The notes beneath the pieces are model-generated. The model ran no database searches and had not been told where the DNA came from. It worked only from the letters and a program-made list of their open reading frames with translations. From positions 1 to 64,000 of IMG/VR virus record IMGVR_UViG_3300035698_004130: a stretch of DNA of 64,000 bases. One strand, 5' to 3'. Source of the stretch: a virus. How positions within the stretch are numbered: position 1 is the stretch's first letter; the number at the start of each line of letters is the position of its first letter. Below are positions 1-64,000 of the stretch, one piece after another. The position numbers and the translations under genes are program-made.

Positions 1-128
1 AGTTCTTTTTAATGATGATTGTAATACCTGATCGGAAAACACGTAGTTTATACTACCCTGAGTAAGTTCAAGTCCTACAATCATCATTAGAACGCATTTG
101 ACTTTTCTTACACTCCACTTTGACTTTA

Positions 129-329
129 ATGGAAAGAACGCTTAAAAAGATTCTAGACGAGCTTAATGAGGTTCGTGACCCCCAAGAAAAGGGTCTAAGT
201 GAACGTGATGGTGACCTTGACTTTGTTAGGCGTATCCATACAACAGCTAACTTACAGAATGAGTTGGAACGGGCAATTAGAGATATTCTAGTATACCCTT
301 CCAGGCAGGTTATCCCAGTAAGGATTTGA
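129..329 (+). CDS. small hypothetical early protein
   Basis: ORF with ATG at 129 directly after a TTTGACTTTA motif; stop TGA lies in the next copy of the motif. Confidence 0.6.
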   Translation: MERTLKKILDELNEVRDPQEKGLSERDGDLDFVRRIHTTANLQNELERAIRDILVYPSRQVIPVRI

Positions 330-484
330 CTTTTATGACCATCATCTACAACTTTCTTGATAGAGTATGCTATCTGCTTGGCCTTCACGTTGTCGGACCA
401 TTGCAACACTGTATCTCTAAGCTGTTTCGGAAGTCTAGCAACTGATTTGACTTTTCTTCCTTCCTTGACTTTCCTGACGTAACC

Positions 485-631
485 ATGGACAAATTTAAAA
501 ACCTTACTGCATGTGATATCTTTGCTTTAATTGGTGTGATTGCTGGCGTGCTAATGGGATGTATCTCTCTATATGAGGGTAACAACACAGTATCAATGTG
601 GGCTTTCAACTGCCTCACTAAGACGGTTTGA
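485..631 (+). CDS. small membrane peptide (48 aa, below ORF-track cutoff)
   Basis: MDKFKNLTACDIFALIGVIAGVLMGCISLY..., one hydrophobic stretch. Confidence 0.5.
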   Translation: MDKFKNLTACDIFALIGVIAGVLMGCISLYEGNNTVSMWAFNCLTKTV

Positions 632-636
632 CTTTT

Positions 637-807
637 ATGCTACCTAGATTTAAAGACCACGATCTCTCCAACATGAAAATTGAATTTACAAAGGTTCCAA
701 CCTCATTCAAGTTCTCCTTTGTTTGTATTCTTGCTATCCAGTTTGTTATCATACCCCTTATCATTTGGGGTTTATACGAGCTTGTAATGTTTATCCAACG
801 AAGCTAA
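637..807 (+). CDS. small membrane peptide (56 aa)
   Basis: ...FSFVCILAIQFVIIPLIIWGLYELVMFIQRS; stop abuts next ATG. Confidence 0.55.
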   Translation: MLPRFKDHDLSNMKIEFTKVPTSFKFSFVCILAIQFVIIPLIIWGLYELVMFIQRS

Positions 808-808
808 C

Positions 809-1069
809 ATGGAAGCTCAACATAAACATGAAATAGATGGAATCACCTATGGTTTCAACATTGAGCATGTTAGTTCTGGGCCAGGACTGCCAAGTTATGA
901 TATCGCATACATTATGTGGGCTACCATTACGGATGCAGATACCTTTATTGACGCTTACGGTGAAGCAGAGCATATCATGGCAGACCTAGATCCTTTGGGT
1001 TGGGCACATGAACAATTCTTCGACAATGATGGTGATGGTGTTATTACCCACCACAACAAGACACAGTGA
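809..1069 (+). CDS. hypothetical acidic protein
   Basis: ORF track; tight packing with neighbours. Confidence 0.65.
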   Translation: MEAQHKHEIDGITYGFNIEHVSSGPGLPSYDIAYIMWATITDADTFIDAYGEAEHIMADLDPLGWAHEQFFDNDGDGVITHHNKTQ

Positions 1070-1458
1070 TAAAACCAACAATGTATTCAGGTAAAGCAGC
1101 TTGGACTCCCGCTATTCTTCGAAAAGCAGCAAAGGCTATTGAAGAGGCTTCTGATGAAGTATTGAAGCGTTGGACTAACAACTTCTTTGGAACTGTTAGT
1201 TATGATGGAATTGATCGTGATCCTTGACCCGCTGCAATTTGTGTTCGTGAAGCACATCTAAATAGTAAGGATTCCCAAGATAGCGTTATCAATGCAGCAT
1301 TTGGAACTCAGACTACCCTACAACGCTTACTGGAATATGAGTTAGACTACACAAAAGACTACTACGATCATTTCCACAGTAGGGAAAGTTCCATCATACT
1401 TGCAAATGATCTTAGAAAACTTGCATCCCTAATTGGGAACAATGCGACACGTAACTAA
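1066..1458 (+). CDS. hypothetical protein with in-frame TGA at 1225-1227 (candidate selenoprotein or readthrough); paralog of next gene
   Basis: frame is open 1066/1081-1458 except for one TGA: ...KAIEEASDEVLKRWTNNF...DP*PAAICVR... Confidence 0.6.
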
Positions 1459-1792
1459 GGAAGATTGGTTGGCTGTAGTAAAGCACATACGTGAAGCTAG
1501 CCAAGAAGAACTCGATCATTGGGCATTTAATTGGGAGAATTGACCCGCAGATGTTATGACCGCCCGTGTTGGTGGTGAATCATGTGCTAGTGCAATCGAA
1601 GAAGCTCCAGACAATACAGAGAAGATTGATAGGGATGGGACTGAGGATAATGATATTATGTTCGGCCTATTAAATAGAGTTTGGCACGGAAGCCAAAGAA
1701 ATAGGTGTAAAGATTCCTACAACTTCTATCTATCAACTAGCTCTGAAGAAGTCGCAATGGCATTTGAAGAATATGCAAACAGCATGAGCTAA
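1442..1792 (+). CDS. hypothetical protein with in-frame TGA at 1541-1543 (candidate selenoprotein or readthrough)
   Basis: MRHVTKEDWLAVVKHIREASQEELDHWAFNWEN*PADVMTARVGG... is in frame with track ORF 1556..1792. Confidence 0.6.
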
Positions 1793-1808
1793 CTATATAG
1801 ACCTACAA

Positions 1809-1885
1809 GACCACGTAACCCAATTGGCAGAGGTAAGAGGCTTAAAACCTCTTCAGTGTGGGTTCGACCCCCACCGTGGTTACCA
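1809..1885 (+). tRNA. tRNA-Leu(TAA), short variable arm
   Basis: cloverleaf: GACCACG/CGTGGTT, AGAGG-CTTAAAA-CCTCT, TTCGA loop, 3' CCA. Confidence 0.9.
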
Positions 1886-1904
1886 CTAACAACAGAACAA
1901 TATT

Positions 1905-2153
1905 ATGAACATCGAGCTAAAAAATATCACCCCTATCATTACCCGTAAGGATCTAAAGCCTGGGGCAGTGTATTCTATCTTAAAAGGCTCTGATAGTAGA
2001 TTCATGGTGATTGATATGAATTGCATGAGGATTAACCCAGGAGTGAGCATTGCTACTCACGTTAGTATTGATCTTGCAACTCACAAACTTGTGCATAGCG
2101 TTAACCCTGAGATGGAAGTTATCTTTCATGGGAATAGTAAGTTCACATGGTAA
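1905..2153 (+). CDS. small beta-rich protein, paralog family A
   Basis: ITRKDLKPGAVY motif shared with neighbouring ORFs. Confidence 0.7.
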   Translation: MNIELKNITPIITRKDLKPGAVYSILKGSDSRFMVIDMNCMRINPGVSIATHVSIDLATHKLVHSVNPEMEVIFHGNSKFTW

Positions 2154-2342
2154 ACATTAGTGCCGACTTCTGGCCCGGATATAAGCTTACCTAAGATAGT
2201 GGTAATGAGAAGGCTATCAAGGTCTTAGAAGCTTTGAAGCATAAGTGGGCATCCACAACAGATACAAACACTCAAACCCTTACCCGAAAGCTGCTACACA
2301 AAGACATTGAATTGATTATCAGTGTCCTTAAAGAGAATTAAT

Positions 2343-2591
2343 ATGAAGATCTCAATTACTCCACCAAACCTTACTCGTGCTGACCTAAATCCTGGAACAC
2401 TATTCTCTCACTATAATGGAGGTGAAGTCTGGCTAGCAGTTGAGAAGAACTCCATTCTCTTTGATGGTGAGTTTATGAGTAGTGGAAACAAGTTTGGTTG
2501 TGTGTCTCTTTCCACTGGGAAACTATGCCACTCACGGGGAGCTGATAAGGTTATCAACCTAGGGACTATTTCCCTTTCCCAGAAAGTTTAA
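2343..2591 (+). CDS. small beta-rich protein, paralog family A
   Basis: LTRADLNPGTLF motif; ATG 2343 preferred. Confidence 0.7.
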   Translation: MKISITPPNLTRADLNPGTLFSHYNGGEVWLAVEKNSILFDGEFMSSGNKFGCVSLSTGKLCHSRGADKVINLGTISLSQKV

Positions 2592-2599
2592 CAATATTC

Positions 2600-2676
2600 T
2601 GCCCTCTAGTGTAATCTGGTTAGCACATCAGACTTTGATTCTGGTAGTCTGAGTTCAAATCTCAGGGGGGCAACCA
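2600..2676 (+). tRNA. tRNA-Gln(TTG)
   Basis: TGCCCTC/GGGGGCA, TCAGA-CTTTGAT-TCTGG, CCA. Confidence 0.93.
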
Positions 2677-2698
2677 TTTACCGCCAACAGATAGACTA

Positions 2699-2953
2699 AT
2701 GCTTACGAAGATTGAAAAAGTAGATATTACCACTCCCCTTCACGAAGTTGAAGCTGGTATAATTGTTACCCTGGCCTCACAAGGGGGGGAATTCCTCACC
2801 ATTACCCAGGATTGTGACACACAAGCTATGCTCGATGCCTCAGGGACTACAGATACACTTGTTATCCTGAATATTAGGTATAGCGAGATCCAAACTATGC
2901 TTAGGGACAGTAAGGCAACTATTATTGGTAAGCTGACCTATGGGGTTCTATAA
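2699..2953 (+). CDS. small protein, probable paralog family A
   Basis: PLHEVEAGIIV; similar length and C-terminus (KATIIGKL). Confidence 0.65.
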   Translation: MLTKIEKVDITTPLHEVEAGIIVTLASQGGEFLTITQDCDTQAMLDASGTTDTLVILNIRYSEIQTMLRDSKATIIGKLTYGVL

Positions 2954-2957
2954 TACT

Positions 2958-3218
2958 ATGCATGTTTTACAAGTAAACAAGTCCGCTGCTCCAAAGCTCC
3001 TTACTGCCCAAAGTGTTCCAACAGGAATGTTCTTTCATATTCCGGAGGAATGCCATGGAAATGCCGACCAAGTATACCTGAAGACCGGCACACTTTCCTT
3101 TGTGTGCTTTAGTAAGTTCCATGAGCGTCCAAGGGTTGATAGTGGTTACTCCTGTAGGACTGACGAGTGTGTGGTCCTTGTTCCCACTGAAAACGTAAAG
3201 ATTGAGTTCTCCCTGTAA
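2958..3218 (+). CDS. small protein, probable paralog family A
   Basis: LTAQSVPTGMFF motif. Confidence 0.65.
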   Translation: MHVLQVNKSAAPKLLTAQSVPTGMFFHIPEECHGNADQVYLKTGTLSFVCFSKFHERPRVDSGYSCRTDECVVLVPTENVKIEFSL

Positions 3219-3360
3219 TGGAAACTGAAAATGCTCAAGAGGGTGTTAAGTTTCACCACATCCTTCTATACATCGTAGTTCCCCTAGTTCTTGTGTTAGC
3301 TGTTGATGCGGTTGTTAGTTATTACAACTATGTTGGCCAAGGCTTAATCACTTACTAACA

Positions 3361-3576
3361 ATGAAATACCTTCTATCTTTGTCTATCCTCCTAATGGGAG
3401 CCTGTGCGCCCTCCAAGGAGTCTCACATCTTACCTACGGTTGTTGAAGATCCTTGGGTCCACATTGCAGGAGTGCCAAAGATGGGCTTGAACACGCTTAA
3501 GATTGATGAGGGGACCATATACCTGTTCCAATTTGATTATGGAACTTGCATTACATTTGTTCCAAGTAAGAAGTGA
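3361..3576 (+). CDS. small lipoprotein
   Basis: MKYLLSLSILLMGAC signal peptide with lipobox. Confidence 0.65.
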   Translation: MKYLLSLSILLMGACAPSKESHILPTVVEDPWVHIAGVPKMGLNTLKIDEGTIYLFQFDYGTCITFVPSKK

Positions 3577-3797
3577 TGAAATACATTGAAGCAGAAGTAG
3601 AGATCACCTTTCGCAAGAAGGTTTTCATTGCTCGTGCAAATTGGGATAAGCGAGCAGAGGATATGGTTAGAGAGAAGGCATCCCAAATCGTTTTTGATAA
3701 GTTTGAATCGGTTAAGATCCTAGGCTACAAAAGAGCCGATTCTTTAGTAGAGCCTGGGTTGACAGGCCATATTAATTCGGTAGAATCCAGAGTATGA
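3576..3797 (+). CDS. hypothetical protein
   Basis: ORF track; TGATG coupling. Confidence 0.6.
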   Translation: MKYIEAEVEITFRKKVFIARANWDKRAEDMVREKASQIVFDKFESVKILGYKRADSLVEPGLTGHINSVESRV

Positions 3798-3976
3798 ACC
3801 ACCAGCGCATCAAAGACCTCATTACCAAGCTAGAGAGCAGCGGCATCTGCAAGGAAGGTAGAGATACCATTGCCAGCATCCTAGTGGAATAAACATACCT
3901 TCGTCCAAGCGAAGTAAAACTAGGTGTTAGGCTTGGAGCGTCCAAAAGGAAATTCTTAACTTTTGGGGTCACATTT

Positions 3977-4053
3977 GCATCCTTAGCTCAGTTGGATAGA
4001 GCAACGGGTTTCTAACCCGTAGGTCGTAGGTTCAAGTCCTACAGGGTGTGCCA
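3977..4053 (+). tRNA. tRNA-Arg(TCT)
   Basis: GCATCCT/AGGGTGT, ACGGG-TTTCTAA-CCCGT, CCA. Confidence 0.95.
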
Positions 4054-4073
4054 TTTTTTGCTTGAGATAAGTT

Positions 4074-4436
4074 ATGAAAACAGTTGAAATTAATCGTGCT
4101 AAGTGGGCCAGAGGTAAGATCAACGGTGATCCTAGCTTACTGAATGAGGATGGTAACATGTGTTGCCTAGGGTTTGCTTGCAAACAACTACTTGGGTTAA
4201 CAGACAATCAAATTAGACATATTGGGGAACCTCATGAAGCTATTAATGGGACATTTAATTGTGATTATACAGTGTTCACTAACTTTGAGGAAGAGAGAAG
4301 CCAACATTATGATAACGACTTCGCATTAACTGCAATGAAAATCAATGATAGCACCAGTATAGAAGATTCTCTGAGAGAGACAAACCTTATTAAGCTATTC
4401 AGCGACAATGGCCTAGAACTTACCTTTGAAGACTAA
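4074..4436 (+). CDS. conserved phage protein (CCLG motif family)
   Basis: MCCLGFAC...INDS; similar to 45559..45891. Confidence 0.75.
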   Translation: MKTVEINRAKWARGKINGDPSLLNEDGNMCCLGFACKQLLGLTDNQIRHIGEPHEAINGTFNCDYTVFTNFEEERSQHYDNDFALTAMKINDSTSIEDSLRETNLIKLFSDNGLELTFED

Positions 4437-4437
4437 T

Positions 4438-4692
4438 ATGAAAATTAACGTAAAGAACATTACTGGCCCACCGTTGTATCGAGTCGAGCTTGAAATGACG
4501 CAAGAGGAGATTAACTTTTTCAAGTGTGTCGTTGGATCAGTCTCCGGGGATCATAGGGGTCCAAGGCAAGTCACTGAGGCTATTTACCGGGCGCTTAGTG
4601 AGGCTGGAGCGGAGAGCACAGTGCTGTTTGAAAACAACTTGTCTGCTCCTGATAATTGGGATGCTTTCCATGAAAAGATGAAGGATGCTTAA
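4438..4692 (+). CDS. hypothetical protein, tandem duplicate B1
   Basis: CVVGSVSGDHRGPR...APDNW. Confidence 0.75.
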   Translation: MKINVKNITGPPLYRVELEMTQEEINFFKCVVGSVSGDHRGPRQVTEAIYRALSEAGAESTVLFENNLSAPDNWDAFHEKMKDA

Positions 4693-4951
4693 TATGACAA
4701 TTACAACTAAGACAGTCAAAACTCCGCAACATAGTATTACCATTGAGTTGAGCCAGAGAGAAGCAGACTTCCTAAGGTGTATTGTGGGTAGCATTACAGG
4801 TAGCTGCGATGGGCCTAGAGGGTTCTCTGATGAGATATACGTTGCCCTTGGTAATGTCAGTGATACTGCGTGTGTCTTGTTTGATGATACGCTAAAGGCT
4901 CCCGATTCATGGGAAGAATTCCAAAGCCGTGTTAAGGCTAGGGTTGTATAA
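4685..4951 (+). CDS. hypothetical protein, tandem duplicate B2
   Basis: CIVGSITGSCDGPR...APDSW. Confidence 0.75.
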   Translation: MLNMTITTKTVKTPQHSITIELSQREADFLRCIVGSITGSCDGPRGFSDEIYVALGNVSDTACVLFDDTLKAPDSWEEFQSRVKARVV

Positions 4952-5207
4952 TATGTTAATCACAGTAGAAACTACGGAACCAATGTTTGATCTAACTCTC
5001 TCCCTTAGTATTGGGGAAGCTGAAGCCCTTCGAACCATGGTTGTCCAGTATAGTGATGGATAGCAGTCTGTTTGGGAAAGTGCTGTTCACAATATTCCTT
5101 GTTGTGGTATCAGTGTGGCTCTATTGGGAAATGGAGTTTGATAAGTAGTTTTGTTGGTTGTAGTTTACCTTTTCTGCATAATATTACTCATTTTCCTATA
5201 TTTCGAG

Positions 5208-5235
5208 TTGAAAAAGTGGATTACTAAGCTATAAT
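5208..5235 (+). promoter_or_regulatory. sigma70-like promoter for main tRNA/ncRNA cluster
   Basis: TTGAAA-16 nt-TATAAT upstream of tRNA-Met. Confidence 0.6.
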
Positions 5236-5253
5236 CACTACATAACTGAACAA

Positions 5254-5331
5254 AGCGAGATGGTGTAGGTTGGCCTAGCACGTCGGTCTCATAAGCCGAA
5301 GCCACAGGTTCGAATCCTGTTCACGCTACCA
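5254..5331 (+). tRNA. tRNA-Met(CAT), initiator-like anticodon arm
   Basis: TCGGT-CTCATAA-GCCGA, T arm ACAGG TTCGAAT CCTGT, CCA. Confidence 0.88.
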
Positions 5332-5416
5332 TCAGAAATCACAGTTAGTCGTGTGGGCCTTTAAAAGAAGGTATTCGCTGGGATGATGACCCCTTGACAA
5401 TTCAATTTTTTACAAC

Positions 5417-5519
5417 GCTAACCTATTGGTGCTTTTTCAACATCGCGCTAGTAATAGTGTGTAGAGCCTTGAGGTTGGTTAAACACTTGCCAATATAGAC
5501 TCCACATCAATAGGTTAGC
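5417..5519 (+). ncRNA. putative structured ncRNA
   Basis: GCTAACCTATTGGTG pairs with CATCAATAGGTTAGC; internal GTAA-tetraloop hairpin. Confidence 0.5.
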
Positions 5520-5529
5520 ACATTTTTTT

Positions 5530-5601
5530 GGAAGTCTAGCATAATTTGGTTAAATGCAGTCGCTAAAACGAGTATGGTAGGTTCGATTCCTACTGCTTCC
5601 T
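5530..5601 (+). pseudogene. degenerate tRNA-like element
   Basis: D and T arms intact; anticodon arm collapsed (TCG-CTAAAA-CGA); no CCA. Confidence 0.6.
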
Positions 5602-5674
5602 GAAGTTTAACAGAACTTCAACTCTGTAAGGTTTAAACGCTGCTTGCTTCCTTTCAAAAAGCTGTGGAAACTTT

Positions 5675-5750
5675 CAGAAATTAGTGTAGTCTGGTAACAT
5701 GCAAGCTTTGGGAGTTTGTGTCCTCAGTTCAAATCTGAGATTTCTGACCA
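5675..5750 (+). tRNA. tRNA-Pro(TGG)
   Basis: CAGAAAT/ATTTCTG, CAAGC-TTTGGGA-GTTTG, CCA. Confidence 0.92.
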
Positions 5751-5817
5751 TAAACCGGGAAAGCCTCCGGTTCAAAATAACATAGGCTTGACGAGGGGGA
5801 CAGAGTGCTCCCACCAT

Positions 5818-5891
5818 GCATTTCTCGTATATTGGTATTACATTTGGCTTCCAATCAAAGGAACAGTGTTCGATTCACTGGAGATGCTCCA
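5818..5891 (+). tRNA. tRNA-Gly(TCC)
   Basis: GCATTTC/GAGATGC, TTTGG-CTTCCAA-TCAAA, U73, CCA. Confidence 0.9.
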
Positions 5892-6083
5892 ATGTCACCT
5901 AGTAACGCGACTATAAACTTAGTTACTACCAGTTTGTAAGGGGGCTTCTGGTATACCAAAAACGCATCCACCATACTCATCTTCTCGTGGCTGAGTGTCC
6001 CAAAGCACATGATTGCAAATATGGCCTATGATCTTACTCACAGTAGTTGTCGGTAAGGACCCAGAGATAGGCAATTGACTCGT

Positions 6084-6189
6084 GTTGTGAGGGACTGCAC
6101 ACATCCTATCATCCCTCAACTTTTCATTCGGGGCCTCTATGGCAATGCGAATAATCCTGCCCCAGATAGGATTAAAGCAGTCCTACAAT
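6084..6189 (+). ncRNA. putative structured ncRNA (long interrupted hairpin)
   Basis: nested pairings GGGACTGC/GCAGTCCT, ATCCTATC/GATAGGAT, GGGGC/GCCCC. Confidence 0.5.
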
Positions 6190-6223
6190 AACTATGTTTG
6201 ACAGACCGGAGAGACGGTCATTA

Positions 6224-6296
6224 GGGGTCGCATGTCCCAAGGCGGCGAGAAACCTTTGCAAGGTATCTGAGAAGAGTTCGATTCTCTTCGACTCCA
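6224..6296 (+). tRNA. tRNA-Ala(TGC), no encoded CCA
   Basis: GGGGTCG/CGACTCC with G3.U70; loop TTTGCAA. Confidence 0.8.
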
Positions 6297-6305
6297 TTAC
6301 TTTTC

Positions 6306-6457
6306 GGGCTTATAGCTTAATGGTTAGAGCTAACTTACAGAAATGTAAGGTGCATTAGAGGTAGTTTAGTAACACTGATCGATAAAGATACGGAACGATA
6401 CCTAATGTTAGGGCTAACAAGGCCCTGATCTGAGTTCGAATCTAAGTGAGTCCACCA
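6306..6457 (+). ncRNA. tRNA-like RNA with ~79-nt structured insertion after the D arm
   Basis: GGGCTTA/TGAGTCC-A-CCA, D arm, insertion, AGGGC/GCCCT arm, T arm. Confidence 0.7.
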
Positions 6458-6499
6458 ACATTCATGAATTAGGCAAGATGGAGTAATTACCTATCTTCG

Positions 6500-6570
6500 G
6501 TGTAGGGAAGTGTAACGGATGCACGGCCTGTCTAGCAGGTAAGAGCGGTTCGACTCCGCACCTACTATCC
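6500..6570 (+). ncRNA. degenerate tRNA-like element with CTA at anticodon position
   Basis: D arm GTGT/GCAC, GCCT-GTCTAGC-AGGT, T loop TTCGACT; weak acceptor stem. Confidence 0.5.
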
Positions 6571-6695
6571 TTTTAATACATCTCTCTCATGCAACAGAGG
6601 TTTAAACATGCATGATGGTTCGGATCCCATGGGTATCAATCTCCAATGTATCGCAGCTTCTTTCATTGGGGAGGGCCAAACGTCCACCATATTTT

Positions 6696-6773
6696 GTATC
6701 CTTAGCTCAGTCTAGCTAGAGCGTTCGGTTGAAGCCCTTAAGGTCGTTGGTGCGAATCCAACAGGATACACCA
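6696..6773 (+). tRNA. tRNA-Phe(GAA), poorly paired anticodon stem
   Basis: GTATCCT/AGGATAC, loop TTGAAGC, CCA. Confidence 0.75.
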
Positions 6774-7281
6774 TTATTGAAGTCGTGAATAATCACGTAA
6801 CAACCTTTGAAATAGTGGTGTAAGCCCACTAACTATTGAGGATTTAACATTCCAATCTTAGCGGATTGGTTAGTTCATAAGATTTTCATTCTGAAGGTTG
6901 TCGGTTCGAGTCCGTCACGGAGTATCATTTTTTTAGTTAGTTAATGACAGATAGCAAAACTTACATTGGTGATGGAGCTTACGTTGAGGTTGAACATGGT
7001 AGGGTAAAACTTACTACAAACAACGGATACGAAGATACCAACACCATTCTCATGGAGGGGCCAGTAGTGGAATCCTTTATTCGATGGGTCCAGAAGATTA
7101 AGAGTAGTATACAATGACGAAATATGTTTTAGGATTCATGCTCCTCCTTATTGTGGGCATCCCAGGTTGCTATGTGTTCAATTGGGCTTCCAAAGCATCA
7201 ACTGTTGTTACAGAAGAGATGACCGTAGAAGAGAAGTAGTTGGGTCTGGGCGACAGTTCGAAAGAGTATGTCACCCCATTT

Positions 7282-7355
7282 GGGTTGTTAGTTCAATGGT
7301 AGAACGGCAGGTTGTTAACCTGCGAACGAAGGTTCGATTCCTTCACTTCCCTCCA
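7282..7355 (+). tRNA. tRNA-Asn(GTT)
   Basis: GCAGG-TTGTTAA-CCTGC, CCA. Confidence 0.88.
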
Positions 7356-7370
7356 CTTTAAGCTCTAAAT

Positions 7371-7445
7371 AGGTCTATAATTCAACGGCTAGAATATGCG
7401 ACTTTTAATCGCTCAATCTGGGTTCGATTCCCAGTGGACCTACCA
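7371..7445 (+). tRNA. tRNA-Lys(TTT)
   Basis: AGGTCTA/TGGACCT, loop CTTTTAA, CCA. Confidence 0.92.
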
Positions 7446-7456
7446 CTTATACACTG

Positions 7457-7530
7457 GCTTCTTTAGCTCAATGATAGAGCCTTCCCCTTGTAAGGGAGAG
7501 ACGAGAGTTTGATTCTCTCAGGAAGCTCCA
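7457..7530 (+). tRNA. tRNA-Thr(TGT)
   Basis: GCTTCTT/AGGAAGC, TTCCC-CTTGTAA-GGGAG, CCA. Confidence 0.9.
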
Positions 7531-7568
7531 CTATCTGTTCTTTGAATTAAACGTATTTTTTTGTGTGT

Positions 7569-7658
7569 GGCAGTGTGGCGAAATTGGCTATACGCGCTAG
7601 CCTTAGAAGCTAGTGAGGGTAATTCCTCGTGCAGGTTCGAGTCCTGTCACTGCTACCA
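7569..7658 (+). tRNA. tRNA-Leu(TAG), long variable arm
   Basis: GGCAGTG/CACTGCT, CTAGC-CTTAGAA-GCTAG, CCA. Confidence 0.95.
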
Positions 7659-7664
7659 TTTGTT

Positions 7665-8408
7665 ATGCTTAGTAAATTACTAATCGCGCTTCTATTTGTT
7701 GGAACACTCGTAGCCCAACAACCACAATCCTTTACTGTAGCATCAGTCCAAGATGCACCTTTTGTTAACTGCACTTTGCTTGGTGATACCACCAGTGAAC
7801 TTGCTCGTTGCACAGGGTGTGGGGCTGGTACTCCTGAACAAAAGGATGATAGTGGAACTTTTCAAGATATGACTAAGAACTCTGATGGGACTTTCACTGC
7901 TGTTGGTATAATTGGATGGGAAAGCACTGCTGGAGGGGGTGCTCATCTTTACCTCAACAGAATCACTATTACCACAAAGGATGGTGCGTGTGAAGTAGAG
8001 GATGAAGGCTGTAAAACAAAGACACAATGTGAAGCAGTGCATGAACTTAACTTCATGATGTTTACTTCTACTCAGTTAGAAGCAATGGAATCACTCATTG
8101 TTACAATTTCGGGACAAACTGTTGTTGTTGGACTGAATGCCATTCCTACTTGGAATGGTGCATGGTGGGTATCTAACTATGTTATGGGTAGTGCAGTTGG
8201 GGGTGATTGTGGAGTTACTTACGCTGCCACTGTGTATGACCCTACCGCAATGGACCCTCATACAGCTAGCCATCAATCAATACCCCCTATAACGGGTGAT
8301 GTAGCTTTAGAGTTTCAATTTGAGTGTGTAGAATGCACTTATGAAGCTTATGACCAACCTACACACTCTCTACCTCTTGAGATGTGGTATCAAGCTAATT
8401 TTCACTAA
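7665..8408 (+). CDS. secreted Cys-rich protein
   Basis: start at 7665 gives signal peptide MLSKLLIALLFVGTLVA; several Cys including CxxC. Confidence 0.75.
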   Translation: MLSKLLIALLFVGTLVAQQPQSFTVASVQDAPFVNCTLLGDTTSELARCTGCGAGTPEQKDDSGTFQDMTKNSDGTFTAVGIIGWESTAGGGAHLYLNRITITTKDGACEVEDEGCKTKTQCEAVHELNFMMFTSTQLEAMESLIVTISGQTVVVGLNAIPTWNGAWWVSNYVMGSAVGGDCGVTYAATVYDPTAMDPHTASHQSIPPITGDVALEFQFECVECTYEAYDQPTHSLPLEMWYQANFH

Positions 8409-8438
8409 ATCTTCTGCCTAGCTTCGGCTAGGTAGTTC

Positions 8439-8515
8439 AGGCATCTAGCTTAATTGGATAGAGCGGCAGATTACGGATCCGTCAGATATAGGTTCAACTC
8501 CTATGGTGCCTACCA
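8439..8515 (+). tRNA. tRNA-Arg(ACG)
   Basis: AGGCATC/GGTGCCT, loop TTACGGA, CCA. Confidence 0.88.
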
Positions 8516-9063
8516 CATGTTAAACGAAGATTGGATGATGATTGAAGATATCACAATGATGGAAGTATTGTTCTTCTGTGGTTGTGACATGCCAGAGTAA
8601 TTATGACAAAGTTAAACGATAACGTAGGGGAAATTACCCTTAAAGAGTTTTATGCCATCACATCAATCATGAACCTAGTGAACTGTCACCCAGAAATTGT
8701 GGAAGTTTTTGAGCAAAAGGCCATGAAGACTTTGGTGTGTATGGTAGACAGGATTGACGGAGTATGACTAAGAAAGAAGCTTTAATAATGGTAGAGTATG
8801 ATGGTTGGACTATCGACTGTGATGGAAAGACTTATCGTTACAACCATAATGATGAAGATTACGGAGGTAAGGTCTTGGCAAAATTGCTTAAAGACCTTGG
8901 ACTCAAAGTAAAAGTAGAAGAGGCTTACTAACACAAGAAGGATTGCATCTCAGACTTAGTTGGAAAACACTTTTGAGGGGTTGTAATCGCAGACACTACT
9001 AATAGAAAGTGTTCCACCTTTGGCTCAGTGTATTGAGGATCTAAAAAGGATAGAAGCAAACAA

Positions 9064-9139
9064 GGACGATTAGCTCAGTTGGTAGAGCACCTCTTTTACA
9101 AGGAGGAAGTCGTAGGTTCGAGTCCTATATCGTCTACCA
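9064..9139 (+). tRNA. tRNA-Val(TAC)
   Basis: GGACGAT/ATCGTCT, CCTCT-TTTACAA-GGAGG, CCA. Confidence 0.94.
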
Positions 9140-9301
9140 TAACTACATATACATGTGGAGCTTACAAAAGAAGAGAGCCTGCGAATGGCTATTGACATCT
9201 TTTACTCAATTGAAAACTTTGAGAGATACGAGAACGACTTCCCAATAATCATACTGTTTCTAGTTGATTATTTGAGTTGGAGTTCTAAAGAACCAGAATA
9301 A

Positions 9302-9333
9302 TCCTTGGTAGCTCAGTTGGTTAGAGCACTTGC
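9302..9333 (+). pseudogene. isolated tRNA 5' half
   Basis: TCCTTGG TA GCTCAGTTGGTTAGAGC A CTTGC with no anticodon loop or T arm following. Confidence 0.65.
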
Positions 9334-9374
9334 AGGAATTATACCCTATTGTAACTAGAGGAGAAATTCTTAGC

Positions 9375-9698
9375 ATGATTCAAGCACAAACAAATAAAAC
9401 CCCCGATCCCACACCTACTATGCCATATTACGAAGTTCACATCACATTCCTAGGACCACTAAAAGGAACTCCACCAAGACCTTGGAAATACTCCCGGATT
9501 GACGGTGACCCTGTTCTTGGTAAAGGTATCAAAGATTACCTTACTAGACAGTATAAGGGAGGGACAGAAAAGATGCTCATGATTAACGACATTGAAATAG
9601 CTAGTAGGAGGCTTAAGAGTAGAGGCCATACTGTCCTACGAGAGAAGATTGATGATGTTATCTATGATACGAAGATTCTCCCTGAAAGCTTTTTTTAG
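9375..9698 (+). CDS. conserved phage hypothetical protein
   Basis: ORF track; YYEVHITF...REKIDDVIYDTK; start uncertain. Confidence 0.65.
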   Translation: MIQAQTNKTPDPTPTMPYYEVHITFLGPLKGTPPRPWKYSRIDGDPVLGKGIKDYLTRQYKGGTEKMLMINDIEIASRRLKSRGHTVLREKIDDVIYDTKILPESFF

Positions 9699-9718
9699 CT
9701 CTAACCCAATATAGTTCT

Positions 9719-9943
9719 ATGAGAAACGGAAACCACAAAGAAGGATGTGATGAGCAAACATTCACTTACTCAGGCTCAGAGTATAACAGAGTAAAAGTGT
9801 GTAGATGTGGTGCCGAGGATCATGCTCCCGACTTTACCCCAGAGCTTATTGCTAAGATGGAGAAGTCCAGACAGAATACCCTAAAGATCATCCAAGAGAT
9901 GGAAGACGAGAAAGTGAAAAATTTCAATAACTCTCACCTGTAA
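9719..9943 (+). CDS. small hypothetical protein (possible Zn binding)
   Basis: H..C...CRC. Confidence 0.55.
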   Translation: MRNGNHKEGCDEQTFTYSGSEYNRVKVCRCGAEDHAPDFTPELIAKMEKSRQNTLKIIQEMEDEKVKNFNNSHL

Positions 9944-9949
9944 ACATAT

Positions 9950-10037
9950 GCTAGTGTATCCAAGTCCGGTTCAAAGGATGGGGATTGTAAATCCTCCGGC
10001 TCTGCCTTCGTAGGTTAGAATCCTACCGCTAGCACCA
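9950..10037 (+). tRNA. tRNA-Tyr(GTA)
   Basis: GCTAGTG/CGCTAGC, GGGGA-TTGTAAA-TCCTC, long variable arm, CCA. Confidence 0.92.
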
Positions 10038-10042
10038 ATACT

Positions 10043-10076
10043 AAACCCTCTGAGAACTAACTCATAGGGTTTTTTT
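10043..10076 (+). terminator. intrinsic terminator at strand convergence
   Basis: AAACCCT.TGAG/CTCA.AGGGTTT hairpin plus T run. Confidence 0.8.
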
Positions 10077-10080
10077 ATAC

Positions 10081-12114
10081 CTACATGTTTTGGGTCTCAA
10101 CAACACACCACCACTCATCTTCCCAGGCGTTGTCAGGATCCTCTCCATTACTGAAGTATCTGGAACAAGCAATAGCTTTTTCCTTCATTGGACCGGCAGG
10201 AAGGAACTCAGCAGCAGCCATAACAGCAGCCTTAGTCCAACCATTGACTCCATCTCTCCCATACTCAATGTAAACATTATCCTTATGAAGTCCACCAGGG
10301 ATAGGTTCACCATCACGATACCATTGGTCTGACACAAACCACCAACCATCAGTAGCTTCAAAACATCCTTGATCCACAATAGTTGTAAACAATGTTAAAA
10401 GTGTGCTTTTGGTTAGTGGGGAAGGATTTGCTTTGTGAGCATTGTATAGTCCTACGAGTGCTATACCATGCTCCCATACGCTCCAGGTCGGTAGAAGGTT
10501 TCCTTGGGCGTCAAAGATGGGCTTACGACCGTCTGGACTATTGACTCCGATGACCTTAACTGGCCCTGGGTAGTTGAAGGTATTAAGACCATTCATTACT
10601 TCCCACTTGAGTTGTAGGTGTGCTTTAATATTTTCCTTGACCTCACCTTCATCAACAAGAGTTAAGAAGTTAGCGAGGCACCCAGCCATTCTTCCTTGTG
10701 CTCTAGCTGCACCCGATCCACGATACTTAAATCTATGAGAAGCCATGTCAGTGGTTGTAATATGATTTATAATATCCATGGCTAGTGGATCATCGCTTAG
10801 TTGTATGTATGCAGCTAAGTTGTTCTGGCTTCTATGTTGGTCATCGTAACCCAACCATAGATCTCCAAATGGATTCAACTCAGTCTTCCCTAATCTATCG
10901 GGACTGACTCCAGTGTGCCAATGTGTTCTACCACTCCATGTAACCCAGTTCGGATGACTCTCAAGTCTTAAGGGAACAGCCTTACCGTCAACAATATCGT
11001 AGTGCATGAAACCTCTGTAGACATCATTATACACTGAGTGTTGATAAAGCTGGATATGCCTTGGATCTTTTGTCCTCACAGCATAGATTCCCTTAGTGGC
11101 TCCAAAGTCTTCTTGGTCACCTGTTGTTCCAGGGTTGTTCTGAATACCAACCATAGTAAGTGCTCCCCAGCCTTCAGTGGTTGCCATCTTATTCTTGAAC
11201 CGTTGCCATTCAGTAGCACTATCACTAAACATTTGGGAGGTATCAGACCTACGAGGGATCCACTTGTTTGCTAGCCATTCTCCATTCCAGGCATGGCATA
11301 CTCCATTCACTGGGCCTTGCAATGCGGCTAGTAGGGAGTTGAAATCCTTGCCATCCTCGTCTTCCTCGGGGTCTACGGGCGTTCCTGCTGGCCCAACAAA
11401 AGCTAAGAGTGATCCAGCAAGGGGGATTCCTCCACCGTCTCGCACTTCAATGTTTGAGCCTAAAAGAAGTTCCCACTTGTTACCAACCCTATGGGGTGTG
11501 GCAGCACCTACATTCTTAGCAAAGTCTAGAACAGGGAACTCACCACATCTTAGTAGTAAGTGTCCGAATCGCTTAGACTCGTTAGGATCGTTCCTATCAG
11601 ACCACACAATCTTACCCCAGAATTGGATAACAGGGTCATCATGGTTAATGTCAGCCCACCATTCAAAGACCACACCACCGGGCAGAACCTTGCGTAGGAA
11701 CCATCTCTGGTGGACAGATGATTCTTCAACCATCTTAATCTCCTCCATATCCGCATTGGAACTCCATAGGATAGAGCTTGCTGGAGCACCATGCTCAACA
11801 ACGCCAATGTCTGGGATAGTGGCTAAGATATCGTCAGCAACCCACTTATGATACTTGTAGGGGACGTTAGCCGTTACATGAGCTTCAGGGATGAGGCTTC
11901 CCTTGAGTCTTTCACTACCTTCCATATTAGTGAATACTCTAAACACATCAGTGTTTACTCCTCGGCTCCCAGTTCGAACAGCGCGAAACTTAAACCCTGC
12001 ATCAGCCTCGAAGGTTGATTCATTAGGGAAATTCGCTGCTTTGTCCGATGGGAACGTAACAATAGCGGTCTTGTCTCTAGACCCAGGTGATAGATTTGTA
12101 ATAGTGGCACGCAT
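10081..12114 (-). CDS. large hypothetical protein, possibly glycan-active or virion-associated
   Basis: 677 aa, Trp/Gly/Asp-rich; TAGATA late-like motif upstream. Confidence 0.8.
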   Translation of the reverse strand: MRATITNLSPGSRDKTAIVTFPSDKAANFPNESTFEADAGFKFRAVRTGSRGVNTDVFRVFTNMEGSERLKGSLIPEAHVTANVPYKYHKWVADDILATIPDIGVVEHGAPASSILWSSNADMEEIKMVEESSVHQRWFLRKVLPGGVVFEWWADINHDDPVIQFWGKIVWSDRNDPNESKRFGHLLLRCGEFPVLDFAKNVGAATPHRVGNKWELLLGSNIEVRDGGGIPLAGSLLAFVGPAGTPVDPEEDEDGKDFNSLLAALQGPVNGVCHAWNGEWLANKWIPRRSDTSQMFSDSATEWQRFKNKMATTEGWGALTMVGIQNNPGTTGDQEDFGATKGIYAVRTKDPRHIQLYQHSVYNDVYRGFMHYDIVDGKAVPLRLESHPNWVTWSGRTHWHTGVSPDRLGKTELNPFGDLWLGYDDQHRSQNNLAAYIQLSDDPLAMDIINHITTTDMASHRFKYRGSGAARAQGRMAGCLANFLTLVDEGEVKENIKAHLQLKWEVMNGLNTFNYPGPVKVIGVNSPDGRKPIFDAQGNLLPTWSVWEHGIALVGLYNAHKANPSPLTKSTLLTLFTTIVDQGCFEATDGWWFVSDQWYRDGEPIPGGLHKDNVYIEYGRDGVNGWTKAAVMAAAEFLPAGPMKEKAIACSRYFSNGEDPDNAWEDEWWCVVETQNM

Positions 12115-12161
12115 ACAACTATCTATCTATTTCACTACCAGTTGATTGTTAAACAGGCAGG

Positions 12162-12380
12162 TTAATTTCGGTAGGAGGGTTGATCTTTTACAGAATAACC
12201 CTTCCCCACCAAGTAGGATCTGAACAATGAATGGGAACATCCCTTTGGGTATTCAAGGGTAAGTGTCCTCTTACCTTGTGAAGCCGCAACTTTAAGCATT
12301 GGAGTAATAATCTTCATTGCATACCCTGTATTATACTCAACTGCGAATACGGTTAAATCCCGTAGCTCTTGAGCGTTCAT
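12162..12380 (-). CDS. hypothetical protein
   Basis: ORF track; ATGA coupling. Confidence 0.55.
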   Translation of the reverse strand: MNAQELRDLTVFAVEYNTGYAMKIITPMLKVAASQGKRTLTLEYPKGCSHSLFRSYLVGKGYSVKDQPSYRN

Positions 12381-12574
12381 CGTGTGCCCCTATCAACCAG
12401 GAAGCAAATTCCCATTACTAGGATAACACCCCCTGGAATGACAGTTACAATAATTGCTACCCAGATAGGTGCCCAGATCCAAGCAATAGTAAGGCCAACA
12501 GCAAGGATAACTCCAATACTAAGAACCAAACAGCCAATTAGGCTAACTACCGCATCTCCAATTTTATTATACAT
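12377..12574 (-). CDS. small two-helix membrane protein
   Basis: hydrophobic stretches. Confidence 0.6.
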   Translation of the reverse strand: MYNKIGDAVVSLIGCLVLSIGVILAVGLTIAWIWAPIWVAIIVTVIPGGVILVMGICFLVDRGTR

Positions 12575-12639
12575 AATGTTACCAACCATTTTCTTCAGAA
12601 AGAATATACACTTGTTGCTGATCTACAAACTTACCGTCA

Positions 12640-12741
12640 TTAATAGGCTTGGTCTGCATCCTTAGGGTATTGTTTGTAATGCGAAATCTTATAGCTATCG
12701 GTCAGGAGAATGATGTTATCAAGCAGCGCGACGTTGTTCAT
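12640..12741 (-). pseudogene. nadV: N-terminal stub of nicotinamide phosphoribosyltransferase (NadV/NAMPT)
   Basis: MNNVALLDNIILLTDSYKISHYKQYPKDADQAY*; TDSYKxSHxxQYP is the NAMPT N-terminal signature. Confidence 0.8.
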
Positions 12742-12746
12742 AGTAA

Positions 12747-13676
12747 TTACCCCTTTTCAAGGTGGGTATTCAACATTCTGAGGATATCGTGATGACCTAG
12801 GCAAACCATATCCTCGGTTAGCTCATCTAGGTTAAAGTATTTAGCTTCCGCAAGGTCGTCTCCAGCAGTAGGAATACCGAATGTGGATGTGGTTAGGAAG
12901 AAAGCAGTCATTAGCGTATCAACTTCCTTTCGGTAGCGCCAATCATTAATTAGGGTAGATCCAATGAACTTGAAGTCTTGGTATTCCAAGTCTCCTACCT
13001 CTTCAGTGGCTTCCCTCTTTGCAGCTTCTTCAAGTGACGTATCCGCCTTCGGATCCACGAACCCTCCGGGAAATCTCCACCTGTCAAGCGGGTCAGTTTT
13101 CTTTCTGCCCAATACCAGCTTCTTACCAGTGTTGTCCAGAATCGCGATATCAACTGTTTGAAGGATCGCTGGATGTTTGTTAAATGCCGCATAGATTACT
13201 CCTCTTCGGAACTCTGAATGCTGGCGAACCTCGTCTGATACAGCCTTCCTTACATCTGTTCCCGAAAGTGTATTGCTATCTTGTAGCTCTACAGTTTCAT
13301 ACTTTCCATGGTAGTGAGGGATAAAGGAATCCCTTGAACCATAGATGTTAGCCGATACATGGTCACCAAAGGTTTCCACAATCTTATTATCGACTTGCTC
13401 AGACCAATCATAGTCCGATGGCATATCTTGTAATGGAAGAATAGTTAGCTTATGGTGGAACTCTTCTTTCAGCATCAACTTACGTGTTGCGAAATCCAGT
13501 GGGTTATTACGGGTAACCAGGACACCGGGAGTAGATCCCACGAGCACTAAAACTTTCCTATGGCGCTCTAAGATGCTGTAGATAAGATCGATGTGTCCGG
13601 CATGGAGATCAGATACTTGAAATCTTCCAATGATGACTCCAACCTCTGCTTTTTGTTCTGTTCGGTGTAGCATCAC
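12747..13676 (-). CDS. nadM: bifunctional NMN adenylyltransferase / Nudix ADP-ribose pyrophosphatase
   Basis: IGRFQ..LHAGH, SGTDVR, Nudix box PGGFVD...AAKREATEEVG. Confidence 0.92.
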   Translation of the reverse strand: MMLHRTEQKAEVGVIIGRFQVSDLHAGHIDLIYSILERHRKVLVLVGSTPGVLVTRNNPLDFATRKLMLKEEFHHKLTILPLQDMPSDYDWSEQVDNKIVETFGDHVSANIYGSRDSFIPHYHGKYETVELQDSNTLSGTDVRKAVSDEVRQHSEFRRGVIYAAFNKHPAILQTVDIAILDNTGKKLVLGRKKTDPLDRWRFPGGFVDPKADTSLEEAAKREATEEVGDLEYQDFKFIGSTLINDWRYRKEVDTLMTAFFLTTSTFGIPTAGDDLAEAKYFNLDELTEDMVCLGHHDILRMLNTHLEKG

Positions 13677-13912
13677 TTAGTTCCCCAAGCCCAATAGGTT
13701 TCTATACTATCCATAGCTTCTGCATATGATGTAATTGAATTACAAAGGAAATTCGATACAGGTAGTTTGTAATTTTTAATTACTACCCAAAGTAAACATT
13801 CGATAGAAAATGCTACAATTAGAGTTACAAGAGTTAAAACAATCCTAAAAGGGTATAAAACTGTTACAACTCCTAAGGGTAAGAACTAACAATAGTCTCC
13901 TAAAGATATACA

Positions 13913-14164
13913 TTAGGCTAACAGCTTTCCCTTGATACACTTACGTTCAATAACTGTGTTTCTGCCATACCCATTAAGAAATGGTAGGTCACCAGGATTG
14001 ATAGTTACACAAGGATATGCATCCGAGGATCCCCCGTAGAAACCAGAAGCATCCTCCAAGAGGATGTAGGTGCTACCATGAAGTTCAAAGATTGTTCCCG
14101 GTGGGAGAGATCCAACAGTAACAGTTGTTTGGTCACAGGAGAATTCGATTCTTACGTTACCCAT
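13913..14164 (-). CDS. small protein, probable paralog family A
   Basis: VTVGSLPPGTIFE motif. Confidence 0.6.
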   Translation of the reverse strand: MGNVRIEFSCDQTTVTVGSLPPGTIFELHGSTYILLEDASGFYGGSSDAYPCVTINPGDLPFLNGYGRNTVIERKCIKGKLLA

Positions 14165-14337
14165 CTTTATTTGGTCCTAATGTTTTTTCTAGTTGTTGTC
14201 TAGCCCACTTAGTAGCTAGGGGCTCAAGGTCTTTGTCTGTCAGCTTTACGTCTCTCACCTTCTTTCCAAAGATGGAGTCGTAGTTTTTAGAGAACTTGTC
14301 CTTATTCCCAGGACGTTTTTTTGATCCTTTACTCATA

Positions 14338-14874
14338 TTAACATGAACAGGAGAAGAATGATCCCCTATCCATTTCTATAACAACGGTGTTTGTAACAAC
14401 CTCGTAGTGATCCCAAAACTCATCTGGAAGAGTCACCCCTTCGAACTGCCCACCTCTGCTAAAGTAGTCCTCACTGCGGATCCAATCCATTGCAGCATCC
14501 AATAGCTCTTGAGTCCCTACTCCAATCCCAGCAGCGTATAGGGAGATCCAATCTTTTGATAGTGTCTTATCAATTGGAACATTATCAAAATCAGGATGCT
14601 CCCATACATGGCGAAGAGATGTGATCTTCCTTGGGTAGATGATTAGCCAGAAGTGAGAACCCTCAAGAACAGGTGCCTTTAGGAAAGGATCTACAATTCC
14701 AACAGGTGTATCATCAGTGCAATCTAGTCCGATGTCCTGTCCAGGGTAGAGCTTCTTAGTAGCTTTCATAGGAAGGACTGCAAGATGGATAGCATCCCTT
14801 TCTTGCTTATCATCAATGATAGTTCCAAGAGTTGCTAAAGCATCTGTGGAAACCTTATGCGTATTACTCGTCAT
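14338..14874 (-). CDS. conserved phage hypothetical protein
   Basis: RDAIHLAV..PVGIVDPFL..ITSLRHVWEHP, C-terminal FSCSC. Confidence 0.75.
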   Translation of the reverse strand: MTSNTHKVSTDALATLGTIIDDKQERDAIHLAVLPMKATKKLYPGQDIGLDCTDDTPVGIVDPFLKAPVLEGSHFWLIIYPRKITSLRHVWEHPDFDNVPIDKTLSKDWISLYAAGIGVGTQELLDAAMDWIRSEDYFSRGGQFEGVTLPDEFWDHYEVVTNTVVIEMDRGSFFSCSC

Positions 14875-15169
14875 TGTGCTTCACTTCCTCGAAGTAGCTT
14901 TCCTTGACTCGCTTTACAGCAGTTAGGAGAGTTTCCCCATTTCTAGGCTCGATAACTTCTTCAATTTCCATAAACCTTGCGTAAAAACCACCTCTTGCGT
15001 GATAGCTACCACAATTACATGCAGCAGTGTCACACCTAACGTAACCCTCACCTGTAATGAAAGACTTAAGAGTATTGATAACACTTAGAAGTTCCACATT
15101 ACTCATAGGAAACCTATAAGAATCTACAACCTCTTCCTTTTCCCTGTCATACTCATAGTGATCGATCAT
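14864..15169 (-). CDS. hypothetical protein
   Basis: ORF track; CDTAACNCGSYH motif. Confidence 0.65.
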   Translation of the reverse strand: MIDHYEYDREKEEVVDSYRFPMSNVELLSVINTLKSFITGEGYVRCDTAACNCGSYHARGGFYARFMEIEEVIEPRNGETLLTAVKRVKESYFEEVKHNDE

Positions 15170-15495
15170 TGAATTCCACCAGCCATCAACTTAGCCCTGT
15201 TAACCTTAGTTAGAAGTGTTCCAAAAGGTTCATTAATAGCATAGACTACTTCCTGGGGAAACCCATTAAGATTACCTGAAACCAAGCTTGTAGTCAACTT
15301 AATCATGGTAACACCTTCCAAGTCTATTGCAATCTCGGTCCCACGTTCTCTAGCATTCTTCTTAAACAATAGTTCATAGTGTTGAATCTGTCTGGGGGAT
15401 AGAGCTTGCACATGGTAAGCTAGGGATAAATCAAGTGCAATGGATTGGGAGGTTCCATCATGCTCAACAACTTCAACTTTGTCTAGGATATTCAT
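15166..15495 (-). CDS. hypothetical protein
   Basis: ORF track; ATGA coupling. Confidence 0.65.
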   Translation of the reverse strand: MNILDKVEVVEHDGTSQSIALDLSLAYHVQALSPRQIQHYELLFKKNARERGTEIAIDLEGVTMIKLTTSLVSGNLNGFPQEVVYAINEPFGTLLTKVNRAKLMAGGIQ

Positions 15496-15646
15496 TAATC
15501 ACACATCCTCAGTATTGCCATATTAGATGGGATAGTTGTAACGTCCTTCATGGTAATAAAGGAGTTCAGTGTGTTGCTGCTGAAAGGTTACCCAAGCTTG
15601 GGTAATCTGTAGTCTAAGTTCTTCATTCATAATTTCTTCCAGTAAG

Positions 15647-15754
15647 TGGTGGCGTTGGAAGGAGTTGCACCTTCATCTCTCCCTGCTCTAAGGTAAATTA
15701 GGCCGCTGACGGTGCATATTGGGAGCATTTTACTTTTATCTTCACTACAACGCC
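15647..15754 (-). ncRNA. tRNA-like RNA with branched 37-nt anticodon-loop insertion
   Basis: GGCGTTG/CAACGCC-A-CCA, CTCCC/GGGAG, T arm GAAGG TGCAACT CCTTC. Confidence 0.7.
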
Positions 15755-15869
15755 GTAAGAGTAATTCTTATAGATCTAGTTCATCCCAATACAGTATGAT
15801 TAGGAATAGTAAAATTGGTAGGGTTAGGATACCTATACCAATTGTTAGTTTTATGATATCCAAAGGTAA

Positions 15870-15956
15870 TGGTTCTTCCTGTGGGAATTGAACCCCGGAC
15901 TACCTCCCACTCATTAATGTCAGTGAGATATAAGCTCACCTGTGGGGTCAGAAAGG
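15870..15956 (-). ncRNA. atypical tRNA-like RNA with TAT anticodon arm and no canonical D arm
   Basis: GTGAG-CTTATAT-CTCAC, T loop TTCAATT, 3' ACCA. Confidence 0.6.
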
Positions 15957-16071
15957 GTATTAAAGGTATTCCTTAAGGTTCCTGGGCTTTGGTGGCAATC
16001 TTCACGATGCTCTCAAGTGTGGGATAACTCATGCCCGTATTATAGCAAGCTGGGTGAGGATTTGGAGGTCC

Positions 16072-16773
16072 TTAACCGAAAATCGCTAAACTTTCTAACC
16101 CATCCCTAGTAACGACAAACGTCATCTCATTGCTAGTGAGCTTCAATCCCTTGATAGTCTCAAAGGTCAGTGTTACGTCTCTATGGGGATAAGAAAGTTT
16201 CCTGAGCCGCTTAACGGCTGTTGTAATCTTAAGCTTATTGTCCCGCATGAACATCTCATTACACAGATGGGAATAATCGATTATCTTCACATTGCCATCC
16301 CTACAAACCCTCATATTCTCATCATGGAAATCACACATTGAATCTTTGTGGGAAAGCTTAAAGTAGCTGAAGTTAGACTCTAAAGCATTTCTCAGCCTAA
16401 TCCAATTCATGTCACTCATGAAGCAGGTCTGCTCAGGTAACTTTCGCGGAATAAACTCCTGCCCCATTACGTATCCATTACGACTGATTCCAGTGGTATG
16501 TGCGAATAGGCTTGAAAAGGGTGTATCCCTTAGGTAGAGTGAACTAGCTACCTCTCCCTTATTGTGGACGGGAAAGCCCACTTTGATAACTTCTCTTGAG
16601 TATGGTTGTTTGAATACGCAACGTGTTGATCCTTGGTCGGATACAAGCTTTAGGTTGAACTTTCCCATAAGCGAATCTTGGAAGGTCCAGTGTAGGTCGC
16701 ATTTACACTTATTCTCAATGAAGAAGGCATCAATCTCATCTAAGAGATTAGGATTCTTTCTTAGTATCTCCAA
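16072..16773 (-). CDS. protein kinase-like (PKL fold) protein
   Basis: GSTRCVF, VIKV, DFHDENM catalytic loop, KIIDYS. Confidence 0.75.
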   Translation of the reverse strand: MEILRKNPNLLDEIDAFFIENKCKCDLHWTFQDSLMGKFNLKLVSDQGSTRCVFKQPYSREVIKVGFPVHNKGEVASSLYLRDTPFSSLFAHTTGISRNGYVMGQEFIPRKLPEQTCFMSDMNWIRLRNALESNFSYFKLSHKDSMCDFHDENMRVCRDGNVKIIDYSHLCNEMFMRDNKLKITTAVKRLRKLSYPHRDVTLTFETIKGLKLTSNEMTFVVTRDGLESLAIFG

Positions 16774-16946
16774 AGTGTTCCTTTCTTAATCTGTGAGTCA
16801 TTAACTCCATCTGTAACATATCAAATGGGTTGTATTCAGGATCTAAGCTAGTTCCCTTAATGTATTTGCTCACTTCATACTTATCATGCTCTTCAGGATC
16901 ATCACCTAGACTTGCCTGCACACATGAGTTTAGGAATATTTCTCGT

Positions 16947-17546
16947 TTACTTAACATAGTTACGCCTTGAGGTAAGAGTGTTTCGAATCTCAATTACCGC
17001 CTTTCTTACATAGCAAAGGGTCAGTCCTGTGGGCTTGACTAAAGCGTTGAAACACACAGATCCCTCATCATTTACAACTGAGGGATCCTTAACGATAGCA
17101 GACACCACTTTCTTAACGTTCTCACTCTTCTCTTTGAATATGTCTCCAACCTCAATTGAGGATAGGTCCAGAGAAGTTCTATAGTCTTGAAGGTCGTAGT
17201 CGTGATCGAAGGAACCACCATATTTTCCCATACCGGAGATAGAAACATGTCGTCTTCGGAAATCCCTCTTGTTTGTTAGAGGAACTCCCTTCTTTGCTTT
17301 CCTGTTCCAGAGAACTGTCTTGGTGTATTGGTCGAACAGCTTGTTTTCAAGCGCTGTATCAAGGTCTTCTCCGGTAAGCTTCTTAAACCCATGGATTGAT
17401 TCCATGGCGGCAACACACAGATCAGAGAAGTTATCTTCCTTGCTAGCTATGACTGCATCCCCTGAAATCTTAGAGGAGATCTTCCACATCAAACCTTCAT
17501 ACTGTTTTAAATATCTAGCCCATTGCTCATTCGAGACTTGCTGCAT
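16947..17546 (-). CDS. sigma70-family (ECF-like) phage sigma factor
   Basis: YEGLMWKIS...EDNFSDLCVAAMESI...FDQYTKTVLWNR region-2 pattern; C-terminal HTH. Confidence 0.7.
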   Translation of the reverse strand: MQQVSNEQWARYLKQYEGLMWKISSKISGDAVIASKEDNFSDLCVAAMESIHGFKKLTGEDLDTALENKLFDQYTKTVLWNRKAKKGVPLTNKRDFRRRHVSISGMGKYGGSFDHDYDLQDYRTSLDLSSIEVGDIFKEKSENVKKVVSAIVKDPSVVNDEGSVCFNALVKPTGLTLCYVRKAVIEIRNTLTSRRNYVK

Positions 17547-17589
17547 ACTGTATTATAGTCCTTTATTAGGTGATAAAAACTTTGTATTC

Positions 17590-17919
17590 CTAATCGTCCA
17601 GTCTTACGACAACTTCACATTCTTTTTTATTAGCTAAGTCTTCTAAAGACTCGTAACCTAGCATCAACACACAGTAACCAGCGATGTCCTGCCAACAGTT
17701 TTCATTGTTATAGTTAGGGTTGGTAGCAAGACGAAAGATCTTGTCCAGAATCCTAACTAAAGCTAACGCAACTGTATACTTCTCAGGTGGGATACCCTTG
17801 GGGAATAGGAACTTCATAATCTCCCCTGAATGCTGGAAGCTATCGCCGTATGCCGCGTTCTTCTCTTGAACCAACTCTCCAATATCCTTTCCTATCTTTG
17901 CAAATTCTGTATTTTTCAT
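17590..17919 (-). CDS. nucleotide-modification-associated helical domain (DUF1599/DUF6378-like)
   Basis: EKNAAYGDSF, DKIFRL, WQDIAGY. Confidence 0.7.
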   Translation of the reverse strand: MKNTEFAKIGKDIGELVQEKNAAYGDSFQHSGEIMKFLFPKGIPPEKYTVALALVRILDKIFRLATNPNYNNENCWQDIAGYCVLMLGYESLEDLANKKECEVVVRLDD

Positions 17920-18131
17920 TTCTGCCTCTTATCTTTCCAAAACCTTCTTAATTCAGGACAATTCATTTTACCTGAGTTCCTATCAAATATGATAGCTCTA
18001 AACACTCCATGCCTGTCCATGCCAAGACAGGTTGCACATGTTTTCGCATTATTATAGGAATACACACCAGTGTAGTCCCCACATGAATGGCATTTATCTT
18101 TGTTGATCCAACTTAGGGACTTCTTCTCCAT
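17916..18131 (-). CDS. small Zn-finger protein
   Basis: CHSC...CATC. Confidence 0.55.
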   Translation of the reverse strand: MEKKSLSWINKDKCHSCGDYTGVYSYNNAKTCATCLGMDRHGVFRAIIFDRNSGKMNCPELRRFWKDKRQK

Positions 18132-18384
18132 ACTCTTTCCTCAAAAAACTATTTATAGAGCATTGAAAGCCTCTAATGTAGTTGCTATTGAGAAATCTTG
18201 CAAATCCGGGATCGAAGTCCTCAATGTTCTGTATCTGTGGGCATTGTATGCCCTCTACTTCCTTTTGTATAATGTTTGCTTGCAGATGCCAAGTAACAGA
18301 ATTACACTTGTGCCGGAACATGTTTTCGTTCCTCACTTGTAGGACTACTCTGTCCTTCGTCAATTCTATTATAGTAGTTTCCAT
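18094..18384 (-). CDS. hypothetical protein
   Basis: ORF track. Confidence 0.55.
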   Translation of the reverse strand: METTIIELTKDRVVLQVRNENMFRHKCNSVTWHLQANIIQKEVEGIQCPQIQNIEDFDPGFARFLNSNYIRGFQCSINSFLRKEYGEEVPKLDQQR

Positions 18385-18521
18385 TCTTGACTAATAGCTT
18401 AATCTTCTCTAGAGCCTTGGAAACATTGAATAGATGGACCTGGGCTATCTCTTGTGCTTCTTTAGCATCGTTCACTCTGCCCTCTAGCTCTGTCAATGCA
18501 AAGGCTAGAGTGAAATCCATA

Positions 18522-18776
18522 TTAGACATTCACTTCCTTTGCTAGCCATGCGATGATTGGGCTATACAACCCTTCCTGAACGGTGAACTCAATATCACCT
18601 CCAGCCCTTGCATACTTAATGGAAGCTTCAATGCGAGCCTCAACAAGTAGCAACATTGATTTCATTGCCAGGAATCTACTAGTCTTATTCCGCTGGTCAA
18701 CAATACCTTTGATGTCTCTGATAAGAGCATTAGCTTCAGTGAGGTAGGTGATAGTTTCTGTCGCTTGTATGTGCAT
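18522..18776 (-). CDS. hypothetical protein
   Basis: ORF track; CTATAAT upstream. Confidence 0.6.
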   Translation of the reverse strand: MHIQATETITYLTEANALIRDIKGIVDQRNKTSRFLAMKSMLLLVEARIEASIKYARAGGDIEFTVQEGLYSPIIAWLAKEVNV

Positions 18777-18869
18777 ATGATCGGTCCAAGGTATATTATA
18801 GCGAGAAACCCCTCTGGATCAAGCACTTAGGCAGGATCAGAGGGATTAGTTTATTTGGAATGTGAGTTG

Positions 18870-20243
18870 CTACTTACTATCTGCTGATGTATTGATGATT
18901 TCAACCTTGCCAGCTCTTACCATAGCTTGGTAAGAGCTACCATCATCTGGTAATCTACATCTTAGAAGCTCGTCCGCTAGCGGAAGACCAATATGTTGTC
19001 TTATGGCTCTCTTAAGGTTTCTTGCTCCATACTCTTTTGAGAAACCCTTCTCTACAGCAAACTTCACAAGCTCGGGCGTAGCTCTAATAGGATATCCCTT
19101 TAGCTCAAGCTTTGCAATCTTCTCTGTATCCTCTTTAGTTAGGTCATTGAAGTATACGAACTCATCAATTCTACCTCGAAACTCAGGGGAGAAAGCTAGC
19201 TCTACAGCCTTCATGATAGTCTCTCTATCAGCCTCCTTATTCTGGGTGACCTCGGCAGAGAACCTAATAGTGTTAGTTTTCAAATCTGTCATTCCACAGT
19301 TGGAAGTGAAGATGAAAATTGATTCCGATAGATCAATCTCATTACCCATGTTATCGGAGGAGGTTCCGGTATCCATAAGTGATAGAAAGAAGTTGAAGAA
19401 CTTTAAATGAGCCTTTTCAATCTCGTCTAGGATAATGATCCATTTCTTAGACTTGTCGGCTTTCTCCTTAATCATGGAATCCTTACCATGCCCCACATAT
19501 CCTGGGGGAGAACCAATTAGTCTAGCAATCTCGTGGCCATTGGAGAACTCAGCACAGTTAATAACCCATAAGTTATCAGAGAACTTTTCTCCGAGCTTCT
19601 TAGCCAACTGTGTCTTGCCTCTGCCAGTTTTTCCTAGGAAGAACAGGCTCATATGATCTGCAAATCCAGCAGCCTTTAGCTTAATTGAGTTACATACAAC
19701 TTCAATAGCTTCGTTCTGGCCGATGATGTTTTTCTTAAGGTGCTTCTCTAATTCATTAACATCATTAATAGTAGCGAACTGATACTTCTTTGGGGTTGGA
19801 CCTTTATTTTCTGCTTCCTTCTTTACTTCTTTTTGAAAAGCTTCTTCTGAAATAGCTTGATCGATCATAATGGAGTCCGGTAGTATTTCGTTAATCGTGT
19901 AACAAACGTTTTCAATGCCTAATTCAGGGTAGTATTCGATAATAGTCTCGTAGTAGAGACCCAGAATTCTATTCCTACTTTGTTTAGAGGCAAGACTATC
20001 CATTGCCTTAAACTCTAACATCAACTTCTTGTAGCACTTCTTTTCCTCAGAGGTTAAGGTGCCAACAATGACAGTCTCAACATATGGGATAAGATCGAAG
20101 TTTCCTGCCTTACAGTCCTTAATAAGCTTTACCAGCTTATTGAACACCAAGGTTGATTGGTGTTCAGTAAGAATCTTTAAGCTAAGAATCTTATTAAGGT
20201 TTCGGCATACGGCTTTGATTTCCCTGGTCTTATTGGTCGTCAT
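18870..20243 (-). CDS. Clp/Hsp100-type AAA+ ATPase (single NBD2)
   Basis: IIGQNEA, GKTGRGKT, LIGSPPGYVG, LDEIEKAH, FSPEFRGRID, GARNLKR. Confidence 0.9.
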   Translation of the reverse strand: MTTNKTREIKAVCRNLNKILSLKILTEHQSTLVFNKLVKLIKDCKAGNFDLIPYVETVIVGTLTSEEKKCYKKLMLEFKAMDSLASKQSRNRILGLYYETIIEYYPELGIENVCYTINEILPDSIMIDQAISEEAFQKEVKKEAENKGPTPKKYQFATINDVNELEKHLKKNIIGQNEAIEVVCNSIKLKAAGFADHMSLFFLGKTGRGKTQLAKKLGEKFSDNLWVINCAEFSNGHEIARLIGSPPGYVGHGKDSMIKEKADKSKKWIIILDEIEKAHLKFFNFFLSLMDTGTSSDNMGNEIDLSESIFIFTSNCGMTDLKTNTIRFSAEVTQNKEADRETIMKAVELAFSPEFRGRIDEFVYFNDLTKEDTEKIAKLELKGYPIRATPELVKFAVEKGFSKEYGARNLKRAIRQHIGLPLADELLRCRLPDDGSSYQAMVRAGKVEIINTSADSK

Positions 20244-20640
20244 CTTTTTTGTCCGCTAGTTGTGATAAAGCTGTGAACATTGAACCCTTGAGTTCATTTG
20301 TGCCACCCTTGGCAGAGTCCATTTCTTTCAAACGATACTTCTGTAGTAGTGTGGCAAGTTTCAATAGCTTTTCATTAGCATTGCCCATTTGACCAAGGGC
20401 AGTAGCAGCAGCGGAAATTAGCTTGTGAAGAGTATCCGCACTCTGGGTTTCGGAACCTTCGTCCCCATAAGAAACAATCTGTAGGAGAGAGGTGAGATCT
20501 CCCATAGCTTCTTTGCAAGATTTAAGGAGGTTTTCTGCTTCTTTTCTATCCGACTCAGCGTTATCCTTAATCTTTTTTGTGAGACGGTTCATTTTCATGT
20601 CGTCCCACATCTTGTTTTTTAGCACGTATCTGTCTGCCAT
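20230..20640 (-). CDS. helical hypothetical protein
   Basis: ORF track; likely start MADRY. Confidence 0.65.
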   Translation of the reverse strand: MADRYVLKNKMWDDMKMNRLTKKIKDNAESDRKEAENLLKSCKEAMGDLTSLLQIVSYGDEGSETQSADTLHKLISAAATALGQMGNANEKLLKLATLLQKYRLKEMDSAKGGTNELKGSMFTALSQLADKKDDDQ

Positions 20641-20959
20641 AATATTCGTCTTCCTCTGGGTAGTCGGGATCATCCCCATCACGAAGATTATCGTAATCAG
20701 GTAAGTCTCTATGGTTATTTAGCCTAGGGGCTTGATGCTTATTTGATTTCTCGCGTCTAAATGTTCTTCCCATCGGGATTTTCCTTCTTCAAGCGTCTAA
20801 TAAAGCTCTTTTTTAGGAACTTATTGGTATACCAAGTCCAAAAGGGCAGTGAACCGTCCATTACTACTAGCTTATCAAGGAATGTTAGATAGAAGAATAG
20901 ATTTATAGTGGATTCAACAACGGTTAAGATACCATAAATGATTAATCCTAAGCGTCTCA

Positions 20960-21178
20960 TTAATTCTTCTCCACTATTGACTCCATGAACTCCTGAAAAG
21001 CTTGTTCCTTAGTTAGCCCTGCATTAATCTGGGCCTTTGTCCTTCGGAATCTCTTCCCAGTCTTCTTCTTGTAGTCGCCTGCATCCATGAATGGAAAATT
21101 CATGTTGCTATTGTCACGCAACTCATTCTTTAGAGCATCACTCACTAGAGTGGAAAGTCTATCTTCTACACTACCCAT
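20960..21178 (-). CDS. small basic hypothetical protein
   Basis: YKKKTGKRFRRTK. Confidence 0.65.
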   Translation of the reverse strand: MGSVEDRLSTLVSDALKNELRDNSNMNFPFMDAGDYKKKTGKRFRRTKAQINAGLTKEQAFQEFMESIVEKN

Positions 21179-22181
21179 TCAACAATTCCTCCTTAACACC
21201 TAGCATCTCCCTAATTATAGCCGTATCCTTGTTGGAGAAATCTAACAAAACCTCAGTAAAATCATCTTTTTTGAACTTAGTGTCCCCAATAGACAACCTA
21301 CCTGAATCCGACTTGGTGATGTAGCCATCTTCAACTAACATTGGAGCAAGTCCGTAATAAGGATCCAATCCCTTATCAAACAATACTCGGAACTCACATT
21401 CTTGGAAGGGTAGTCCAACCTTGTTCTTCTTGGCTCTGATCTTTCCCACGATACCCATAGGCTTCTTGTTAGCGTCCTTAATAACGTCGCTGGTCTTATT
21501 AGAGACCGTCTTGAGATCTACCGACAGATAAAATTCTAGAGCCCTTCCGCCGCTTGCTGTGGTGTTCGGGTCACCATACATCACGCCAATCTTGGTCCTA
21601 ATCTGGTTGATAACCACAATCGTGGCCTTATTCTTCTTCAGGTCGTGATTGATCTTTCTAAGAAGACTACCAAATACAATAGCTCTACGAGCACCATCTG
21701 TTGGGGAGATGTCTCCAATATTATCTCTATTCATTTCCTCTCGTGTTGGCAGGACAGATACGGAATCAATCACCTGGATAATAGGGGTCTCTTTGTCTAG
21801 CTCCCGAATGTCCTCGATGGTCTTCTTGATGCTCTCAAAGGCATCCTCAAGGCACCGGGAGTTGGTGTAGAGTAGAGTGTCTGGGTTGATGCCTAACTTG
21901 CGACCGAACTCTCGGGAGTAAGTATTTTCTGTGTCATCCAGCTTGGCATAACAACCTGCGTGCTGTGCAGCTTGTAGTATAGTGGTTGCAAACAGTGTCT
22001 TACCTGTTGAACTGTCTCCTTGCAATTGAACTATTCCACCGATAGGAAGGCCAGCGGCATAGTCTCCTGAGATGATTCTGTTGAGAGCGTGACACCCTGT
22101 GGAAATGAATTTCCAGTCTTCTAACTGATCTAGAGTAAGGTTTTTATTGCCTTTCAACTTGTCTAATACGTCTTGGTTCAT
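21171..22181 (-). CDS. uvsX: UvsX/RecA-like recombinase
   Basis: GDSSTGKT Walker A, VIDSVS, INQIR.KIGVMYGDP.TT.SGGRAL.FY, KNKV. Confidence 0.93.
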   Translation of the reverse strand: MNQDVLDKLKGNKNLTLDQLEDWKFISTGCHALNRIISGDYAAGLPIGGIVQLQGDSSTGKTLFATTILQAAQHAGCYAKLDDTENTYSREFGRKLGINPDTLLYTNSRCLEDAFESIKKTIEDIRELDKETPIIQVIDSVSVLPTREEMNRDNIGDISPTDGARRAIVFGSLLRKINHDLKKNKATIVVINQIRTKIGVMYGDPNTTASGGRALEFYLSVDLKTVSNKTSDVIKDANKKPMGIVGKIRAKKNKVGLPFQECEFRVLFDKGLDPYYGLAPMLVEDGYITKSDSGRLSIGDTKFKKDDFTEVLLDFSNKDTAIIREMLGVKEELLNG

Positions 22182-22203
22182 ACCCAGGTATTATAGTCGA
22201 TAC

Positions 22204-22240
22204 AAAAAAACAGAGTAAGCTTTTTAGGGCTTACTCTGTT
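22204..22240 (-). terminator. intrinsic terminator closing the ROT-TerD/ncRNA transcript
   Basis: minus strand AACAGAGTAAGC-loop-GCTTACTCTGTT followed by T run. Confidence 0.85.
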
Positions 22241-22281
22241 AGGTTTGAGCGGTAAGACTCAGACAGCTTTAGACTGTAAAT

Positions 22282-22398
22282 AAGGGAAATTGTAACCAGA
22301 TGATTTTTATTGGTAAGCCTCGGGGGAATTGAACCCCAACGTGTTCTGGCCTGGATACCAAGGCTTGGGTGTTAGAAGGAACTGGTTTCATGGCCCTT
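22282..22398 (-). ncRNA. Y-RNA-like unit 4 with CCA-ended tRNA minihelix
   Basis: AAGGGCCATGAAACCAGTTCCTTCTA...TCTGGTTACAATTTCCCTT enclosing AAGCCTTG..GGGGTTCAATTCCCC CGAGGCTT ACCA. Confidence 0.75.
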
Positions 22399-22403
22399 GA
22401 ATA

Positions 22404-22607
22404 TTAGTTCAACCAAGCATTTATTCTACGGTTTAGAATTGTAAGATACTCTTTCATAACCCCTAGTTGGGTTGTTAGGTTGTTTTGTTCTGTCTCTAGT
22501 AGGCTCAAAAAAACTCCATTAGTTGGATTGATAAAAGCCTCTAGGTTAGCGACCTTTAAAGCAAGGTCTGCTCGTTCATCGGCAACTCGTCGTTGATAAG
22601 GTAACAT
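22404..22607 (-). CDS. small coiled-coil phage protein (crAss001_48-like)
   Basis: YQRRVADERADL..K..NLEAFI...QL.VM..Y..IL.RRI pattern. Confidence 0.7.
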   Translation of the reverse strand: MLPYQRRVADERADLALKVANLEAFINPTNGVFLSLLETEQNNLTTQLGVMKEYLTILNRRINAWLN

Positions 22608-22617
22608 GGGAAAAATG

Positions 22618-22683
22618 TATCCCTCGCTTTCTGACAGTGAAAAAAATGAACCAAGGTTGGTTCGTCAGCGATAGCGAGGGATA
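22618..22683 (-). ncRNA. structured RNA element inside the ncRNA array
   Basis: TATCCCTCGCT/AGCGAGGGATA, CTGAC/GTCAG, GAACCAA/TTGGTTC. Confidence 0.55.
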
Positions 22684-22715
22684 GAAGATCTTAAAAGCTA
22701 AGATCGATGTAAGTT

Positions 22716-22857
22716 GAGGAGATTATAGTAGGTAGTTTTAAGGTCAGATGCTCTACCGCTGAGCTACAAGCAACACTGTTAGTTGGTTGCGAGGCAGGAA
22801 TTGAACCTGCGACCGTCTGATTTTTATTTAATAGAAGGAACCTACTTCTATGGCCTC
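22716..22857 (-). ncRNA. Y-RNA-like unit 3, YrlA-type circularly permuted tRNA mimic
   Basis: T arm (GCAGG TTCAATT CCTGC) precedes a loop-closed acceptor stem, then D arm (TAGCTCAGCGGTAGAGC); TCAGA/TCTGA joins the conserved basal stem. Confidence 0.85.
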
Positions 22858-22867
22858 GTTATGAGGT

Positions 22868-22947
22868 GAGGAGATTGGCATCAGTGTGTTGTCAAATCCA
22901 TATTTTGGTGCCCAAAGGGCGTAGAAGTAACTGATTGCCATAGCCTC
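22868..22947 (-). ncRNA. Y-RNA-like unit 2
   Basis: GAGGCTATGGCAATCAGTTACTTCTA...ACTGATGCCAATCTCCTC. Confidence 0.78.
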
Positions 22948-22958
22948 GTAATAAGGTA

Positions 22959-23026
22959 GCGGAGATTTCTAGGTCTAAGTTTTTAATAATTGTTAAAGTT
23001 TTAGAAGGAAGACCTAGAATGGCCGC
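22959..23026 (-). ncRNA. Y-RNA-like unit 1 (minimal)
   Basis: GCGGCCATTCTAGGTCTTCCTTCTA...AGACCTAGAAATCTCCGC. Confidence 0.78.
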
Positions 23027-23032
23027 AGTATT

Positions 23033-25135
23033 TTAAGCGAGATATTCCGAAAGGATCTCAGTTGTATCCGATGGCTTGATACCTTCTGTCAGAGAGAAGA
23101 TGGTATCAGCCTCCAGAGGATCCTCAACATACTCCGTCCCCCGCACATTAGCGTGCATTACGAATAGATCGTAGAGGGTAGGTTTGTTGTCAAGGTTCAC
23201 TGAGCCTCGCACAATATCTAGTGTCGTCGCACGATTTGTGATCGTGTTATTTGGTATACGTCTGTTGGAGTTTCTAAAGATGTCTGTGCCACCCTCAAGA
23301 TCCATCCAGATTGCTTGTCGTGCTTGCATGTCAAAGATAACAGGAACAGCCCTTGAACTACCTTGGGTTAGATTAACCTTTTGGTCAACATACTTAGCGT
23401 TATACTTGTCACTTGAATCAGGCATGTCTCGGGTCATCCAACCTGCGTAGCAGATTTCGTGATCCTTAAAGCTAGGTCCACAATACACATATACTTGCAT
23501 TGCAACATATCTGTATCCGGCCTTCAAAGCCTTAGTCATATCAATGTCAATGAACTCTGCTGCACCATCAGGAGCATTCGTAATATCACCGGAGTGACAA
23601 GAGATTGTGCCATCCCTCAAGTTTGTGTAAGCAACGTCGGACTTGTGGTTAAACTCAGCATCCAAGAAGGAAGCACTAAGATCGATATCTCTGCCCTTCC
23701 AGTAGATGAACAGGCGTAGGGTATTCTTGTCCGTTAGGTTGAATCTGGTGCCTCTTGCGACAGTCTCTAGGCTTTCCGATGCGCTTCTCAGAGAGAGAGG
23801 GATCGGACAACCTTCAAGATCGTTACTCAAGAATACCTTTCCAAGGGACTCCAGCTTAGAGAACCTATTTTGCAGGGAGGCTTGGATCGTATCCATAACC
23901 TTATCTACAATGGAAGGATTCAAAGTTGGAAGCTTTGTCTTTAAGAGGATTGCCTTAGCAGCACTACCCTTCGGGAATACAAGTCTTTCAGCAGGTCCAG
24001 TTGCACGAGTTCTAAAGTGCCCGAACAGTTGCATCAATACTCTCGTATCAATTTCATCTGCTACAGAGGCAAAGTTCTCTAGGATACCCTTACCAATACG
24101 CACATTAGACTTCCGTAGAAGGTTATCCAACTTTCTTGCGAACACTCCAGGTCTCTTCTTTAGAAGAGTAGAAGCTTCACCATAGTTGCCGGAGGTAATA
24201 AATCTTTCAACATTCGCCTCGTAGGAGAGATGCTTGTAGTCCTTACTGCGTAGTCGAGAAACAATTGCATTTAGGTTCTTTGCGTAAGCGTATTCACCTG
24301 TATGCAAAGAGTGTGCTAAACGAATCCACTTACCCCGATGGCGGAAGATATCGTCATCTCGTGCTATCACGTTTAGACGGTAAACAACTGCCTTTCTGAA
24401 CTTACGACCGAAGCTCTTAAACTTAGTGTTAGTTGCAAGGGAAATATCTCCACCGGATAGATGGGTGCAAACTCTTAGAACATCGGTTGCAGTCTTTAGT
24501 GCAGCCATGCCCAGGGAAGGACGGTCACTATCCAAACACTCTCCAACGAAGAATGCCATGTTCTCTTTGAACGGGATTGCGGGAGGGAGAACCTGCATTA
24601 GCTGGTTGTCCTCGTAGTTGTTAAAGAGATAGGTTAGAACCTTCTTGTCATAGTCGGTGATCGAAGCATTAGATGCTAGGATTTGACTAAGGGTAAGCAG
24701 CACATCTTCTTCTTTCCCTAGACCGATTTCTCGGAACTTAGAGTTTTCGAATTGTGGTGCTTGCATGTTACCTTGATGGTAATCGGGTTGCCAAGCTCCA
24801 CCCGACCAATAGTGCATCAAAGCATTACCGTAAAGCCTCATCGCTCCCATTTCCATCACTTGGGATGGGAAACCGGGATACATTGGAGTGTAGGTAACAT
24901 CTGCACCTACAACTTTCTTGAGGTTCGTCAGGGTTTGACGAAACACAGTGTTGAAGCGATTTTCCGTTAAAGTTGTCAACTGCTCCATTGCCTCAGGTGA
25001 GAGGATAAAGCCCAATGACATCACTTCCGCTTGGAGAACCATACCTCTTTGATCGAAGGCTTGGCGTCTGGTTCCTTGACCGGATGGAAGCAACAGGAGC
25101 CGCTTCTTATTAAGTAGTATTGATTGCTTGTTCAT
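23033..25135 (-). CDS. ROT/TROVE-like helical repeats plus C-terminal TerD-like domain (RING-less relative of the Prok-RING_4 architecture)
   Basis: PMYPGFPSQV, KTATDVLR, RPGVFARKLD; TerD-like DIDLSA..HSGDITNAPDGAAEFIDID; start 25135 follows a TATAAT box. Confidence 0.75.
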   Translation of the reverse strand: MNKQSILLNKKRLLLLPSGQGTRRQAFDQRGMVLQAEVMSLGFILSPEAMEQLTTLTENRFNTVFRQTLTNLKKVVGADVTYTPMYPGFPSQVMEMGAMRLYGNALMHYWSGGAWQPDYHQGNMQAPQFENSKFREIGLGKEEDVLLTLSQILASNASITDYDKKVLTYLFNNYEDNQLMQVLPPAIPFKENMAFFVGECLDSDRPSLGMAALKTATDVLRVCTHLSGGDISLATNTKFKSFGRKFRKAVVYRLNVIARDDDIFRHRGKWIRLAHSLHTGEYAYAKNLNAIVSRLRSKDYKHLSYEANVERFITSGNYGEASTLLKKRPGVFARKLDNLLRKSNVRIGKGILENFASVADEIDTRVLMQLFGHFRTRATGPAERLVFPKGSAAKAILLKTKLPTLNPSIVDKVMDTIQASLQNRFSKLESLGKVFLSNDLEGCPIPLSLRSASESLETVARGTRFNLTDKNTLRLFIYWKGRDIDLSASFLDAEFNHKSDVAYTNLRDGTISCHSGDITNAPDGAAEFIDIDMTKALKAGYRYVAMQVYVYCGPSFKDHEICYAGWMTRDMPDSSDKYNAKYVDQKVNLTQGSSRAVPVIFDMQARQAIWMDLEGGTDIFRNSNRRIPNNTITNRATTLDIVRGSVNLDNKPTLYDLFVMHANVRGTEYVEDPLEADTIFSLTEGIKPSDTTEILSEYLA

Positions 25136-25190
25136 CTGTATTTCGTCCTCGTGAGCTACCATTATAGCTAAGGTAGCCCGAATCTGAACG

Positions 25191-25463
25191 CTAATCTTCC
25201 GAGATTTCGTCGTTTTCTTCTGCCTCAATATCCTGCACTCGCGTATAAAGAGCCATAGCTTTCACAGATAGGTGAATGAACTGTTCCAAAGTGGCTGATA
25301 ACTGATGTGCAAACTCTCCTTGAGTATACCCATCCCTTCCTTCATCCTCAATTTGGGTATTACTTTCAATAGCATCAGCGATTACGAGTTGCGTGTGCGC
25401 GGTTTGAAGGCAATCCACGATTGCACCATACATTTCAGAATTACTTTTCATTTTAGTTACCAT
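25191..25463 (-). CDS. hypothetical protein
   Basis: ORF track. Confidence 0.55.
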   Translation of the reverse strand: MVTKMKSNSEMYGAIVDCLQTAHTQLVIADAIESNTQIEDEGRDGYTQGEFAHQLSATLEQFIHLSVKAMALYTRVQDIEAEENDEISED

Positions 25464-25740
25464 CGTTTTCAATATCGTTGTTTGTAATTTCTTTCACAGG
25501 ATCATAGGTTCTTAGGAAGATGTCGGGATTACAGGGATATCTTTCCCCTGAAACTCCTGTGATGATCCAATCACCTGGAGTCACATGGTATTGCCCTTCT
25601 AGTGTTTGAATACTATACCCCGTTGGTGAGGTTTCATCAATGAACACACCTTGGGGAAAATCCTTGGTGTAGACATCTTTTGGGTCAAACGGAAACTGAT
25701 CCGCGTCAATAACAACAGGCTTCTTACGAAACTTAGGCAT
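25453..25740 (-). CDS. conserved phage protein (PGDW/PGDYG-like)
   Basis: KFRKKPVVIDA..TLEG..PGDWIITGVSGERYPCNPDIF. Confidence 0.8.
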   Translation of the reverse strand: MPKFRKKPVVIDADQFPFDPKDVYTKDFPQGVFIDETSPTGYSIQTLEGQYHVTPGDWIITGVSGERYPCNPDIFLRTYDPVKEITNNDIENDGN

Positions 25741-26056
25741 TTCTTACTCCACCACCCTCAACAAACCCATTCGGATATCTTTCTTGTAGCTTCAACACGT
25801 TAAAGTCCATACATCCTTCAAACTCAAGTCCGAATAGATTACACATTGCTTGCACGTAGTATAATACATCACCTAGCTCTTTCTCTAGATCACAGAGATC
25901 CAAAGGTTTACCATGGTAGAGGTGTTTCTTAATAAGCTCCACAACTTCCCCAGACTCTCCAGCAATGCCGAGAGCCCAGTTACTGGCTTTCTGCTCTGCT
26001 GTTAGTCCGGGATTTTCTGTCCTGGCAACCGCTTCCGCGAAATCCTTAAACTTCAT
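25733..26056 (-). CDS. MazG-like nucleotide pyrophosphohydrolase
   Basis: LGIAGESGEVVELIKK, KELGDVLYY, N..KL.ERYP.GF. Confidence 0.88.
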   Translation of the reverse strand: MKFKDFAEAVARTENPGLTAEQKASNWALGIAGESGEVVELIKKHLYHGKPLDLCDLEKELGDVLYYVQAMCNLFGLEFEGCMDFNVLKLQERYPNGFVEGGGVRNA

Positions 26057-27129
26057 TAGGAAAAAGTTCCTCTGATTCTCCGTGTGGTTCTCTTTGCAAT
26101 CTTTCTGACCGCTCTACGTTGAGTTGCGTTTCGAAGCAACACCTTAGAGTTGGGCATCAAATTACGGTTCCAAGAGGTTGACCGGATGTAGATCGTGTAG
26201 TCAGTTGTATTCGCTGGGTTAAGAGCAATTGACGATCCTTCTGGCAGACGTAGTAGACTTCTAGCATTCTCACCAGTATACAAAGCTCCATCCCCATTGG
26301 ATTGGATGATGATATCCTTGTAATCCTGAATCGTCTCACTCTTAGTCAACTGGTAGAAGTTATCACCAACTTGGAAAGTATAACCCTCTCCTTGGATGAA
26401 GTCTCTGATCGATTGCTTACTAAGCACGGAGAGAGCCTTGAACTGATCCGTAACTTCGTCCAGGTTAGCAGCGACCGTAGACTGGGCGAGGTTATTCAGG
26501 TCAGGCGTGAAGTAACTGAAAGAACGAGTCTTGCCAGCAGCATAACGGGTAAACAAGCCAGTGTTTGAACTTCGGATGTTTTGTGTCATCACCTTAGTCC
26601 CATACTTCGTAGCTTCCCACTCAGAGATACACTCCAAGGGAATACCATAGTTACGAGAGGTGCTGGACTTATGTCCGGGTGGAACACACATAGCAAAGGT
26701 CCACACATCAGTAGCGATCGAACCGACAACCATATCCTTGATTGTTTGAGCGTTGTATTTCCTAGAAGAGTTTTCATCACCATCGGTAACAACCAACAGG
26801 AGATACATTCCAGTCTTTTCCTTAAGTGTGTTAATCATGCTACCAATAGCATCATTAAGGGCAGTTCCCCCACTTGGACGGAAGGACTCGGAATCAATAT
26901 CCTCAGTATCAGCAATAGGGATATTCTTTACAAACTCCTTAATCTCATAAGAGAAAGTTGAAATCGAAATAGTGGTTTCAATTCCATTTGCAGCAGCCTC
27001 ATTTCGGAAACTTTCCAGTTGGCCGTTGAGGGAGGTAATTGCAGTTTCCTTGATGTAACTCATGGAACCTGATTCATCTAGGACCACTCCAATGTGAAGT
27101 GGCAGAATTTTCTTCTTAAATTTTAGCAT
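26056..27129 (-). CDS. von Willebrand factor A domain protein
   Basis: MIDAS DESGSM, GGTALNDAI, VTDGDENSS; likely start MLKFKK. Confidence 0.85.
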   Translation of the reverse strand: MLKFKKKILPLHIGVVLDESGSMSYIKETAITSLNGQLESFRNEAAANGIETTISISTFSYEIKEFVKNIPIADTEDIDSESFRPSGGTALNDAIGSMINTLKEKTGMYLLLVVTDGDENSSRKYNAQTIKDMVVGSIATDVWTFAMCVPPGHKSSTSRNYGIPLECISEWEATKYGTKVMTQNIRSSNTGLFTRYAAGKTRSFSYFTPDLNNLAQSTVAANLDEVTDQFKALSVLSKQSIRDFIQGEGYTFQVGDNFYQLTKSETIQDYKDIIIQSNGDGALYTGENARSLLRLPEGSSIALNPANTTDYTIYIRSTSWNRNLMPNSKVLLRNATQRRAVRKIAKRTTRRIRGTFS

Positions 27130-27273
27130 AATTTTGTTTTCGTAGTTTATTAAAAGATGGACAGGGGCGAACCTGCCTGGATTGTTTTGGAGGTAGATCT
27201 TAACCATCTCACAGTCCTGTTTGCGGGACATGGAGACATTATAGCCATCACAGATCCTCTTTAAACTCACGAA

Positions 27274-28287
27274 CTAAGATTTTTTCTTGTGTAGAAAAAC
27301 TTCTACTAGTAAACAGATACCCCAAATTTCATGTTTAGTCATAAGGGGATTCACAGGCAGATAACAACCATTCTCATGGGCGTTGATACAATTTCGTGGA
27401 TACTTAGCTGCAACTCCCATGGAAAGTGAGGGTTGAGAACTCATAGGTGAGAAGAAGCGTCTAGCGGCGATCCCATGCTTATTCAAAAACTCCACAAGCC
27501 CCTTGGGATCTTCAGTAATAATATCGTATACCCATACAGCATGTCTACGGGCATCTTTCTTTACTTCGGATGGAAGCCGTTCATCGTAAGTCTTAGCAAC
27601 TCTAAACCTCTCTTGGATGCTGAATTCCACATCGTCTAATGAATGTAAGATTAACTGGGCTTGAGAATCAGTCATCCTGTAATTGAAACCTTTGGTTTCA
27701 TGCACATAGTTATGCTCAGGAGTGAATGCCATATTCTTCATGCTTCTAAGCCTCTTGGCATATTCTGGGTCGTCTCGCACAGTGACCATTCCACCTTCTT
27801 CTCCAGCGATGATCTTGTTCTTGAAGAAAGAGAAACATCCAATACCGGCAGATCCAACCATCTTTCCACTAAATGGCCCATCCCAGTATACAGCCCCGTG
27901 AGCTTCTGCACAGTCCTCAATAAGGTCTAGGTCATGCTTTGCACATAGAGTGTGTAGGTATGCCATTGGAGAGACTCTACCATAAATGTGCGTCACCATG
28001 ATAGCCTTTGTTTTCTCAGTTATACACTCCTCAATACTAGCTAGATCAATATTGTAATCATATTCGGAGCAGCCAACAAACACAGGAGTATGTCCCGCAT
28101 ATGTGACTGCCCAAGCTGTTGCAATCATTGTGAAGTTAGGGACGATAATCTCAGTCCCTATTGGGTATTGTTTAGCCTCAATAGCTAGGTGAAGAGAGGC
28201 AGTTCCAGTATTAGCTGTTACCGCGTCTTTCACGCCGATATACTCAGCAAACTTATTCTCTAGGCGTTGGTAGCTTGGAAGTCCCAT
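27274..28287 (-). CDS. DegT/DnrJ/perosamine-synthase-type PLP sugar aminotransferase
   Basis: NTGTASLHLA, IEDCAEAHG, FSFFKNKII..EEGG, GFNYRM. Confidence 0.93.
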   Translation of the reverse strand: MGLPSYQRLENKFAEYIGVKDAVTANTGTASLHLAIEAKQYPIGTEIIVPNFTMIATAWAVTYAGHTPVFVGCSEYDYNIDLASIEECITEKTKAIMVTHIYGRVSPMAYLHTLCAKHDLDLIEDCAEAHGAVYWDGPFSGKMVGSAGIGCFSFFKNKIIAGEEGGMVTVRDDPEYAKRLRSMKNMAFTPEHNYVHETKGFNYRMTDSQAQLILHSLDDVEFSIQERFRVAKTYDERLPSEVKKDARRHAVWVYDIITEDPKGLVEFLNKHGIAARRFFSPMSSQPSLSMGVAAKYPRNCINAHENGCYLPVNPLMTKHEIWGICLLVEVFLHKKKS

Positions 28288-29228
28288 ACTTTGTTGTTTT
28301 TGTTAAAGAATTCAATGGTAGCCGTAAGCCCTTCTCTTAGAGAGAACTCAGGTCGATAATCAATAGTCTCAAATAACTTGGTGTTGTCTGATTGAAGATG
28401 CCAAATCTCCCAGGGTCTAACCTTAGCTGCATCAACAGTGATTTTAATTTCCTCATAGCCCATAATCTCACCAATCAATTCAGCCAGATCATAGATACTA
28501 ATTGTATCCTCACTACCCATGTTGTATACACCCCCAAAGTCTCCTGTTTCTAGAAGGTTGACAGCCATACGAACTGCATCACCAGCATATTGAAAGTCTC
28601 TTGAAGAGTTGTTTCCTAAGGTAATATTGGGTGAGTTTGCCAGTTGTGAGATGATCTCAGGGACAACATAGGCATGGGATTCTCTTTCACCAATACAGTT
28701 GAATTGGCGCATTGCAATAGCAGGAACTTTAGCTTCACGCCAACGAACTTGCACTAACCCATCGGCAGCAAGCTTGGAGACTCCGTAGGTGGAGTGTGCC
28801 TCAACCATATCAGTCTCCTTAATCTTACCAACCATGTCTCCGTAAATCTCAGCAGATGATACTTGAAGAATAGCCTTGACTCCTGCTTTCTGACAAGCGT
28901 TCAACACTCTCAATACAGAGGTAGCATTAATATCAAAGAAATGCATGGGGCGCTCAAAGCACTCAGGAATGTAGGGCTCTGCTGCATAGTTGAACACATA
29001 CTCAATATTGTTATCTGCTAGGATTCTGGATAACTCGTCCTCACTGTCCCGAATATCAAACCACTTAAAAGTAGCCTTAGAGTTTATATTCTTCTTGCTA
29101 CCTGTGATTAGATTGTCGAGAACCAGCACTTCGCAGTTTCTCTTATTAACCAAATAATCTACCAAGTGAGATCCAAGAAAACCAGCTCCACCGATCACAC
29201 ATACCTTTGCGTTCTTAATTGTCCTCAT
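28260..29228 (-). CDS. NDP-sugar 4,6-dehydratase/epimerase (extended SDR)
   Basis: GGAGFLGS, SSAEIYG, YGVSK. Confidence 0.92.
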   Translation of the reverse strand: MRTIKNAKVCVIGGAGFLGSHLVDYLVNKRNCEVLVLDNLITGSKKNINSKATFKWFDIRDSEDELSRILADNNIEYVFNYAAEPYIPECFERPMHFFDINATSVLRVLNACQKAGVKAILQVSSAEIYGDMVGKIKETDMVEAHSTYGVSKLAADGLVQVRWREAKVPAIAMRQFNCIGERESHAYVVPEIISQLANSPNITLGNNSSRDFQYAGDAVRMAVNLLETGDFGGVYNMGSEDTISIYDLAELIGEIMGYEEIKITVDAAKVRPWEIWHLQSDNTKLFETIDYRPEFSLREGLTATIEFFNKNNKVWDFQATNA

Positions 29229-30196
29229 AATAGTTCCAAATACTTACCTCTCAGTTTATCCCAAGAGTTTTGTTTTGCCCAAGCTTGTCCTACTTCGGAG
29301 AAGCATGTGATGTCTCTGCCATACCAGCTATCAATAGATGCGGCTAGGCTCTCTGCATTATAGTCAGCCATCATCACATCCTGCCAATATTTTCCAGTAA
29401 CTAGAGTCTCGGTCACGGGAATGAGAGGTTCATTAGGAAGCCAGCAGTTAACCGGGAACCTATTACCAGCTATCACCAGCATACCAGCAGCGTGGGCCTC
29501 CTGCAAGGGCAGGCATAATCCATTAATTCTTTCGGGGAAGATGAACGCATCACCCTCATTCCAAAGCTCACTGTAAGGAATGTCTTGACTCACTGTAGTA
29601 ACATTTGGAAGATTAAGGTCATTAAACCTGATATCTCTACCCCTTATTATAATTTTGGCATCAGATTTAACATAAGGAAGAGCCTTTAGAAGAACCTCTG
29701 TCCCATTCCTATCCATGTATTGGCTACCTGAGCTTCCTGCGTTATGAATAAACACTTCAGCCTTACTCCTAAGCCTCCAGGGAACATCTACTGGAATTGG
29801 GAGAGTCTGTCCATAGATACCCTTCTTCCGGTAGGCCAACTCGTCCAGCTTTGAGGGGAATAGCCATAGGTCAGGATCAATATATTCGGGTGTGGGTGTT
29901 GACTCATACATTGGCATAAGGACTACCCGCTTTCCAGCTTTCTGAATAGCCTCCATAATAGCCCAATCAGTCCCATTTAGTAGGTCAGCTACCTCAAAGA
30001 GCAACACAGTATCAACAGATGATATCAATTCCCTAAGGGAATTACACACATCCTCATCCTCATACCAATCCTCATTCTTTCCATACTTAGGATGGGCAAC
30101 AATAAATACCTTATTAACCACTCCGTTATCATAGAAGGATCTAGCTAGTATACCCAATCCGGTATTAGCTGCAAATACAATGGATCCTACTACCAT
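29225..30196 (-). CDS. GT-B glycosyltransferase
   Basis: FIFPERINGLCLPLQEAHAAG (GT4-like). Confidence 0.8.
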   Translation of the reverse strand: MVVGSIVFAANTGLGILARSFYDNGVVNKVFIVAHPKYGKNEDWYEDEDVCNSLRELISSVDTVLLFEVADLLNGTDWAIMEAIQKAGKRVVLMPMYESTPTPEYIDPDLWLFPSKLDELAYRKKGIYGQTLPIPVDVPWRLRSKAEVFIHNAGSSGSQYMDRNGTEVLLKALPYVKSDAKIIIRGRDIRFNDLNLPNVTTVSQDIPYSELWNEGDAFIFPERINGLCLPLQEAHAAGMLVIAGNRFPVNCWLPNEPLIPVTETLVTGKYWQDVMMADYNAESLAASIDSWYGRDITCFSEVGQAWAKQNSWDKLRGKYLELL

Positions 30197-30789
30197 GAGA
30201 TTGTTACCTTGTTACCATTTCTATCAGTATAGAATAATGGAGACTTACCAGGAAATGAGAAAGCTCTAACCATATTAGTTATATCCAATTTACCCTCTAA
30301 CTCTCGTCTAGAGGTGTAGTTACTCACATAGCCTTCTTTAGAAGGAGTAGCATACCCATAGTCCCCAACCAAAATACTTGGTAGGTTTAGAGTAAACATA
30401 TTATACATCATCACCATACCTTTCTGAAATAGACTGTTTACGTCATCAGTAGGAAGTATAGGAAACTCCAAAGTGGAGATTATATACCCTGTGTCCACAC
30501 CAGCATCAATTTGGTGGAGAGTAATACCAAAGTTCTCATCCCCATTTAATATTGCCATAGAAAATGCTCCACAACCTCTCCACCTAGGAAGAATACCAGG
30601 ATGGAAGTTGTAGCACCTTCTAGATTTGATAAACTCCTCAGTTAATAGTGTATCATACATCACAGAAATTAGGATATCACAGTCTTCCATAACATCTGTT
30701 AATTGGTATCCCTTAGGCATACGCTTCTTGGCGTGGGCTATACACTTCTCTCCAATAGGTCTAGATGTCGCAATGTATACCTTTATCAC
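30190..30789 (-). CDS. sugar N-formyltransferase
   Basis: NFHPGILPRWRG, GITLHQIDAGVDTG. Confidence 0.88.
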   Translation of the reverse strand: MIKVYIATSRPIGEKCIAHAKKRMPKGYQLTDVMEDCDILISVMYDTLLTEEFIKSRRCYNFHPGILPRWRGCGAFSMAILNGDENFGITLHQIDAGVDTGYIISTLEFPILPTDDVNSLFQKGMVMMYNMFTLNLPSILVGDYGYATPSKEGYVSNYTSRRELEGKLDITNMVRAFSFPGKSPLFYTDRNGNKVTISW

Positions 30790-31646
30790 AGCTTTGAAAA
30801 CTCCTTTAGCATATCATCAGCCATCCTTTCAGGCTTGTAGTAATCAGAGAACTCTTGTCCATAGTCAACCTTAAGTCTCTGGTTCCAAAGGTGTCCTAAT
30901 GACGCCTTGAAGTCAGGGTAGCTATCCCATTGGAACTTGAACCCCTTATCCCCGAAGTAATCATTGGCTCCCATATATGGACTGTTGGAGAACAAAACTG
31001 GCTTGCCAGCGGAAGCTCCTTCAATGAGTGAAAGGCCACCTGTGGAAGCTTCCATCCATGGGCACACAATGAAGGTGCAGGAGGCTAGCTTGTCCTTGTA
31101 GTCTTCCTCAGAAAGTTTCTTATCACTGATATAGGTTGGGATACCCATCTCAGTGGTAGCTCTTTCGAACCATCCTAGGTTCTTGTCCGGGATCTGCCTT
31201 AGAGGCATGTATACGAAATTATCATCCCTTACTGAAGCAGGATTTATATCCAATTGACGAGCGAAGGATTTGACAATAACATTCTTCTCCAATGGTAGTT
31301 GGAAAAATTCTCCATTCCTCAACACCACTGAATTGGAAGGGCACATTACAATAGCACTCTCACGGAGGAGCTTACTGTATTGACCCAGGTTGTAAGGGAA
31401 TACACTTGAAGGCCAATTATTAAAAGCCCACTCGTAAACATCCCAGTTGTAATTTACCATTGGAATAGAAGGAAATTGCAAATGGATCTTCTCAATGGAT
31501 GCTTGAGCACTAATAGAAGCTCCAAAGATAATGTCATAATGTCCTTCACATTTATTTATTCCCACATTATGCCCCAAGGATCTCATGTGGAAGATTACAG
31601 GCTCCATCCAACCAGCATCACCATGTGTTACCCAACTAATATTCAT
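30786..31646 (-). CDS. GT-B glycosyltransferase
   Basis: EASTGGLSLIEGASAGKPV. Confidence 0.78.
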   Translation of the reverse strand: MNISWVTHGDAGWMEPVIFHMRSLGHNVGINKCEGHYDIIFGASISAQASIEKIHLQFPSIPMVNYNWDVYEWAFNNWPSSVFPYNLGQYSKLLRESAIVMCPSNSVVLRNGEFFQLPLEKNVIVKSFARQLDINPASVRDDNFVYMPLRQIPDKNLGWFERATTEMGIPTYISDKKLSEEDYKDKLASCTFIVCPWMEASTGGLSLIEGASAGKPVLFSNSPYMGANDYFGDKGFKFQWDSYPDFKASLGHLWNQRLKVDYGQEFSDYYKPERMADDMLKEFSKL

Positions 31647-32290
31647 CGTAAATACTCCTTTCTAATCCAAATTGAATCGTCTTGTAGGTTAGCAATATTA
31701 TGGTGCCACACTAGACTGTAACCGTTCTCTGTAAGGAATTTGTAGTTGTCTAGTGTCACACTCTGCCTATCCCACATCTGCCCATACTCAGTTTCTACCT
31801 GAATACACTTAATGTTCCGTAGCATCTTACCACACCCTCTAAGGACTTCTAGGGAAAACCCTTCCACATCAAGCTTGAAGATATCAACACTACTAATCCC
31901 AACATTACCGAAGAACCCATCCAGTCTAATCATTGGAACTTCAACCTTCTTAAAGATCTTTGGGTCGTAGATATCTCTACCTAGGACGGAAGATCTACCG
32001 TCGTCTGCGTTTAGTGCGGCATTAAACTCCACCATCTTCTCACAGTCACCAGCGGCAAAGTTAAACACATTGAAGAATGGGAACTCCTTACAAATGTTGG
32101 TGTAGAAGTCTGGGTGAGCTTCAACAATGTAGACATCGTTTGGACTCATATCAAAATGCTTACGCAATCTTTCGGCATCCTGCCCATGTTGTGATCCTAC
32201 CTCTAGGATTGTCTTTGGCACAATGGTTGAATACTCTCTCAGCTTCTCCAGAGCAATTAGCTCCAGCCTATTATTGTCACTAGATCCCAC
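31643..32290 (-). CDS. FkbM-family methyltransferase
   Basis: LEVGSQHG, KLDVEGFSLEVLRG. Confidence 0.88.
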   Translation of the reverse strand: MGSSDNNRLELIALEKLREYSTIVPKTILEVGSQHGQDAERLRKHFDMSPNDVYIVEAHPDFYTNICKEFPFFNVFNFAAGDCEKMVEFNAALNADDGRSSVLGRDIYDPKIFKKVEVPMIRLDGFFGNVGISSVDIFKLDVEGFSLEVLRGCGKMLRNIKCIQVETEYGQMWDRQSVTLDNYKFLTENGYSLVWHHNIANLQDDSIWIRKEYLR

Positions 32291-32831
32291 TTGTTCTTAC
32301 CTCGTTAATTAAACACCCTTTATGGATAACTTCATAGGGCTCACGCCCATGATTTCCCTTACCATCTGAATACTCAAAGAAGATAAGATGATTGCATACT
32401 CTTTGTAACTCTTTTTCCATGGCTTTCCATACATCCTCACCTACCTCACGTTGGATCATTGCCCTAATAGACACACCAATACCCCACTCAAAGGTGTTAT
32501 CCTCAAATGGAAGTTTGGTGATGTCAGCTTGCAGGAACTTGTGGTGGGGATTGTGCTCTTTAGCAATCTCAATAAAGTCTTCTGAGAAGTCAACTCCAGT
32601 GTAGTATCTCGGCATGAAATACTTCGCTATTCTACCATAACCGCAAGCGATATCAAGCACGCTATCGTCTGTAACGCTGATATGTTCGAAGGCAAGTGCC
32701 ATATGACGCTTCTCTACCGCCTCCCAACCAGCAATATCTAGCTCGTAGATGCTGTGGTGTAGAATACCTCTACTCTTACCCATCTCAATTCGTTCTTTCC
32801 AAAACTCCACACTGCTTACATTATACGTCAT
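32280..32831 (-). CDS. class I SAM-dependent methyltransferase
   Basis: VLDIACGYG, GVDFS, ADITKLPFEDNTF. Confidence 0.88.
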   Translation of the reverse strand: MTYNVSSVEFWKERIEMGKSRGILHHSIYELDIAGWEAVEKRHMALAFEHISVTDDSVLDIACGYGRIAKYFMPRYYTGVDFSEDFIEIAKEHNPHHKFLQADITKLPFEDNTFEWGIGVSIRAMIQREVGEDVWKAMEKELQRVCNHLIFFEYSDGKGNHGREPYEVIHKGCLINEVRTSGI

Positions 32832-33792
32832 GGTTAATAATCCACATTAAGTCTCTACACCTATCCAATAGAGTATGGTTCTTTTTAATATGCTCCATCC
32901 CTAAAGAAATAATACTTTGTCTCTCTTCCTCATTCTCTGGTTTGAGGTAGTAATCGATAGTCCTGTAAAGCTCGTCAAAACTCCATCTAGGGAAGAACTC
33001 ACAATGCTTCCTAGGAGTAAACTCATCCTCAATACCAGGAACATAAGGATGGATACATAATCCTCCTCTGCCAATGGTCTCATAGATACGGTTAGACCAA
33101 TATCCAGGGAAGTAAAAGGAATCTCCAATTACAACTTTTGACCTGCCAATTAGAGTGCTTAGTTCTTCCTCTCTGACATCGTGCTCTCCTTGCCCTAACC
33201 AAAGGAAATCATCCCCATACTTTACCTTCAGATTATTCAGCATGTGAAGCCTAAAGTGGTCGGGAATGTTGTAGGTTGATCCTACAAATAGTATAGGAAC
33301 CACTTCCTTAGTAGTAATATGAGAGATATCTGCTGAGGTGTTACGCCCCACAGTTTCATGGTAGGGTGCTTGGCGGATTAGGTGGTGGTTGACATTACAA
33401 CTATCGTAGAACCTTTTACTATCTGATCCTCCATCAGGGGAGAACACATAGTCACATCCCCAAAGCCCGATCCGGTTAGCAACCATATCCATGCGGTTCT
33501 CTCCAGCAATGTGGGGACCATAGTGGTATAAATCTGGGTGCCATGCGGTGGTGACTACTCCCTCTTCCTTACAGTATTGGAATAGCTGAACAAGTAGTTC
33601 CGGGTGAATTCCATACTTTGGGGACATCACCATATCAGGCTTAAAGGCAATCAAGTCCTTAAAGCTATGTTCGTTGAATCCTACCTCATCAAACCTACCA
33701 ACCTCATATCCAATTGCCTCAAAGGACTTAGCCTTTCCTTCCTCATCATACAATCTGTCAAAGCCACCGATAAATGCAATTTTGTTAATCAT
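32821..33792 (-). CDS. glycosyltransferase (CgeB/Glyco_trans_1_2-like)
   Basis: ILFVGS, YWSNRIYETIGRGG, HT..DR. Confidence 0.8.
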   Translation of the reverse strand: MINKIAFIGGFDRLYDEEGKAKSFEAIGYEVGRFDEVGFNEHSFKDLIAFKPDMVMSPKYGIHPELLVQLFQYCKEEGVVTTAWHPDLYHYGPHIAGENRMDMVANRIGLWGCDYVFSPDGGSDSKRFYDSCNVNHHLIRQAPYHETVGRNTSADISHITTKEVVPILFVGSTYNIPDHFRLHMLNNLKVKYGDDFLWLGQGEHDVREEELSTLIGRSKVVIGDSFYFPGYWSNRIYETIGRGGLCIHPYVPGIEDEFTPRKHCEFFPRWSFDELYRTIDYYLKPENEEERQSIISLGMEHIKKNHTLLDRCRDLMWIINHDV

Positions 33793-34552
33793 TGAGTAGT
33801 TCCGCCCATGCCATCATAATTCTCTCTGAACCCCAAACTTCCGCCTTTGTGTCGTTTCCCTCTTCCCCTCGGTAAACCACTCCAGCAGCCGCACACTCGG
33901 CTTTAATCATATTATAGGTCTCTAGTAGGGGGGAATGGTAAACGTGAGTCAAGGTATCGTAAACCTTCTGCATATCATGGGAAACCCCACAATACCTAAC
34001 CTTCTCACCTAAAAGAGGAACAATATCCTGTAGGAAGTGTTTAGGGTCAGATATTCCTCCATAGATTCTGATATCCGTAAAGTCATCATCCAATGCTCTC
34101 TTAATGGACAACGGAATTCTCTTATTCCTATCCACACTACCAATAATACCTACTACCTCACCATTAACCAATACATCACACGTTAAGGGAGTGATAATAT
34201 TAGGAATTACTGTTCCTGAAACCCCATGCCAATCCTCTTGAAACTTAGACACAAAGTGAATGTTGTCATACCTCAAATCAGGAATTTTTGCTATTGGGTA
34301 AAGGTTAGTCTCATGACAGGAGAGGATTAGCTTTTTACAAGGCTTATTTGGAGTCATCATGAAGTGGTAGATTACCGTATCTTCAAGTTTAGGCTCCACA
34401 AACCCCTGCATAAACTTGCAGTTTATCCCTTCCCAAAGTTGGGGACCATACAATCTAGCCTCTAAACCACTCTTGTTAAATAAGTTCACAAGGTTGTTGA
34501 AAGCTACCGTGCTTCCACCTGGGCCAGAGTAACCAGTCATTACCTTAATCAT
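33785..34552 (-). CDS. GT-B glycosyltransferase
   Basis: GYSGPGGS, ETYNMIKAEC. Confidence 0.72.
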   Translation of the reverse strand: MIKVMTGYSGPGGSTVAFNNLVNLFNKSGLEARLYGPQLWEGINCKFMQGFVEPKLEDTVIYHFMMTPNKPCKKLILSCHETNLYPIAKIPDLRYDNIHFVSKFQEDWHGVSGTVIPNIITPLTCDVLVNGEVVGIIGSVDRNKRIPLSIKRALDDDFTDIRIYGGISDPKHFLQDIVPLLGEKVRYCGVSHDMQKVYDTLTHVYHSPLLETYNMIKAECAAAGVVYRGEEGNDTKAEVWGSERIMMAWAELLND

Positions 34553-35705
34553 ATTTGAAACCTGTATCTTTGAATGCCTTAATGTATAGATCGTATCTCA
34601 TTGCAGCACTCTTTCTTCCGTTAAATAGATCTTTTGTTCTATCGTGTAAATTATTACCCAACTCTTCTCTATGCTTCTTGTCTTTAATAAGCTTTGTGAG
34701 AACTTTTACCCACTCGCCCTTAGGAGCCTCGGGATCCAGCAGATAGCCAGTCTCCCCATTGATGATAGTATCACTATAGCATCCTACATTACTTGCAACC
34801 AAAGGAATTTTATAGCGGGAGCATTCAGCTACTTTGATATCTGACTTTGAATCGTTAAAGTTATTCATCTCCAGCGGAGCGATTGCAATGTCCATATTCG
34901 CACAGTAGACACCGTAAGCATCTGGGGGCAACGCATAGTGGACCATGTAGTTTTTGTGCCCCTTGAAACCCTTCAGGAGGCTTGCAAGGTATTCTGGCCA
35001 GACCTTTGCTTCCCATCCATCCTTGGGTTTGTTAGGGTCAGGTGGTGGATGCCCGTAGAAGTCCCATCTCACATTCTCTTTACCCACTTTTTGGTTAGTG
35101 ATGTGGGGAATGGAAGAAAACACTTTAACATCGCCTCTGTGATGGATGCCTGCTGCATACCCTACCTTGGCAAACTTGGTCTTCTTCTTTGGGTGATTCC
35201 AGGCTGGAAGCGTGTAGTCGAGGGTGTTTCGGACAACCGCCAATACCTTACCACAAAATGGTCTAATTCTCTGAGCGAACTTAGGCTGGGTAACAGTGGT
35301 CAGATCGGAGATGCTGTAAAGGTATTTCGTAACATCCCCAAGCTTGTTATCCTTATAGACATCAAACAAGTGGTGTTCCTCATATAAATCTGTTAGAAGA
35401 TCATCAGTGTCAAAGTGGAAGAACTTACCAAGCTGCTTCGCTATACCACCAACTCTAGCAGTGTAAGGCCCACCATACTTTAGCATGTTGGCTACGAACA
35501 CTACGTCTGCCCAATTCATATCTACTAAGGTTTCAGTAGGTGCCGTCTTCCCAGTCTTTGGGTCCAGCATCAAAGGATTGTCAGTGTAGCGAACCTCAAC
35601 TTTATCAGGAAGTTCCTCAGACATCATCTTCATAGGAGATAGCTGACGATAGTAACTACATCCCCCGTGATTAGCAAATACTACAAGGATTCTAAGTTTA
35701 CGCAT
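34545..35705 (-). CDS. GT4-like glycosyltransferase
   Basis: GCSYYR, DTDD, DIAIAPL..NNFNDSKSDIK..E. Confidence 0.85.
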   Translation of the reverse strand: MRKLRILVVFANHGGCSYYRQLSPMKMMSEELPDKVEVRYTDNPLMLDPKTGKTAPTETLVDMNWADVVFVANMLKYGGPYTARVGGIAKQLGKFFHFDTDDLLTDLYEEHHLFDVYKDNKLGDVTKYLYSISDLTTVTQPKFAQRIRPFCGKVLAVVRNTLDYTLPAWNHPKKKTKFAKVGYAAGIHHRGDVKVFSSIPHITNQKVGKENVRWDFYGHPPPDPNKPKDGWEAKVWPEYLASLLKGFKGHKNYMVHYALPPDAYGVYCANMDIAIAPLEMNNFNDSKSDIKVAECSRYKIPLVASNVGCYSDTIINGETGYLLDPEAPKGEWVKVLTKLIKDKKHREELGNNLHDRTKDLFNGRKSAAMRYDLYIKAFKDTGFKYD

Positions 35706-35733
35706 AGGCTATGATTATAGTCCATGCGAAATG

Positions 35734-35779
35734 AAAAAATCTGCCTCCCATGGCATTAAACCACAGGAGGCAGATTTTA
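35734..35779 (-). terminator. intrinsic terminator
   Basis: AAAATCTGCCTCC/GGAGGCAGATTTT hairpin. Confidence 0.8.
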
Positions 35780-35793
35780 TAGATTACTCAGTT

Positions 35794-36360
35794 CTAGGCC
35801 GACTTAGCATTTTTTAGATCACCTTCCTCGAATGCGGCTTTCGAATCTTTAGAACTATGGGCTAGACCTAACCCACGACCAAGGGACATAACAGCGTCTA
35901 GTAGCTCGACTTTGCCATTGAATGGTGCAGCTTTCTTAATAGCATCTGTGTAGTGCTTTCTCTTACGAGTTGAGAATAGTAGCCATATAACTTCTAATGC
36001 AGCAACTCCGGGCCATGCAGTCTTTGCGAGAGAAAGTCCCACACCTATAATGCCCTCAATAGAGCTTTCAGGGTCTGAAACATCAATCACCTTTTCAGGA
36101 TCGGATTCCTTTACAGAATCCTTATCCACAAAAACTAGTTCGTTACCAGCGTCCTTAAATCTTTCAGCAACATCCTTTGGTAGGATATTCTTTAAAAGAT
36201 TAAGGTCAAATGGAACAGCCGTTTCCTTGAATTCTTCTTTGACATTGGAATACGTGGTTAAAACACGATCTTCCGTCATACTTCTCCAAACTTCGCAAGA
36301 TGGCAAGATCATTACCATAGCGACCATAAGTCCTAGTAAAAGCTTATTCCATTTGTTCAT
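35794..36360 (-). CDS. putative lipoprotein/membrane protein
   Basis: signal peptide ending LPSC plus an internal hydrophobic segment. Confidence 0.7.
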   Translation of the reverse strand: MNKWNKLLLGLMVAMVMILPSCEVWRSMTEDRVLTTYSNVKEEFKETAVPFDLNLLKNILPKDVAERFKDAGNELVFVDKDSVKESDPEKVIDVSDPESSIEGIIGVGLSLAKTAWPGVAALEVIWLLFSTRKRKHYTDAIKKAAPFNGKVELLDAVMSLGRGLGLAHSSKDSKAAFEEGDLKNAKSA

Positions 36361-37196
36361 TATGTTTTAAGTCCTTTTTCGAAAGTAGCATCATCTACTT
36401 CGGCGGAAACGGGCTTCTTAGCCTCGGACTCCGCATCGGTTACTACTGTATTTAGTGATGCTTCAAGCATTTGCACAATTTCTCTTCCTTCCTCATAGGT
36501 TCCAGGGGTAGTAAGAGTTGCGAGATTAAGCTTGGTCTCCATCCATTCTGCCACTTCGGCAGGAGTTCCTGCACGGGTCTTCTTAACCTTAGCCTTCGAT
36601 TCCGAGAAGGAAACAAACTCACCTTGATCTGTCAGCTTGACATCAAAGTCGTTTCCATCCTCAATCGAAAGGATCGTCGTGTTATCAGGATCCTTTTCCA
36701 ACTGATAATCCTCATCCACAATGGTTCCCATAACTCTGTCAAAGAGTTGCTGGCTCATTGCAACATACTTAACTGGATCTTCCCCAGCTTCTTGTAGGCC
36801 ACGAACGACTGCCAGAGCGAAGTAACGTGGCTTGCCCTTAATGAGCGTTGCCATGTTTCCATACTTTGACTTATTGTTTCTGCCTTGTGCATCCTTTCCA
36901 AGATCAAGTGCCTTGTGACGCTTCCAAAGATCCCAGTAGACTTCACATACTGGGCATTCTTCACCTGAAGCCTTACGGCAACGGTAGCTCTTCCAATTCC
37001 CTTCGGAATCCTTATACTTATGGAGGTGGGCTTCCTTGTAGAATTCCAGCGGGTTTTCTACTCCAGGCAGGAAGCGAACCATATTGCTTCCCTTTGCAAA
37101 GGATGCGTAATCGCTTGGTCCCTTTGCTCCACCTTTATTCTCCTGGTCATCGACCATTTTCTTGTGACGTTCTCTGAGTTCTGCTAGTGAGGTCAT
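36360..37196 (-). CDS. gp32-like single-stranded DNA-binding protein
   Basis: VRFLP, C...CPVC, GNDFDVK, acidic tail. Confidence 0.85.
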   Translation of the reverse strand: MTSLAELRERHKKMVDDQENKGGAKGPSDYASFAKGSNMVRFLPGVENPLEFYKEAHLHKYKDSEGNWKSYRCRKASGEECPVCEVYWDLWKRHKALDLGKDAQGRNNKSKYGNMATLIKGKPRYFALAVVRGLQEAGEDPVKYVAMSQQLFDRVMGTIVDEDYQLEKDPDNTTILSIEDGNDFDVKLTDQGEFVSFSESKAKVKKTRAGTPAEVAEWMETKLNLATLTTPGTYEEGREIVQMLEASLNTVVTDAESEAKKPVSAEVDDATFEKGLKT

Positions 37197-37240
37197 ATTA
37201 ATTTCCTATTTTGCTATTGTGTTTGAGTGTTTCTAACGGT

Positions 37241-37681
37241 TTACTGGTTAATCTTGATTTCCTGTCTCTTGTTAGCCGAGAGTTGGACAAGCATATCTTT
37301 TTTGTGCTCAAGCGTGTTACAAATACCCTTCATAAAAGCGTAAATTAGTTCACGATTTGTTGCTAGCTTATGTAGCTCTTGCAGGGAGGATTGTGCGTTA
37401 GCTAAATCATCTCCAGCAGCAACAGATAGCTTCACACTACCTGCTCGTTTTGAGTTTAGGAACTCAGATTTGGCTTCTTCGTATTCAGTTTGTGCTCTCT
37501 GAAACCTATACTTTGAAGTGACCATAAGCCCGTAATAGTAGTAGAAGTATGCAGGCAGTTTACCCATCTCAGGCTCAATGCAATTATCAACAATTATTGA
37601 AATTTCATCGCTAGCCTCTTGGTATAAAACCTGTGTCAGGTTATCAAGATCGCTTACTTTTATTTTTGGTTGGAAGATCAT
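37241..37681 (-). CDS. UvsY-like recombination mediator
   Basis: helical 146 aa protein between helicase and SSB. Confidence 0.6.
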   Translation of the reverse strand: MIFQPKIKVSDLDNLTQVLYQEASDEISIIVDNCIEPEMGKLPAYFYYYYGLMVTSKYRFQRAQTEYEEAKSEFLNSKRAGSVKLSVAAGDDLANAQSSLQELHKLATNRELIYAFMKGICNTLEHKKDMLVQLSANKRQEIKINQ

Positions 37682-38084
37682 TAAGTAATGTGTATAAACC
37701 AGGGTTTAACCTATCAAATACAATTTGTTGCTTTGATAAGGTTAAGGCTAAAACCTCATTAGTTGTCCTAAGGAGGTCAGAATTAAAATGACTCTCGTGC
37801 ATACCTAGGGTCTCTAGCATACAGTGCATTAGCTCGTGTATGATAGTCTCTCGGGCCTCCAGATCGTCTAGATTCATGCTCAATTTTATCGATTTTCCAG
37901 AGAAATCTGTGAGCCCATCACAGTCGTCACCTTCTGATCTAATCTCAGGTAGAAGTTCAAAAGTAAGAACTGACCATCCAATATCTACTGTCTGAAATCC
38001 TTGTTCATCCAGTAAATTGTAGATGTGTTTCTTATCTTTTATAAAAGGGAAGTTATCATTCGACGGGTTGCTCTTCTTCATGCT
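37644..38084 (-). CDS. HExxH metallopeptidase-like protein
   Basis: ETIIHELMH. Confidence 0.7.
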   Translation of the reverse strand, partial: SMKKSNPSNDNFPFIKDKKHIYNLLDEQGFQTVDIGWSVLTFELLPEIRSEGDDCDGLTDFSGKSIKLSMNLDDLEARETIIHELMHCMLETLGMHESHFNSDLLRTTNEVLALTLSKQQIVFDRLNPGLYTLLNDLPTKNKSKRS

Positions 38085-39366
38085 CAGGTTCCTCGATCCG
38101 TAATGTTGAGTAATCAACAATCACTGGAGTTAGATAGTGCTGCTTGGAGTCTCTAGCCTTTAATACATAGATTCTCATCTGGCCCTTATCATACTCTTCC
38201 TGTTTTTGGTTCAAGGAGATAACCCAGTCAGCAGGACGAATCTTTCCGTAGGAATCACCCAGGTGAGCATCCGTAATAATATCAACCTTACGAGCCTCTC
38301 TATTAGTCTGGGATGCAGTCCAAAGGAGAACATTCTGCTCTACTGCCAAACCTCTCAACTCTTCTGCAATCCGCTGTTGAGCCATGTATTCCGAATCAAT
38401 GATACGGTTAGGACGGAGAAGTTCCAAGTAGTCAACAATAATCAGATCGGGGATGAAATCTGAGTGTAGCCTCAACTGCACCAGAAGAGCCCTAAGCTGA
38501 TTAACATTAGACCCACCCGTTGGGAACTCCTTAATGATTAGACGCCCTGAGCATTCTTTCTGGACATACTCAAGGCGAGAATGAAGCTGTAGTTGAACCA
38601 CAGGCTCCTTCAGCTTTGAGTTCTTAAGCTTGGTCATCACAGAGTCGAATCTGTTGCCAATCTTATCCTCACTCATTTCCAGGGAAACGTAGAGAACATT
38701 TCTACCCTCAATTACAGCCTTGGCACCTTGGTTAACCAGATACAGAGACTTTCCAACACCAGGAGGAGCTACAACAATAGCAAGTTCCTTACGGCAGAGC
38801 CCACCTTCCAGGTTTCTGTTATGAGTTGGAAGAATCGTCTTGAACCGATCCCTATCCTTATCCTCATACATTCTCTTCAGACGATTGTTTACATCTGAGA
38901 AGTAATCCTGCCCAACATCAACATTACGGTTTACTAGAAGTGCATCTTTAATAAGAGATTCAATCAGTCCATAATCATGATCCCCTTTGTTTAGCATGTT
39001 GGCTGAGATAGTAATTGCTGATTTGATAGCACTCTTCTTTGCAAAGTCCTCAACAGTATCCATGATAAACTCTCGGGTATCAAAGATAGACTTATCAATA
39101 CTGTTGATTAAAAGGATCTCATCCTCGTAGTCATAATCATCCTTCTCAGTAGAGTTGTTTTTAATGAAGTCTACTAAGGCCGAGTCGGTAGGGAGGGTGC
39201 GATACTTATCGTAGAAGTCCCTTATCCCAATATAGATGTTTTGGTAACCTGTGGATTCAAAGTATTCAGGCTTGACGATGGCGACGACTTGAGAGAAGAA
39301 CTCAATATCGTGCTTCAGGAGGTAAAGACAACCGCGTTGAGTGTTGTCTGACAGATTATAGGGCAT
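38056..39366 (-). CDS. gp41/DnaB-like replicative helicase
   Basis: APPGVGKS, SLEMSE, IVDYLELL, TASQTNR. Confidence 0.93.
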   Translation of the reverse strand: MPYNLSDNTQRGCLYLLKHDIEFFSQVVAIVKPEYFESTGYQNIYIGIRDFYDKYRTLPTDSALVDFIKNNSTEKDDYDYEDEILLINSIDKSIFDTREFIMDTVEDFAKKSAIKSAITISANMLNKGDHDYGLIESLIKDALLVNRNVDVGQDYFSDVNNRLKRMYEDKDRDRFKTILPTHNRNLEGGLCRKELAIVVAPPGVGKSLYLVNQGAKAVIEGRNVLYVSLEMSEDKIGNRFDSVMTKLKNSKLKEPVVQLQLHSRLEYVQKECSGRLIIKEFPTGGSNVNQLRALLVQLRLHSDFIPDLIIVDYLELLRPNRIIDSEYMAQQRIAEELRGLAVEQNVLLWTASQTNREARKVDIITDAHLGDSYGKIRPADWVISLNQKQEEYDKGQMRIYVLKARDSKQHYLTPVIVDYSTLRIEEPEHEEEQPVE

Positions 39367-39407
39367 ACGGTGTTTATAGAGCTTTGTGTGTGTAGGAAAT
39401 CTTGTTA

Positions 39408-39956
39408 TTACTTCGTATCTTTATTTTTGATCATTTTAGCATTAGCAGCTTGGAGGAACTCTTTCTTATGAGCCGTTTCCTTATCAGTATTCTTCTTAGC
39501 TAATCCAGCCTTTCTAAACACTTCCATGTTTGGATCAACCTTCTTGTAGTGAGCATCTCCACCAGACTTCATTCGTTCTTTGGAGTTTGTGATGGAGTCA
39601 GCATAGAATTTCTCGGCTTCAGCCTTACCCATACCGTTCATGATACGTTGCTCGATCTGTTTCTTCTTGGTGTGAGTGGATCCCTTTACAAAGGCACTAG
39701 GAGCATCAACAACTACCCTAATAGCTACTTTCTTACACTTTAGACATTTGACTTTTTCTGGTGGATTCTCAGTCTTATACACAATGGTTTTGTATACATC
39801 GTAATCCCTTGGGTCATCTGAGTCATCCATTGCTTCCAATTGAGCTTTGGTTGCAGACTTAGTAAGAACCTCTTCAGTATAGGTTCCGTCATCCTCTTTC
39901 CAGATATACCTAATATCTATATTCTCACATGAATTACACTTATAGTTAATAAACAT
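39408..39956 (-). CDS. FmdB-like Zn-ribbon protein with insertion
   Basis: YKCNSC...KCLKC. Confidence 0.6.
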   Translation of the reverse strand: MFINYKCNSCENIDIRYIWKEDDGTYTEEVLTKSATKAQLEAMDDSDDPRDYDVYKTIVYKTENPPEKVKCLKCKKVAIRVVVDAPSAFVKGSTHTKKKQIEQRIMNGMGKAEAEKFYADSITNSKERMKSGGDAHYKKVDPNMEVFRKAGLAKKNTDKETAHKKEFLQAANAKMIKNKDTK

Positions 39957-40428
39957 TACTCTACAGAGATTCCATACTCTTCAAACACCTTTTGAGACAT
40001 AGTTCTAATCTTCTCATACATCTCTTCCATCTTCTTTGGATCCATAACTGAAATTCTTGCACTCATGCGTTTCATTCTTTCTAATTCAGCGTCTACAACT
40101 TCGTAGTCAACTCCTCTATCTTTATCTTGTTCCATTCTTTTCCTTATTCCAAAGCCAGTATCTAAATCTACCTCTTTCCCAATGAAGGGACACATGTGTT
40201 AGGTAAGCAGGGGTAGGAGGTTCAATACCCTTGTCAGCATGATCGTCCATCCTGGGGGAAACATGCTGACAAATCCAATCCATCACAGTATGGGTATCCC
40301 CAACCGAGTCATAACAGTATTTAGAAGGGTCGGGAGCCTCAATGAATTCCATGAGACGAGTAAGACTCATATCTGTGTATTTAGCTAACTCAAGTAGATA
40401 CACAGTTCTTGATTTAAAGTAGTCTACC

Positions 40429-42348
40429 TTAGTCGCCACAGCCACCACCATCAACTCTACAAGCGGCAGGAGCTTGTTCTGATTCGATTCCATCATTCAT
40501 AAGGGGAACTGCATACTTGAGAATGTTAGCAGGAGTAGTTGGGATAGCTTCAAGAGGCTCAGGCATCTCAGGAGTTCCCTTACTTCCCGCACGGTAAACA
40601 GTCATTCCCTTCAAGTAAGGAGCATACCGCAAAGCGATCTTGGAAATCTCTTCAGGTGTTGCATCATTTGGTAGATTGATTGTCTTACTGATAGCATTAT
40701 CAATGTAACGTTGAAGTGTAGCTTGAACCATCATGTGTTCCTCAGGATCAACATCGTAGGCTCCAACAATGTGTGAATGGTCCTTACCCTGCTCAAGAGC
40801 TTCCTTAAACATTGGATCAAGAACAACAGTATCTCTCCAAACATTACCTTCTCTGTAGCGTCTCTTATACATCGGAGCAAAGATTGGCTCAATACCAGTT
40901 GAGGCTCCATGAACCATAGAAATAGTTCCCGTAGGAGCAGCAGTTAGCATTACACCGTTCCTGATTCCATTCTCTTTAATGAGCATTCGAATTCTGGCTG
41001 GAAGCGTCTTGGCAAATTCTTCAGCAAGGAACTTCTTGGATTCGAATTCTGGGAAAGAGCCCTTATCTCTTCCGAGATACATGGAAGCCAAGTAGGATTC
41101 GTCACGAATGGTTGCGTATAGTCTCTCAAGGAACTCGATACACTTATCTGAACCATACTTGTGGCCCATTTTGATAAGCATGTGATGGAGCCCCATAGTG
41201 CCAAGACCAATTCTACGCGACCTCTCTCCTGCTGTTCTGCACTCTTCAATTGGGTAGTGGTTTGCCGTGAGAACATTGTCTAGGAATCTAATCCCTGATC
41301 TGATGGTTCTAGCCAGTCTCTTCCAATCAACATCCTTGCAATCATCAGTAAGCATATTGGATAGGTTAACATGACCAAGACAGCAATTTGCGTAAGAGTC
41401 AAGTGGAATTTCCCCACAGGGGTTGGTCGCATTCATCTCTAGGAAATACGACAGATTAGTGTAGCGATTAGTTAGTGAGATGTTGAAGATACCAGGATCT
41501 CCAGACTCAACTGCGTTCTTCCAAATTCTATCCCAGAGATCAATAGCTTTAAAGATTACTTTTTGGGTGTCTTCAAACTTATCATCGGGATGGCGTAGAT
41601 GAAGATTGACAGCGCGAGAGAGCGCATCGTCTTCATCTAGCGCGACAATGTTGATCGTCTCGGAATGCCCATCGGGCGAAACTCTGTTGGTTGAGTAAAC
41701 ATAATAGTTCTTGTTATTGTATCTGAAATACCAGTCCTCATCATTCTCACAAGCTTCAATAAACCTGTCAGTGATTGCTACTGAGATATTGAAGTTTGTT
41801 AGCTGAGAAAGATCCAGTTTAACATGCAGAAACTCCAGTAGATCAGGATGAGTAACGTTAAGTTGGGCCATAAGAGCCGTTCGTCTATTTTTTCCTGCCT
41901 TAACATGATTACCAACCTCATTAATCATCTGCATCACTGAAACAGATCCAGGTGCAGAATTCTTGATGTTTCCAATATCGTCACCCTTGGGTCGGATCTT
42001 GGAGAAATTAAACCCAATACCCCCTCCACCACAGGAGATGCGATACATATCTTGAATCAACTTTCCAATTGATTCCACAGTGTCTTCTGGTTCGATGGAA
42101 TAGCAATTAAGAAGGTTCTGTTTATTCCTTCCTGCACCATAAATGATCCTCCCACCTGGAACGAAGTCGCCTGAACTTAGGATTTCAAAGAATCTTGTTT
42201 CAACTGTTTTTACGTCACCTTCTTTCTCAACAGATGCAACGTGCTTCGACATTACTTTGCATCTTTCACTATACTTTGTCTCGCCAGGGTATGCGTATCG
42301 TTGCTCAAAAATCTTCTGCCCTAATCCGTCCAGTTGCTTTATCGTCAT
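40429..42348 (-). CDS. nrdJ: class II (B12-dependent) ribonucleotide reductase
   Basis: PGGRI, NCY, TNPCGEIPL, APTGTIS, C-terminal Cys pair; no nrdB nearby. Confidence 0.88.
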   Translation of the reverse strand: MTIKQLDGLGQKIFEQRYAYPGETKYSERCKVMSKHVASVEKEGDVKTVETRFFEILSSGDFVPGGRIIYGAGRNKQNLLNCYSIEPEDTVESIGKLIQDMYRISCGGGGIGFNFSKIRPKGDDIGNIKNSAPGSVSVMQMINEVGNHVKAGKNRRTALMAQLNVTHPDLLEFLHVKLDLSQLTNFNISVAITDRFIEACENDEDWYFRYNNKNYYVYSTNRVSPDGHSETINIVALDEDDALSRAVNLHLRHPDDKFEDTQKVIFKAIDLWDRIWKNAVESGDPGIFNISLTNRYTNLSYFLEMNATNPCGEIPLDSYANCCLGHVNLSNMLTDDCKDVDWKRLARTIRSGIRFLDNVLTANHYPIEECRTAGERSRRIGLGTMGLHHMLIKMGHKYGSDKCIEFLERLYATIRDESYLASMYLGRDKGSFPEFESKKFLAEEFAKTLPARIRMLIKENGIRNGVMLTAAPTGTISMVHGASTGIEPIFAPMYKRRYREGNVWRDTVVLDPMFKEALEQGKDHSHIVGAYDVDPEEHMMVQATLQRYIDNAISKTINLPNDATPEEISKIALRYAPYLKGMTVYRAGSKGTPEMPEPLEAIPTTPANILKYAVPLMNDGIESEQAPAACRVDGGGCGD

Positions 42349-43937
42349 CCTATTGTGCTCAATCCTTCTTTCTTTGTAACCAGTATGTATTGAGATTCGC
42401 TCAATAGCTCTTGTAAGTGTGTATTGTGCGTAATTAACAATAGCACCTTATCAGGGTATTGCAATCTCAACGCATCGAGTAGATTATTTACTGCGCTGAT
42501 CCCTGAATCATCGATATTATCACAAACTTCGTCAAAGAAGATTACGTTACAGTTGGTTCTAGAAATCTTAGCACTCAAATCTTGAAGTGCTAACATGATG
42601 GCAAGATTCACTCTTCTCTTCTCACCACCGGACAGTGAGATGTATTTAGTAACCAAGCCATTATTTTTTATCGTTTCTTCTAGTCCATCTGTGAACTCGA
42701 TCGTAAATTGGCTACTAGTTAAAATCGAGATGTATTCGTTGCACTTTGAGTTAAAATACTCAAGGATGTTACGAATGACGTATTTAATGAGCCCCTTCTC
42801 TGAAAAGGCTAATTCCCAGAACTTCATAACCTCTATAAGCGTCTCTAACTCATTAACTCTACTTGAGTATTCATCTATCTGAGTGGTTACCTCAGTAAGT
42901 CGATCCCTACTTACTTGGGAAGTTTCAATTAACTTATTCTTCTCGTTATACTTTGCCCACTCAGATGAAGAATACTCAGGCTTAAGAGATAAGATTTTCT
43001 TTTCATTGAAGTCAACAGTCCCTTGATCGATGATTGAAATTGCTTGAAACTCTCCTAATCCTTCGGTGATCCTCTCAAGGTCTTCATGGGTCTGACACTT
43101 AAGATAGGAGTTTTTGCAAACAGGACACTCCTTATCTTCTGTGAATACCCCAGCATCCTTTGATTCTTGAAGCTTCTTAATCTTCTCTCTATATTTTCTT
43201 AACGATGTTTGAGCCTCACTTATCCTAGACCTGGATTCAACTATTTGACGTTCAGCCTCAAGGATATCTTCTAGGCTGGGTAACTCTACAAGGGAATACT
43301 TCGGACTTGGAATCTGGTCACCTAGCCGCTCCCTCTCTACCAGGAGCTTGTCTAGGAAAACTTGTGTAGTCTTCATCTCTGCATTGTAGCCCGATCTAAG
43401 TTGCTTGACAGCGGAACGCTTACCAAACATGTCATCCAGGTTGAAGCAGTTTCTGATGATCTTTCTCTTATCCTCAGGGTTTGAATCTAGGAAGGAGAAA
43501 CTACTGTGCTGACCAAATACTACAGACGCCATAAACGACTTGTAGTCAGTCTCTAAAACCTCTTCGATATATTTTTGGGTCTCGGGAGCATTTTCCTTGT
43601 TTTGGTTTACACCATTAACAATAAAGTTTAAAGAAGTTGGTCTCTTGGTTCTAGTGATCTCAATATCACCAACACCCTCTTTATCTAGGAGAAGAGTAAC
43701 GGACAATCCACTCCCGAACTGAGTGTTTACGATTGAGTCTTCGTTACTCTTGCGAATAGTCTTGCCAAAAATCCCTAGGGTGATAACCTCTAGGATAGCA
43801 GACTTACCAGCACCGTTTGATGCACCAGAATCCAGGTTGTTTCCAAGGATTCTTACAATACCATTATACTTTGTTAGATCAAGATCTAAGTTCTTAAAGG
43901 AATAAATATTCCTAGCCTTCACTCGTTTTATTCTCAT
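42345..43937 (-). CDS. gp46/SbcC/Rad50-like ATPase
   Basis: NGAGKS, CPVC hook, LSGGE, FFDE. Confidence 0.93.
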   Translation of the reverse strand: MRIKRVKARNIYSFKNLDLDLTKYNGIVRILGNNLDSGASNGAGKSAILEVITLGIFGKTIRKSNEDSIVNTQFGSGLSVTLLLDKEGVGDIEITRTKRPTSLNFIVNGVNQNKENAPETQKYIEEVLETDYKSFMASVVFGQHSSFSFLDSNPEDKRKIIRNCFNLDDMFGKRSAVKQLRSGYNAEMKTTQVFLDKLLVERERLGDQIPSPKYSLVELPSLEDILEAERQIVESRSRISEAQTSLRKYREKIKKLQESKDAGVFTEDKECPVCKNSYLKCQTHEDLERITEGLGEFQAISIIDQGTVDFNEKKILSLKPEYSSSEWAKYNEKNKLIETSQVSRDRLTEVTTQIDEYSSRVNELETLIEVMKFWELAFSEKGLIKYVIRNILEYFNSKCNEYISILTSSQFTIEFTDGLEETIKNNGLVTKYISLSGGEKRRVNLAIMLALQDLSAKISRTNCNVIFFDEVCDNIDDSGISAVNNLLDALRLQYPDKVLLLITHNTHLQELLSESQYILVTKKEGLSTIG

Positions 43938-44973
43938 GGTCTGAGATAATATCTAGCCCCTTCTCTAAATCTTCCTGCGGAATTGTGGAGGCTTGCTCTT
44001 CCAAGTATTGGCGAATCATATCACCATGTATGGATTGAACCGGGATATTTGGGTCGAAATTTGAAATGCGGTTATCCAGCTTCTTATCAAAGATGGGTTG
44101 GAATTTAATATCCACATGCTTCACCTTGTATTCTTCTAGAATATTGTTTCTAGTGTCAGTTGAGCCTTCCTCAGTGAACTTATCCATGAGGACTCGCAGG
44201 ATAGTGAAGTATCTTGGATCTTGGATCTCCTCTTTCATCTGTTCTAAAGATTCAAAGGGACAAACATAGTATCTTGGTCCGAACTCTACAGCCTTCTTTA
44301 CCAGAGGTGACCAAACCCCTGGGGATTCTTGTGTAATTGTTCCAGTGAAGTGATCGTAATCACACTCACCAAAATTAGTTGACCATGGTGTCCCTAGAAC
44401 TAGGACATTACCATCATCCTTATATCGGTGAATGTGGCCCAGAATCGTTCTATTCTTAAACACACCTTTCTCAAATCCAAAATCCATAAACCCACCTGAG
44501 TTCATGCAACCTTGGTATCCAAAGTGTCCAAAGACTACTGTGTCCTTATCCTTTATGTAACAAAGACTTTCCTTGATTGTAGCCTCATTCTCATAGTGAG
44601 GAATAAAGAGGAAGTTAAGGTCTTCATCAAACTGGGTCTGGCTGATGAGAGACACTTTACTCCCGGACCACTCTAGGGTTTCCAATGCGGTTAGCCCGTC
44701 ATCAGATTTATTTGCGGAATCATGGTTCCCCCGCAAGATGAAAACCTTTGTTAGTCCGGGAGTAAGTGAAATTTTCTTGAAGAGTCTTGCCACCTTTACA
44801 ATAACCTCCGGGTGAGGTTTCCTATGGTGGTAGATGTCCCCTAAGAATACGACGTATTTTGGCTTGCTGCTATCGATTAGCTTCAAGCAGGTTTCTACTT
44901 GGTTATCCAAATACCCCTTAAAAGGGCTATCAAAATGGGTATCCCCAATAATGAGGCATTTGGAGTTACTCAT
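43912..44973 (-). CDS. gp47/SbcD/Mre11-like nuclease
   Basis: GDTH, LGDIYH, RGNHD, GHIH. Confidence 0.92.
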   Translation of the reverse strand: MSNSKCLIIGDTHFDSPFKGYLDNQVETCLKLIDSSKPKYVVFLGDIYHHRKPHPEVIVKVARLFKKISLTPGLTKVFILRGNHDSANKSDDGLTALETLEWSGSKVSLISQTQFDEDLNFLFIPHYENEATIKESLCYIKDKDTVVFGHFGYQGCMNSGGFMDFGFEKGVFKNRTILGHIHRYKDDGNVLVLGTPWSTNFGECDYDHFTGTITQESPGVWSPLVKKAVEFGPRYYVCPFESLEQMKEEIQDPRYFTILRVLMDKFTEEGSTDTRNNILEEYKVKHVDIKFQPIFDKKLDNRISNFDPNIPVQSIHGDMIRQYLEEQASTIPQEDLEKGLDIISDHENKTSEG

Positions 44974-45191
44974 CGGCGACGGCGATTGTTATTTGCAGAC
45001 CCGATCCAGATACACAGGATGGTGATAAGAAGAATAGTGAGGATAATAACTAATGGTCCCCAAAGAGGTGCAGTAATCCACCACCAACTCCAGGTGATGA
45101 ACTCAGTAAGCTTGAGCACCAGGAACACAATGAAAAGCAGGAACATGGGTCCAACGCTTTCTACCTTAACAGTGCTACTCACTTCAACCAC
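44970..45191 (-). CDS. small membrane protein
   Basis: VLKLTEFITWSWWWITAPLW. Confidence 0.75.
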   Translation of the reverse strand: MVEVSSTVKVESVGPMFLLFIVFLVLKLTEFITWSWWWITAPLWGPLVIILTILLITILCIWIGSANNNRRRR

Positions 45192-45559
45192 CAGTGCTTT
45201 TCAGCATCCCCATCAAGTCCAATGTAAACTTCCATGCCTTCGGGACCGGAATGGAATGAAAGGATGTTCTTCCCATTTGGATTGGCCTCTAGACCACGGA
45301 AGGGAAGGTTATCCAACATCTTTTGAATGCAAGTAAGAACACCCTTACGACGGGAGAACTGCTCATTCATGCGACACTTTGCCGAAAACATCGTTGAAGA
45401 TACAGTATCAAAGATTACTGTATGCCCACCATGCTGCTTCATCTTACGCCCATTCTGTTCGAATTGTCTAAGATGCTTAACCTTTAGGTTAAGTGAGAAT
45501 AGTTCATCCCCAGACTTATAGTCTAGGATTGTAACTCCAAAATCAGGTGCTTGGGCCAT
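45179..45559 (-). CDS. hypothetical protein
   Basis: ORF track; TAATG coupling. Confidence 0.65.
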   Translation of the reverse strand: MAQAPDFGVTILDYKSGDELFSLNLKVKHLRQFEQNGRKMKQHGGHTVIFDTVSSTMFSAKCRMNEQFSRRKGVLTCIQKMLDNLPFRGLEANPNGKNILSFHSGPEGMEVYIGLDGDAEKHWWLK

Positions 45560-45891
45560 TAGTCTACCACCTTAACATTACGTGAGATGTAGGATGCAAT
45601 CTTCTCAAAGGAGTATTTTTTTTCGTCATTCAAATGAATGAGCTTTTCTTGCATTTCAACAGATAGCCCGGCATAAGGCATAGTGGTTTCTAACGCTTCC
45701 CCCTTAGTAACCGACATAGGATAGCCATCATGCCAGTGTTCTTCCCTTAATTGCCCAGTGATGCTCTTAAGAACACCCAAGCAACAAAAGGCTCCCCCAT
45801 CGTAGCTGCACATGCTTCCTTCCGTTTGGTCAAATTTCTTAGAGCGGAGGGCATTCAGCCATTTCTTCTTGATAATCTTACGCATTGTCAT
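45559..45891 (-). CDS. conserved phage protein (CCLG motif family)
   Basis: WLNALRS..F.Q....FCCLGVL...LNDE..SF..IA. Confidence 0.75.
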   Translation of the reverse strand: MTMRKIIKKKWLNALRSKKFDQTEGSMCSYDGGAFCCLGVLKSITGQLREEHWHDGYPMSVTKGEALETTMPYAGLSVEMQEKLIHLNDEKKYSFEKIASYISRNVKVVD

Positions 45892-46045
45892 AGTAGGTAG
45901 TCCTTTTTGAAACCTAGTTGTGTTTCCAAATGATTGGAAACCGATCAGTGAAACTGTCACCAAGTCTAACTTGGGCAGTGGAGGTATTATAGCCAGCCCG
46001 ATGCCGGACTGACGTTCCATTCCCTTAAATTTCGCTAGAAAACAA

Positions 46046-46837
46046 TTAAATGTTCTCTTTAGTGATTCCCATTTTTTCAAGATCATCTGCGACTAAAAGC
46101 CAAAGAGCTTCTGCCATCTTTCTAATTTCGAATTGAGCGTCTGGCTTCAATCTTTGGTGTAGGAACCAAATTACTGATTGCAGGGAGAGGGTCCAATAAG
46201 CCTTTGTATACATAGTCTGGGGGAGGATCATCCTCGCTACTTCCTTAGCAACACCGTTCTTAATTAGACTGTGATAGAGCTTTAAACTAGCCTTACAGTG
46301 TTCCTCCATTGCGTTGACAGCACCAGATTCTGACAGATAGGCAATATCGTATCTACTCAGCATATTCTCATATTCCCCTGAGCTTTGCTTGTTGCCATGC
46401 CCAGGATTGGATCTCAGGTATCTTGGAATATAGTAATTATCTGAGGTCTGGGTATACCGTCCAGAGGTCTCATTCCAAGAGCAACCCTTGTCGTTGTCAT
46501 AGAGGTGGTCCAGAGCCTCCACAGAAACTTCCTCACCGTTGATCTCGTAGCTCCTGAATCCAGAGCCAACCTGATATTTCATCAACTGTCGAGCCACATA
46601 AATGGGCAATTCAACCTCAAAGGTGTAGTATGAGTGACGGAATGGGCTAGTATGCTCATGCTCCCAGAGATATCCGGTGAGCTTCTTATCCTTATCCTCA
46701 AACTTGTCCTTTTTCTTGTCGTAGGAGGCTCTTGCAGCATTTGCTACTTTTAGGGCGTGATCGTGGACCATTTTGTCTACGAGGGATAATGAACTCTTCT
46801 CATCTAGGAGAAAATCAATTTTATTGGGTTCTTGCAT
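46046..46837 (-). CDS. thyX: flavin-dependent thymidylate synthase
   Basis: AARASY, HTSPF, ARQ...NETSGRY, EVARMILP, AQFEIR. Confidence 0.9.
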   Translation of the reverse strand: MQEPNKIDFLLDEKSSLSLVDKMVHDHALKVANAARASYDKKKDKFEDKDKKLTGYLWEHEHTSPFRHSYYTFEVELPIYVARQLMKYQVGSGFRSYEINGEEVSVEALDHLYDNDKGCSWNETSGRYTQTSDNYYIPRYLRSNPGHGNKQSSGEYENMLSRYDIAYLSESGAVNAMEEHCKASLKLYHSLIKNGVAKEVARMILPQTMYTKAYWTLSLQSVIWFLHQRLKPDAQFEIRKMAEALWLLVADDLEKMGITKENI

Positions 46838-46875
46838 AGTATTTGATGTAAATAGGGGTGAGGAATTACTGACTG

Positions 46876-47808
46876 ATGATTGACATTGATGAACTAACCG
46901 TAGACGAATCCCTGGAACTTCTTGAGGGAATTACAAAGAAGCTTAATAAAATTAAGAAAGCAGGAGCCCAAAACTTCGGGGACCCAAAGATGGGAGATAT
47001 GGTAAGCCAAGGCCAAAAGGAGATTAATAGAAATCCTAAGCCCGGATTTGGTGGGACTACCAAACGAAGGTCAGAACATAGACGTAAAAGAGGTGTGAAA
47101 AAGGCTCAGGAATCTCTTTTGAACTTTATCCAACAAGCTGTTAGTGAGGCTAATAAGGCTAACAAAGCTAAGAAAAGAAACTATGAGGGTAAGTCGGGTG
47201 CCGATATTATGTCCAAGGAGAAATTAGGAATTCATTCCTTGCCTGCTGGAACAAAAAAAAGAGCATTTGATGGCATGATTAAATCCGATGCTAAGGGGGG
47301 AGGGACTAAAAATAGAATCCATCATGAGGCAGGAAGAAGGGCTGTTCACAGACAAAAAGCTCGCGAATCACTATTTGGAACAATCCATAACATGATTACC
47401 GAAGAGCAAGCAGATGACATTGAACAAGCCGGAGGTAGCCCTGAGGTTTTCAGAGCCACCAGAAAGGCCAAGCTCGCTCAAAGAGGTGTTCGTAAGTCTA
47501 AGCACATTTCCCGTAAGGATGCTTTAGGTAAGATGGGAGGAAGATATAAGAAAGATGGAACTCAAGCTGACAAGCATACTAAGTCAGGTGGAGAAAAGAA
47601 CTTCTCGGATGATACCAAGAAGACTTCAGGTATTCCACTTAATCCAAAGGGTAAGCCTAAAAAGGGAAGATCAAGAGGAGACAAAGCTGACGTTAGAGGA
47701 AAGACTGTGAACACCTCACGTTCAACCGGAGAAGAAGGTCGTAAGGCTGATGCTAATGCAGACGCTTTCAGTGACCTAGTGGGTAACCTTAGCAAGAACA
47801 AACGCTAG
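46876..47808 (+). CDS. highly basic late protein, probable internal head protein
   Basis: K/R-rich; TAAATA upstream; ESL(L/F)..I...(S/T)E repeats. Confidence 0.7.
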   Translation: MIDIDELTVDESLELLEGITKKLNKIKKAGAQNFGDPKMGDMVSQGQKEINRNPKPGFGGTTKRRSEHRRKRGVKKAQESLLNFIQQAVSEANKANKAKKRNYEGKSGADIMSKEKLGIHSLPAGTKKRAFDGMIKSDAKGGGTKNRIHHEAGRRAVHRQKARESLFGTIHNMITEEQADDIEQAGGSPEVFRATRKAKLAQRGVRKSKHISRKDALGKMGGRYKKDGTQADKHTKSGGEKNFSDDTKKTSGIPLNPKGKPKKGRSRGDKADVRGKTVNTSRSTGEEGRKADANADAFSDLVGNLSKNKR

Positions 47809-48905
47809 AGTTCAAACCTAACTCCATTACCGAAGGAACTGCCGACTTCAATATCAACTTCAAGGGGAGCCTTTAGTTCGATATTGAAGTTTTTTCGCAT
47901 GTAGGTATAATTCCTAAGTTCATCAGACATGATTTGAACTGCTTCCCTAGTTTCTTCCTTGGGACACACAATTTCAATGGAGTCGTGAACCGTCCCTACT
48001 ACCTTTCCTCTAAATCCTCTATCCTTAAAAGTCTTCACAATGGATAGTAGACCACAAAGTAGGATATCATTAGCAGGAGATTGGATGGTAAAGTTCAGTC
48101 CCTGCCGGTAGGCTTCCCCCCTAATCTTCTTGAAAGGAGAATTAATGTTTGGAAGATTACGGTATCTACCAAAGATCGTCTTAGCATAAGCAAACTGCTC
48201 AACATACTCCTTAACCGTGTTCATATAGATTGGAACACCAGGGAAAGCTTCCATCCAACTATTGATGATCTCTTCAGCAGCAGCTTCTGAGATGTTTCTC
48301 TTAGCAGCTAGAGTGTATGCTGTTCCACCGTATACCGTAAGGAATGAAACTTCCTTTGCGATCTGCCGTTCTTCAGGGGTAATATCCTCAGGATCTTTCT
48401 TAAACGTAAGAGCAGCAGAGTAGGTATGAAGGTCCACTCCAGACTCAAAGGCTTTAATCATATTCCTTTCATTAGCTACATGGGCTAGAACTCTAAGTTC
48501 CATTGCCTTCATGTCAACCGTAATGAAATCCCATCCAGTTGGAGCTACGATAAAGTCTCGGATGTTTACAGCAAGGTCTTTCTTCTCTCTAGGAAGAGTG
48601 TGGAAAGATACTCCAATCTTGGAAGCCTTTCCTCCACCCTTTCTAATGTTGGCACCAGAGTTTGATAATCTACCTGTTACCGTTCCATCAATGTTGTAGT
48701 TGGCGTAAATCCTACCATTTTTAGTATTCTCTAGGGATTGCTCCACTCCAACAATATAAGTGTTGTAAAGCTTTGAGAGTTTCTTAAACTCAGAAAACCT
48801 ATCAAAGAATAGTTTAGCATCTTTCAACTTATCATCAGAGATAGTTCCCAAAACACTATTGGCGATATCAAGCTCTTCTTGCTTATTATACTTTTTCGCT
48901 GCCAC
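47805..48905 (-). CDS. family A DNA polymerase, palm/fingers part
   Basis: TVTGRLS, DMKAMELRVLAH, RQIAKEVSFLTVYG, NFTIQ, TVHDSI. Confidence 0.92.
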   Translation of the reverse strand: MAAKKYNKQEELDIANSVLGTISDDKLKDAKLFFDRFSEFKKLSKLYNTYIVGVEQSLENTKNGRIYANYNIDGTVTGRLSNSGANIRKGGGKASKIGVSFHTLPREKKDLAVNIRDFIVAPTGWDFITVDMKAMELRVLAHVANERNMIKAFESGVDLHTYSAALTFKKDPEDITPEERQIAKEVSFLTVYGGTAYTLAAKRNISEAAAEEIINSWMEAFPGVPIYMNTVKEYVEQFAYAKTIFGRYRNLPNINSPFKKIRGEAYRQGLNFTIQSPANDILLCGLLSIVKTFKDRGFRGKVVGTVHDSIEIVCPKEETREAVQIMSDELRNYTYMRKNFNIELKAPLEVDIEVGSSFGNGVRFEL

Positions 48906-49422
48906 TGAAACCTCTCTTTACATATTCCTTATCAACAAGCTCTTTCATCTTCATTAAAGTTTCATCATTAGTTGCAGGCTGATCCTTTGTAGTGTAGGCG
49001 AATGGATACAGCCCAAATCCAGACTCGTCATTAACTTCCCACTCCTTATCCTTGTTCTTCCTTAAAGAGAATAGAACTTGGCACAGTTGCTGGTTTGAGG
49101 CAAGGTTCGTCCCCTCAGGGATTCTGGGTGAGGACATTAGGTAACTCTCTACCTCTTGAATCTTCTGTGCCAGTTGATCCTTAATCTCTGCCAGCTTATC
49201 CGTATCAATAAGCATTCCCTCAAACTCAATATCACGGAAGACTACCGAGAGAGGTGAGATCAAGTTTAGGTATAGATTCTCCAGGTTCTTTTTCTGAATC
49301 TCTTCGATGAGCTTCGCATAGACCTTTACTGTGTAGTAAGTGTCCATAGCGTTACCCCGAAGGCAAGGCATCATCTCAATGTTTGCCCAGTCGAACTTGG
49401 TGTTGTTTTCAACGGTTAGCAT
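48886..49422 (-). CDS. family A DNA polymerase, ExoIII plus thumb part
   Basis: GNAMDTYYT, IEFEGMLID, NLASNQQL..VLF. Confidence 0.82.
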   Translation of the reverse strand: MLTVENNTKFDWANIEMMPCLRGNAMDTYYTVKVYAKLIEEIQKKNLENLYLNLISPLSVVFRDIEFEGMLIDTDKLAEIKDQLAQKIQEVESYLMSSPRIPEGTNLASNQQLCQVLFSLRKNKDKEWEVNDESGFGLYPFAYTTKDQPATNDETLMKMKELVDKEYVKRGFSGSEKV

Positions 49423-50474
49423 TACTTGATCTTATCCAGGGGGAAGTAGTAGTAAACTAGGTCTCTCAGACCCTTGGGAATACCTTCAAGGTAAAGATGT
49501 TGCATAAGCTTTGTATCCCACACATGTTTAACGTCTACCACTCCATACCGTAGCAGGAACTTCAAATCGAACGTTGCATGTTGGAAGATCTTTCTATTAT
49601 TGTCGTTTGCCAGGACTAAGGAAACGAACTCCATAATCTTTGCCTTAGTCTTATATGAGAACTTAGCTTCCCTATGATCGATAGGCATTGCTACTGTCTT
49701 TGCAACAATGATGTTCCCACGCTTAAACTCATCCAAATCCAACATTGAGAAAGAGATGGTATGAAGTCTATGCTCTAGGAAGTTCAACCCTTCAGTCTCC
49801 ACATCAACAGCAATGGGAGCTTTTGTGGTATAGAACTCCACATGCTTCTTAATATCCTCTTCGCTTTGAATAATATCAAAATCAATCGGAACTAGAACAT
49901 CCTTCTCATTGATGATGCTGTTTACAGCATTCTCAACATCCTTGGAGAAGAGGTAAGCATTCTTTGGTTCAGATACTACCTGCCATGGATGCATGACGGA
50001 TACCAGACTAAAGGTGAAGCCATCCTCTAGTTGCATCTCCTTAGCTTTGCCTCTGACAGTAGTATCCTTCTTATTCTTACCGTAGAAAATAGTAGTAGCT
50101 AGTTTACCACATGCAAATACTAAAGTAGGCTTAAACTGTGCAATGGTGTCTTCCAAGTGAGCCATGCATTTCTTTCTAGAAATTGGGTCACTAGTGTCCA
50201 TGGTCATTCCTGGGCACTTCATTGCAGTTGTGAATCCAACCCTATCTGTTGAAATGCCAAGCCTCCTAAGCTCAAGCTTGATGGCTCGATACTCATTTGG
50301 CCTGAAGGCTGTGTAAGAACCCTCATGCATTTTGGGAGCATCGGAGACAAATAAGATCTCTTTTGGTTCCTCGAATTCGTAGTCTAAAATTGTTCTACGG
50401 GGGAGAGGCTTCTTAAGTATAGGGCAACCCTCACACTTAGGATTCTCTTCGTTAAATAACTTATCTAGATCCAT
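49422..50474 (-). CDS. family A DNA polymerase N-terminal part: UDG4-like domain plus ExoI/II
   Basis: CEGC..KC..C, HP; [20 protein letters not shown]. Confidence 0.85.
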
Positions 50475-50943
50475 ACACGTTTATTAAATCTCTTGCCCAT
50501 TCCAATAAATCCTCTACTCTTTTCCCAGAAGGTTGGGAAGTAGACCATAACTCAAGATTGGATAAGGTATTATCATCCCTAATACCATTTTTATGGTGAA
50601 CATTTTCATTTGGAAGTAATTTTCTTCCAAGATGCTGTTCCATAATAAATCTATGCTCAAGCATATTTTTTACCTTACCATTGTCATTAACAGAAAATCT
50701 AACATACCCAGCACCAGTTAGATGCTTACCCTTACCAAAGTTTGGATGGGTAATTCCCTTGCGAAGTTTAAAGCACCCACAAGATTTCTTATTACCTGTG
50801 GTTATATGGGAGCCAATGGATTTGAAGGAATCCCCACAGTGACACTTGCACTCCCACACAGCTAGACTCTTCCCTTTAAAGGAAGAATCGTCTACGACTA
50901 AATACTTAATAAAAGTGATTCCATTAACAATTTTACCCACCAA
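50461..50943 (-). CDS. HNH homing endonuclease
   Basis: [32 protein letters not shown]. Confidence 0.88.
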
Positions 50944-51044
50944 ATCCTTAACTTTCCTATTTGATTGTCTATACCCAATTACACTGAGTATATAATGTAG
51001 TAAAAAAGGTTATGGACTTAAGAAGGAAGACTATAATAGACCCA

Positions 51045-51401
51045 ATGAGTAACTACATTAATAACAAGAGATTCGAGGAGCTTATCCAAGAGCGCAAGGC
51101 AGGGGATAATACAAACGAAGAGGAGCTTTTCCAATTGTTTGATATGCTCATCGACCGACTAATGGTGACCTACAAATTTAAGGTAGATCATGAAGAAGCG
51201 AAGCAGGAATGCTTTCTTCTAATCCTAAAGGTGCTAAACAACTTTAAGAAAGAATCAGGGGCAGCATTCAACTACTTCACTACAGTAATACTAAACAACT
51301 TCCGACTCCTCTATACGAAGAATAGAAAGTATGCTGAGAAGATTGAGGCTTACAGGAACATTAAACAAGGTGGCTATTCATCTTCTTCAATGGATGAGTA
51401 G
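51045..51401 (+). CDS. gp55-like late sigma factor (short)
   Basis: NYINNK.F, F....G.AFNYFTT...N.F. Confidence 0.78.
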   Translation: MSNYINNKRFEELIQERKAGDNTNEEELFQLFDMLIDRLMVTYKFKVDHEEAKQECFLLILKVLNNFKKESGAAFNYFTTVILNNFRLLYTKNRKYAEKIEAYRNIKQGGYSSSSMDE

Positions 51402-51563
51402 AATAGTTTAGGCAGATAACACCAGTGAAGATGTGAACCTCCTACGCGAAATGGCCAATCATCATCCAAGGGACTTCCACACCATGGAGGTTCCACAATG
51501 GGAGTATCAAACCACAACACATTTCCACAGTCTTCATGCCAGTCCCTGTAGTGGAAAGTTTTG

Positions 51564-51935
51564 TTAAACTCCGAGTTCCGCACTGATCCCACCATTGTAT
51601 GTTACAATTCTAGGGAAAGCCTTGTGCAAGACTACCAGCATCGGGAGACTGGAGTAGCCTGATAGGCAGGAAGTAGAAATGGTCTCCTTATATTCCTTGA
51701 TTGAGGAACGAATCACACCCAAAGCATTTGGGATGTTGAAAGTATCAATCACGTTAACCGCAGACTTAGTAAGTTCCGGGTGAGTTGAAAGGAGACCTTT
51801 AAAGACCTTGCAAGGGTCGTCCCACTCATTTACAATTAAGTAGTAGGATTTGTTCTTCTGCTCAATGTTGTCCTTAATCGTTGCATCTAAATGCTTCGAG
51901 GACAACATATCGTTCGCAAAGAACTTTGCGGACAT
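51564..51935 (-). CDS. hypothetical protein (possible thioredoxin-like fold)
   Basis: WDDPC, SLPMLVV. Confidence 0.55.
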   Translation of the reverse strand: MSAKFFANDMLSSKHLDATIKDNIEQKNKSYYLIVNEWDDPCKVFKGLLSTHPELTKSAVNVIDTFNIPNALGVIRSSIKEYKETISTSCLSGYSSLPMLVVLHKAFPRIVTYNGGISAELGV

Positions 51936-51939
51936 TGGG

Positions 51940-52326
51940 TTACTCATTTGGTGTTTCGGGTGTTGCTTCGTCAGTGACAATACTTAGCTTACTCTCTTGA
52001 GTAGCGTCTGGAGTTGGGAGGTCACTAAGGGGAATGAAATCAACAGGTGGCGCTTCCTTCTGAGCTTGCTGCTGGGCTTCCAAAGCTTGCTGTGCTTCAG
52101 CACTTTGCATCAGAGCTACAACACGTTCATGCATTGTTTGGCAACCAGCTAGGAAGATTTGCTTCCAAAAGGTTGGCTCTGGTAGATCCGGTGGTCTGAT
52201 GCCACTGAAATTCTTAAATGACTGTGCTTCTTCAGCACTCAACTTGATTGTAATCTTCATTCTTCCTCTTGCGCGTTCGGATACTGAAACTCTTGAATCG
52301 TCCAGTTTTAGGTTTGTGCTTTCCAT
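51940..52326 (-). CDS. hypothetical protein
   Basis: ORF track. Confidence 0.65.
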   Translation of the reverse strand: MESTNLKLDDSRVSVSERARGRMKITIKLSAEEAQSFKNFSGIRPPDLPEPTFWKQIFLAGCQTMHERVVALMQSAEAQQALEAQQQAQKEAPPVDFIPLSDLPTPDATQESKLSIVTDEATPETPNE

Positions 52327-52358
52327 CGGCAGGCTATCATAGTCGTGACGATACCCAT

Positions 52359-52895
52359 ATGAACGATAATTTTGACGTTAAAGCTCTAGAAAAGGACAAA
52401 CCTAAGAAGCGGATCAACTCAAGGACCAAGGGGAATACTTTCGAAAGGAAGATCGCAAAGATCTTGAATGAAAGATTCGATACCAAGGACTTCTGTAGAA
52501 CCCCAGGAAGTGGTGCATTTGCAACTACCCACACTCTTCCAACATACTTGCAGATTCATGGTGATTTAATCACTCCAATAAACTTTAAATATACGATTGA
52601 GTGCAAGAAGGGGTATAACAAGGAAGGTTTATGTGAGTTATTTAATAGCAAGTCCAAACTTATCTCTATGATAGCTCAGGCAAGGCGAGATTCGATGAAG
52701 GTTTCTCAATCTTTTTTATTAATTCTTTCTCAAGACCGTAAAGATCCACTAGTTATCACCGATGAGTGCCTAGAGAGATTTATAGAAATGGAACAAATCA
52801 ATGCGTCCTTCTCATGGGGAAAAGTTTCAATCGTAACTCTAAACGACTTTTTGAGTCTTACCGACAGCCACTTCTTTAATGAAAAGTCTTTGTAA
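52359..52895 (+). CDS. PD-(D/E)xK nuclease, Holliday junction resolvase-like
   Basis: KGNTFER, RTPGSGA, GDL, IECKK. Confidence 0.8.
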   Translation: MNDNFDVKALEKDKPKKRINSRTKGNTFERKIAKILNERFDTKDFCRTPGSGAFATTHTLPTYLQIHGDLITPINFKYTIECKKGYNKEGLCELFNSKSKLISMIAQARRDSMKVSQSFLLILSQDRKDPLVITDECLERFIEMEQINASFSWGKVSIVTLNDFLSLTDSHFFNEKSL

Positions 52896-55016
52896 GAAAG
52901 CTTTTTGGGATGACAAGTAGGATTCCATCATTGTCTCCATTCCGGTATCTAGACTCAGCTTTTGGAGCGTCTTAAGGTCGGTAATACAAAAGATTTTTGT
53001 AAAGTAAATTCTAGCCCCTTCGAGGCTATTATTACATATTTCATCTTTTAAATAAACCTTCAAGCTTGTATCCTGAACATTGAAGAATATAAAAGTGTTT
53101 CCTGTAGCTCTGATATCCCATTCACCTGAGTTAAACAGAAAAGAACTTATAATATCTTTCAATATGGTATTGTAACCGATCGAGTAGGATTCTGTAGTCT
53201 GGATATCTCTGAACTCGGAGATCGTAGAGTCGTCAGCAGACCCAGCAGCTACAAAGAGCTTCATTGCAAGATATTGCTTGGCTTCTGGAACATTCTTCTT
53301 GATATCAGAAATGATCTTCTTGTTCTTTAAGTAGACTGAACAGTATTGTTTGATCTTGTCTTCTAGAAGCTTTCTATCATCCTCATCATGATTATGCTGG
53401 TATCGCTTTAGAAGTTGAACAAGTTCATACTTGTCATTATTAGCATTCAGTGGATCTCCAACTTCATTGTAGGATGAGTTAGCGATGAGGTTATCCAGCA
53501 TAGATCCAATGAAGTTTGTAAATGGGGATACATTCTGCATATTCCCAGTTGAAGCATTCCTTGTCTTCACTCTGCTTGCTAGTGCTCCAATATCTGCTCC
53601 GATCTTCTGAAGTGAATCGGAGTAAGCTTTAACCGTGTTGATGTCCTTTACTCCAGTAATCTCTTGATACTTGAGCATGAACCTGTTAGTTGGATCAGTG
53701 GTTACTCCAGCTACAAACTTAGATACGTTGTCTAGAGTTGCTACACCTAGGATTGGTTTCTGAATTCCAAGATAGTGCTTGATGTTGGACTGAGTGTAAA
53801 AGGCAGGATGCCCTGCTAGAAGAGCTTCTGAGTGTGTCGCCAGTGTTAATAGTTCAGGTCTATCTTTGAATATGAGTTCTAGTGGAGCAGACTTAACCAT
53901 TGAGTTCGTAGAGATGTCTTCCTCTGAGAATCCCATAGTTACAAGAGCTTGCTTGGCCACTTCAAAGTTCTGATATACCTCATACGTGTCTGCCATGAAT
54001 CCCTCACCAGCACCAGACTTTCTAGTGATAATGAAGGAGGGTTTGCGAGCTTCTATATGGCGTTTTGAGGTCTTGATGACCTTACCCACTGTCTCGCGTC
54101 CTCCAATAGGATCTAGGAGCACTGAGAAGTTCCTGATGGCTTGTGCGTCCTCTGGTTCAAGTGCTGCGCTCTCAAATGTGGTCTGCCATTGCACGTAGGA
54201 CTGATTTACCAAAGCAAGCTTCTGTTTGATGCCTGAATAAAGGGTTCCGGCACTTGATCCAATGGCTTCTGCACCTGGATGAGCAATCTGTGCTAATCTC
54301 TTTTGAGTGTCAATTAGATTGAAGACTGTTAGTGTATCCTGAAGGGAGAGGGCTCTAATTGCCTCGTCAATCCCTGGACTTGTTCTGAGCCCAACATTGA
54401 TTCTCTTAATCTTGATTTGAAATTTGAGAGTAATAGCTCTGGCTATCATCTTCAGGAATCCAATACTATCTTTGAATACTAATCCTGAGTTGGTCACATC
54501 CTCAAGGATGGAAACTGTTCCGTCTGAGTTAACCACTAGCATTGAAGTGATCTTGTTTTTCTCATTTTCCCCAATATTGTCCTTCGCTAACGCTTCCATG
54601 ATATCCCTTACGTTCTGAGAAACAATCAGAGAAACCCTTGGGTTGGTCATTTGAGGGAGAGTATCATACTCCTTCGTCATGGGATTATACTGGATCTTCA
54701 CCTTCGGTGCTACGATCTGGTTCTCGATGGAAGCGGCACCACCTGTTACGAACTGCGTAAACATTTGGTATTCCTCCCAAGGTTTGCCCATTAGTAACTT
54801 CTTATCAATACCTTCGTATACTCGTGGGATAGAAGTTAAGATATCTTGAAATACTTCCTGCTCAGGAGTCAGGGACATTTCTCCCATCATGGGATCTTGT
54901 CCCATTGGGTCTTGTTGTGCTTGAGGATCTCCTACAACCTCTTCCTCAATGAGAAGTTTAAGTGTCCTTTTCTTTTGCTTTGAGTAGCTTTCGAGTAGAG
55001 AGGTAAAGAAATCCAT
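52839..55016 (-). CDS. large late hypothetical protein, possibly head-packaged
   Basis: 725 aa; N-terminal LLES/LIEE motifs; TAAATA upstream. Confidence 0.75.
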   Translation of the reverse strand: MDFFTSLLESYSKQKKRTLKLLIEEEVVGDPQAQQDPMGQDPMMGEMSLTPEQEVFQDILTSIPRVYEGIDKKLLMGKPWEEYQMFTQFVTGGAASIENQIVAPKVKIQYNPMTKEYDTLPQMTNPRVSLIVSQNVRDIMEALAKDNIGENEKNKITSMLVVNSDGTVSILEDVTNSGLVFKDSIGFLKMIARAITLKFQIKIKRINVGLRTSPGIDEAIRALSLQDTLTVFNLIDTQKRLAQIAHPGAEAIGSSAGTLYSGIKQKLALVNQSYVQWQTTFESAALEPEDAQAIRNFSVLLDPIGGRETVGKVIKTSKRHIEARKPSFIITRKSGAGEGFMADTYEVYQNFEVAKQALVTMGFSEEDISTNSMVKSAPLELIFKDRPELLTLATHSEALLAGHPAFYTQSNIKHYLGIQKPILGVATLDNVSKFVAGVTTDPTNRFMLKYQEITGVKDINTVKAYSDSLQKIGADIGALASRVKTRNASTGNMQNVSPFTNFIGSMLDNLIANSSYNEVGDPLNANNDKYELVQLLKRYQHNHDEDDRKLLEDKIKQYCSVYLKNKKIISDIKKNVPEAKQYLAMKLFVAAGSADDSTISEFRDIQTTESYSIGYNTILKDIISSFLFNSGEWDIRATGNTFIFFNVQDTSLKVYLKDEICNNSLEGARIYFTKIFCITDLKTLQKLSLDTGMETMMESYLSSQKAFLQRLFIKEVAVGKTQKVV

Positions 55017-55033
55017 GTTGGTTCAATAGACAA

Positions 55034-55066
55034 ATAGCTTATCCCTAGACTAAGGGAATAAGCTAT
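55034..55066 (-). terminator. hairpin after tail tube gene
   Basis: ATAGCTTAT.CCCT/AGGG.ATAAGCTAT. Confidence 0.65.
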
Positions 55067-55086
55067 CTTTATTTAGGTTAGATGTC

Positions 55087-55686
55087 TTACTGATTCTGAT
55101 CAGAATACTTCCCATAGTCCATGAAGTCCCATCTAAATGTTACCTCAATCGTTGAGAACTCGTTTGTCGAGTAATTCTTCTCAGAAAACCTTGTTGCCTT
55201 GGGGTAGACGCCGTATAGTTCCACATAAGCGTGAGGCTCCAAAGTATTGTCTAACTCAATAATAGTCATCTTATTGGCCTTGAATCCTCTATTTCCAGGT
55301 CCACCAGGAGAAGACAGCTTTGTCATGTCTCCAGTGGTAGGGTCATACATGGATTTGAACCATCCCCATAGTGCAGGGGAAACACGACTTAAATATTGGT
55401 TATCGAATGTGATCGTAACCTCATCTTGCGTAAACTTGCCAGGGTAGTAGAGTCTGTCATTTCCTCTATCCACAACAATGTCATCAATTGTTCCTCCCAC
55501 AGGAGAAACTTGCTTTGCAGCAGCAACCATATCGGTTGTTACCCCAGCAAATTCAGGGGGAAGACCATAGAATCGACATTCAAACTGGAAAGCTCTTACG
55601 GAGTCCAGTTGAGTGGAAACCTTAGGTAGAGTCTTACCAGGAGTGAAGTTTGCTCTGAAATCATTTTTTAGAATACTTTCTACCAT
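55087..55686 (-). CDS. tail tube protein (gp19-like)
   Basis: YYPGK..QDEVTITF, YGVYP, VTFRWD; follows sheath. Confidence 0.85.
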   Translation of the reverse strand: MVESILKNDFRANFTPGKTLPKVSTQLDSVRAFQFECRFYGLPPEFAGVTTDMVAAAKQVSPVGGTIDDIVVDRGNDRLYYPGKFTQDEVTITFDNQYLSRVSPALWGWFKSMYDPTTGDMTKLSSPGGPGNRGFKANKMTIIELDNTLEPHAYVELYGVYPKATRFSEKNYSTNEFSTIEVTFRWDFMDYGKYSDQNQ

Positions 55687-55691
55687 AGTGA

Positions 55692-57692
55692 TTATCCGTT
55701 AATTGTTGCTGACTGATTCGTTAGATTAACTTCGAACACAATAGATTCAGCAGCCTTTGTTGGCTTAATTGTTACTGAGCACCAAAGCTCACTTCTATCT
55801 ACTCTCAGTCCGGTATTTGTAGTGCTATCACACTTCACATCCCCTTGGACAATAGCTCTTCGGGCTAGAAGGTCATTAAGGAATGGTCTAAGTGCTTCTT
55901 CAACTTGTTCCCACGTAAACTGATCGTTAGGTTCATGCTGGAATGGCTTACCAAGTCTAAGGAGAACCTTTCTTAGGTAAATCATAAGTCTACGAACGTT
56001 AACTCTATCCAAGGCAGTTGGGTTTCTCTGAGCAGTCTTCTGGCCACCAATGATAATCCCTAGCTGAGTTTCTTTTTCAATAAAGTTGATGTTGTTGGTG
56101 TAAAGAACATCCTTATCCCCTTGGTTTAGCACTACTTCAACATCACTCGGCTTGGTGAGTCTACCTCTGCGTGTTCCAGCAGGAGCAAACCATGGCTCAG
56201 ATACATTGTCAGTGAATACAAACTGTCTTGCAGCAAAGATCGTTGGGTCAAACCACTCATCAGCAGCCGAGTAAGGGTTAAATACCTGCAACCATGGCCA
56301 GTATACAGCAGCGTAGGAATTGTTGATTGCAGCAGTTCTGTCCTGTCTACCATTCATCCAGTTCACAGCCTCTTGAACCTCACTGTATCCGTAAGGAGGT
56401 GAGACAATAGCTACAAAGTTCTTTGAGCTTTCAGCAAGAGTAATAAGCGCGTTCTGAACATCCTGATGGCTAATACCAGGAATCAATGCTAGTGAGACAT
56501 TAAGGGAATCATCATCAAGAGCGTAAAGACCACTCTTAGCAGCAGCAGTTCCAATTAGGGCCGCTCTGTCGTCTGAATCACTTGTTTCCGTAGTTGAGTA
56601 ACCACTTTCTCCCCCAGCGAATGAGAAGGTGCCTTCCAACATCCTAACAAATCTAGGGGTTGCAAACGGATGAGCAACACCTGCTGCATCTACGAATGTT
56701 GCATCTGCTAGAAGTGACTCACCAAACTGATCGGGAACACCCGATGTGAATGATACCCCCTCATTAAATATTTCCGAGTATAGGTAATCAGACTTATTGT
56801 TAGTATCGTGATTAACAAGAAGGAACTCAATGGATGCAGGACTAGAAGGACTAAGCTCAACACTAAATGTTTCCTTAGCTGATCCCTCACTGTTAATAGA
56901 CAGCTTATCTCTACTTGAATTGTTGGTAACTTCCACTGACATACCTTGGACGGAGCCATCTCTTAGAGAGCTTAGGTTGTATCCTTCCCCAGGGTATACT
57001 GACGAGAACTTTACGACCATAGAAGATGCTGAAGATCCAGATGCAGTTGCTTCGCTTGCTCCACCACTTACTATGGAGCTAACATCCACAGAACCAAATA
57101 ACCATGGGGAAGCTCCCGATAAAGTTAAGGTAGCACCAGAGCCAGCATACTTGCTAGCAATAAAGGTCATTCCAGAGGGGTCTGTGTAGGAGAAGATATC
57201 CTGGGTCCCAAGAAGATCAGTTCCTAAGCTAGCAGCAATGATTGCAGCAGATGTAGTGATTCCTGTTGAGGAAGTTAGTGTAATAACCTGGGAAGTGACC
57301 TTAGTTACCCCTGCGTTGTTTACGACAGTGTATGCGAATGAGCTAGGTAAAACTGGATCGTAAGATGCGACTGATAAGGTTGGGCAAGCTCCCACAGGTC
57401 CGTTTGCAACAGCAGATGAAAGTGAAGATGCCGTTCCAACTCTAACGAAGTATACTTGGTTAGTTGCTTCTAGAACTTCTAATGCACCTTCAAGCCCTTG
57501 TCCAGGGATTGCGGTCTTAGGTTGTCCAAACTTCTTAAGTAAGTTTTCTTGGGAAGTAGATAGAGTTGCGACATTAAGTGGTCCCTTGTCAGCAAAGCCG
57601 ACGATTCCAACCACGCTAGACTCCACATTAGGAGTATAGATTGATTGGTCATTCTCTAATACGACTACAGATGGGCTTGCAGGTAATGCCAT
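55692..57692 (-). CDS. contractile tail sheath protein (gp18-like)
   Basis: SPSVVVLE, KGP, YWPW, PWFAPAG..RG, ALDRVNVRRL, EPND. Confidence 0.95.
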   Translation of the reverse strand: MALPASPSVVVLENDQSIYTPNVESSVVGIVGFADKGPLNVATLSTSQENLLKKFGQPKTAIPGQGLEGALEVLEATNQVYFVRVGTASSLSSAVANGPVGACPTLSVASYDPVLPSSFAYTVVNNAGVTKVTSQVITLTSSTGITTSAAIIAASLGTDLLGTQDIFSYTDPSGMTFIASKYAGSGATLTLSGASPWLFGSVDVSSIVSGGASEATASGSSASSMVVKFSSVYPGEGYNLSSLRDGSVQGMSVEVTNNSSRDKLSINSEGSAKETFSVELSPSSPASIEFLLVNHDTNNKSDYLYSEIFNEGVSFTSGVPDQFGESLLADATFVDAAGVAHPFATPRFVRMLEGTFSFAGGESGYSTTETSDSDDRAALIGTAAAKSGLYALDDDSLNVSLALIPGISHQDVQNALITLAESSKNFVAIVSPPYGYSEVQEAVNWMNGRQDRTAAINNSYAAVYWPWLQVFNPYSAADEWFDPTIFAARQFVFTDNVSEPWFAPAGTRRGRLTKPSDVEVVLNQGDKDVLYTNNINFIEKETQLGIIIGGQKTAQRNPTALDRVNVRRLMIYLRKVLLRLGKPFQHEPNDQFTWEQVEEALRPFLNDLLARRAIVQGDVKCDSTTNTGLRVDRSELWCSVTIKPTKAAESIVFEVNLTNQSATING

Positions 57693-57694
57693 AA

Positions 57695-57943
57695 TTATTT
57701 CTTGGTGTTAGTGTCTTTCTTTAGGAAAGTTGATGGTGGGGTCACGTTAACTGGTTTAATGTCAGGAGTGACCTTAATAACCCTTACAATCCTTCTAGCT
57801 ATTAGGTTGTTTAAAATCCTACTTGAGTAGTTATCTGGGATGCTTACTGAAGCTTTTGCCCTCAGAAAGATCGATACTTGCCCAGTTGGCGTATCAAAAT
57901 ACACACTGTGGCTCTGTAAACTAGTGTTTTGGATTAATCTCAT
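57695..57943 (-). CDS. small hypothetical late protein
   Basis: MRLIQNTSLQS; TAAATA and AGGAG upstream. Confidence 0.6.
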   Translation of the reverse strand: MRLIQNTSLQSHSVYFDTPTGQVSIFLRAKASVSIPDNYSSRILNNLIARRIVRVIKVTPDIKPVNVTPPSTFLKKDTNTKK

Positions 57944-58010
57944 ATAAATAGCTCCTACTGTATTTACATTCAACACAGACGATTGTAAGTTAAAAACATA
58001 GTTGGTATTG

Positions 58011-59111
58011 CTAGAGAATTTCTTTAACAGAGACATTATCAATAACACAGGCTTTAAGTCCTGTGGAGAGGGGTCTAATTTGTAAGTCTAAAGCTGTGCC
58101 TGTAAAGGTTTGGGAATAAGATCCCGCAGTCGAGACACTATTACCACCGGATCCTAAGCCTATATGGAGAGTGTCTGAGATTGAAACTACATCAAAACTT
58201 ACATAATAAGTCTTTGAATCATCAATAGTGAGTGGGTAACGCATGTAGGACCAATCCACTTGATTGGCGAAGCTTCCCTCATTTCCAATAATGGTTAGAT
58301 TTGAATTACCATTATTACTAACCCAATTATTGGTTGCAGTAGCAAAATCACCATTTACCACCATCTCAGGGCCAAGAGTATCTGCTACACTAATATCTTC
58401 CACAGGTGCTTCATCCACAGGGTATTCCACCTCTCCACTGTCAATAGTAACACTATGCACAAATCTCTCAATCTTACCTGTGCTGGTGTATCTGAACTTG
58501 GGCATTGGAATGTAAGTCTCAACACTTAGAGTAAAGGATTTCTGAATGATTCTGTCTTCTTTATCATTGGCTGACATAGATCCCATATCACTATCCCCGC
58601 TCTCAATGAATACCTTAGTGTAATCAGAGAATTTAGTTCTTAGATTTAAGGCTGGGTTGAACATGGTGAAGATGGTTGATCTAATCATATCCATGTCTGC
58701 CTTATACTTCGACCAGATACTGATCTCGTAGGTAAGGTTCACTGCTCTTGGGGAAAGGCTTAGGATTCTAACTGCCTTTTGTGCGACGGGATCCCAGTAG
58801 GATTCGTTGATTAGAACATTATGGTCACGTTGTCTGTCTTCAGCGATAGTTGTAGCTTTCTCTGATACTGATACGATGGGTAAGATAAGAGTGTTGTCTT
58901 GCTTTAGCTTGCCAACCATTCTCTCCTGATCTCCATGCACACAAGTAATCTGTAGTCTGTTTCCGTTACCGTCGATATAAAATATGTTTCCAAAGACACT
59001 AAGAAGTTCTCTTAGTGTCTCTCTGTAGATATTATGGATAGTTGGTTGCAACTTGTTAGTTGACATCTCAATGATCTGATTCTTAACCTGAAAGTCTTGG
59101 GGAGCTTGCAT
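58011..59111 (-). CDS. tail terminator/sheath stabiliser (gp15-like) with C-terminal beta-sandwich extension
   Basis: LPIVSV, P..VNLTYEISIWSK, F.P; tail VVNGDF...IDNVSVKE. Confidence 0.75.
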   Translation of the reverse strand: MQAPQDFQVKNQIIEMSTNKLQPTIHNIYRETLRELLSVFGNIFYIDGNGNRLQITCVHGDQERMVGKLKQDNTLILPIVSVSEKATTIAEDRQRDHNVLINESYWDPVAQKAVRILSLSPRAVNLTYEISIWSKYKADMDMIRSTIFTMFNPALNLRTKFSDYTKVFIESGDSDMGSMSANDKEDRIIQKSFTLSVETYIPMPKFRYTSTGKIERFVHSVTIDSGEVEYPVDEAPVEDISVADTLGPEMVVNGDFATATNNWVSNNGNSNLTIIGNEGSFANQVDWSYMRYPLTIDDSKTYYVSFDVVSISDTLHIGLGSGGNSVSTAGSYSQTFTGTALDLQIRPLSTGLKACVIDNVSVKEIL

Positions 59112-59659
59112 TAGATTTTGCCTCCAACCTTATCAGACGTATCGAAGTAGGCTTCATTATGAATATCCTGGGTATCTCTTAGCACGGTTGCGTGAACCAT
59201 TAGGTGATATACGCCGTAAGCTTCAAAGCTATCTTCTTGGACTTCGTGAACTTGGTATTTGATATCTTGGAACTCAGGCTCCAATACATCTCCAATGATG
59301 ATCTCTCTACCTAGATTCTGTTCCACATAGGTCTTGTTGAATATAAATAGTTGGTCGTTCTGAACCTCCACACCAAATTGGGTAAGGTTCTCTTCAATTG
59401 GTCTTGGGTCGTAGTGAGCCCATAGGGAAATTGCTTGAGGGGCTATGGTCTTCTGTCTAGACTCCATGTAAACATCATCCACATCATTAGATTTCATGAA
59501 CTTGTATACTTTGATCTTGGATCCAGACAGCTTAATATTCTCGTTATCAATTCTATTAAATAGATTCTTATCATCCTTCTTGTTGTATAGGGATAAGATA
59601 GACTCCTTAGCAGAGTCTTTTAGTGGATCTAACGAACTGTTAACCTTGAATCTTGCCAT
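59111..59659 (-). CDS. neck protein (gp14-like)
   Basis: LTQFGVE, GDVL, YQVHEV; synteny. Confidence 0.75.
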   Translation of the reverse strand: MARFKVNSSLDPLKDSAKESILSLYNKKDDKNLFNRIDNENIKLSGSKIKVYKFMKSNDVDDVYMESRQKTIAPQAISLWAHYDPRPIEENLTQFGVEVQNDQLFIFNKTYVEQNLGREIIIGDVLEPEFQDIKYQVHEVQEDSFEAYGVYHLMVHATVLRDTQDIHNEAYFDTSDKVGGKI

Positions 59660-59661
59660 AA

Positions 59662-60525
59662 TTAGCCAACGATGAATAGAGGTGGACCTTCAAGAGCATC
59701 CGATAGTTCTTCTTTAAGTAGAGCCTTCTCTTCTCTTGATTCAGCTAGTAGGAGTTCACCATCTAGCTTTGATCCTCCTGATGGGCCTGGAAGGACAGCA
59801 TACTTGGATCTAACTCTTCCTAGGATTTCCTTCGATAGGCATAGAGCGTATCTTTGGATCCAATTCTTATACAGTGGATGTATGGTTTCAGCGTCTAAGG
59901 CACGGAATTCTAGGATGACACCTTCATTATTACTAGGCATCGGCCAGATTTGCAGATACTTACCGTTTACTATCTGCCATGAGGAACCTTGTCCCAACAC
60001 TCTACTAATCTGTTTCAAGTATTGCTGTGTCAGGAGATACTCACTAACATTGTAGTTATTAAACAATCCTGTATTGGTGAAGAACATGATGGCGAAATCA
60101 TATTCTAGTGATCCTGGGGAAGCTCCTAAGTTGAAAAGTTGGTTTCTATACCAAACGTCATTCAAGCCATTTGCAACTTCTGGAGGAAGCTCATACATAT
60201 TGATGTTTGCAGAGGTGTAAAATACTGCATACTGTGTCATCCAGTTAGGAGCACGGTATTCAAGATTCGAGATAGCTTCATCAATACATGTCTCCAGTTG
60301 GAAAGGAGTTAATTCCACATCAATGGTAGGAGCACCTAACCTTCCTAGGATAAAGTCCTTTACAGATCTTTCAAAGGGCTTCCATTCATCTCCCTCATTT
60401 AAGTCTTTATCATTGAGACCTAGACCATTTGGCTCAGGAGGGGTGTAATCATTTAGCTTCTCTCCTCCAAATGTTCCGTAAGACGAGCCATAGCGAGTGA
60501 TTGTGGGTATTCCGATATCAGACAT
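59662..60525 (-). CDS. neck protein (gp13-like)
   Basis: RLGAP.IDVELT..QL..CIDEA, WI.RY...KEILGRVRSKY..LPGP.GG..LDG. Confidence 0.88.
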   Translation of the reverse strand: MSDIGIPTITRYGSSYGTFGGEKLNDYTPPEPNGLGLNDKDLNEGDEWKPFERSVKDFILGRLGAPTIDVELTPFQLETCIDEAISNLEYRAPNWMTQYAVFYTSANINMYELPPEVANGLNDVWYRNQLFNLGASPGSLEYDFAIMFFTNTGLFNNYNVSEYLLTQQYLKQISRVLGQGSSWQIVNGKYLQIWPMPSNNEGVILEFRALDAETIHPLYKNWIQRYALCLSKEILGRVRSKYAVLPGPSGGSKLDGELLLAESREEKALLKEELSDALEGPPLFIVG

Positions 60526-60563
60526 TTGTAACCTTTAGTGTAGTAGTATCTACTATAGAAATG

Positions 60564-60597
60564 AAAATGGAGATCAGATTAATCTGATCTCCATTTT
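60564..60597 (-). terminator. terminator after major capsid gene
   Basis: perfect inverted repeat AAAATGGAGATCAGATT/AATCTGATCTCCATTTT. Confidence 0.8.
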
Positions 60598-60621
60598 CCA
60601 TTTTAGCTTCTAGGCTAAGGA

Positions 60622-62220
60622 TTAGTATCCAGCATTTCCGCCGTAATACTTGGTGTTCCTGAACACTTCCTTCGTGATGAAGTCCGATCCGGCTCCAACA
60701 AGTCGAATGACTCTGTAGAATCGTGATGCCGGTTGAATGGCAACCTTTCCGTAACGAGTCAGGATACCCTTTCTCGGTTGGAACGACTCAGGGTCAACAA
60801 CCTTATCTAGTGGCATGATTGGAACGTATGGGCAGTAGAACAGTCCTGCATCCATTGGGCCGTTGCCCTTGTATCCAACAATGATTTCGTCTTCAGGGAA
60901 CATCGGATCCACAATGAGATCATACTTGCCCATGAACTTACCAGTGTAGCTGATTTGCTGGCCGTTGTTTGTCGTTGGACTCCAATCTCTTGGAATACCA
61001 CCTTCAAGCTTGGCAGCAGATTCTAGCAGCGTAGCGATCAACGGTGAGGTGATGATTACGCAACCAGGACCACGCAGCGTAGTTCTGTAGATATCTTGGC
61101 TAGCGAAGTTAATCAGTGCCAGGACATTCGAGTATAGGTGGCCAAGGTGTTGTGGAGCAAAGTTTGTGGCAGTGCTTGCGAACCGGCCAAGATCCATAAC
61201 GTATACATTGGAGCCACTAGTGTTAGCGGATTCTCCAGCTAGGTCAGAGTGGAAATCGTAGTTGAATGCTCCGGGAACGAATCCTTCGGAAGTTTGACTT
61301 GGACCTCTACCACCGATCTCTGGGAATGCATCAGCACCACCATTGAAGAGTGAACGGAGATACCATCCACCAAGGGGGTTACCGTGTTGCGTTTCGAATC
61401 CATAAGCAATCATTCGAATGTCTTCGATAAGCTCACGGTCGATTTCTAGGTTCATTTCCTTCGACAGAAGATCCGTTAGCTCGGCTTCCATGTCTAGGTT
61501 ATGATATGCCTTCAAGTCTTGAGCAGCTTCAAGAGTCCAAAGGGCTCTCATCTTACGCTCACGAGCTTGCACAGTCTGCTTCTGAATGTGCATTGTAACT
61601 TCTGGAATACCAGTAGTTGCAAGGCGTTCAGCAGCAGATACATTCCATCCAAGAGTAGTCGTGCTATCAGGCCACGATGCTAGTTTACCACCATAAGTAG
61701 TCGAAGGTGAACCATGAGTGTCACTGATAACGTTGGAAAGGTCGAAACCTTGTGTTCCAGAGAAATCAGAGTATGCAAGGGAGTCGTTCGTTCCCGCACC
61801 AAACGTTCCTTGTGCTCCAGGTCCAGACACTGATCCGATAGGACCAGCGGCAAGGCCGAGTGGCGTGATCTTGAACTGAGAATACATCGTCTCAACATTG
61901 TCTCCGTATGCACGGGAGTTACCCATGTAGAAGATCTGTGAAACAGGTCCATCCATTGCTTGAGTAGCACCAATCTTATTAAAGATCAATTCTGGATACA
62001 TTCTACGAATCATGGGGAATGCCCACTTTTGGAATGTTCCAATCTTACCCACAGTCGTTGCCCCAGCACCGATAGCTTCTTCGTTTAGCTTCGAGTTCTG
62101 GTTGACAAATTCTTTTGCCTGATTATCCATCAGACGAGCGGTTTGGTAAGCTACGCTTTGGTCGGTAATCCCTTCCAGTAGCTTTTCCCAACGCTTCATT
62201 AATCCTGCTCTATCAGTCAT
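60622..62220 (-). CDS. major capsid protein (gp23-like)
   Basis: RKMRALWTLEAAQDLKAYH, EIDREL, DAGLFYCPYVP, SFQPRKGILTRYG. Confidence 0.96.
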   Translation of the reverse strand: MTDRAGLMKRWEKLLEGITDQSVAYQTARLMDNQAKEFVNQNSKLNEEAIGAGATTVGKIGTFQKWAFPMIRRMYPELIFNKIGATQAMDGPVSQIFYMGNSRAYGDNVETMYSQFKITPLGLAAGPIGSVSGPGAQGTFGAGTNDSLAYSDFSGTQGFDLSNVISDTHGSPSTTYGGKLASWPDSTTTLGWNVSAAERLATTGIPEVTMHIQKQTVQARERKMRALWTLEAAQDLKAYHNLDMEAELTDLLSKEMNLEIDRELIEDIRMIAYGFETQHGNPLGGWYLRSLFNGGADAFPEIGGRGPSQTSEGFVPGAFNYDFHSDLAGESANTSGSNVYVMDLGRFASTATNFAPQHLGHLYSNVLALINFASQDIYRTTLRGPGCVIITSPLIATLLESAAKLEGGIPRDWSPTTNNGQQISYTGKFMGKYDLIVDPMFPEDEIIVGYKGNGPMDAGLFYCPYVPIMPLDKVVDPESFQPRKGILTRYGKVAIQPASRFYRVIRLVGAGSDFITKEVFRNTKYYGGNAGY

Positions 62221-62221
62221 A

Positions 62222-62869
62222 TTAGTTCTTTAAACCTTTAAGTTTATCTAATACACGTTGGTCAACCCAAGGGTTATCGCCTGCGTGATTCTCATTCAAT
62301 TTGTTACTTTCCTCTTCATCAACGACGAAGTTTTCTTGGCTAATAACAAGTGCCGTATCCGAAAAGTTTCGACCTTTCGATTCTGAGAGTCTTTCCAGAT
62401 CCTCATTTGTGTCTTCTAGTTGTTCTTCCAAACGGGTGCTCTTATCTACAGCAACCTTAACTTGGCTCTTCAACTTAACGTTATCCTTCAGTAGCTTGTT
62501 AACTTGCTCTAAAAGAACGTCGTTCTTATGCTCAAGTGACTCACCTAGTGAAGCAAGGATTCCCATCCCAGTGATTTCATCTTCAGTTGTGTTCTCTACT
62601 GCAAACATTGATCTTACTGTTTCAAACATTTGAGCGTTTCTGTAGACTGGATTCTCTAGCTCAAGCTCCTTAATGGCTTGCTCCTTCAACTTATCGATGT
62701 TACCTCTAATGAAGTATGATACCTTGTTCGTGAGGTCAGCTTTGGCTTCCTGCACTTTCTGCTTAATAGTGACCGACAGTAATTCCGCAATCTTTTCAAG
62801 GGTTGACTCATCCATCCCCTCAGGTAAATGATCTGCGATACTCTCGATTACATCTTTCTTTTTGCCCAT
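62222..62869 (-). CDS. prohead scaffold (gp22-like)
   Basis: acidic coiled coil immediately upstream of the capsid gene. Confidence 0.75.
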   Translation of the reverse strand: MGKKKDVIESIADHLPEGMDESTLEKIAELLSVTIKQKVQEAKADLTNKVSYFIRGNIDKLKEQAIKELELENPVYRNAQMFETVRSMFAVENTTEDEITGMGILASLGESLEHKNDVLLEQVNKLLKDNVKLKSQVKVAVDKSTRLEEQLEDTNEDLERLSESKGRNFSDTALVISQENFVVDEEESNKLNENHAGDNPWVDQRVLDKLKGLKN

Positions 62870-62941
62870 ATTGACCTCTGTTGTATGATTATCTATATAG
62901 CCTCTTATCGAAAAGGCTATTCTTTTTGTTTTTTGTAACGA

Positions 62942-64000
62942 TTAGGTAGGAATAAACTTCTTTTTCTTACGTTTGTTAGCTTTCATTAGGGAAGCTGCTG
63001 ACTTTTCCATTGAATCTCGGTTAGCTCTACCCTGCCTGGAAGCAGCTTTATTACCTGCTCTAAGCATTGCTGACAGCCCAGATCCCTTGTTATGCTTCTT
63101 TTGTGCTGTTTCAGCGTCCCCGACTCTACTCCCAGGATGTTTCCCTGAACCTATCGTCCCTTTAGCGGCTTGCTTTGCTCCCTGGCGTGATTCCCATCCA
63201 CTTTTCTTAATCTTATTAGCAGCTTTGGTAGCTCCTTCAATTACTTGTAATAGGGATTCATGAGCCTTGCTTAACGCACGACCTTTATTAAGTTGTTCTG
63301 CTCTCTGTCCATCACGCCTTCTTCCAACTGCGCTCTTTTCGGTAGAGTGTGCTTCAGCCTTTGCCCTTGCAATGTTAGATGTTTTAGTTCCGGGTGCTCT
63401 AGTTGCTGAATCTCTGGTGTTATAATTCTTTAGAAACTTATTGGTAGTTTTTACTCTACCTGCTTCATAAAGGGCTATTAGAGAGGTTACAAAGGCTTCG
63501 TTGACGCCTGCGCCGAATGCATTATTCTTATTGGGTTTTGGCTTGATGTATTTTGGTTTGGCATTAACGCCTGCTCCAAAGTGGCTGTTAGCCTTTGCTT
63601 GAGCTTGCTTTGCGGCATGACGCTTTTCCGCATAGATATTAGCAGCCTTTCTAGCTCTCCCTGTTCGTCTATCACTAGCACTTGCAGGAGGAGTTCTCCT
63701 AACCTTCTTTACAGATGGCTTAGGTGCTGATTGCTTAACATCCGCCTTGGAAGCTGCACGCTTTTGGATGAAATCACTAGTTGTTGTGATACCCTTCTTA
63801 ATTCCAGATCCTGCTGCTCCAGCGGCTCTTCCTAGTTTTCTAGCAATTCCACCATCACTATTTGGTTTGGTAGTTCCAGACTTTTGCATTCCAGAACGAG
63901 CAGCACCAATTGTTTTTCCTGCGGAATGTGCAGCCCACTTAGCCGCCTTTCCAAGCCCAGACTTTACTTTAGGTGCAGCGAAGTTGCCAAAATCCTTTAG
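62942..64000 (-). CDS. highly basic probable internal head protein (5' truncated by window edge)
   Basis: frame stays open to 64000; K/A/R-rich. Confidence 0.7.
   Translation of the reverse strand, partial: LKDFGNFAAPKVKSGLGKAAKWAAHSAGKTIGAARSGMQKSGTTKPNSDGGIARKLGRAAGAAGSGIKKGITTTSDFIQKRAASKADVKQSAPKPSVKKVRRTPPASASDRRTGRARKAANIYAEKRHAAKQAQAKANSHFGAGVNAKPKYIKPKPNKNNAFGAGVNEAFVTSLIALYEAGRVKTTNKFLKNYNTRDSATRAPGTKTSNIARAKAEAHSTEKSAVGRRRDGQRAEQLNKGRALSKAHESLLQVIEGATKAANKIKKSGWESRQGAKQAAKGTIGSGKHPGSRVGDAETAQKKHNKGSGLSAMLRAGNKAASRQGRANRDSMEKSAASLMKANKRKKKKFIPT

Follow-up and report, generated by a model that had tools for sequence, protein, structure and literature searches.

Two adjacent small genes of a tailed phage, designated here A and B, are each interrupted by a single in-frame TGA placed in one and the same nucleotide context, and the question raised by this locus is whether these codons are read by the ribosome as sense and, if so, by what means. 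The virus record (IMG/VR, linear) comprises 102,677 bp with CheckV completeness of 87%, and the stretch of DNA analysed, hereafter "the window", is represented by its first 64 kb. In the window there are genes for a gp23-type major capsid protein, a contractile tail sheath, a DnaB-like helicase, an SbcC-like ATPase and a ribonucleotide reductase; in its capsid protein the virus shares only about 29% identity with cultured T4-like phages and is therefore regarded as a distant, uncultured myophage. Near-identical DNA is contained in many runs registered as "salt lake metagenome". The dTDP-sugar-dehydratase-like gene, used for host inference, gave matches at 60-76% identity to MAGs labelled Halieaceae, Acidobacteria, many CPR groups and archaea, that is, a scattered signal naming no host. 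Positions 1-10 kb are occupied by a block of small genes on the plus strand, with 15 tRNA genes scattered among them, and genes A and B belong to this tRNA-rich block, being located just 5′ of tRNA-Leu(UAA). The elements of the two genes are as follows.

1066, plus strand: GTG, alternative start of gene A
1081..1458, plus strand: gene A, 125 codons including one in-frame TGA, with TAA at 1456-1458
1225..1227, plus strand: in-frame TGA of gene A, codon 49, context GAT CCT TGA CCC GCT
1228..1455, plus strand: downstream part of gene A, 76 codons
1442..1792, plus strand: gene B, 116 codons including one in-frame TGA, with TAA at 1790-1792
1541..1543, plus strand: in-frame TGA of gene B, codon 34, context GAG AAT TGA CCC GCA, followed by 82 codons up to TAA
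1556..1558, plus strand: in-frame ATG of gene B, 12 nt past the TGA, conserved in both phages compared below, a possible independent or re-initiation start

Both TGAs lie inside the 9-mer TTGACCCGC (1224-1232 and 1540-1548), which occurs twice in the whole 102,677-bp genome, both times at these codons. Contigs (Logan) assembled from four other salt-lake metagenome runs span both TGAs with zero differences, and the identity of these independent contigs indicates that neither TGA is an assembly error. The first-pass annotation of this DNA had already noticed the two TGAs with their common context, the continuation of both frames up to TAA, the overlap of the genes with their neighbours and the ordinary use of TGA elsewhere in the genome. 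All of this is reproduced here, including the overlap of the ATG of gene B with the end of gene A in both phages, while the gene starts had to be corrected: gene B begins with ATG at 1442 and gene A probably with ATG at 1081, both start codons being conserved in the relative described in the next section.

Genome-wide change of the genetic code, for instance reassignment of TGA to Trp, was considered and rejected: TGA terminates 21 of the 134 ORFs, the DnaB-like and SbcC-like genes among them, a scan of every TGA of the genome gave no other one with coding-like sequence on both sides, and none of the 15 phage tRNAs carries a UCA anticodon, leaving the phage with no UGA suppressor tRNA. An odd tRNA at 5530-5601 and calls made by ARAGORN at low threshold, inspected as potential suppressors, have no credible UCA anticodon either. 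Enrichment of tandem stops after TGA, taken as a potential sign of a leaky host, was not significant (p=0.56). Neither tRNA-Sec nor selA, selB or selD was found in the phage genome, so that the earlier statement on the lack of tRNA-Sec, made for the window, holds for the phage tRNA set as well.

A relative phage and the frames behind the TGAs

An exhaustive HMMER search among 1.84 billion representative proteins returned one match, a protein of 48 residues ending exactly at the position of the TGA. Its DNA is a TARA Oceans scaffold of 119.7 kb (L001), a single locus in the metagenome scan, with the same gene order as in the window phage: an upstream 86-aa gene, A, B and tRNA-Leu. L001 keeps both in-frame TGAs, each within TTGACCCGC, at 10145-10147 in gene A and at 10461-10463 in gene B, and the codon preceding the TGA of gene B differs between the phages (AAT in the window phage, GGT in L001). 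Within the 14.6 kb of L001 examined, the 9-mer is found only at the two TGAs, and at least two matches were obtained in 0 of 200 shuffles. The two phages are well separated, with 67% identity for the A proteins, 49% for the B proteins and dS of about 0.5-0.9; the case for conservation is built on these two genomes only.

Alignment of both phages shows the downstream frames open in each of them and every indel to be a multiple of three. According to a codon-usage log-odds score trained on the long genes of the phage, gene A has 0.37 upstream and 0.24 downstream of the TGA, and the downstream part of gene B has 0.33, to be compared with 0.30+/-0.10 for real genes and -0.68+/-0.26 for off-frame windows; in all five other frames of both downstream segments the score is negative. 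Selection acting behind the TGAs, proposed in the first-pass annotation as a check, was revealed in frame 0 only: pN/pS is 0.55 for the downstream part of gene A (p=0.023) and 0.59 for that of gene B (p=0.005), comparable to 0.58 and 0.50 for the respective upstream parts, and the remaining two frames contain stops and give no pN/pS signal. The 33 codons standing straight after the TGA of gene A accumulated conservative and synonymous changes, as in translated sequence.

The way by which ribosomes may reach this sequence is restricted in gene A. No in-frame ATG, GTG or TTG is present in its downstream part in the window phage, and the one TTG available in the relative corresponds to CTG in the window phage, so that no start is conserved there; lacking a conserved canonical start, the downstream part of gene A appears to be reachable only through the UGA. 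The ATG of gene B overlaps the stop of gene A in the relative just as in the window phage, which is an arrangement typical of serially translated genes. Other reasons for conservation of the region were tried and rejected. Minus-strand frames score as non-coding, which disfavours an antisense gene; +1 frameshifting at the UGA would lead into a frame closing after 11 codons; and the TTGACC hexamer, resembling the -35 box of a sigma-70 promoter, has no -10 element at 16-18 nt, with no call made by a promoter scan.

Thus, since a diverged relative retains both UGAs and the frames behind them evolve under purifying selection, the two codons are, as judged by sequence comparison, functional recoding sites and neither two chance nonsense mutations nor a trace of a genome-wide code change, and we consider decoding of the UGAs to be highly probable. 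The argument put forward initially, that two independent nonsense mutations at the same site are unlikely, is strengthened in this way by the conservation of TGAs in the relative and by the selection downstream of them.

The first-pass annotation had described A and B as tandem paralogues. Alignment with hhalign superimposes their N-terminal helices with P=0.003 without using the UGA column, UGA-Pro-Ala is present in both shortly past the second predicted helix, and the genes are adjacent; on the strength of the helix alignment, the common U-P-A motif and the tandem position, the paralogy is real, but the similarity is weak. No meaningful sequence match for A or B was obtained in Pfam, PHROGs, NCBIfam or PDB, no relative was found by tblastn against 50,697 phage records, and scans of viral contigs with A, B, P0003, neighbouring genes and tRNA-Leu DNA gave none as well. 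Homologues with Cys, Trp or any other residue at the UGA column, looked for with HMMER in the 1.84 billion representatives, in a word-indexed set of 5.8 billion, in the phage collection and in viral contigs, were absent, and the sole relative found at this column also carries UGA; of the two outcomes suggested beforehand as support for selenocysteine, a conserved TGA was therefore observed in one relative and a Cys homologue was not. In these databases the genes are represented only by fragments of 48 aa and 78-85 aa. Judged from these searches A and B are otherwise an orphan family, its members being known from two phages only.

Structural predictions add little to the assignment. AF2 models have pLDDT of 58.6 for A and 42.6 for B and are all-helical, with low confidence around the UGA; neither a CxxU or UxxC motif nor a thioredoxin-like fold is seen in A or B, the helical models being of low confidence. 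ESM Atlas look-alikes of the exact downstream pieces were uninformative. The only Cys of gene A is positioned 5 residues past the UGA and is conserved (U-x4-C), and gene B keeps a Cys 14 residues past the UGA (U-x13-C).

Hairpins behind the UGAs

Downstream of each TGA the transcript may fold into a hairpin with a CGUG-containing loop, as pointed out in the first-pass annotation, and both structures were found again at the same places.

1218..1263, plus strand: block of 46 nt, 100% identical between both phages, covering the TGA together with hairpin A; no longer identical run exists in gene A
1240..1256, plus strand: hairpin A (TGTGTT/CGTGA/AGCACA), 6-bp stem with one G-U pair, loop CGUGA, UGA-to-loop distance 18 nt
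1559..1576, plus strand: hairpin B (ACCGCC/CGTGTT/GGTGGT), 6-bp stem, loop CGUGUU, UGA-to-loop distance 21 nt, standing on a lower GCA/UGC helix

For comparison we used the bSECIS consensus model (Zhang and Gladyshev 2005) in the form given in PMC13188914, according to which the apical loop has 3-9 nt and the upper stem 4-16 bp, the first two loop positions hold G and, after it, usually G or U, UGA and loop are 16-37 nt apart, and the minimal free energy is -7.5 kcal/mol or lower. Both hairpins satisfy the rules for loop, stem, G followed by G/U and spacing. Energies differ between the genes: hairpin A alone has -3.5 kcal/mol and its 48-nt region -7.1 in the window phage and -8.1 in the TARA relative, borderline with respect to the -7.5 limit, and the region of hairpin B has -17.4 and -15.3 kcal/mol, respectively, which is within the limit. 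In the relative, hairpin B may form up to 8 bp with the loop CGUGCU, a synonymous C-to-U change keeping one pair as U-G and a change of GAA to CAG adding two pairs. With the U of UGA taken as nucleotide 1, the G and U of the hairpin A loop fall at nucleotides 23 and 24, a placement they would share with E. coli fdhF.

How exceptional these structures are was estimated in several ways. Compared with shuffled sequences, neither of them is unusually stable (z of +0.58 for hairpin A and -1.54 for hairpin B). Among random codons of this genome's genes, 3.8-7.2% are followed on the 3′ side by a hairpin meeting the rules, from which the chance of finding it at two sites out of two is about 0.0015-0.005. 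The SECIS likeness claimed initially is therefore retained with respect to geometry in both genes and has to be tempered by the borderline energy in gene A and by this base rate. In a second alignment, produced by MAFFT, the 5′ stem of A falls on the loop of B, which means that the two hairpins possibly do not occupy homologous positions. Rfam recognised neither SECIS nor any other family at positions 1-12000.

Conservation of codons provides one more indication. Between the phages 87% of codons are kept in gene A overall, and of the 8 degenerate codons behind the UGA of gene B, 7 are unchanged, against 58% expected (p about 0.09); synonymous-site conservation behind the UGA is not significant by itself and is suggestive only. 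All four copies, that is, A and B in both phages, continue with CCC behind the UGA and encode the Arg of the loop by CGU; the phage uses CCC for only 18% of its Pro residues and CGU for 13% of its Arg residues, and retention of these rare codons in all copies points to a putative constraint imposed at the RNA level.

Selenocysteine and the competing readings

The alternatives formulated in the first-pass annotation were insertion of selenocysteine by the host apparatus or programmed readthrough; recoding as such is supported by the data above. The leading reading is that the UGAs are decoded as selenocysteine via host machinery; it goes ahead of leaky readthrough as a tentative candidate, the probability of which falls slightly short of even. 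It is favoured by the hairpin geometry with the G-U loop, by the nucleotide-level constraint and by the conserved Cys near the UGA. According to this reading A and B would be tandem paralogues of an orphan family of small all-helical proteins, encoded in the early tRNA-rich region of a T4-like myophage, each mRNA having a programmed UGA recoding site. Most ribosomes would probably stop at the UGA, giving peptides of 48 and 33 residues, and some of them would decode it and so complete the full-length proteins, about 125 and 116 residues long. The likeliest decoder would be host SelB with Sec-tRNA-Sec, recruited by the hairpin situated 18-21 nt 3′ of the UGA with G-U at loop positions 2-3, and selenocysteine would sit in the U-P-A motif near the conserved Cys (at the fifth residue behind it in A, at the fourteenth in B). 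Selenocysteine as the decoder, and any redox function following from it, is what we infer from this set of features. Speaking against selenocysteine, or at best neutral, are the lack of a Cys homologue, of a classic redox motif or fold and of selenocysteine genes in the phage. The weak use of Shine-Dalgarno sequences at the start sites of the phage hints, in addition, at host groups in which the selenocysteine trait may be uncommon.

Programmed termination leakage that needs no selenium, of the type known for the A1 protein of Qbeta, is in our estimate rather unlikely, even if it comes next. Here a near-cognate tRNA, likeliest tRNA-Trp, would read the UGA at a few per cent, thereby establishing a fixed ratio of short and long products, and the hairpin would be incidental or would slow down the ribosome; in Qbeta the UGA is read through as Trp. 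All four copies have U-UGA-C, and UGAC is reportedly the weakest termination signal of E. coli; in gene A the UGA is preceded by Asp-Pro, and a C-terminal Asp-Pro is said to impair termination. No special host machinery would be required, which fits a phage devoid of selenocysteine genes; the hairpins are not statistically exceptional; and everything that argues for decoding of the UGA speaks for leakage as much as for selenocysteine. What leakage leaves without explanation is the occurrence of a G-U-loop hairpin at SECIS distance behind both UGAs and the preservation of rare CCC and CGU in all four copies; gene B, moreover, has no Pro at the -1 position (Asn in the window phage, Gly in the TARA relative), and structure-assisted readthrough is, to our knowledge, not established in bacteria.

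The region might also hold four separate small genes with both UGAs serving as true stops, translation of the downstream parts being begun by re-initiation or 70S scanning, in B at ATG 1556 and in A at a non-canonical codon, for example ATT 1237; we find this improbable. In its favour, gene B offers the ATG 12 nt past the UGA, conserved in both phages, and gene callers deliver the downstream part of B as a stand-alone protein of 78-85 aa. As read from the sequence, no Shine-Dalgarno-like motif is available at usable distance from ATG 1556, but, the phage appearing not to rely on this motif and using it weakly at its start sites, its lack is no objection. Besides, the UGA region is predicted to be disordered, so two chains would be structurally possible. 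The difficulty resides in gene A, where neither ATG nor GTG nor TTG follows the UGA in the window phage and none is conserved in the relative, and where the 33 codons past the UGA change like translated sequence; a single mechanism serving both paralogues is a simpler assumption than two, and U-P-A together with the 9-mer common to diverged paralogues is hard to explain for a plain stop. Hardly credible are the decay of both genes into pseudogenes and a hop confined to gene A, in which peptidyl-tRNA-Pro would move from CCU over the UGA to CCC. The TGAs predate the split of the two phages, with dS of the order given above, and the downstream frames are still open and under purifying selection, which contradicts decay. 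The sequence CCU UGA CCC in gene A does provide matched take-off and landing codons, and such +6 hops reportedly occur in E. coli; however, AAU or GGU stands before the UGA in gene B, leaving no codon matched to CCC and rendering the hop impossible there.

A different view of the same signals, to which we ascribe a small chance, is that the UUGACCCGC context plus the hairpin might represent a phage-borne recoding cassette operating without SelB, or else that A and B might be founders of a phage-only selenoprotein family having neither cellular nor Cys-containing relatives. In the case of a cassette, structure-assisted readthrough of the UGA would set the ratio of short peptide to full-length protein in two early genes; we know of no structure-assisted UGA readthrough signal described for bacteria or DNA phages.

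Known recoding systems and significance

The nearest known system is that of bacterial genes with SECIS inside the ORF served by SelB, the prototype of which is E. coli fdhF. Common to them and to the genes studied here are the in-frame UGA conserved in orthologues with coding conservation on both sides, the hairpin within the coding sequence 16-37 nt downstream having G and then U at the start of its loop, and the use of UGA as an ordinary stop elsewhere in the genome. The differences are that here the genes belong to a phage without its own selenocysteine machinery and to an orphan family in which a Cys homologue, a CxxU motif and a recognisable redox fold are all lacking, that hairpin A lies below the stability limit of the model, and that the genes are tandem paralogues with identical 9-nt context of the UGA. 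With the exception of the energy of hairpin A, the features legible in the sequence agree with a mode of action like that of the bacterial in-ORF SECIS/SelB genes, of which A and B are candidate members.

The coat/A1 gene of Qbeta resembles A and B as a phage gene with a leaky UGA, a short major and an extended minor product and no need for a phage factor. Qbeta, however, is an RNA phage in which a single site is used and no stimulatory hairpin is known, whereas the phage studied here is a DNA myophage with two paralogous sites, each followed by a hairpin and set in strictly conserved UUGACCCGC context. Phages with reassigned stops (TAG or TGA in late genes read by a suppressor tRNA) share with this one the in-frame stop within a phage coding sequence and differ in that here only two such TGAs exist in 102.7 kb, TGA ends 21 of 134 ORFs and no UCA anticodon is encoded. 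Translational bypass as in gene 60 of T4, or +6 hops, is unlike the present case, in which matched flanking codons are available in gene A only (CCU/CCC) and not in gene B. A link between phages and selenocysteine was noted for Basilisk-like Bacillus phages, in which tRNA-SeC genes are found and no phage selenoprotein is named (PMC6145125); the situation here is the opposite one, candidate selenoprotein genes without tRNA-Sec. In the papers searched no description of a phage-encoded selenoprotein was found, and a 2026 review of prokaryotic selenoproteomes makes no mention of phages or viruses.

Since standard gene callers truncate or split genes A and B, recoding of this kind systematically escapes notice in viral metagenomes. 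Should the UGAs be leaky stops, a DNA phage would possess a readthrough switch similar to that of Qbeta, marked by a hairpin and a defined nucleotide context. If they are read as selenocysteine, a phage of lytic type would use the rarest decoding pathway of its host for two early proteins, its gene expression would be tied to the selenium status of the host, and selenoproteins would extend to viruses of bacteria.

A Pistol ribozyme beside tRNA-Arg

The cluster of small plus-strand genes and tRNA genes at 1-10 kb also holds a match to the Pistol self-cleaving ribozyme (Rfam RF02679), which recurs in L001, the 119.7-kb TARA Oceans scaffold that is the one relative of this phage found:

3899-3973, plus strand, Pistol self-cleaving ribozyme (Rfam match)
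L001 12989-13063, plus strand, Pistol self-cleaving ribozyme (Rfam match)

In both phages alike, tRNA-Arg(UCU) begins 3 nt downstream of the ribozyme. The Rfam scores are 53.5 bits in the window phage and 52.1 bits in L001, the gathering score of the family being 34.5 bits. The ribozyme may have a role in 5′-end processing of the tRNA-Arg(UCU) transcript.

Unusual tRNA-like genes and a small paralogous family

Further features of the cluster are as follows:

5530-5601, plus strand, tRNA-like gene (ARAGORN, Rfam tRNA)
6306-6457, plus strand, tRNA-Gly(ACC)-like gene of 152 nt with a 61-nt insert (ARAGORN, introns permitted)
6501-6567, plus strand, 67-nt tRNA-like sequence with the amber-reading anticodon CTA (low-threshold ARAGORN)
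8510-8585, plus strand, tRNA-like sequence with the four-base anticodon TGAA (low-threshold ARAGORN)
1905-3218, plus strand, small paralogous gene family
L001 10847-12143, plus strand, the same family, kept in the TARA relative

The gene at 5530-5601, to which ARAGORN gave no assignment and which barely exceeds the threshold of the Rfam tRNA model (29.7 bits), is normal in its acceptor, D and T arms, but its anticodon loop, CTAAAA, is 6 nt long; this tRNA may have decayed, or may have no decoding role. Both low-threshold calls may be noise, and no in-frame TAG recoding was seen across the phage genome. The paralogous genes, interspersed with tRNA genes, encode proteins of about 82-92 aa with a common T-R-x-D-L-x-P-G motif, and a scan of viral contigs (the viral_contigs collection) returned no relatives of this family.

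Minus-strand genes: glycan operon and upstream motif

28260-29228, minus strand, glycan-operon gene resembling sugar 4,6-dehydratases (sequence matches in MAGs)

This gene shares 60-76% identity with genes of MAGs labelled Halieaceae, Acidobacteria, many CPR groups and archaea, and such scattered matches suggest either that it is mobile across a wide range or that phage contigs were binned into MAGs. Upstream of several minus-strand genes of the window, GACTATAAT or CTATAAT recurs 10-20 nt before the start codon, and Shine-Dalgarno-like sequences are mostly missing. The motif is a candidate phage promoter element and, together with the scarcity of Shine-Dalgarno sequences, hints at the mode of initiation in the host.

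What the first reader, a model, noticed from the sequence alone, without database searches (positions are those of the whole stretch)
22311..22366. CCA-terminated, anticodon-less tRNA minihelix embedded in array unit 4
SEEN (minus): AAGCCTTG...GGGG-TTCAATT-CCCC-CGAGGCTT-ACCA, i.e. acceptor stem, T arm and encoded CCA, with only about 20 nt replacing the D and anticodon arms, nested within the same basal scaffold. INFERENCE: RNase P/E could excise it as an aminoacylatable or uncharged decoy. This is a second, non-permuted form of tRNA mimicry in the same array.
Basis: partly seen in the sequence, partly recalled or inferred. Interest (0 to 1): 0.7.

Follow-up and report, generated by a model that had tools for sequence, protein, structure and literature searches.

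The report
CCA-ended tRNA half-mimic in phage
One unit of a phage small-RNA array carries a 56-base copy of only the top half of a tRNA (acceptor stem, T arm, CCA tail), which an ocean relative keeps almost letter for letter, so it looks like a working tRNA-end look-alike whose job is still unknown.

Summary
On the minus strand, 22366-22311 reads an 8-bp acceptor stem, a 21-nt linker, a 4-bp T stem with loop TTCAATT, then ACCA. It sits as cargo in the fourth GGCCA-stem-TTCCTTCTA scaffold unit, downstream of a 709/731-aa gene. Chance expects 0.015 such elements per window.

A Tara Oceans relative (L146) keeps 55 of 56 bases. Other non-coding columns of the array are 81.8% identical (P about 2e-4), and the flanking linkers diverged. 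An unrelated array (L184) mounts a non-permuted, CCA-ended tRNA in the same scaffold position, with its anticodon loop replaced by GUAA.

Of 265 distinct scaffold units, only these lineages are non-permuted. The rest have no T arm or are YrlA-like permuted mimics.

My reading is a real tRNA top-half mimic, a new variant of Y-RNA-like tRNA mimicry. Excision by RNase P and 3' trimming is plausible, because M. smegmatis YrlA is cut by RNase P and CCA-tailed (PMC4201824). It is untested. Nothing points to aminoacylation.

The fold has no covariation support and thermodynamics is indecisive. The scan has noted CCA-ended non-decoding tRNA mimics in other phages, none in this scaffold. Two tools (look-up of encoding contigs, structure prediction) were closed.

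The parts
22282..22398 (-). Unit 4 of the scaffolded small-RNA array (whole unit, 117 nt)
   Evidence: It shares the scaffold of units 1-3. The unit is present in the Tara relative L146, where the scaffold stem is kept through TG/CA changing to TAG/CTA.
22373..22381 (-). Scaffold motif TTCCTTCTA of unit 4
   Evidence: There are four copies in the window and genome, one per unit. With its GGYNA start the motif occurs in 65 of 80 viral and 67 of 80 genome loci that encode the protein: 255 motifs against 4 in shuffles.
22367..22372 (-). 5' linker ACACCC (leader-like); the proposed RNase P site lies between 22367 and 22366
   Evidence: The linker differs in L146 (TAATAACCC), but the last ACCC is kept. 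The cleavage site is inferred and not tested.
22359..22366 (-). Acceptor-stem 5' strand AAGCCTTG
   Evidence: It pairs with 22322-22315 in 8 pairs, one of them G-U. It is identical in L146.
22338..22358 (-). 21-nt linker replacing the D and anticodon arms
   Evidence: It has 0 changes in 21 positions against L146. No stable fold of its own is predicted under the tRNA-like constraint.
22323..22337 (-). T arm: GGGG / TTCAATT / CCCC
   Evidence: It matches the T-loop pattern TTCRANN. The single difference from L146 is the loop A to G, purine to purine.
22315..22322 (-). Acceptor-stem 3' strand CGAGGCTT
   Evidence: It is contiguous with the T-stem 3' strand, giving 12 stacked pairs.
22311..22314 (-). 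Discriminator A plus encoded CCA
   Evidence: It is kept in L146 while the next 11 nt diverge. Of the phage's 15 tRNA calls, 14 also encode CCA, and 10 of those 14 end in ACCA.
22300..22310 (-). A/U-rich 3' linker ATAAAAATCAT (trailer-like)
   Evidence: It is replaced by TCAAATTA in L146.
22209..22240 (-). Intrinsic-terminator-like hairpin closing the transcript that holds ORF67 and unit 4
   Evidence: A 12-pair stem followed by a T run. It is kept with changes in L146.
22404..22607 (-). 67-aa ORF (crAss001_48-like) between unit 3 and unit 4
   Evidence: Pfam PF21825, E 1.4e-15. It is 91.7% identical in DNA to L146.
22716..22857 (-). Unit 3: permuted, YrlA-like tRNA mimic
   Evidence: Rfam YrlA 31.8 bits (cut-off 69), E 8.2e-5.
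22868..23026 (-). Units 2 and 1 of the array
   Evidence: The unit 2 stem shows two compensatory pair changes against L146.
23033..25162 (-). Gene for the 709-aa protein that travels with the scaffold RNAs (731 aa from the upstream TTG at 25228)
   Evidence: phrog_33734, E 1.4e-72. 757 homologues at E <= 0.001. No Pfam family matches. The protein atlas holds the sequence from residue 23 on and places it nearest clusters auto-named 'TerD family protein'.

Best explanation
Unit 4 is a functional member of a phage Y-RNA-like array. Its cargo is the 'top half' of a tRNA: an 8-bp acceptor stem stacked on a 4-bp T stem, 12 pairs in all as in tRNA. It also has a canonical 7-nt T loop, a fixed 21-nt linker in place of the D and anticodon arms, and a genomically encoded ACCA.

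Shown: the element is real, it is beyond chance, it is the best-conserved stretch of the whole array, and it is mounted in the conserved scaffold.

Inferred: both ends of the acceptor stem run into short single-stranded linkers that lead into the paired scaffold strands, so the unit is laid out like a pre-tRNA whose leader and trailer pair with each other. I propose that host RNase P cuts between C22367 and A22366, and that 3' trimming of the A/U-rich trailer stops at the CCA. This would release, or at least open, a 56-nt CCA-ended minihelix and leave a nicked two-piece scaffold that can still hold the array's protein. [quoted passage not shown]

The product cannot decode. It would serve as a tRNA-end look-alike (bait, decoy or handle) for a factor that reads the acceptor/T-arm half and the CCA end.
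For: - Anatomy and coordinates are confirmed.
- Chance expects 0.015 such elements per window. The element is unique in the 102.7-kb genome apart from the tRNAs.
- Against the Tara relative L146 it keeps 55 of 56 bases. The other non-coding columns show 108 differences in 593 (binomial P = 1.7e-4). Its own linkers and scaffold are only 62-81% identical.
- The one change keeps a purine in the T loop.
- ACCA is kept while the next bases change.
- The scaffold stem of unit 4 stays paired through a two-sided change.
- The overlapping 40-aa ORF loses its ATG in L146, so the constraint is on the RNA.
- The phage writes CCA into 14 of its 15 tRNA calls. No CCA-adding-enzyme family (PF01743) was found in the record, which is 87% complete.
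- There is an independent analogue. L184 carries, in the same scaffold position, a non-permuted tRNA (Rfam tRNA 48 bits, E 1.5e-8) with GUAA in place of the anticodon loop and a T-CCA end. It sits beside a YrlA-like unit.
- There is a precedent. M. smegmatis YrlA, with a 7-bp acceptor stem, is cut by RNase P in vitro and in vivo and gains CCA, and both halves co-precipitate with Rsr (PMC4201824, passages read).
Against: - There are no expression or end-mapping data.
- Only one near relative could be reached. With a single substitution there is no covariation for the acceptor or T stems.
- RNAalifold on the two sequences prefers two side-by-side hairpins. The tRNA-like fold scores -14.5 kcal/mol against an MFE of -16.9.
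- Shuffle z-scores are weak.
- The T stem has only 4 pairs.
- The non-permuted form is rare: the window with L146, plus L184, among 265 distinct units.
- L184 and L146 were found with a pattern that required CCA, so their CCA is not independent evidence.
- NCCA is not enriched family-wide. It follows 8 of 178 stems against about 2.5 expected, but 3 of the 8 were ascertained with CCA. It opens the acceptor loop in 1 of 21 permuted units, and most of those loops are tight tetraloops.
- In most YrlA RNAs the acceptor stem is closed and not cleaved (bioRxiv 10.1101/312249, passages read).
Confidence: 0.45

Rival explanations
1. The minihelix is never cut out. It is simply unit 4's effector module, presenting a T loop/elbow and a helical stack to a tRNA-binding partner while tethered to the scaffold-bound protein, as proposed for YrlA. 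The ACCA is a relic of descent from a phage tRNA gene, or it helps a partner dock.
For: - Most T-arm cargos in this family are closed, permuted YrlA-like domains (21 permuted, plus most of the 16 unclassified units).
- Some cargos are a bare T hairpin (L047, L059, L005, L080). The T arm is therefore the common denominator, not the CCA end.
- NCCA is not enriched across the family.
- Most YrlA RNAs are thought not to be cleaved (10.1101/312249).
- The 21-nt linker is conserved as strongly as the helices, which suggests a specific bound surface.
Against: - The connection to the scaffold runs through the acceptor ends, not through the anticodon-stem position. The geometry relative to the protein is therefore entirely different from YrlA.
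- ACCA is kept while the adjacent bases diverge.
- The 12-pair stack plus NCCA is what end-processing enzymes measure (recalled).
- A 7-bp-stem YrlA is cleaved in vivo (PMC4201824).
Confidence: 0.3
2. The tRNA-like hairpin is mainly a processing signal. RNase P cleavage at its 5' side forms the 3' end of the upstream ORF67 message and/or separates array members, as the MALAT1/MEN-beta tRNA-like elements do. The released minihelix is a by-product.
For: - Unit 4 lies 5 nt after the ORF67 stop and before a terminator, in both phages.
- Its best, though non-significant, Rfam resemblance is to mascRNA-menRNA.
- The lncRNA precedent is summarised in 10.1101/312249.
Against: - A processing signal would not need a fully conserved 21-nt linker.
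- It would not need to sit inside the protein-associated scaffold.
- Units 1-3 have no such signal between them.
- A terminator already ends the transcript.
Confidence: 0.1
3. It is a decaying remnant of a tRNA gene (an internal deletion), or an att-type tRNA 3'-end copy that landed in a scaffold unit. It has no role of its own.
For: - It has the tRNA-gene 'grammar' of this phage, with ACCA encoded.
- Arrays elsewhere are interleaved with real and odd tRNA genes.
- The form is rare.
Against: - It is the most conserved segment of the array (98.2% against 56-93% for every other segment).
- An att copy needs no matching 5' strand.
- No tyrosine integrase (PF00589) was found in the record.
- No window tRNA is an evident parent: the best match is 19 of 27 at the 3' end.
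Confidence: 0.1
4. There is no tRNA mimicry. The region folds as two adjacent hairpins (GCCTTGG-TAT-CCAGGC and an extended G/C hairpin) that merely resemble a T arm, and the closing stem and CCA are coincidental.
For: - The RNAalifold consensus and the MFE do not return the tRNA-like fold.
- There is no covariation.
Against: - The joint chance of a T-loop motif, a perfect 8-pair closure and NCCA is 0.015 per window.
- Unit 3 next door and L184 show that this RNA family really does carry tRNA parts.
- The energy model does not score T-loop tertiary structure (recalled), so its predictions are not decisive here.
Confidence: 0.05

Closest known systems
YrlA Y RNAs (Rfam RF02553), especially M. 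smegmatis YrlA (Chen et al. 2014, PMC4201824)
   Same: - It is a non-coding RNA with a protein-binding stem module plus a tRNA-derived effector module containing a canonical T arm.
- It is encoded in a small array next to the partner protein's gene.
- In M. smegmatis the tRNA-like module is cut by RNase P and ends in CCA, while the pieces stay protein-bound.
- Unit 3 of this same array scores as YrlA.
   Different: - YrlA is circularly permuted: it is joined to the stem through the anticodon-stem position, has a D arm, and its acceptor stem is closed by a loop.
- Unit 4 is not permuted. It has no D or anticodon arm, is joined through open acceptor ends, and encodes its CCA.
- Unit 4 gives no YrlA match.
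- The scaffold motif (TTCCTTCTA) is not the YrlA/Ro60 stem.
- The partner protein has no TROVE match.
mascRNA / MEN-beta tRNA-like RNAs (Rfam RF01684)
   Same: - It is a ~56-61-nt tRNA-like RNA with an acceptor stem and T arm but no working anticodon.
- It is embedded in a longer transcript and released by tRNA-end enzymes (summary in 10.1101/312249).
- It is the only Rfam model that aligns to the element end to end.
   Different: - It is eukaryotic and nuclear.
- The score is far below threshold (18.9 against 42.5 bits, E 0.6), so this is resemblance, not membership.
- mascRNA keeps D- and anticodon-like stems, and its CCA is added after cleavage (recalled).
Non-decoding 'tRNA-like stable RNAs' of phages (T4 species 1 and 2 RNAs, rnaC/rnaD)
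   Same: - These are phage-encoded stable RNAs of unknown function that keep tRNA ends.
- In the T4 record, rnaC ends with a CCGGG-TTCGAAT-CCCGG T arm and rnaD ends in ...CACCA.
- Earlier notes of this scan report many such CCA-ended mimics in other phages.
   Different: - Those RNAs are 119-139 nt with large bodies, lie inside tRNA clusters, and are free-standing genes.
- This one is 56 nt, lies 12 kb from the tRNA cluster on the other strand, and is nested in a protein-associated scaffold.
Synthetic acceptor/T-arm minihelices used as model substrates of RNase P, CCA-adding enzyme and some synthetases (recalled from the literature, not read here)
   Same: It has the same parts list: a 12-pair acceptor/T stack, a 7-nt T loop and a 3' NCCA.
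   Different: - Those are laboratory constructs with the two helices directly joined.
- Here a conserved 21-nt linker interrupts the 5' strand, and the element is natural.
L184 element (metagenome contig PJEL010000538.1), an undescribed relative rather than a known family
   Same: It has the same scaffold, the same cargo position, a non-permuted topology, no anticodon loop, an NCCA end, and a YrlA-like unit in the same array.
   Different: - It keeps a full D arm and an anticodon stem capped by GUAA (68 nt, Rfam tRNA 48 bits).
- It is unrelated in sequence to the window's minihelix.

Membership tests
Canonical tRNA (Rfam RF00005 / ARAGORN) | Cloverleaf with a D arm and an anticodon arm bearing a 7-nt anticodon loop | tested here: not met
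   ARAGORN makes no call here. There is no RF00005 match even at E <= 10. Only 21 nt lie between the acceptor and T stems.
Canonical tRNA (Rfam RF00005 / ARAGORN) | Acceptor stem stacked on a T arm with a TTCRANN loop, 12 pairs in total, and a 3' NCCA | tested here: met
   There are 8 + 4 pairs, loop TTCAATT, and ACCA. The pattern scanner finds it alongside the real tRNAs.
YrlA (Rfam RF02553) | Match to the covariance model | tested here: not met
   The E-value scan of 22150-23100 gives YrlA only for unit 3 (31.8 bits, below the 69-bit cut-off) and nothing for unit 4.
YrlA (Rfam RF02553) | Circularly permuted tRNA-like domain: T arm, loop-closed acceptor stem, then D arm | tested here: not met
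   The acceptor 5' strand lies upstream of the T arm, the stem is open at both ends, and there is no D arm.
YrlA (Rfam RF02553) | Encoded next to, and bound by, a Ro60/TROVE protein | tested here: inconclusive
   - The neighbouring 709-aa protein has no Pfam family: 0 hits for the window protein, and no TROVE or TerD among 26 relatives at E <= 1.
- It has no sequence match in the PDB below E 0.17.
- Binding cannot be tested with these tools.
Unnamed scaffold RNA family (GGYNA - stem - TTCCTTCTA - cargo - stem' - 3-5 nt - CC) | Scaffold motifs and paired stems around the cargo | tested here: met
   Unit 4 has all the parts. The stem is kept by a two-sided change in L146. The scanner recovers it among 265 distinct units.
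Unnamed scaffold RNA family (GGYNA - stem - TTCCTTCTA - cargo - stem' - 3-5 nt - CC) | Lies near, and on the same strand as, a gene of the 709-aa protein family | tested here: met
   Unit 4 is 635 nt downstream of the gene on the same strand. Across the family, the motif is present in 65 of 80 viral and 67 of 80 genome loci.
mascRNA-menRNA (Rfam RF01684) | Match at or above the gathering score | tested here: not met
   18.9 bits against 42.5, E 0.6.
RNase P substrate (pre-tRNA-like) | Acceptor stem of at least 7 bp stacked on a T arm, a single-stranded 5' leader, and a 3' RCCA | tested here: met
   The sequence features are present. Chen et al. name the 7-bp acceptor stem as a major determinant of cleavage (PMC4201824).
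RNase P substrate (pre-tRNA-like) | Actual cleavage at position +1 | not testable with these tools
   This needs an in vitro assay or end mapping.
Aminoacylatable minihelix | Acceptor-stem identity element, for example G3:U70 for AlaRS (recalled) | tested here: not met
   The third pair is G-C. No other identity set can be read from the sequence, and charging itself cannot be tested.

The most novel reading that the evidence does not exclude
The scaffold acts as a delivery cassette for a free tRNA acceptor end. RNase P and 3' trimming would release a 56-nt CCA-ended minihelix during infection. That minihelix would serve as a sacrificial substrate for host immunity enzymes that disable tRNAs at the CCA end or acceptor stem.

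Examples of such enzymes:
- toxSAS/CapRel-type pyrophosphokinases (abstracts of 10.1101/2024.07.05.602228 and 10.1101/2021.04.30.441581, seen);
- MenT-type nucleotidyltransferase toxins (abstracts).

This would be an RNA-based counter-defence, and the first Y-RNA-like unit whose cargo is meant to leave its scaffold.
Probability: 0.1. Interest if true: 0.85.

Novelty: new variant of a known kind. Interest (0 to 1): 0.58.

Why it matters
tRNA mimicry by Y-like RNAs has been known only in the permuted, closed YrlA form, and the partner of that form is still unidentified. This array carries the mimic in two topologies side by side. The second keeps only what tRNA-end enzymes read: the 12-pair stack, the T loop and the CCA.

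This narrows the question of what these RNAs are for to factors that recognise the acceptor/T-arm half. It also yields a small, easily synthesised RNA (56 nt, or the 117-nt unit) with a sharp, testable prediction: an RNase P cut at one phosphodiester bond.

If the minihelix is released and acts on host tRNA-end enzymes, it would be a new kind of phage RNA effector. If it stays tethered, it shows that the scaffold family can present tRNA parts in more than one geometry.

Tried and rejected
Ideas tested and rejected, or left unresolved:
- **Chance or a terminator hairpin.** Rejected by the 0.015 expectation and because a separate terminator lies at 22240-22209.
- **A protein-coding reading.** The 40-aa ORF 22269-22391 is rejected because its ATG becomes ATA in L146.
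- **A sigma-70 promoter overlapping the ACCA** (TTACCA-16-TACAAT). Rejected: 2 promoter-like sites were found against 1.6 expected, and the spacer shrinks to 13 nt in L146.
- **An att site.** No PF00589 integrase was found, and a matching 5' strand is present.
- **The 3' end of a tmRNA.** The closing stem is local and perfect, and ARAGORN with -m finds no tmRNA in the genome.
- **Family-wide use of NCCA.** Not supported.
- **A parent tRNA in the window.** None is evident.
- **Phage-encoded CCA-adding enzyme or RtcB.** None was found in the 87%-complete record.

Searches for further copies:
- Exact and near-exact searches for the minihelix found nothing in viral contigs or genome contigs.
- megablast of the 5-kb region against cultured phages found nothing.
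- A single-protein scan of viral contigs found no close relative.
- The 55-nt ACCA-ended element in L064 first looked like a second minihelix. It has a mismatch in its stem, lies outside any scaffold, and may be the end of a tmRNA-like RNA. I left it unresolved and do not count it.
- Literature: searches for 'minihelix + tRNA-like + phage + CCA' (3 papers, none relevant) and 'bacteriophage T4 + species 1 RNA + tRNA' (0 papers) found no description of such an element. I ran no other search for prior description.
- Supplementary tables of PMC4201824 (the lists of phage YrlA RNAs) were not opened. They could hold phage Y RNAs with open acceptor stems.
Full report
**1. What is there**

On the minus strand, 22366-22311 reads:
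- AAGCCTTG
- a 21-nt linker
- GGGG / TTCAATT / CCCC
- CGAGGCTT
- ACCA

The two 8-mers form 8 pairs, one of them G-U. Together with the 4-pair T stem, the 3' strand is 12 contiguous paired bases followed by N-CCA. This is the spacing of tRNA positions 61-76; the tRNA numbering and the T-loop consensus are recalled, not from a call.

The element is the cargo of 'unit 4' (22398-22282). That unit has the same scaffold as three units directly downstream of a 709-aa gene (731 aa from an upstream TTG): basal GG/CC stem, C(C/T)A bulge, 9-10-bp stem, TTCCTTCTA, cargo, return strand, ATYT, CC.

The neighbourhood of unit 4:
- It is separated from unit 3 by a terminator-like hairpin and a 67-aa crAss001_48-family ORF (PF21825, E 1.4e-15).
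- It is followed by a second terminator.
- A promoter-like TATAAT then precedes a RecA-family gene.

**2. Is it more than chance?**

ARAGORN and Rfam gathering thresholds see nothing here. At E up to 10 the only Rfam alignment is to mascRNA-menRNA (18.9 bits, cut-off 42.5, E 0.6). Unit 3 scores as YrlA (31.8 bits, cut-off 69, E 8.2e-5).

Folding energies are unremarkable (z -1.07 and -1.69). However, a scanner for T hairpin, 7-8-bp closure and NCCA expects 0.015 hits per 64-kb window in 200 Markov-1 random windows.

In the whole 102,677-bp record, two findings stand out:
- The only such element outside tRNA genes is this one.
- The four scaffold starts are exactly the four units.

The phage encodes CCA in 14 of its 15 tRNA calls, and 10 of those 14 end in ACCA. 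The minihelix therefore follows the phage's own tRNA-gene grammar.

**3. Conservation**

The partner protein has more than 750 homologues.

A DNA-pattern scan of metagenome contigs recovered a 119,660-bp Tara Oceans contig (L146) that is collinear with the window across the whole array.

Identity by segment:

| Segment | Identity |
|---|---|
| unit 1 | 92.6% |
| unit 2 | 83.8% |
| unit 3 | 84.5% |
| spacer | 82.8% |
| ORF67 | 91.7% |
| unit 4 5' scaffold + linker | 80.6% |
| minihelix | 98.2% (55 of 56) |
| unit 4 3' linker + scaffold | 62.1% |
| next spacer | 56.1% |

The background is 108 differences in 593 other non-coding columns, with gap columns counted singly. Against that background, the chance of at most 1 difference in 56 is 1.7e-4.

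Further details from the comparison:
- The single change is A to G in the T loop.
- The 21-nt linker and ACCA are unchanged, while the bases on both sides of the minihelix were rewritten.
- The scaffold stem of unit 4 stays paired (TG...CA becomes TAG...CTA).
- Unit 2 shows two compensatory pairs.
- The overlapping 40-aa ORF loses its start codon.

With two sequences, though, there is no covariation inside the minihelix. RNAalifold prefers a two-hairpin alternative. The tRNA-like fold scores -14.5 kcal/mol against an MFE of -16.9.

**4. How common is this form?**

I collected the following loci:
- 80 viral and 80 genome loci that encode the protein.
- 56, 78 and 120 or more stretches that match scaffold motif plus T loop in viral and genome contigs.
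- 74 stretches from metagenomes, matched with a pattern that also demanded NCCA.

The scaffold start accompanies the gene in 65 of 80 and 67 of 80 loci: 255 motifs against 4 in shuffles.

A scanner found 324 units, 265 of them distinct, in 155 of the 488 sources. By class:
- 222 have no T arm.
- 21 are permuted.
- 16 have a T hairpin without a recognised acceptor. This class includes window unit 3 and other imperfect permuted forms, plus four bare T-hairpin cargos.
- 1 is ambiguous.
- 5 were called non-permuted. Two of these are false (L223 and L356). The true ones are the window, its orthologue L146, and L184.

L184 is an AT-rich contig stretch of 2.7 kb without long ORFs. It carries at least 8 scaffold units, including:
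- a bare T-hairpin unit;
- a YrlA-like unit (31.3 bits);
- a unit whose cargo is a complete non-permuted tRNA body (Rfam tRNA 48 bits, E 1.5e-8; no ARAGORN call). Its anticodon loop is replaced by GUAA, and T-CCA follows its acceptor stem.

This is an independent instance of the same idea, with two caveats. L184 was found with a CCA-containing pattern. I also could not see whether its contig encodes the protein.

NCCA is not a general property of the cargos. It follows 8 of 178 stems against 2-3 at control offsets, and three of those eight were ascertained with CCA. It opens the acceptor loop in 1 of 21 permuted units.

**5. Mechanism**

Shown: the element is a conserved tRNA top half in a protein-associated scaffold.

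Inferred: the acceptor ends continue into 6-9-nt and 8-11-nt single strands that lead into the paired scaffold strands, so the unit looks like a pre-tRNA with a paired leader and trailer. Chen et al. 2014 (PMC4201824; passages read) showed four things about M. smegmatis YrlA:
- It is the YrlA with a 7-bp acceptor stem.
- RNase P RNA cuts it in vitro at the predicted site.
- It is found in vivo as two halves, one carrying a CCA tail.
- Both halves co-precipitate with Rsr.

By analogy I propose an RNase P cut at C22367/A22366 and 3' trimming to the encoded CCA. Because of the non-permuted topology, this would free the minihelix instead of merely opening a loop.

The record has no CCA-adding-enzyme, RtcB or tyrosine-integrase family match (the record is 87% complete). 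I put 0.45 on this reading and 0.3 on the tethered-effector rival. The remainder goes to the processing-signal, relic and not-a-mimic readings.

Nothing supports aminoacylation. The third pair is G-C, and the AlaRS rule is recalled.

**6. Comparison with what is known**

- **YrlA family.** It works most like YrlA, especially the M. smegmatis case. It is not a YrlA member: there is no model match, it is not permuted, it has no D arm, and the partner has no TROVE match.
- **mascRNA.** It resembles mascRNA in size and logic but scores far below threshold.
- **Phage tRNA-like stable RNAs.** It belongs loosely with the non-decoding 'tRNA-like stable RNAs' of phages such as T4 rnaC/rnaD (annotation and sequence seen). 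Earlier notes of this scan report many CCA-ended mimics in other phages. None of the eight notes shown places one inside this scaffold.
- **Prior description.** Two literature searches found no description of such an element.

I class it as a new variant of a known kind.

**7. Limits**

- Only one near relative was reachable, and there is no covariation within the element.
- There are no expression data.
- Supplementary tables of the YrlA paper were not seen.
- My unit scanner misses units with bulged stems. For example, window unit 2 was missed, and several units of L001 were missed. The class counts are therefore lower bounds drawn from an imperfect detector.

Noticed in passing
window 22868-22947 (-), unit 2: The unit 2 cargo also has a small hairpin, GCCC-TTT-GGGC, followed directly by ACCA. 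L146 keeps the hairpin (loop TTA) and the ACCA. Unit 3 has CCA right after its acceptor 3' strand in the window but not in L146. This may be coincidence.
   Followed up: partly
window 22716-22857 (-) against L146 975-1105: The acceptor-like hairpin of the YrlA-like unit 3 is remodelled between the two phages. The window has a weakly paired stem with a 13-nt longer loop. L146 has a clean CTTGC-ACCC-GCAAG hairpin.
   Followed up: partly
L047, L059, L005, L080 (units listed): Some scaffold units carry only a bare T-arm hairpin as cargo (30-54 nt). In some of these (L047, L005), GTGGAT follows a few bases later. Cargos therefore range from nothing, through a T hairpin, a minihelix and a permuted tRNA body, up to a full anticodon-less tRNA.
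   Followed up: partly
L040, +67 to +138 after the protein gene; L001, +267 to +352: There are free-standing anticodon-less tRNA-like elements beside the arrays. L040 has an acceptor, a D arm, a 3-bp stem with a 5-nt loop where the anticodon arm should be, a T arm and G-CCA. L001 has a CGAAA-capped stem in that place and no CCA. ARAGORN calls neither.
   Followed up: partly
L064, +770 to +824 after the protein gene: A 55-nt element with a 6-of-7 closing stem, a 20-nt linker, a 5-bp T arm and ACCA, outside any scaffold. A GGGGC... start about 120 nt upstream could make it the end of a small tmRNA-like RNA.
   Followed up: no
L040 +1534 to +1617 and L102 about 345-430: Two unrelated contigs share a tRNA-like element with the motif GTAATTGGA(T/G)CTGTAAATG before the T arm and a stem-loop whose loop reads CTTCTAA. 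The scaffold motif TTCCTTCTA(A) contains the same heptamer, which looks like a UCU-type anticodon loop. The meaning is unknown.
   Followed up: no
L489 (Rhodococcus phage Weasels2, NC_041887.1) 5038-5425: The unannotated 388-nt gap after gp266 (30% identical to the window protein) holds a 4-unit array with a variant motif (TTACTTC...). It includes a permuted YrlA-like unit (26.4 bits, E 0.0015). This is a cultivable phage and host for experiments on the scaffold family.
   Followed up: partly
window 3899-3973 (+): A Pistol ribozyme match (53.5 bits, cut-off 34.5) ends 3 nt before tRNA-Arg(tct).
   Followed up: no
window 22618-22683 (-): The terminator-like hairpin after unit 3 (GAACCA-ACCT-TGGTTC plus a T run) is nested inside a longer 14-bp inverted repeat (TATCCCTCGCT.../...AGCGAGGGATA). 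L146 keeps both.
   Followed up: no

What the first reader, a model, noticed from the sequence alone, without database searches (positions are those of the whole stretch)
22716..22857. Circularly permuted tRNA mimic (YrlA architecture) inside array unit 3
SEEN (minus strand order): TCAGA, variable GGTC, T arm GCAGG-TTCAATT-CCTGC, acceptor-like stem CTCGCAAC/GTTGCTTG closed by a loop, TA, D arm GCTC-AGCGGTA-GAGC, A, TCTGA. The T arm comes before the D arm and the anticodon stem opens into the conserved basal helix. KNOWN: this is the layout of bacterial YrlA Y RNAs. INFERENCE: an L-shaped tRNA decoy with no anticodon and no free CCA, tethered to a protein that is not a canonical Ro60.
Basis: partly seen in the sequence, partly recalled or inferred. 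Interest (0 to 1): 0.85.

Follow-up and report, generated by a model that had tools for sequence, protein, structure and literature searches.

The report
Phage tRNA-shaped Y-RNA-like decoy
A phage small RNA carries a tRNA body with its parts in rotated order and no anticodon, mounted on a conserved stem that always travels with a Ro60-shaped protein. It looks like an undescribed viral cousin of the Ro60/Y-RNA particle.

Summary
On the minus strand, 22744-22820 reads anticodon-stem 3' strand, variable loop, T arm, closed acceptor-like hairpin, U8-A9, D arm, anticodon-stem 5' strand. All tRNA elbow nucleotides are present.

A covariance model built only from 24 such elements in other phages scores it 57.3 bits (E 2e-16 over the window). 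Rfam YrlA matches at 31.8 bits, below its cut-off of 69.

The core sits inside a conserved "handle": GG, CYA, a covarying 9-10 bp stem, TCCTTCTA, then cargo, stem complement, ATYTCC. This handle occurs 280 times on the gene strand and 6 times on the other strand across 89 sources holding homologues of the upstream 731-aa gene.

That protein has no Pfam or PDB sequence match. Its predicted fold matches only Ro60 (Z 10.6-12.1, about 315 residues) and TerD (Z 13.2).

The element is therefore YrlA-like in layout and probable role, but it is not a member of Rfam YrlA. It lacks the GNCGAA Ro-binding motif, and its partner is not a canonical TROVE+vWA Ro60.

A 94%-identical ocean relative keeps the element with a 5-bp, tetraloop-closed acceptor arm, which favours a closed decoy without a free CCA.

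This scan has already noted the same handle-and-cargo system in several other phage genomes. Its function has not been tested.

The parts
22716..22857 (-). Whole unit 3: handle plus permuted tRNA-like cargo (142 nt)
   Evidence: Read directly. The MFE fold of the unit recovers the outer helix, inner stem, T arm, acceptor hairpin and D arm. A Tara relative has the same unit.
22854..22857 (-). Outer handle helix, 5' strand GAGG; pairs with CCTC at 22716-22719
   Evidence: GG...CC flank the handle in relatives.
22851..22853 (-). Handle internal loop, 5' side: CCA (family consensus CYA)
22840..22850 (-). Inner handle stem, 5' strand TAGAAGTAGGT; pairs with 22724-22733 (9 pairs around a GA/A internal loop)
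   Evidence: Across the family there are 102 distinct stem sequences (mean pairwise identity 0.40) that keep their complement. In the Tara relative an A-to-C change turns the G.A mismatch into a G-C pair.
22832..22839 (-). Conserved strand TCCTTCTA at the handle-cargo junction
   Evidence: Part of the head motif found 280 times on the gene strand and 6 times on the opposite strand over 89 sources. Visible in nearly every relative.
22744..22820 (-). Permuted tRNA-like core. In order: anticodon-like stem 3' strand (22816-22820), variable loop CGGTC (22811-22815), T arm (22794-22810), closed acceptor-like hairpin (22767-22793), U8-A9 (22765-22766), D arm (22750-22764), A26 (22749), anticodon-like stem 5' strand (22744-22748)
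   Evidence: R2, built without the window, gives 57.3 bits and E 2e-16. R1 gives 64.4 bits. Rfam YrlA gives 31.8 bits. The MFE fold gives the four helices.
22734..22743 (-). 3' spacer CCTTAAAACT between the anticodon-like stem and the handle
   Evidence: The Tara relative has the same spacer apart from one base, CCTTAAAAAT.
22724..22733 (-). Inner handle stem, 3' strand ACCTACTATA
22716..22723 (-). Handle tail ATCT plus CCTC (family consensus (A/C)TT(T/A/C)CC)
   Evidence: The tail motif follows the stem complement in 48% of 225 heads, against 0.9% for shuffled stems. It was not used to find the complement.
23033..25228 (-). Partner gene: 731-aa ORF (homologues are about 690-709 aa, so the true start may be later). 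Ro60-like helical ring plus TerD domain
   Evidence: No Pfam hit and no PDB sequence hit. phrog_33734, function unknown. AF2 model pLDDT 86. Fold matches: Ro60 Z 10.6-12.1 and TerD Z 13.2.
22959..23026 (-). Unit 1 of the array: the same handle with a short AT-rich cargo
   Evidence: Head at 23024. Sequence. Conserved in the Tara relative.
22868..22947 (-). Unit 2 of the array: handle with variant TACTTCTA; cargo includes GCCC-TTT-GGGC followed by ACCA
   Evidence: Head at 22945. Its handle stem shows two compensatory double changes against the Tara relative.
22282..22398 (-). Unit 4 of the array: the same handle; cargo is an acceptor/T-arm minihelix ending in ACCA
   Evidence: Head at 22395. 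Sequence. Weak mascRNA-like hit.
22640..22663 (-). Terminator-like hairpin plus T run after unit 3
   Evidence: Conserved in the Tara relative.

Best explanation
Unit 3 is one of four tandem 'handle-and-cargo' small RNAs. They lie directly downstream of a phage gene for a Ro60-shaped protein with a TerD domain, on the same strand, and are probably co-transcribed with it.

The handle consists of an outer GG/CC helix, a CYA/ATYT internal loop, a covarying stem of about 10 bp, and the strand UCCUUCUA. It is the shared module that most likely docks the RNA on the protein, as the conserved stem of Y RNAs docks on Ro60.

The cargo of unit 3 is a circularly permuted tRNA body: T arm, loop-closed acceptor arm, D arm and a 5-bp anticodon-like stem. 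There is no anticodon loop. It keeps U8, A14, G15-C48, G18-G19, T54-Psi55-C56 and A58, so it should fold into the tRNA L-shape.

Its likely role is to present a tRNA elbow that binds or sequesters a tRNA-recognising factor next to the ring protein, in the way YrlA is thought to work with bacterial Rsr. It cannot decode.

Shown here: the sequence layout, its conservation, covariation of the stems, linkage to the gene, and the fold class of the protein.
Inferred: expression, L-shape, binding to the protein, and the tethering or decoy function.
For: Layout:
- Read directly.
- The independent Rfam YrlA model matches at E 3.5e-4.
- Model R2, built from 24 elements of other phages, gives 57.3 bits and E 2e-16.

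Same element beside homologues of the gene:
- It occurs in about 22 distinct viral loci and in phages RcXuper, RpAliso and Weasels2.
- It is always on the gene strand and always inside the handle.
- Model hits that overlap real tRNA genes never have a handle.

Pairing not imposed by selection:
- In elements picked only by T-arm and D-arm sequence, the acceptor strands pair 7/7 in 17 of about 20 cases. tRNA-tRNA junctions average about 3.7/7.
- On alignment A2, 18 of 21 pairs show changes on both sides.

Handle:
- 280 heads on the gene strand against 6 on the other strand; 76 of 89 sources carry at least one.
- 48% of heads have a stem complement of at least 88% followed by the conserved tail, against 0.9% for shuffled stems.
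- There are compensatory changes against a 94%-identical relative.

Protein: in a search of 48,161 PDB representatives, the only chains with Z of 8 or more are three Ro60 structures and two TerD structures.

Precedent: YrlA is a permuted, loop-closed tRNA mimic that partners Rsr (PMC4201824; bioRxiv 10.1101/312249). Phage Ro60 with Y-like RNAs is known (PMC12135203).
Against: - There are no expression, binding or probing data.
- The Rfam YrlA score is well below the gathering score, and only the tRNA-like part aligns.
- The YrlA Ro-binding motif GNCGAA is absent.
- The protein shows no sequence similarity to Ro60, even with a family profile. Its resemblance could therefore be convergent or very remote.
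- Folding energies are only modestly better than shuffles (z -1.1 and -2.0).
- The acceptor-like stem has two mismatches in this phage.
- Alignment A2 was assembled with a script that required pairing, so the 95.9% paired figure is inflated.
Confidence: 0.72

Rival explanations
1. The element is a precursor that RNase P and 3' trimming open at the acceptor loop. The product would be a two-piece, nicked tRNA-like RNA with a real 5' end and a free 3' CCA, still held on the handle. This happens to Mycobacterium smegmatis YrlA. Such an RNA could be a substrate for CCA-adding enzyme or an aminoacyl-tRNA synthetase.
For: - The loop starts with CCA directly after the 7-nt acceptor 3' strand.
- 7 of 32 relatives carry NCCA at exactly the tRNA position, where about 0.5 would be expected by chance. 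Loops of 11-17 nt occur in that subset.
- The family has 7-bp acceptor stems like real tRNAs.
- Genes annotated as nucleotidyl transferase or tRNA nucleotidyltransferase neighbour the homologous gene in RcXuper, RpAliso and Xoo-sp13.
Against: - The 94%-identical Tara relative has a 5-bp arm closed by a tetraloop and no CCA.
- Most relatives have 3-8 nt loops without CCA.
- In this phage there is no discriminator base before CCA, and the stem has two mismatches.
- This phage record encodes no CCA-adding enzyme.
Confidence: 0.13
2. The tRNA-like fold is a cis-acting processing or stability signal for the upstream mRNA. It would act as punctuation cleaved by RNase P or RNase Z, or as a 3' exonuclease block, rather than as a trans-acting partner of the protein.
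For: - The array starts 6 nt after the stop codon, with no promoter-like site between the gene and the units. A terminator follows unit 3.
- tRNA-like structures are known processing signals (general knowledge).
Against: - In many relatives the same units lie upstream of the gene, not downstream: L003, L005, L011, L013, L014, L017 and L027.
- Units come in tandem sets with different cargos but one conserved handle, which a simple 3' block does not need.
- Unit 4 lies after another gene.
Confidence: 0.08
3. The element is a permuted tRNA gene that matures into a decoding tRNA (as in the red alga Cyanidioschyzon merolae), or it is a two-piece tmRNA.
For: The 3' half precedes the 5' half, and the acceptor strands are joined by a removable loop.
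Against: - No anticodon loop exists. The anticodon-like stem opens into about 45 nt of handle.
- ARAGORN, which detects permuted tmRNA, calls nothing here.
- No tmRNA or tRNA family hit at E up to 10.
- There is no tag reading frame.
Confidence: 0.02
4. The element is two decayed tRNA gene fragments, or the junction of two neighbouring tRNA genes, with no function of its own.
For: Junctions of tandem tRNA genes do give middling hits to the same models: 20-48 bits and 27.5 bits.
Against: - The two 'halves' pair with each other in both the acceptor and the anticodon stems.
- No canonical tRNA overlaps the element.
- It is conserved with compensatory changes across about 22 distinct phage loci and always lies inside the handle.
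- It is not a close copy of any of the phage's 14 named tRNAs.
Confidence: 0.01

Closest known systems
YrlA Y RNAs of bacteria and phages (Rfam RF02553; Chen et al. 2014, PMC4201824; crystal structure preprint 10.1101/312249)
   Same: - Circularly permuted tRNA-like domain in the order T arm, loop-closed acceptor arm, D arm.
- The anticodon-stem halves lead into a long protein-binding stem.
- The D arm sequence and elbow nucleotides are conserved.
- It is encoded next to its presumed ring-protein partner, often in multiple copies and near tRNA genes.
   Different: - The Rfam score is 31.8 against a cut-off of 69, and only the tRNA-like part aligns.
- The Ro-binding GNCGAAN0-1G motif is absent. 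The stem is instead the GG-CYA-stem-UCCUUCUA / AUYU-CC handle.
- The T stem covaries freely rather than being near-invariant.
- The acceptor stem is 7 bp, as in real tRNA.
- The partner lacks a recognisable TROVE sequence and lacks vWA.
Ro60/Rsr (TROVE + vWA), including Thermus phage phiLo Ro60 with Yrl1/Yrl2 (PMC12135203; PDB 9L5Y, 1YVP, 2I91, 2NVO)
   Same: - The helical part of the 731-aa protein's model superposes on Ro60 rings over about 315 residues (Z 10.6-12.1). These are the only strong helical matches in the PDB.
- The gene is flanked by small structured RNAs.
   Different: - No sequence similarity is detectable by Pfam, phmmer or a family profile.
- A TerD beta-sandwich (residues about 500-675) is present, and no vWA/MIDAS domain was detected.
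- There is an extra N-terminal helical region.
- No RtcB is encoded in this phage.
Permuted tRNA genes of Cyanidioschyzon merolae, and permuted (two-piece) tmRNA genes
   Same: The 3' half of the tRNA fold is encoded upstream of the 5' half.
   Different: There is no anticodon loop, no bulge-helix-bulge junction, no tag ORF and no ARAGORN call. The product cannot decode.

Membership tests
Rfam YrlA (RF02553) | Covariance-model score at or above the gathering score (69 bits) | tested here: not met
   31.8 bits, E 3.5e-4; not listed at the gathering threshold. Relatives score 26-42 bits and match only model positions 23-86.
Rfam YrlA (RF02553) | Permuted tRNA-like domain (T arm, loop-closed acceptor arm, D arm) with tRNA tertiary nucleotides | tested here: met
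   Read: U8, A14, G15/C48, GG in the D loop, TTCAA in the T loop, G53-C61. The MFE fold gives the four helices. The YrlA model aligns this part with high posterior probability.
Rfam YrlA (RF02553) | Ro60-binding stem with the GNCGAAN0-1G motif (PMC4201824) | tested here: not met
   There is no CGAA anywhere in 22716-22857 on the minus strand. The stem part of the model aligns poorly.
Rfam YrlA (RF02553) | Encoded beside a Ro60/Rsr orthologue (TROVE + vWA) | tested here: not met
   PF05731 finds nothing in the 102.7-kb genome record. The neighbouring protein is Ro60-like only by predicted fold and carries TerD.
Rfam YrlA (RF02553) | tRNA-type modifications (pseudouridine 55 by TruB, dihydrouridine by DusA) and binding by the ring protein | not testable with these tools
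   This needs RNA from infected cells or in-vitro assays.
Phage handle-and-cargo RNAs linked to the Ro60-like/TerD protein (unnamed; not in Rfam 15) | Head GG-CYR, 9-10 nt stem, N-TCCTTCY; then stem complement and tail (A/C)TT(T/A/C)CC | tested here: met
   Unit 3 has GG-CCA, an 11-nt strand, TCCTTCTA, the complement, and ATCTCC. The motif is strand-specific and widespread.
Phage handle-and-cargo RNAs linked to the Ro60-like/TerD protein (unnamed; not in Rfam 15) | Lies within about 1.5 kb of a homologue of the roughly 700-aa protein, on the same strand | tested here: met
   The array begins 6 nt after the stop codon at 23033. 76 of 89 sources carry at least one head on the gene strand.
Canonical tRNA gene (RF00005) | Cloverleaf in the order acceptor, D, anticodon, T, with a 7-nt anticodon loop | tested here: not met
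   No call by ARAGORN or by the Rfam tRNA model at this place. The order is permuted and there is no anticodon loop.
Ro60 / TROVE family (for the partner protein) | Significant match to Pfam TROVE PF05731 or to Ro60 sequences | tested here: not met
   No Pfam family at E up to 10. None in 57 family members. No PDB sequence hit with the single sequence or with the profile.
Ro60 / TROVE family (for the partner protein) | HEAT-repeat ring fold | tested here: met
   Model pLDDT 86.
- VIA-align: 2i91_A Z 12.1 over 314 aa; 9l5y_B Z 11.9 over 313 aa; 1yvp Z 10.7-11.7; 2nvo Z 10.6. The next helical hit is Z 6.5.
- Foldseek: 2nvo, probability 1.00.
Ro60 / TROVE family (for the partner protein) | C-terminal vWA domain with a MIDAS site | tested here: inconclusive
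   No vWA match was listed. Residues 500-675 match TerD instead (Z 13.2). The C-terminal 55 residues were not searched on their own.

The most novel reading that the evidence does not exclude
The Ro60-shaped TerD protein and its handle RNAs form a previously undescribed, widespread phage ribonucleoprotein. It would display interchangeable pieces of tRNA: here a whole anticodon-less L-shape, an acceptor/T minihelix with CCA, and an acceptor microhelix with CCA. These pieces would serve as baits or adaptors. They could sequester host tRNA-targeting defence enzymes, or recruit tRNA processing or repair enzymes, so that translation is protected during infection.
Probability: 0.3. Interest if true: 0.85.

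Novelty: new variant of a known kind. Interest (0 to 1): 0.72.

Why it matters
The only known class of bacterial or viral RNAs that tether a ring-shaped RNA-binding protein to other factors is the Y RNAs with Ro60, and what their tRNA-like domain binds is still unknown.

This element links that biology to a much larger phage protein family. A capped search listed more than 750 homologues, and none has an annotation beyond 'TerD family protein'. The family uses a different RNA handle and modular cargos.

If the pairing is real, three things follow:
- It gives a function to a common phage 'hypothetical protein'.
- It adds a new structured RNA family that is absent from Rfam.
- Cultured phages of Rhodobacter, Ruegeria and Rhodococcus carry the same pair, so they offer a tractable system for asking what a tRNA elbow on a Ro-like particle is for.

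Tried and rejected
Searches that found nothing:
- Megablast of 21000-26000 against phage records found nothing.
- A single-protein scan of viral contigs found nothing; the alignment-based scan worked.
- phmmer and a profile search against PDB sequences gave no Ro60 or TerD hit.
- Pfam found nothing for the protein or for 57 relatives.
- No RtcB, TROVE or CCA-adding enzyme was found in the phage record, which is 87% complete.

Scripts that needed reworking:
- My first regex script returned nothing because it tested only one loop length per start.
- The looser script was noisy at low scores.
- Ungapped stem matching picked a false 3' strand for this unit, which has an internal loop; the pairing was therefore read by hand.

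Explanations rejected:
- tRNA-tRNA junction.
- Recent copy of one of the phage's own tRNAs.
- tmRNA.

Weak Rfam hits nearby, all judged to be chance: RT-6, mir-368, Plastid-ycf2 and GHRLOS.

Literature:
- No held paper links TerD with Ro60 or Y RNAs.
- Burroughs and Aravind 2016 (NAR, RNA repair systems) describes ROT/TROVE modules and may bear on priority. It is not in the library, so I could not check it.

Full report
**What is in the sequence**

On the minus strand, 22857-22716 reads as follows:
- GAGG, CCA, an 11-nt stem strand, TCCTTCTA, an 11-nt spacer
- TCAGA, CGGTC, the T arm GCAGG-TTCAATT-CCTGC
- CTCGCAA, a 13-nt loop beginning with CCA, TTGCTTG
- TA, the D arm GCTC-AGCGGTA-GAGC, A, TCTGA
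- a 10-nt spacer, the stem complement ACCTACTATA, ATCT, CCTC

- The variable loop has five bases.
- The acceptor-like stem has two internal mismatches, giving 6 of 8 pairs.
- The anticodon-like stem is separated from the basal helix by a 19/10-nt internal loop that contains the conserved TCCTTCTA.

The nucleotides that build the tRNA elbow and core are all in place: U8, A14, G15 with C48, the GG of the D loop, T54-T55-C56 and A58, and G53-C61.

No ORF of 40 aa or more overlaps 22608-23032. ARAGORN and the Rfam tRNA model call nothing here, although they find 15 and 13 tRNAs elsewhere in the window.

**Is it more than chance?**

- A search of all Rfam families over 21000-25000 returns YrlA (RF02553) at 22722-22834(-), with 31.8 bits and E 3.5e-4. 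The tRNA-like part aligns at high posterior probability and the outer stems align poorly.
- Covariance model R2 was built from 24 elements of other phages, excluding this one. It scores 22744-22820(-) at 57.3 bits, E 2e-16 over the whole window. The next hit is 27.5 bits, at a junction in the tRNA gene cluster.
- The 77-nt core folds by minimum free energy into exactly the four helices. The whole unit additionally forms the outer and inner handle helices.
- The energy z-scores are modest (-1.1 and -2.0).

**The neighbouring gene**

The array starts 6 nt after the stop of a 731-aa ORF at 23033-25228(-). The sequence-based results are:
- No Pfam family at E up to 10.
- No PDB sequence relative.
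- A match only to phrog_33734, of unknown function.
- More than 750 homologues of about 690 aa. One source calls a homologue a 'TerD family protein'.
- None of 57 aligned members hits a relevant Pfam family.
- A profile of the family finds no Ro60 or TerD sequence in the PDB.

An AlphaFold2 model built on that alignment is confident (pLDDT 86, pTM 0.85).
- Foldseek finds TerD domains (E 2e-5) and Deinococcus Rsr (E 1.6e-3, probability 1.00).
- VIA-align gives TerD Z 13.2 for residues 500-675.
- VIA-align gives Ro60 Z 12.1 (2i91_A, 314 residues), Z 11.7 (1yvp_B) and Z 10.6 (2nvo).
- An independent comparison with 48,161 PDB representatives finds only five chains with Z of 8 or more. Three are Ro60 (Thermus phage phiLo, Xenopus, Deinococcus) and two are TerD. 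The next best is Z 6.5.

The partner is therefore a Ro60-shaped ring with a TerD domain. It is related to Ro60 by fold but not detectably by sequence. The phage record (102.7 kb, 87% complete) has no canonical TROVE protein, no RtcB and no CCA-adding enzyme.

**The same pair elsewhere**

tblastn finds the protein in cultured phages of Rhodococcus, Rhodobacter, Ruegeria, Mycobacterium, Xanthomonas, Lactobacillus and Salicola. It often lies beside tRNA genes, tmRNA genes and nucleotidyl transferase genes.

Rfam YrlA gives sub-threshold hits next to the gene in three of these phages:
- RpAliso: 42.3 and 34.7 bits
- RcXuper: 40.7 bits
- Weasels2: 26.4 bits

All three match only model positions 23-86, which is the tRNA-like domain.

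An alignment-based scan of viral contigs gave 80 more loci. Model R1 finds permuted cores of 53 bits or more in about 22 distinct loci. All are on the gene strand, either upstream or downstream of the gene.

Hits split cleanly into two groups:
- Those that overlap ARAGORN tRNAs are junctions of tandem tRNA genes. They never have the handle.
- Those that overlap no tRNA are always embedded in the handle.

In elements chosen only by T-arm and D-arm sequence, the acceptor strands pair 7/7 in 17 of about 20 cases, against about 3.7/7 at junctions. That pairing is not an artefact of selection.

On alignment A2, 18 of 21 pairs change on both sides. The 95.9% paired figure from the same call is inflated, because that set was picked with a pairing filter.

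**The handle**

Flanks of the cores in unrelated phages show one scaffold: GG-CYR, a 9-10-nt stem, (A/T)TCCTTCTA, the cargo, the stem complement, (A/C)TT(T/A/C)CC.

- The head motif occurs 280 times on the gene strand and 6 times on the opposite strand over 89 sources. 76 of those sources have at least one.
- Of 225 distinct heads, 48% have an ungapped stem complement of at least 88% within 230 nt that is followed by the tail motif. The figure for shuffled stems is 0.9%. The tail was not used in the search.
- The 102 distinct stems average 40% pairwise identity, which means extensive covariation.
- Units range from about 50 to 135 nt. The long ones carry the tRNA-like core.
- In this genome the handle occurs only four times (heads at 23024, 22945, 22855 and 22395), all around the gene.
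- Rfam 15 has no family that matches the handle.

**A close relative**

A Tara Oceans contig encodes the protein at 94% identity and has the same four-unit array.

In unit 3:
- The T arm, the D stem and the anticodon-like stem are identical.
- The acceptor arm is 13 nt shorter. It reads CTTGC-ACCC-GCAAG, five clean pairs closed by a tetraloop, with no CCA.
- The element still scores 62.6 bits with R2.
- An A-to-C change turns the G.A mismatch of the handle stem into a G-C pair.

In unit 2, the handle stem carries two compensatory double changes (C-G to A-T and T-A to C-G).

These changes argue for selection on the helices and for a closed acceptor arm in this lineage.

**How it probably works**

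By analogy with YrlA and Rsr (PMC4201824; preprint 10.1101/312249), the handle would dock on the ring protein. The cargo would present a tRNA elbow to a tRNA-recognising factor. This could act as a tether, bringing an enzyme to the ring, or as a decoy.

Supporting context:
- The other three units of this array display other tRNA pieces: an ACCA-ended microhelix in unit 2 and an ACCA-ended acceptor/T minihelix in unit 4.
- The gene family keeps company with tRNA clusters. ARAGORN finds 157 tRNAs in 48 of 88 loci within the flanks.

All of this is inference. Nothing here shows expression or binding.

The main rival is processing at the acceptor loop by RNase P to expose a CCA end, as in M. smegmatis YrlA.
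- For: the loop begins with CCA, and 7 of 32 relatives have NCCA at the tRNA position.
- Against: the Tara orthologue and the short loops of most relatives.

**Comparison with known systems, and novelty**

The element works like YrlA and has YrlA's layout, but it fails three of the family's defining tests: the Rfam threshold, the GNCGAA motif, and a canonical Ro60 neighbour.

Phage Ro60 with Y-like RNAs is published, but with canonical TROVE+vWA proteins and the CGAA motif (PMC12135203). A jumbo-phage survey mentions ROT/TROVE proteins with a tRNA-like partner in some phages (PMC7824862). No held paper links TerD with Ro60 or Y RNAs. One possibly relevant paper could not be read.

I class the element as a new variant of a known kind.

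Earlier notes of this scan describe the same handle-and-cargo system next to the TerD-domain protein in several other phage genomes. My results agree with them and were obtained independently on this window and its relatives.

Noticed in passing
window 22906-22920 (-), inside unit 2: The cargo of unit 2 contains a small hairpin GCCC-TTT-GGGC directly followed by ACCA. This looks like an acceptor-end microhelix, a third kind of tRNA piece on the same handle. The Tara relative keeps it, with one loop change.
   Followed up: partly
window 22311-22366 (-), inside unit 4: An acceptor/T-arm minihelix: AAGCCTTGG pairing with CCGAGGCTT, a T arm GGGG-TTCAATT-CCCC, then ACCA. It is mounted on the same handle, after the small crAss001_48-like gene. 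It gives a weak mascRNA-like Rfam hit (18.9 bits).
   Followed up: partly
window 3899-3973 (+): A Pistol ribozyme match above the Rfam gathering score (53.5 bits against 34.5). It ends 3 nt before tRNA-Arg(TCT) at 3977, inside the phage tRNA cluster.
   Followed up: no
window 1809-10037 (+): A cluster of 15 ARAGORN tRNA calls. The 14 I inspected encode their own 3' CCA. One call (5530-5601) has a 2-nt 'anticodon'. R2 also gives weak hits at 6262-6335 and 6890-6951, where no tRNA is called, so there may be unrecognised tRNA-like genes.
   Followed up: no
window 26056-27270 (-): A stand-alone 404-aa protein with weak vWA matches (PF00092, E 3.6e-4; phrog_26613) lies three genes upstream of the Ro60-like/TerD gene, which itself lacks the vWA domain of Ro60. 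I did not test whether the two co-occur in other phages.
   Followed up: no
handle strand, e.g. window 22832-22839 (-), and loci L009-L088: The near-invariant single-stranded UCCUUCUA at the handle-cargo junction has no obvious pairing partner within the unit. Its role is unexplained; it could be a protein contact or could thread through the ring.
   Followed up: no
3' flank of the anticodon-like stem in about 30 relatives: The bases just after the anticodon-stem 5' strand often read like the start of an anticodon loop (pyrimidine or A, then T, e.g. CTTTAAA, ATTAAAC). This may be a trace of descent from a tRNA opened in its anticodon loop, but AT-richness could also explain it.
   Followed up: no
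L003 1303-1719 and L005 1363-1651: Permuted (two-piece) tmRNA genes lie immediately upstream of the handle RNAs and the Ro60-like/TerD gene in Rhodobacter phage RcXuper and Ruegeria phage RpAliso. Neither is annotated in the records.
   Followed up: no
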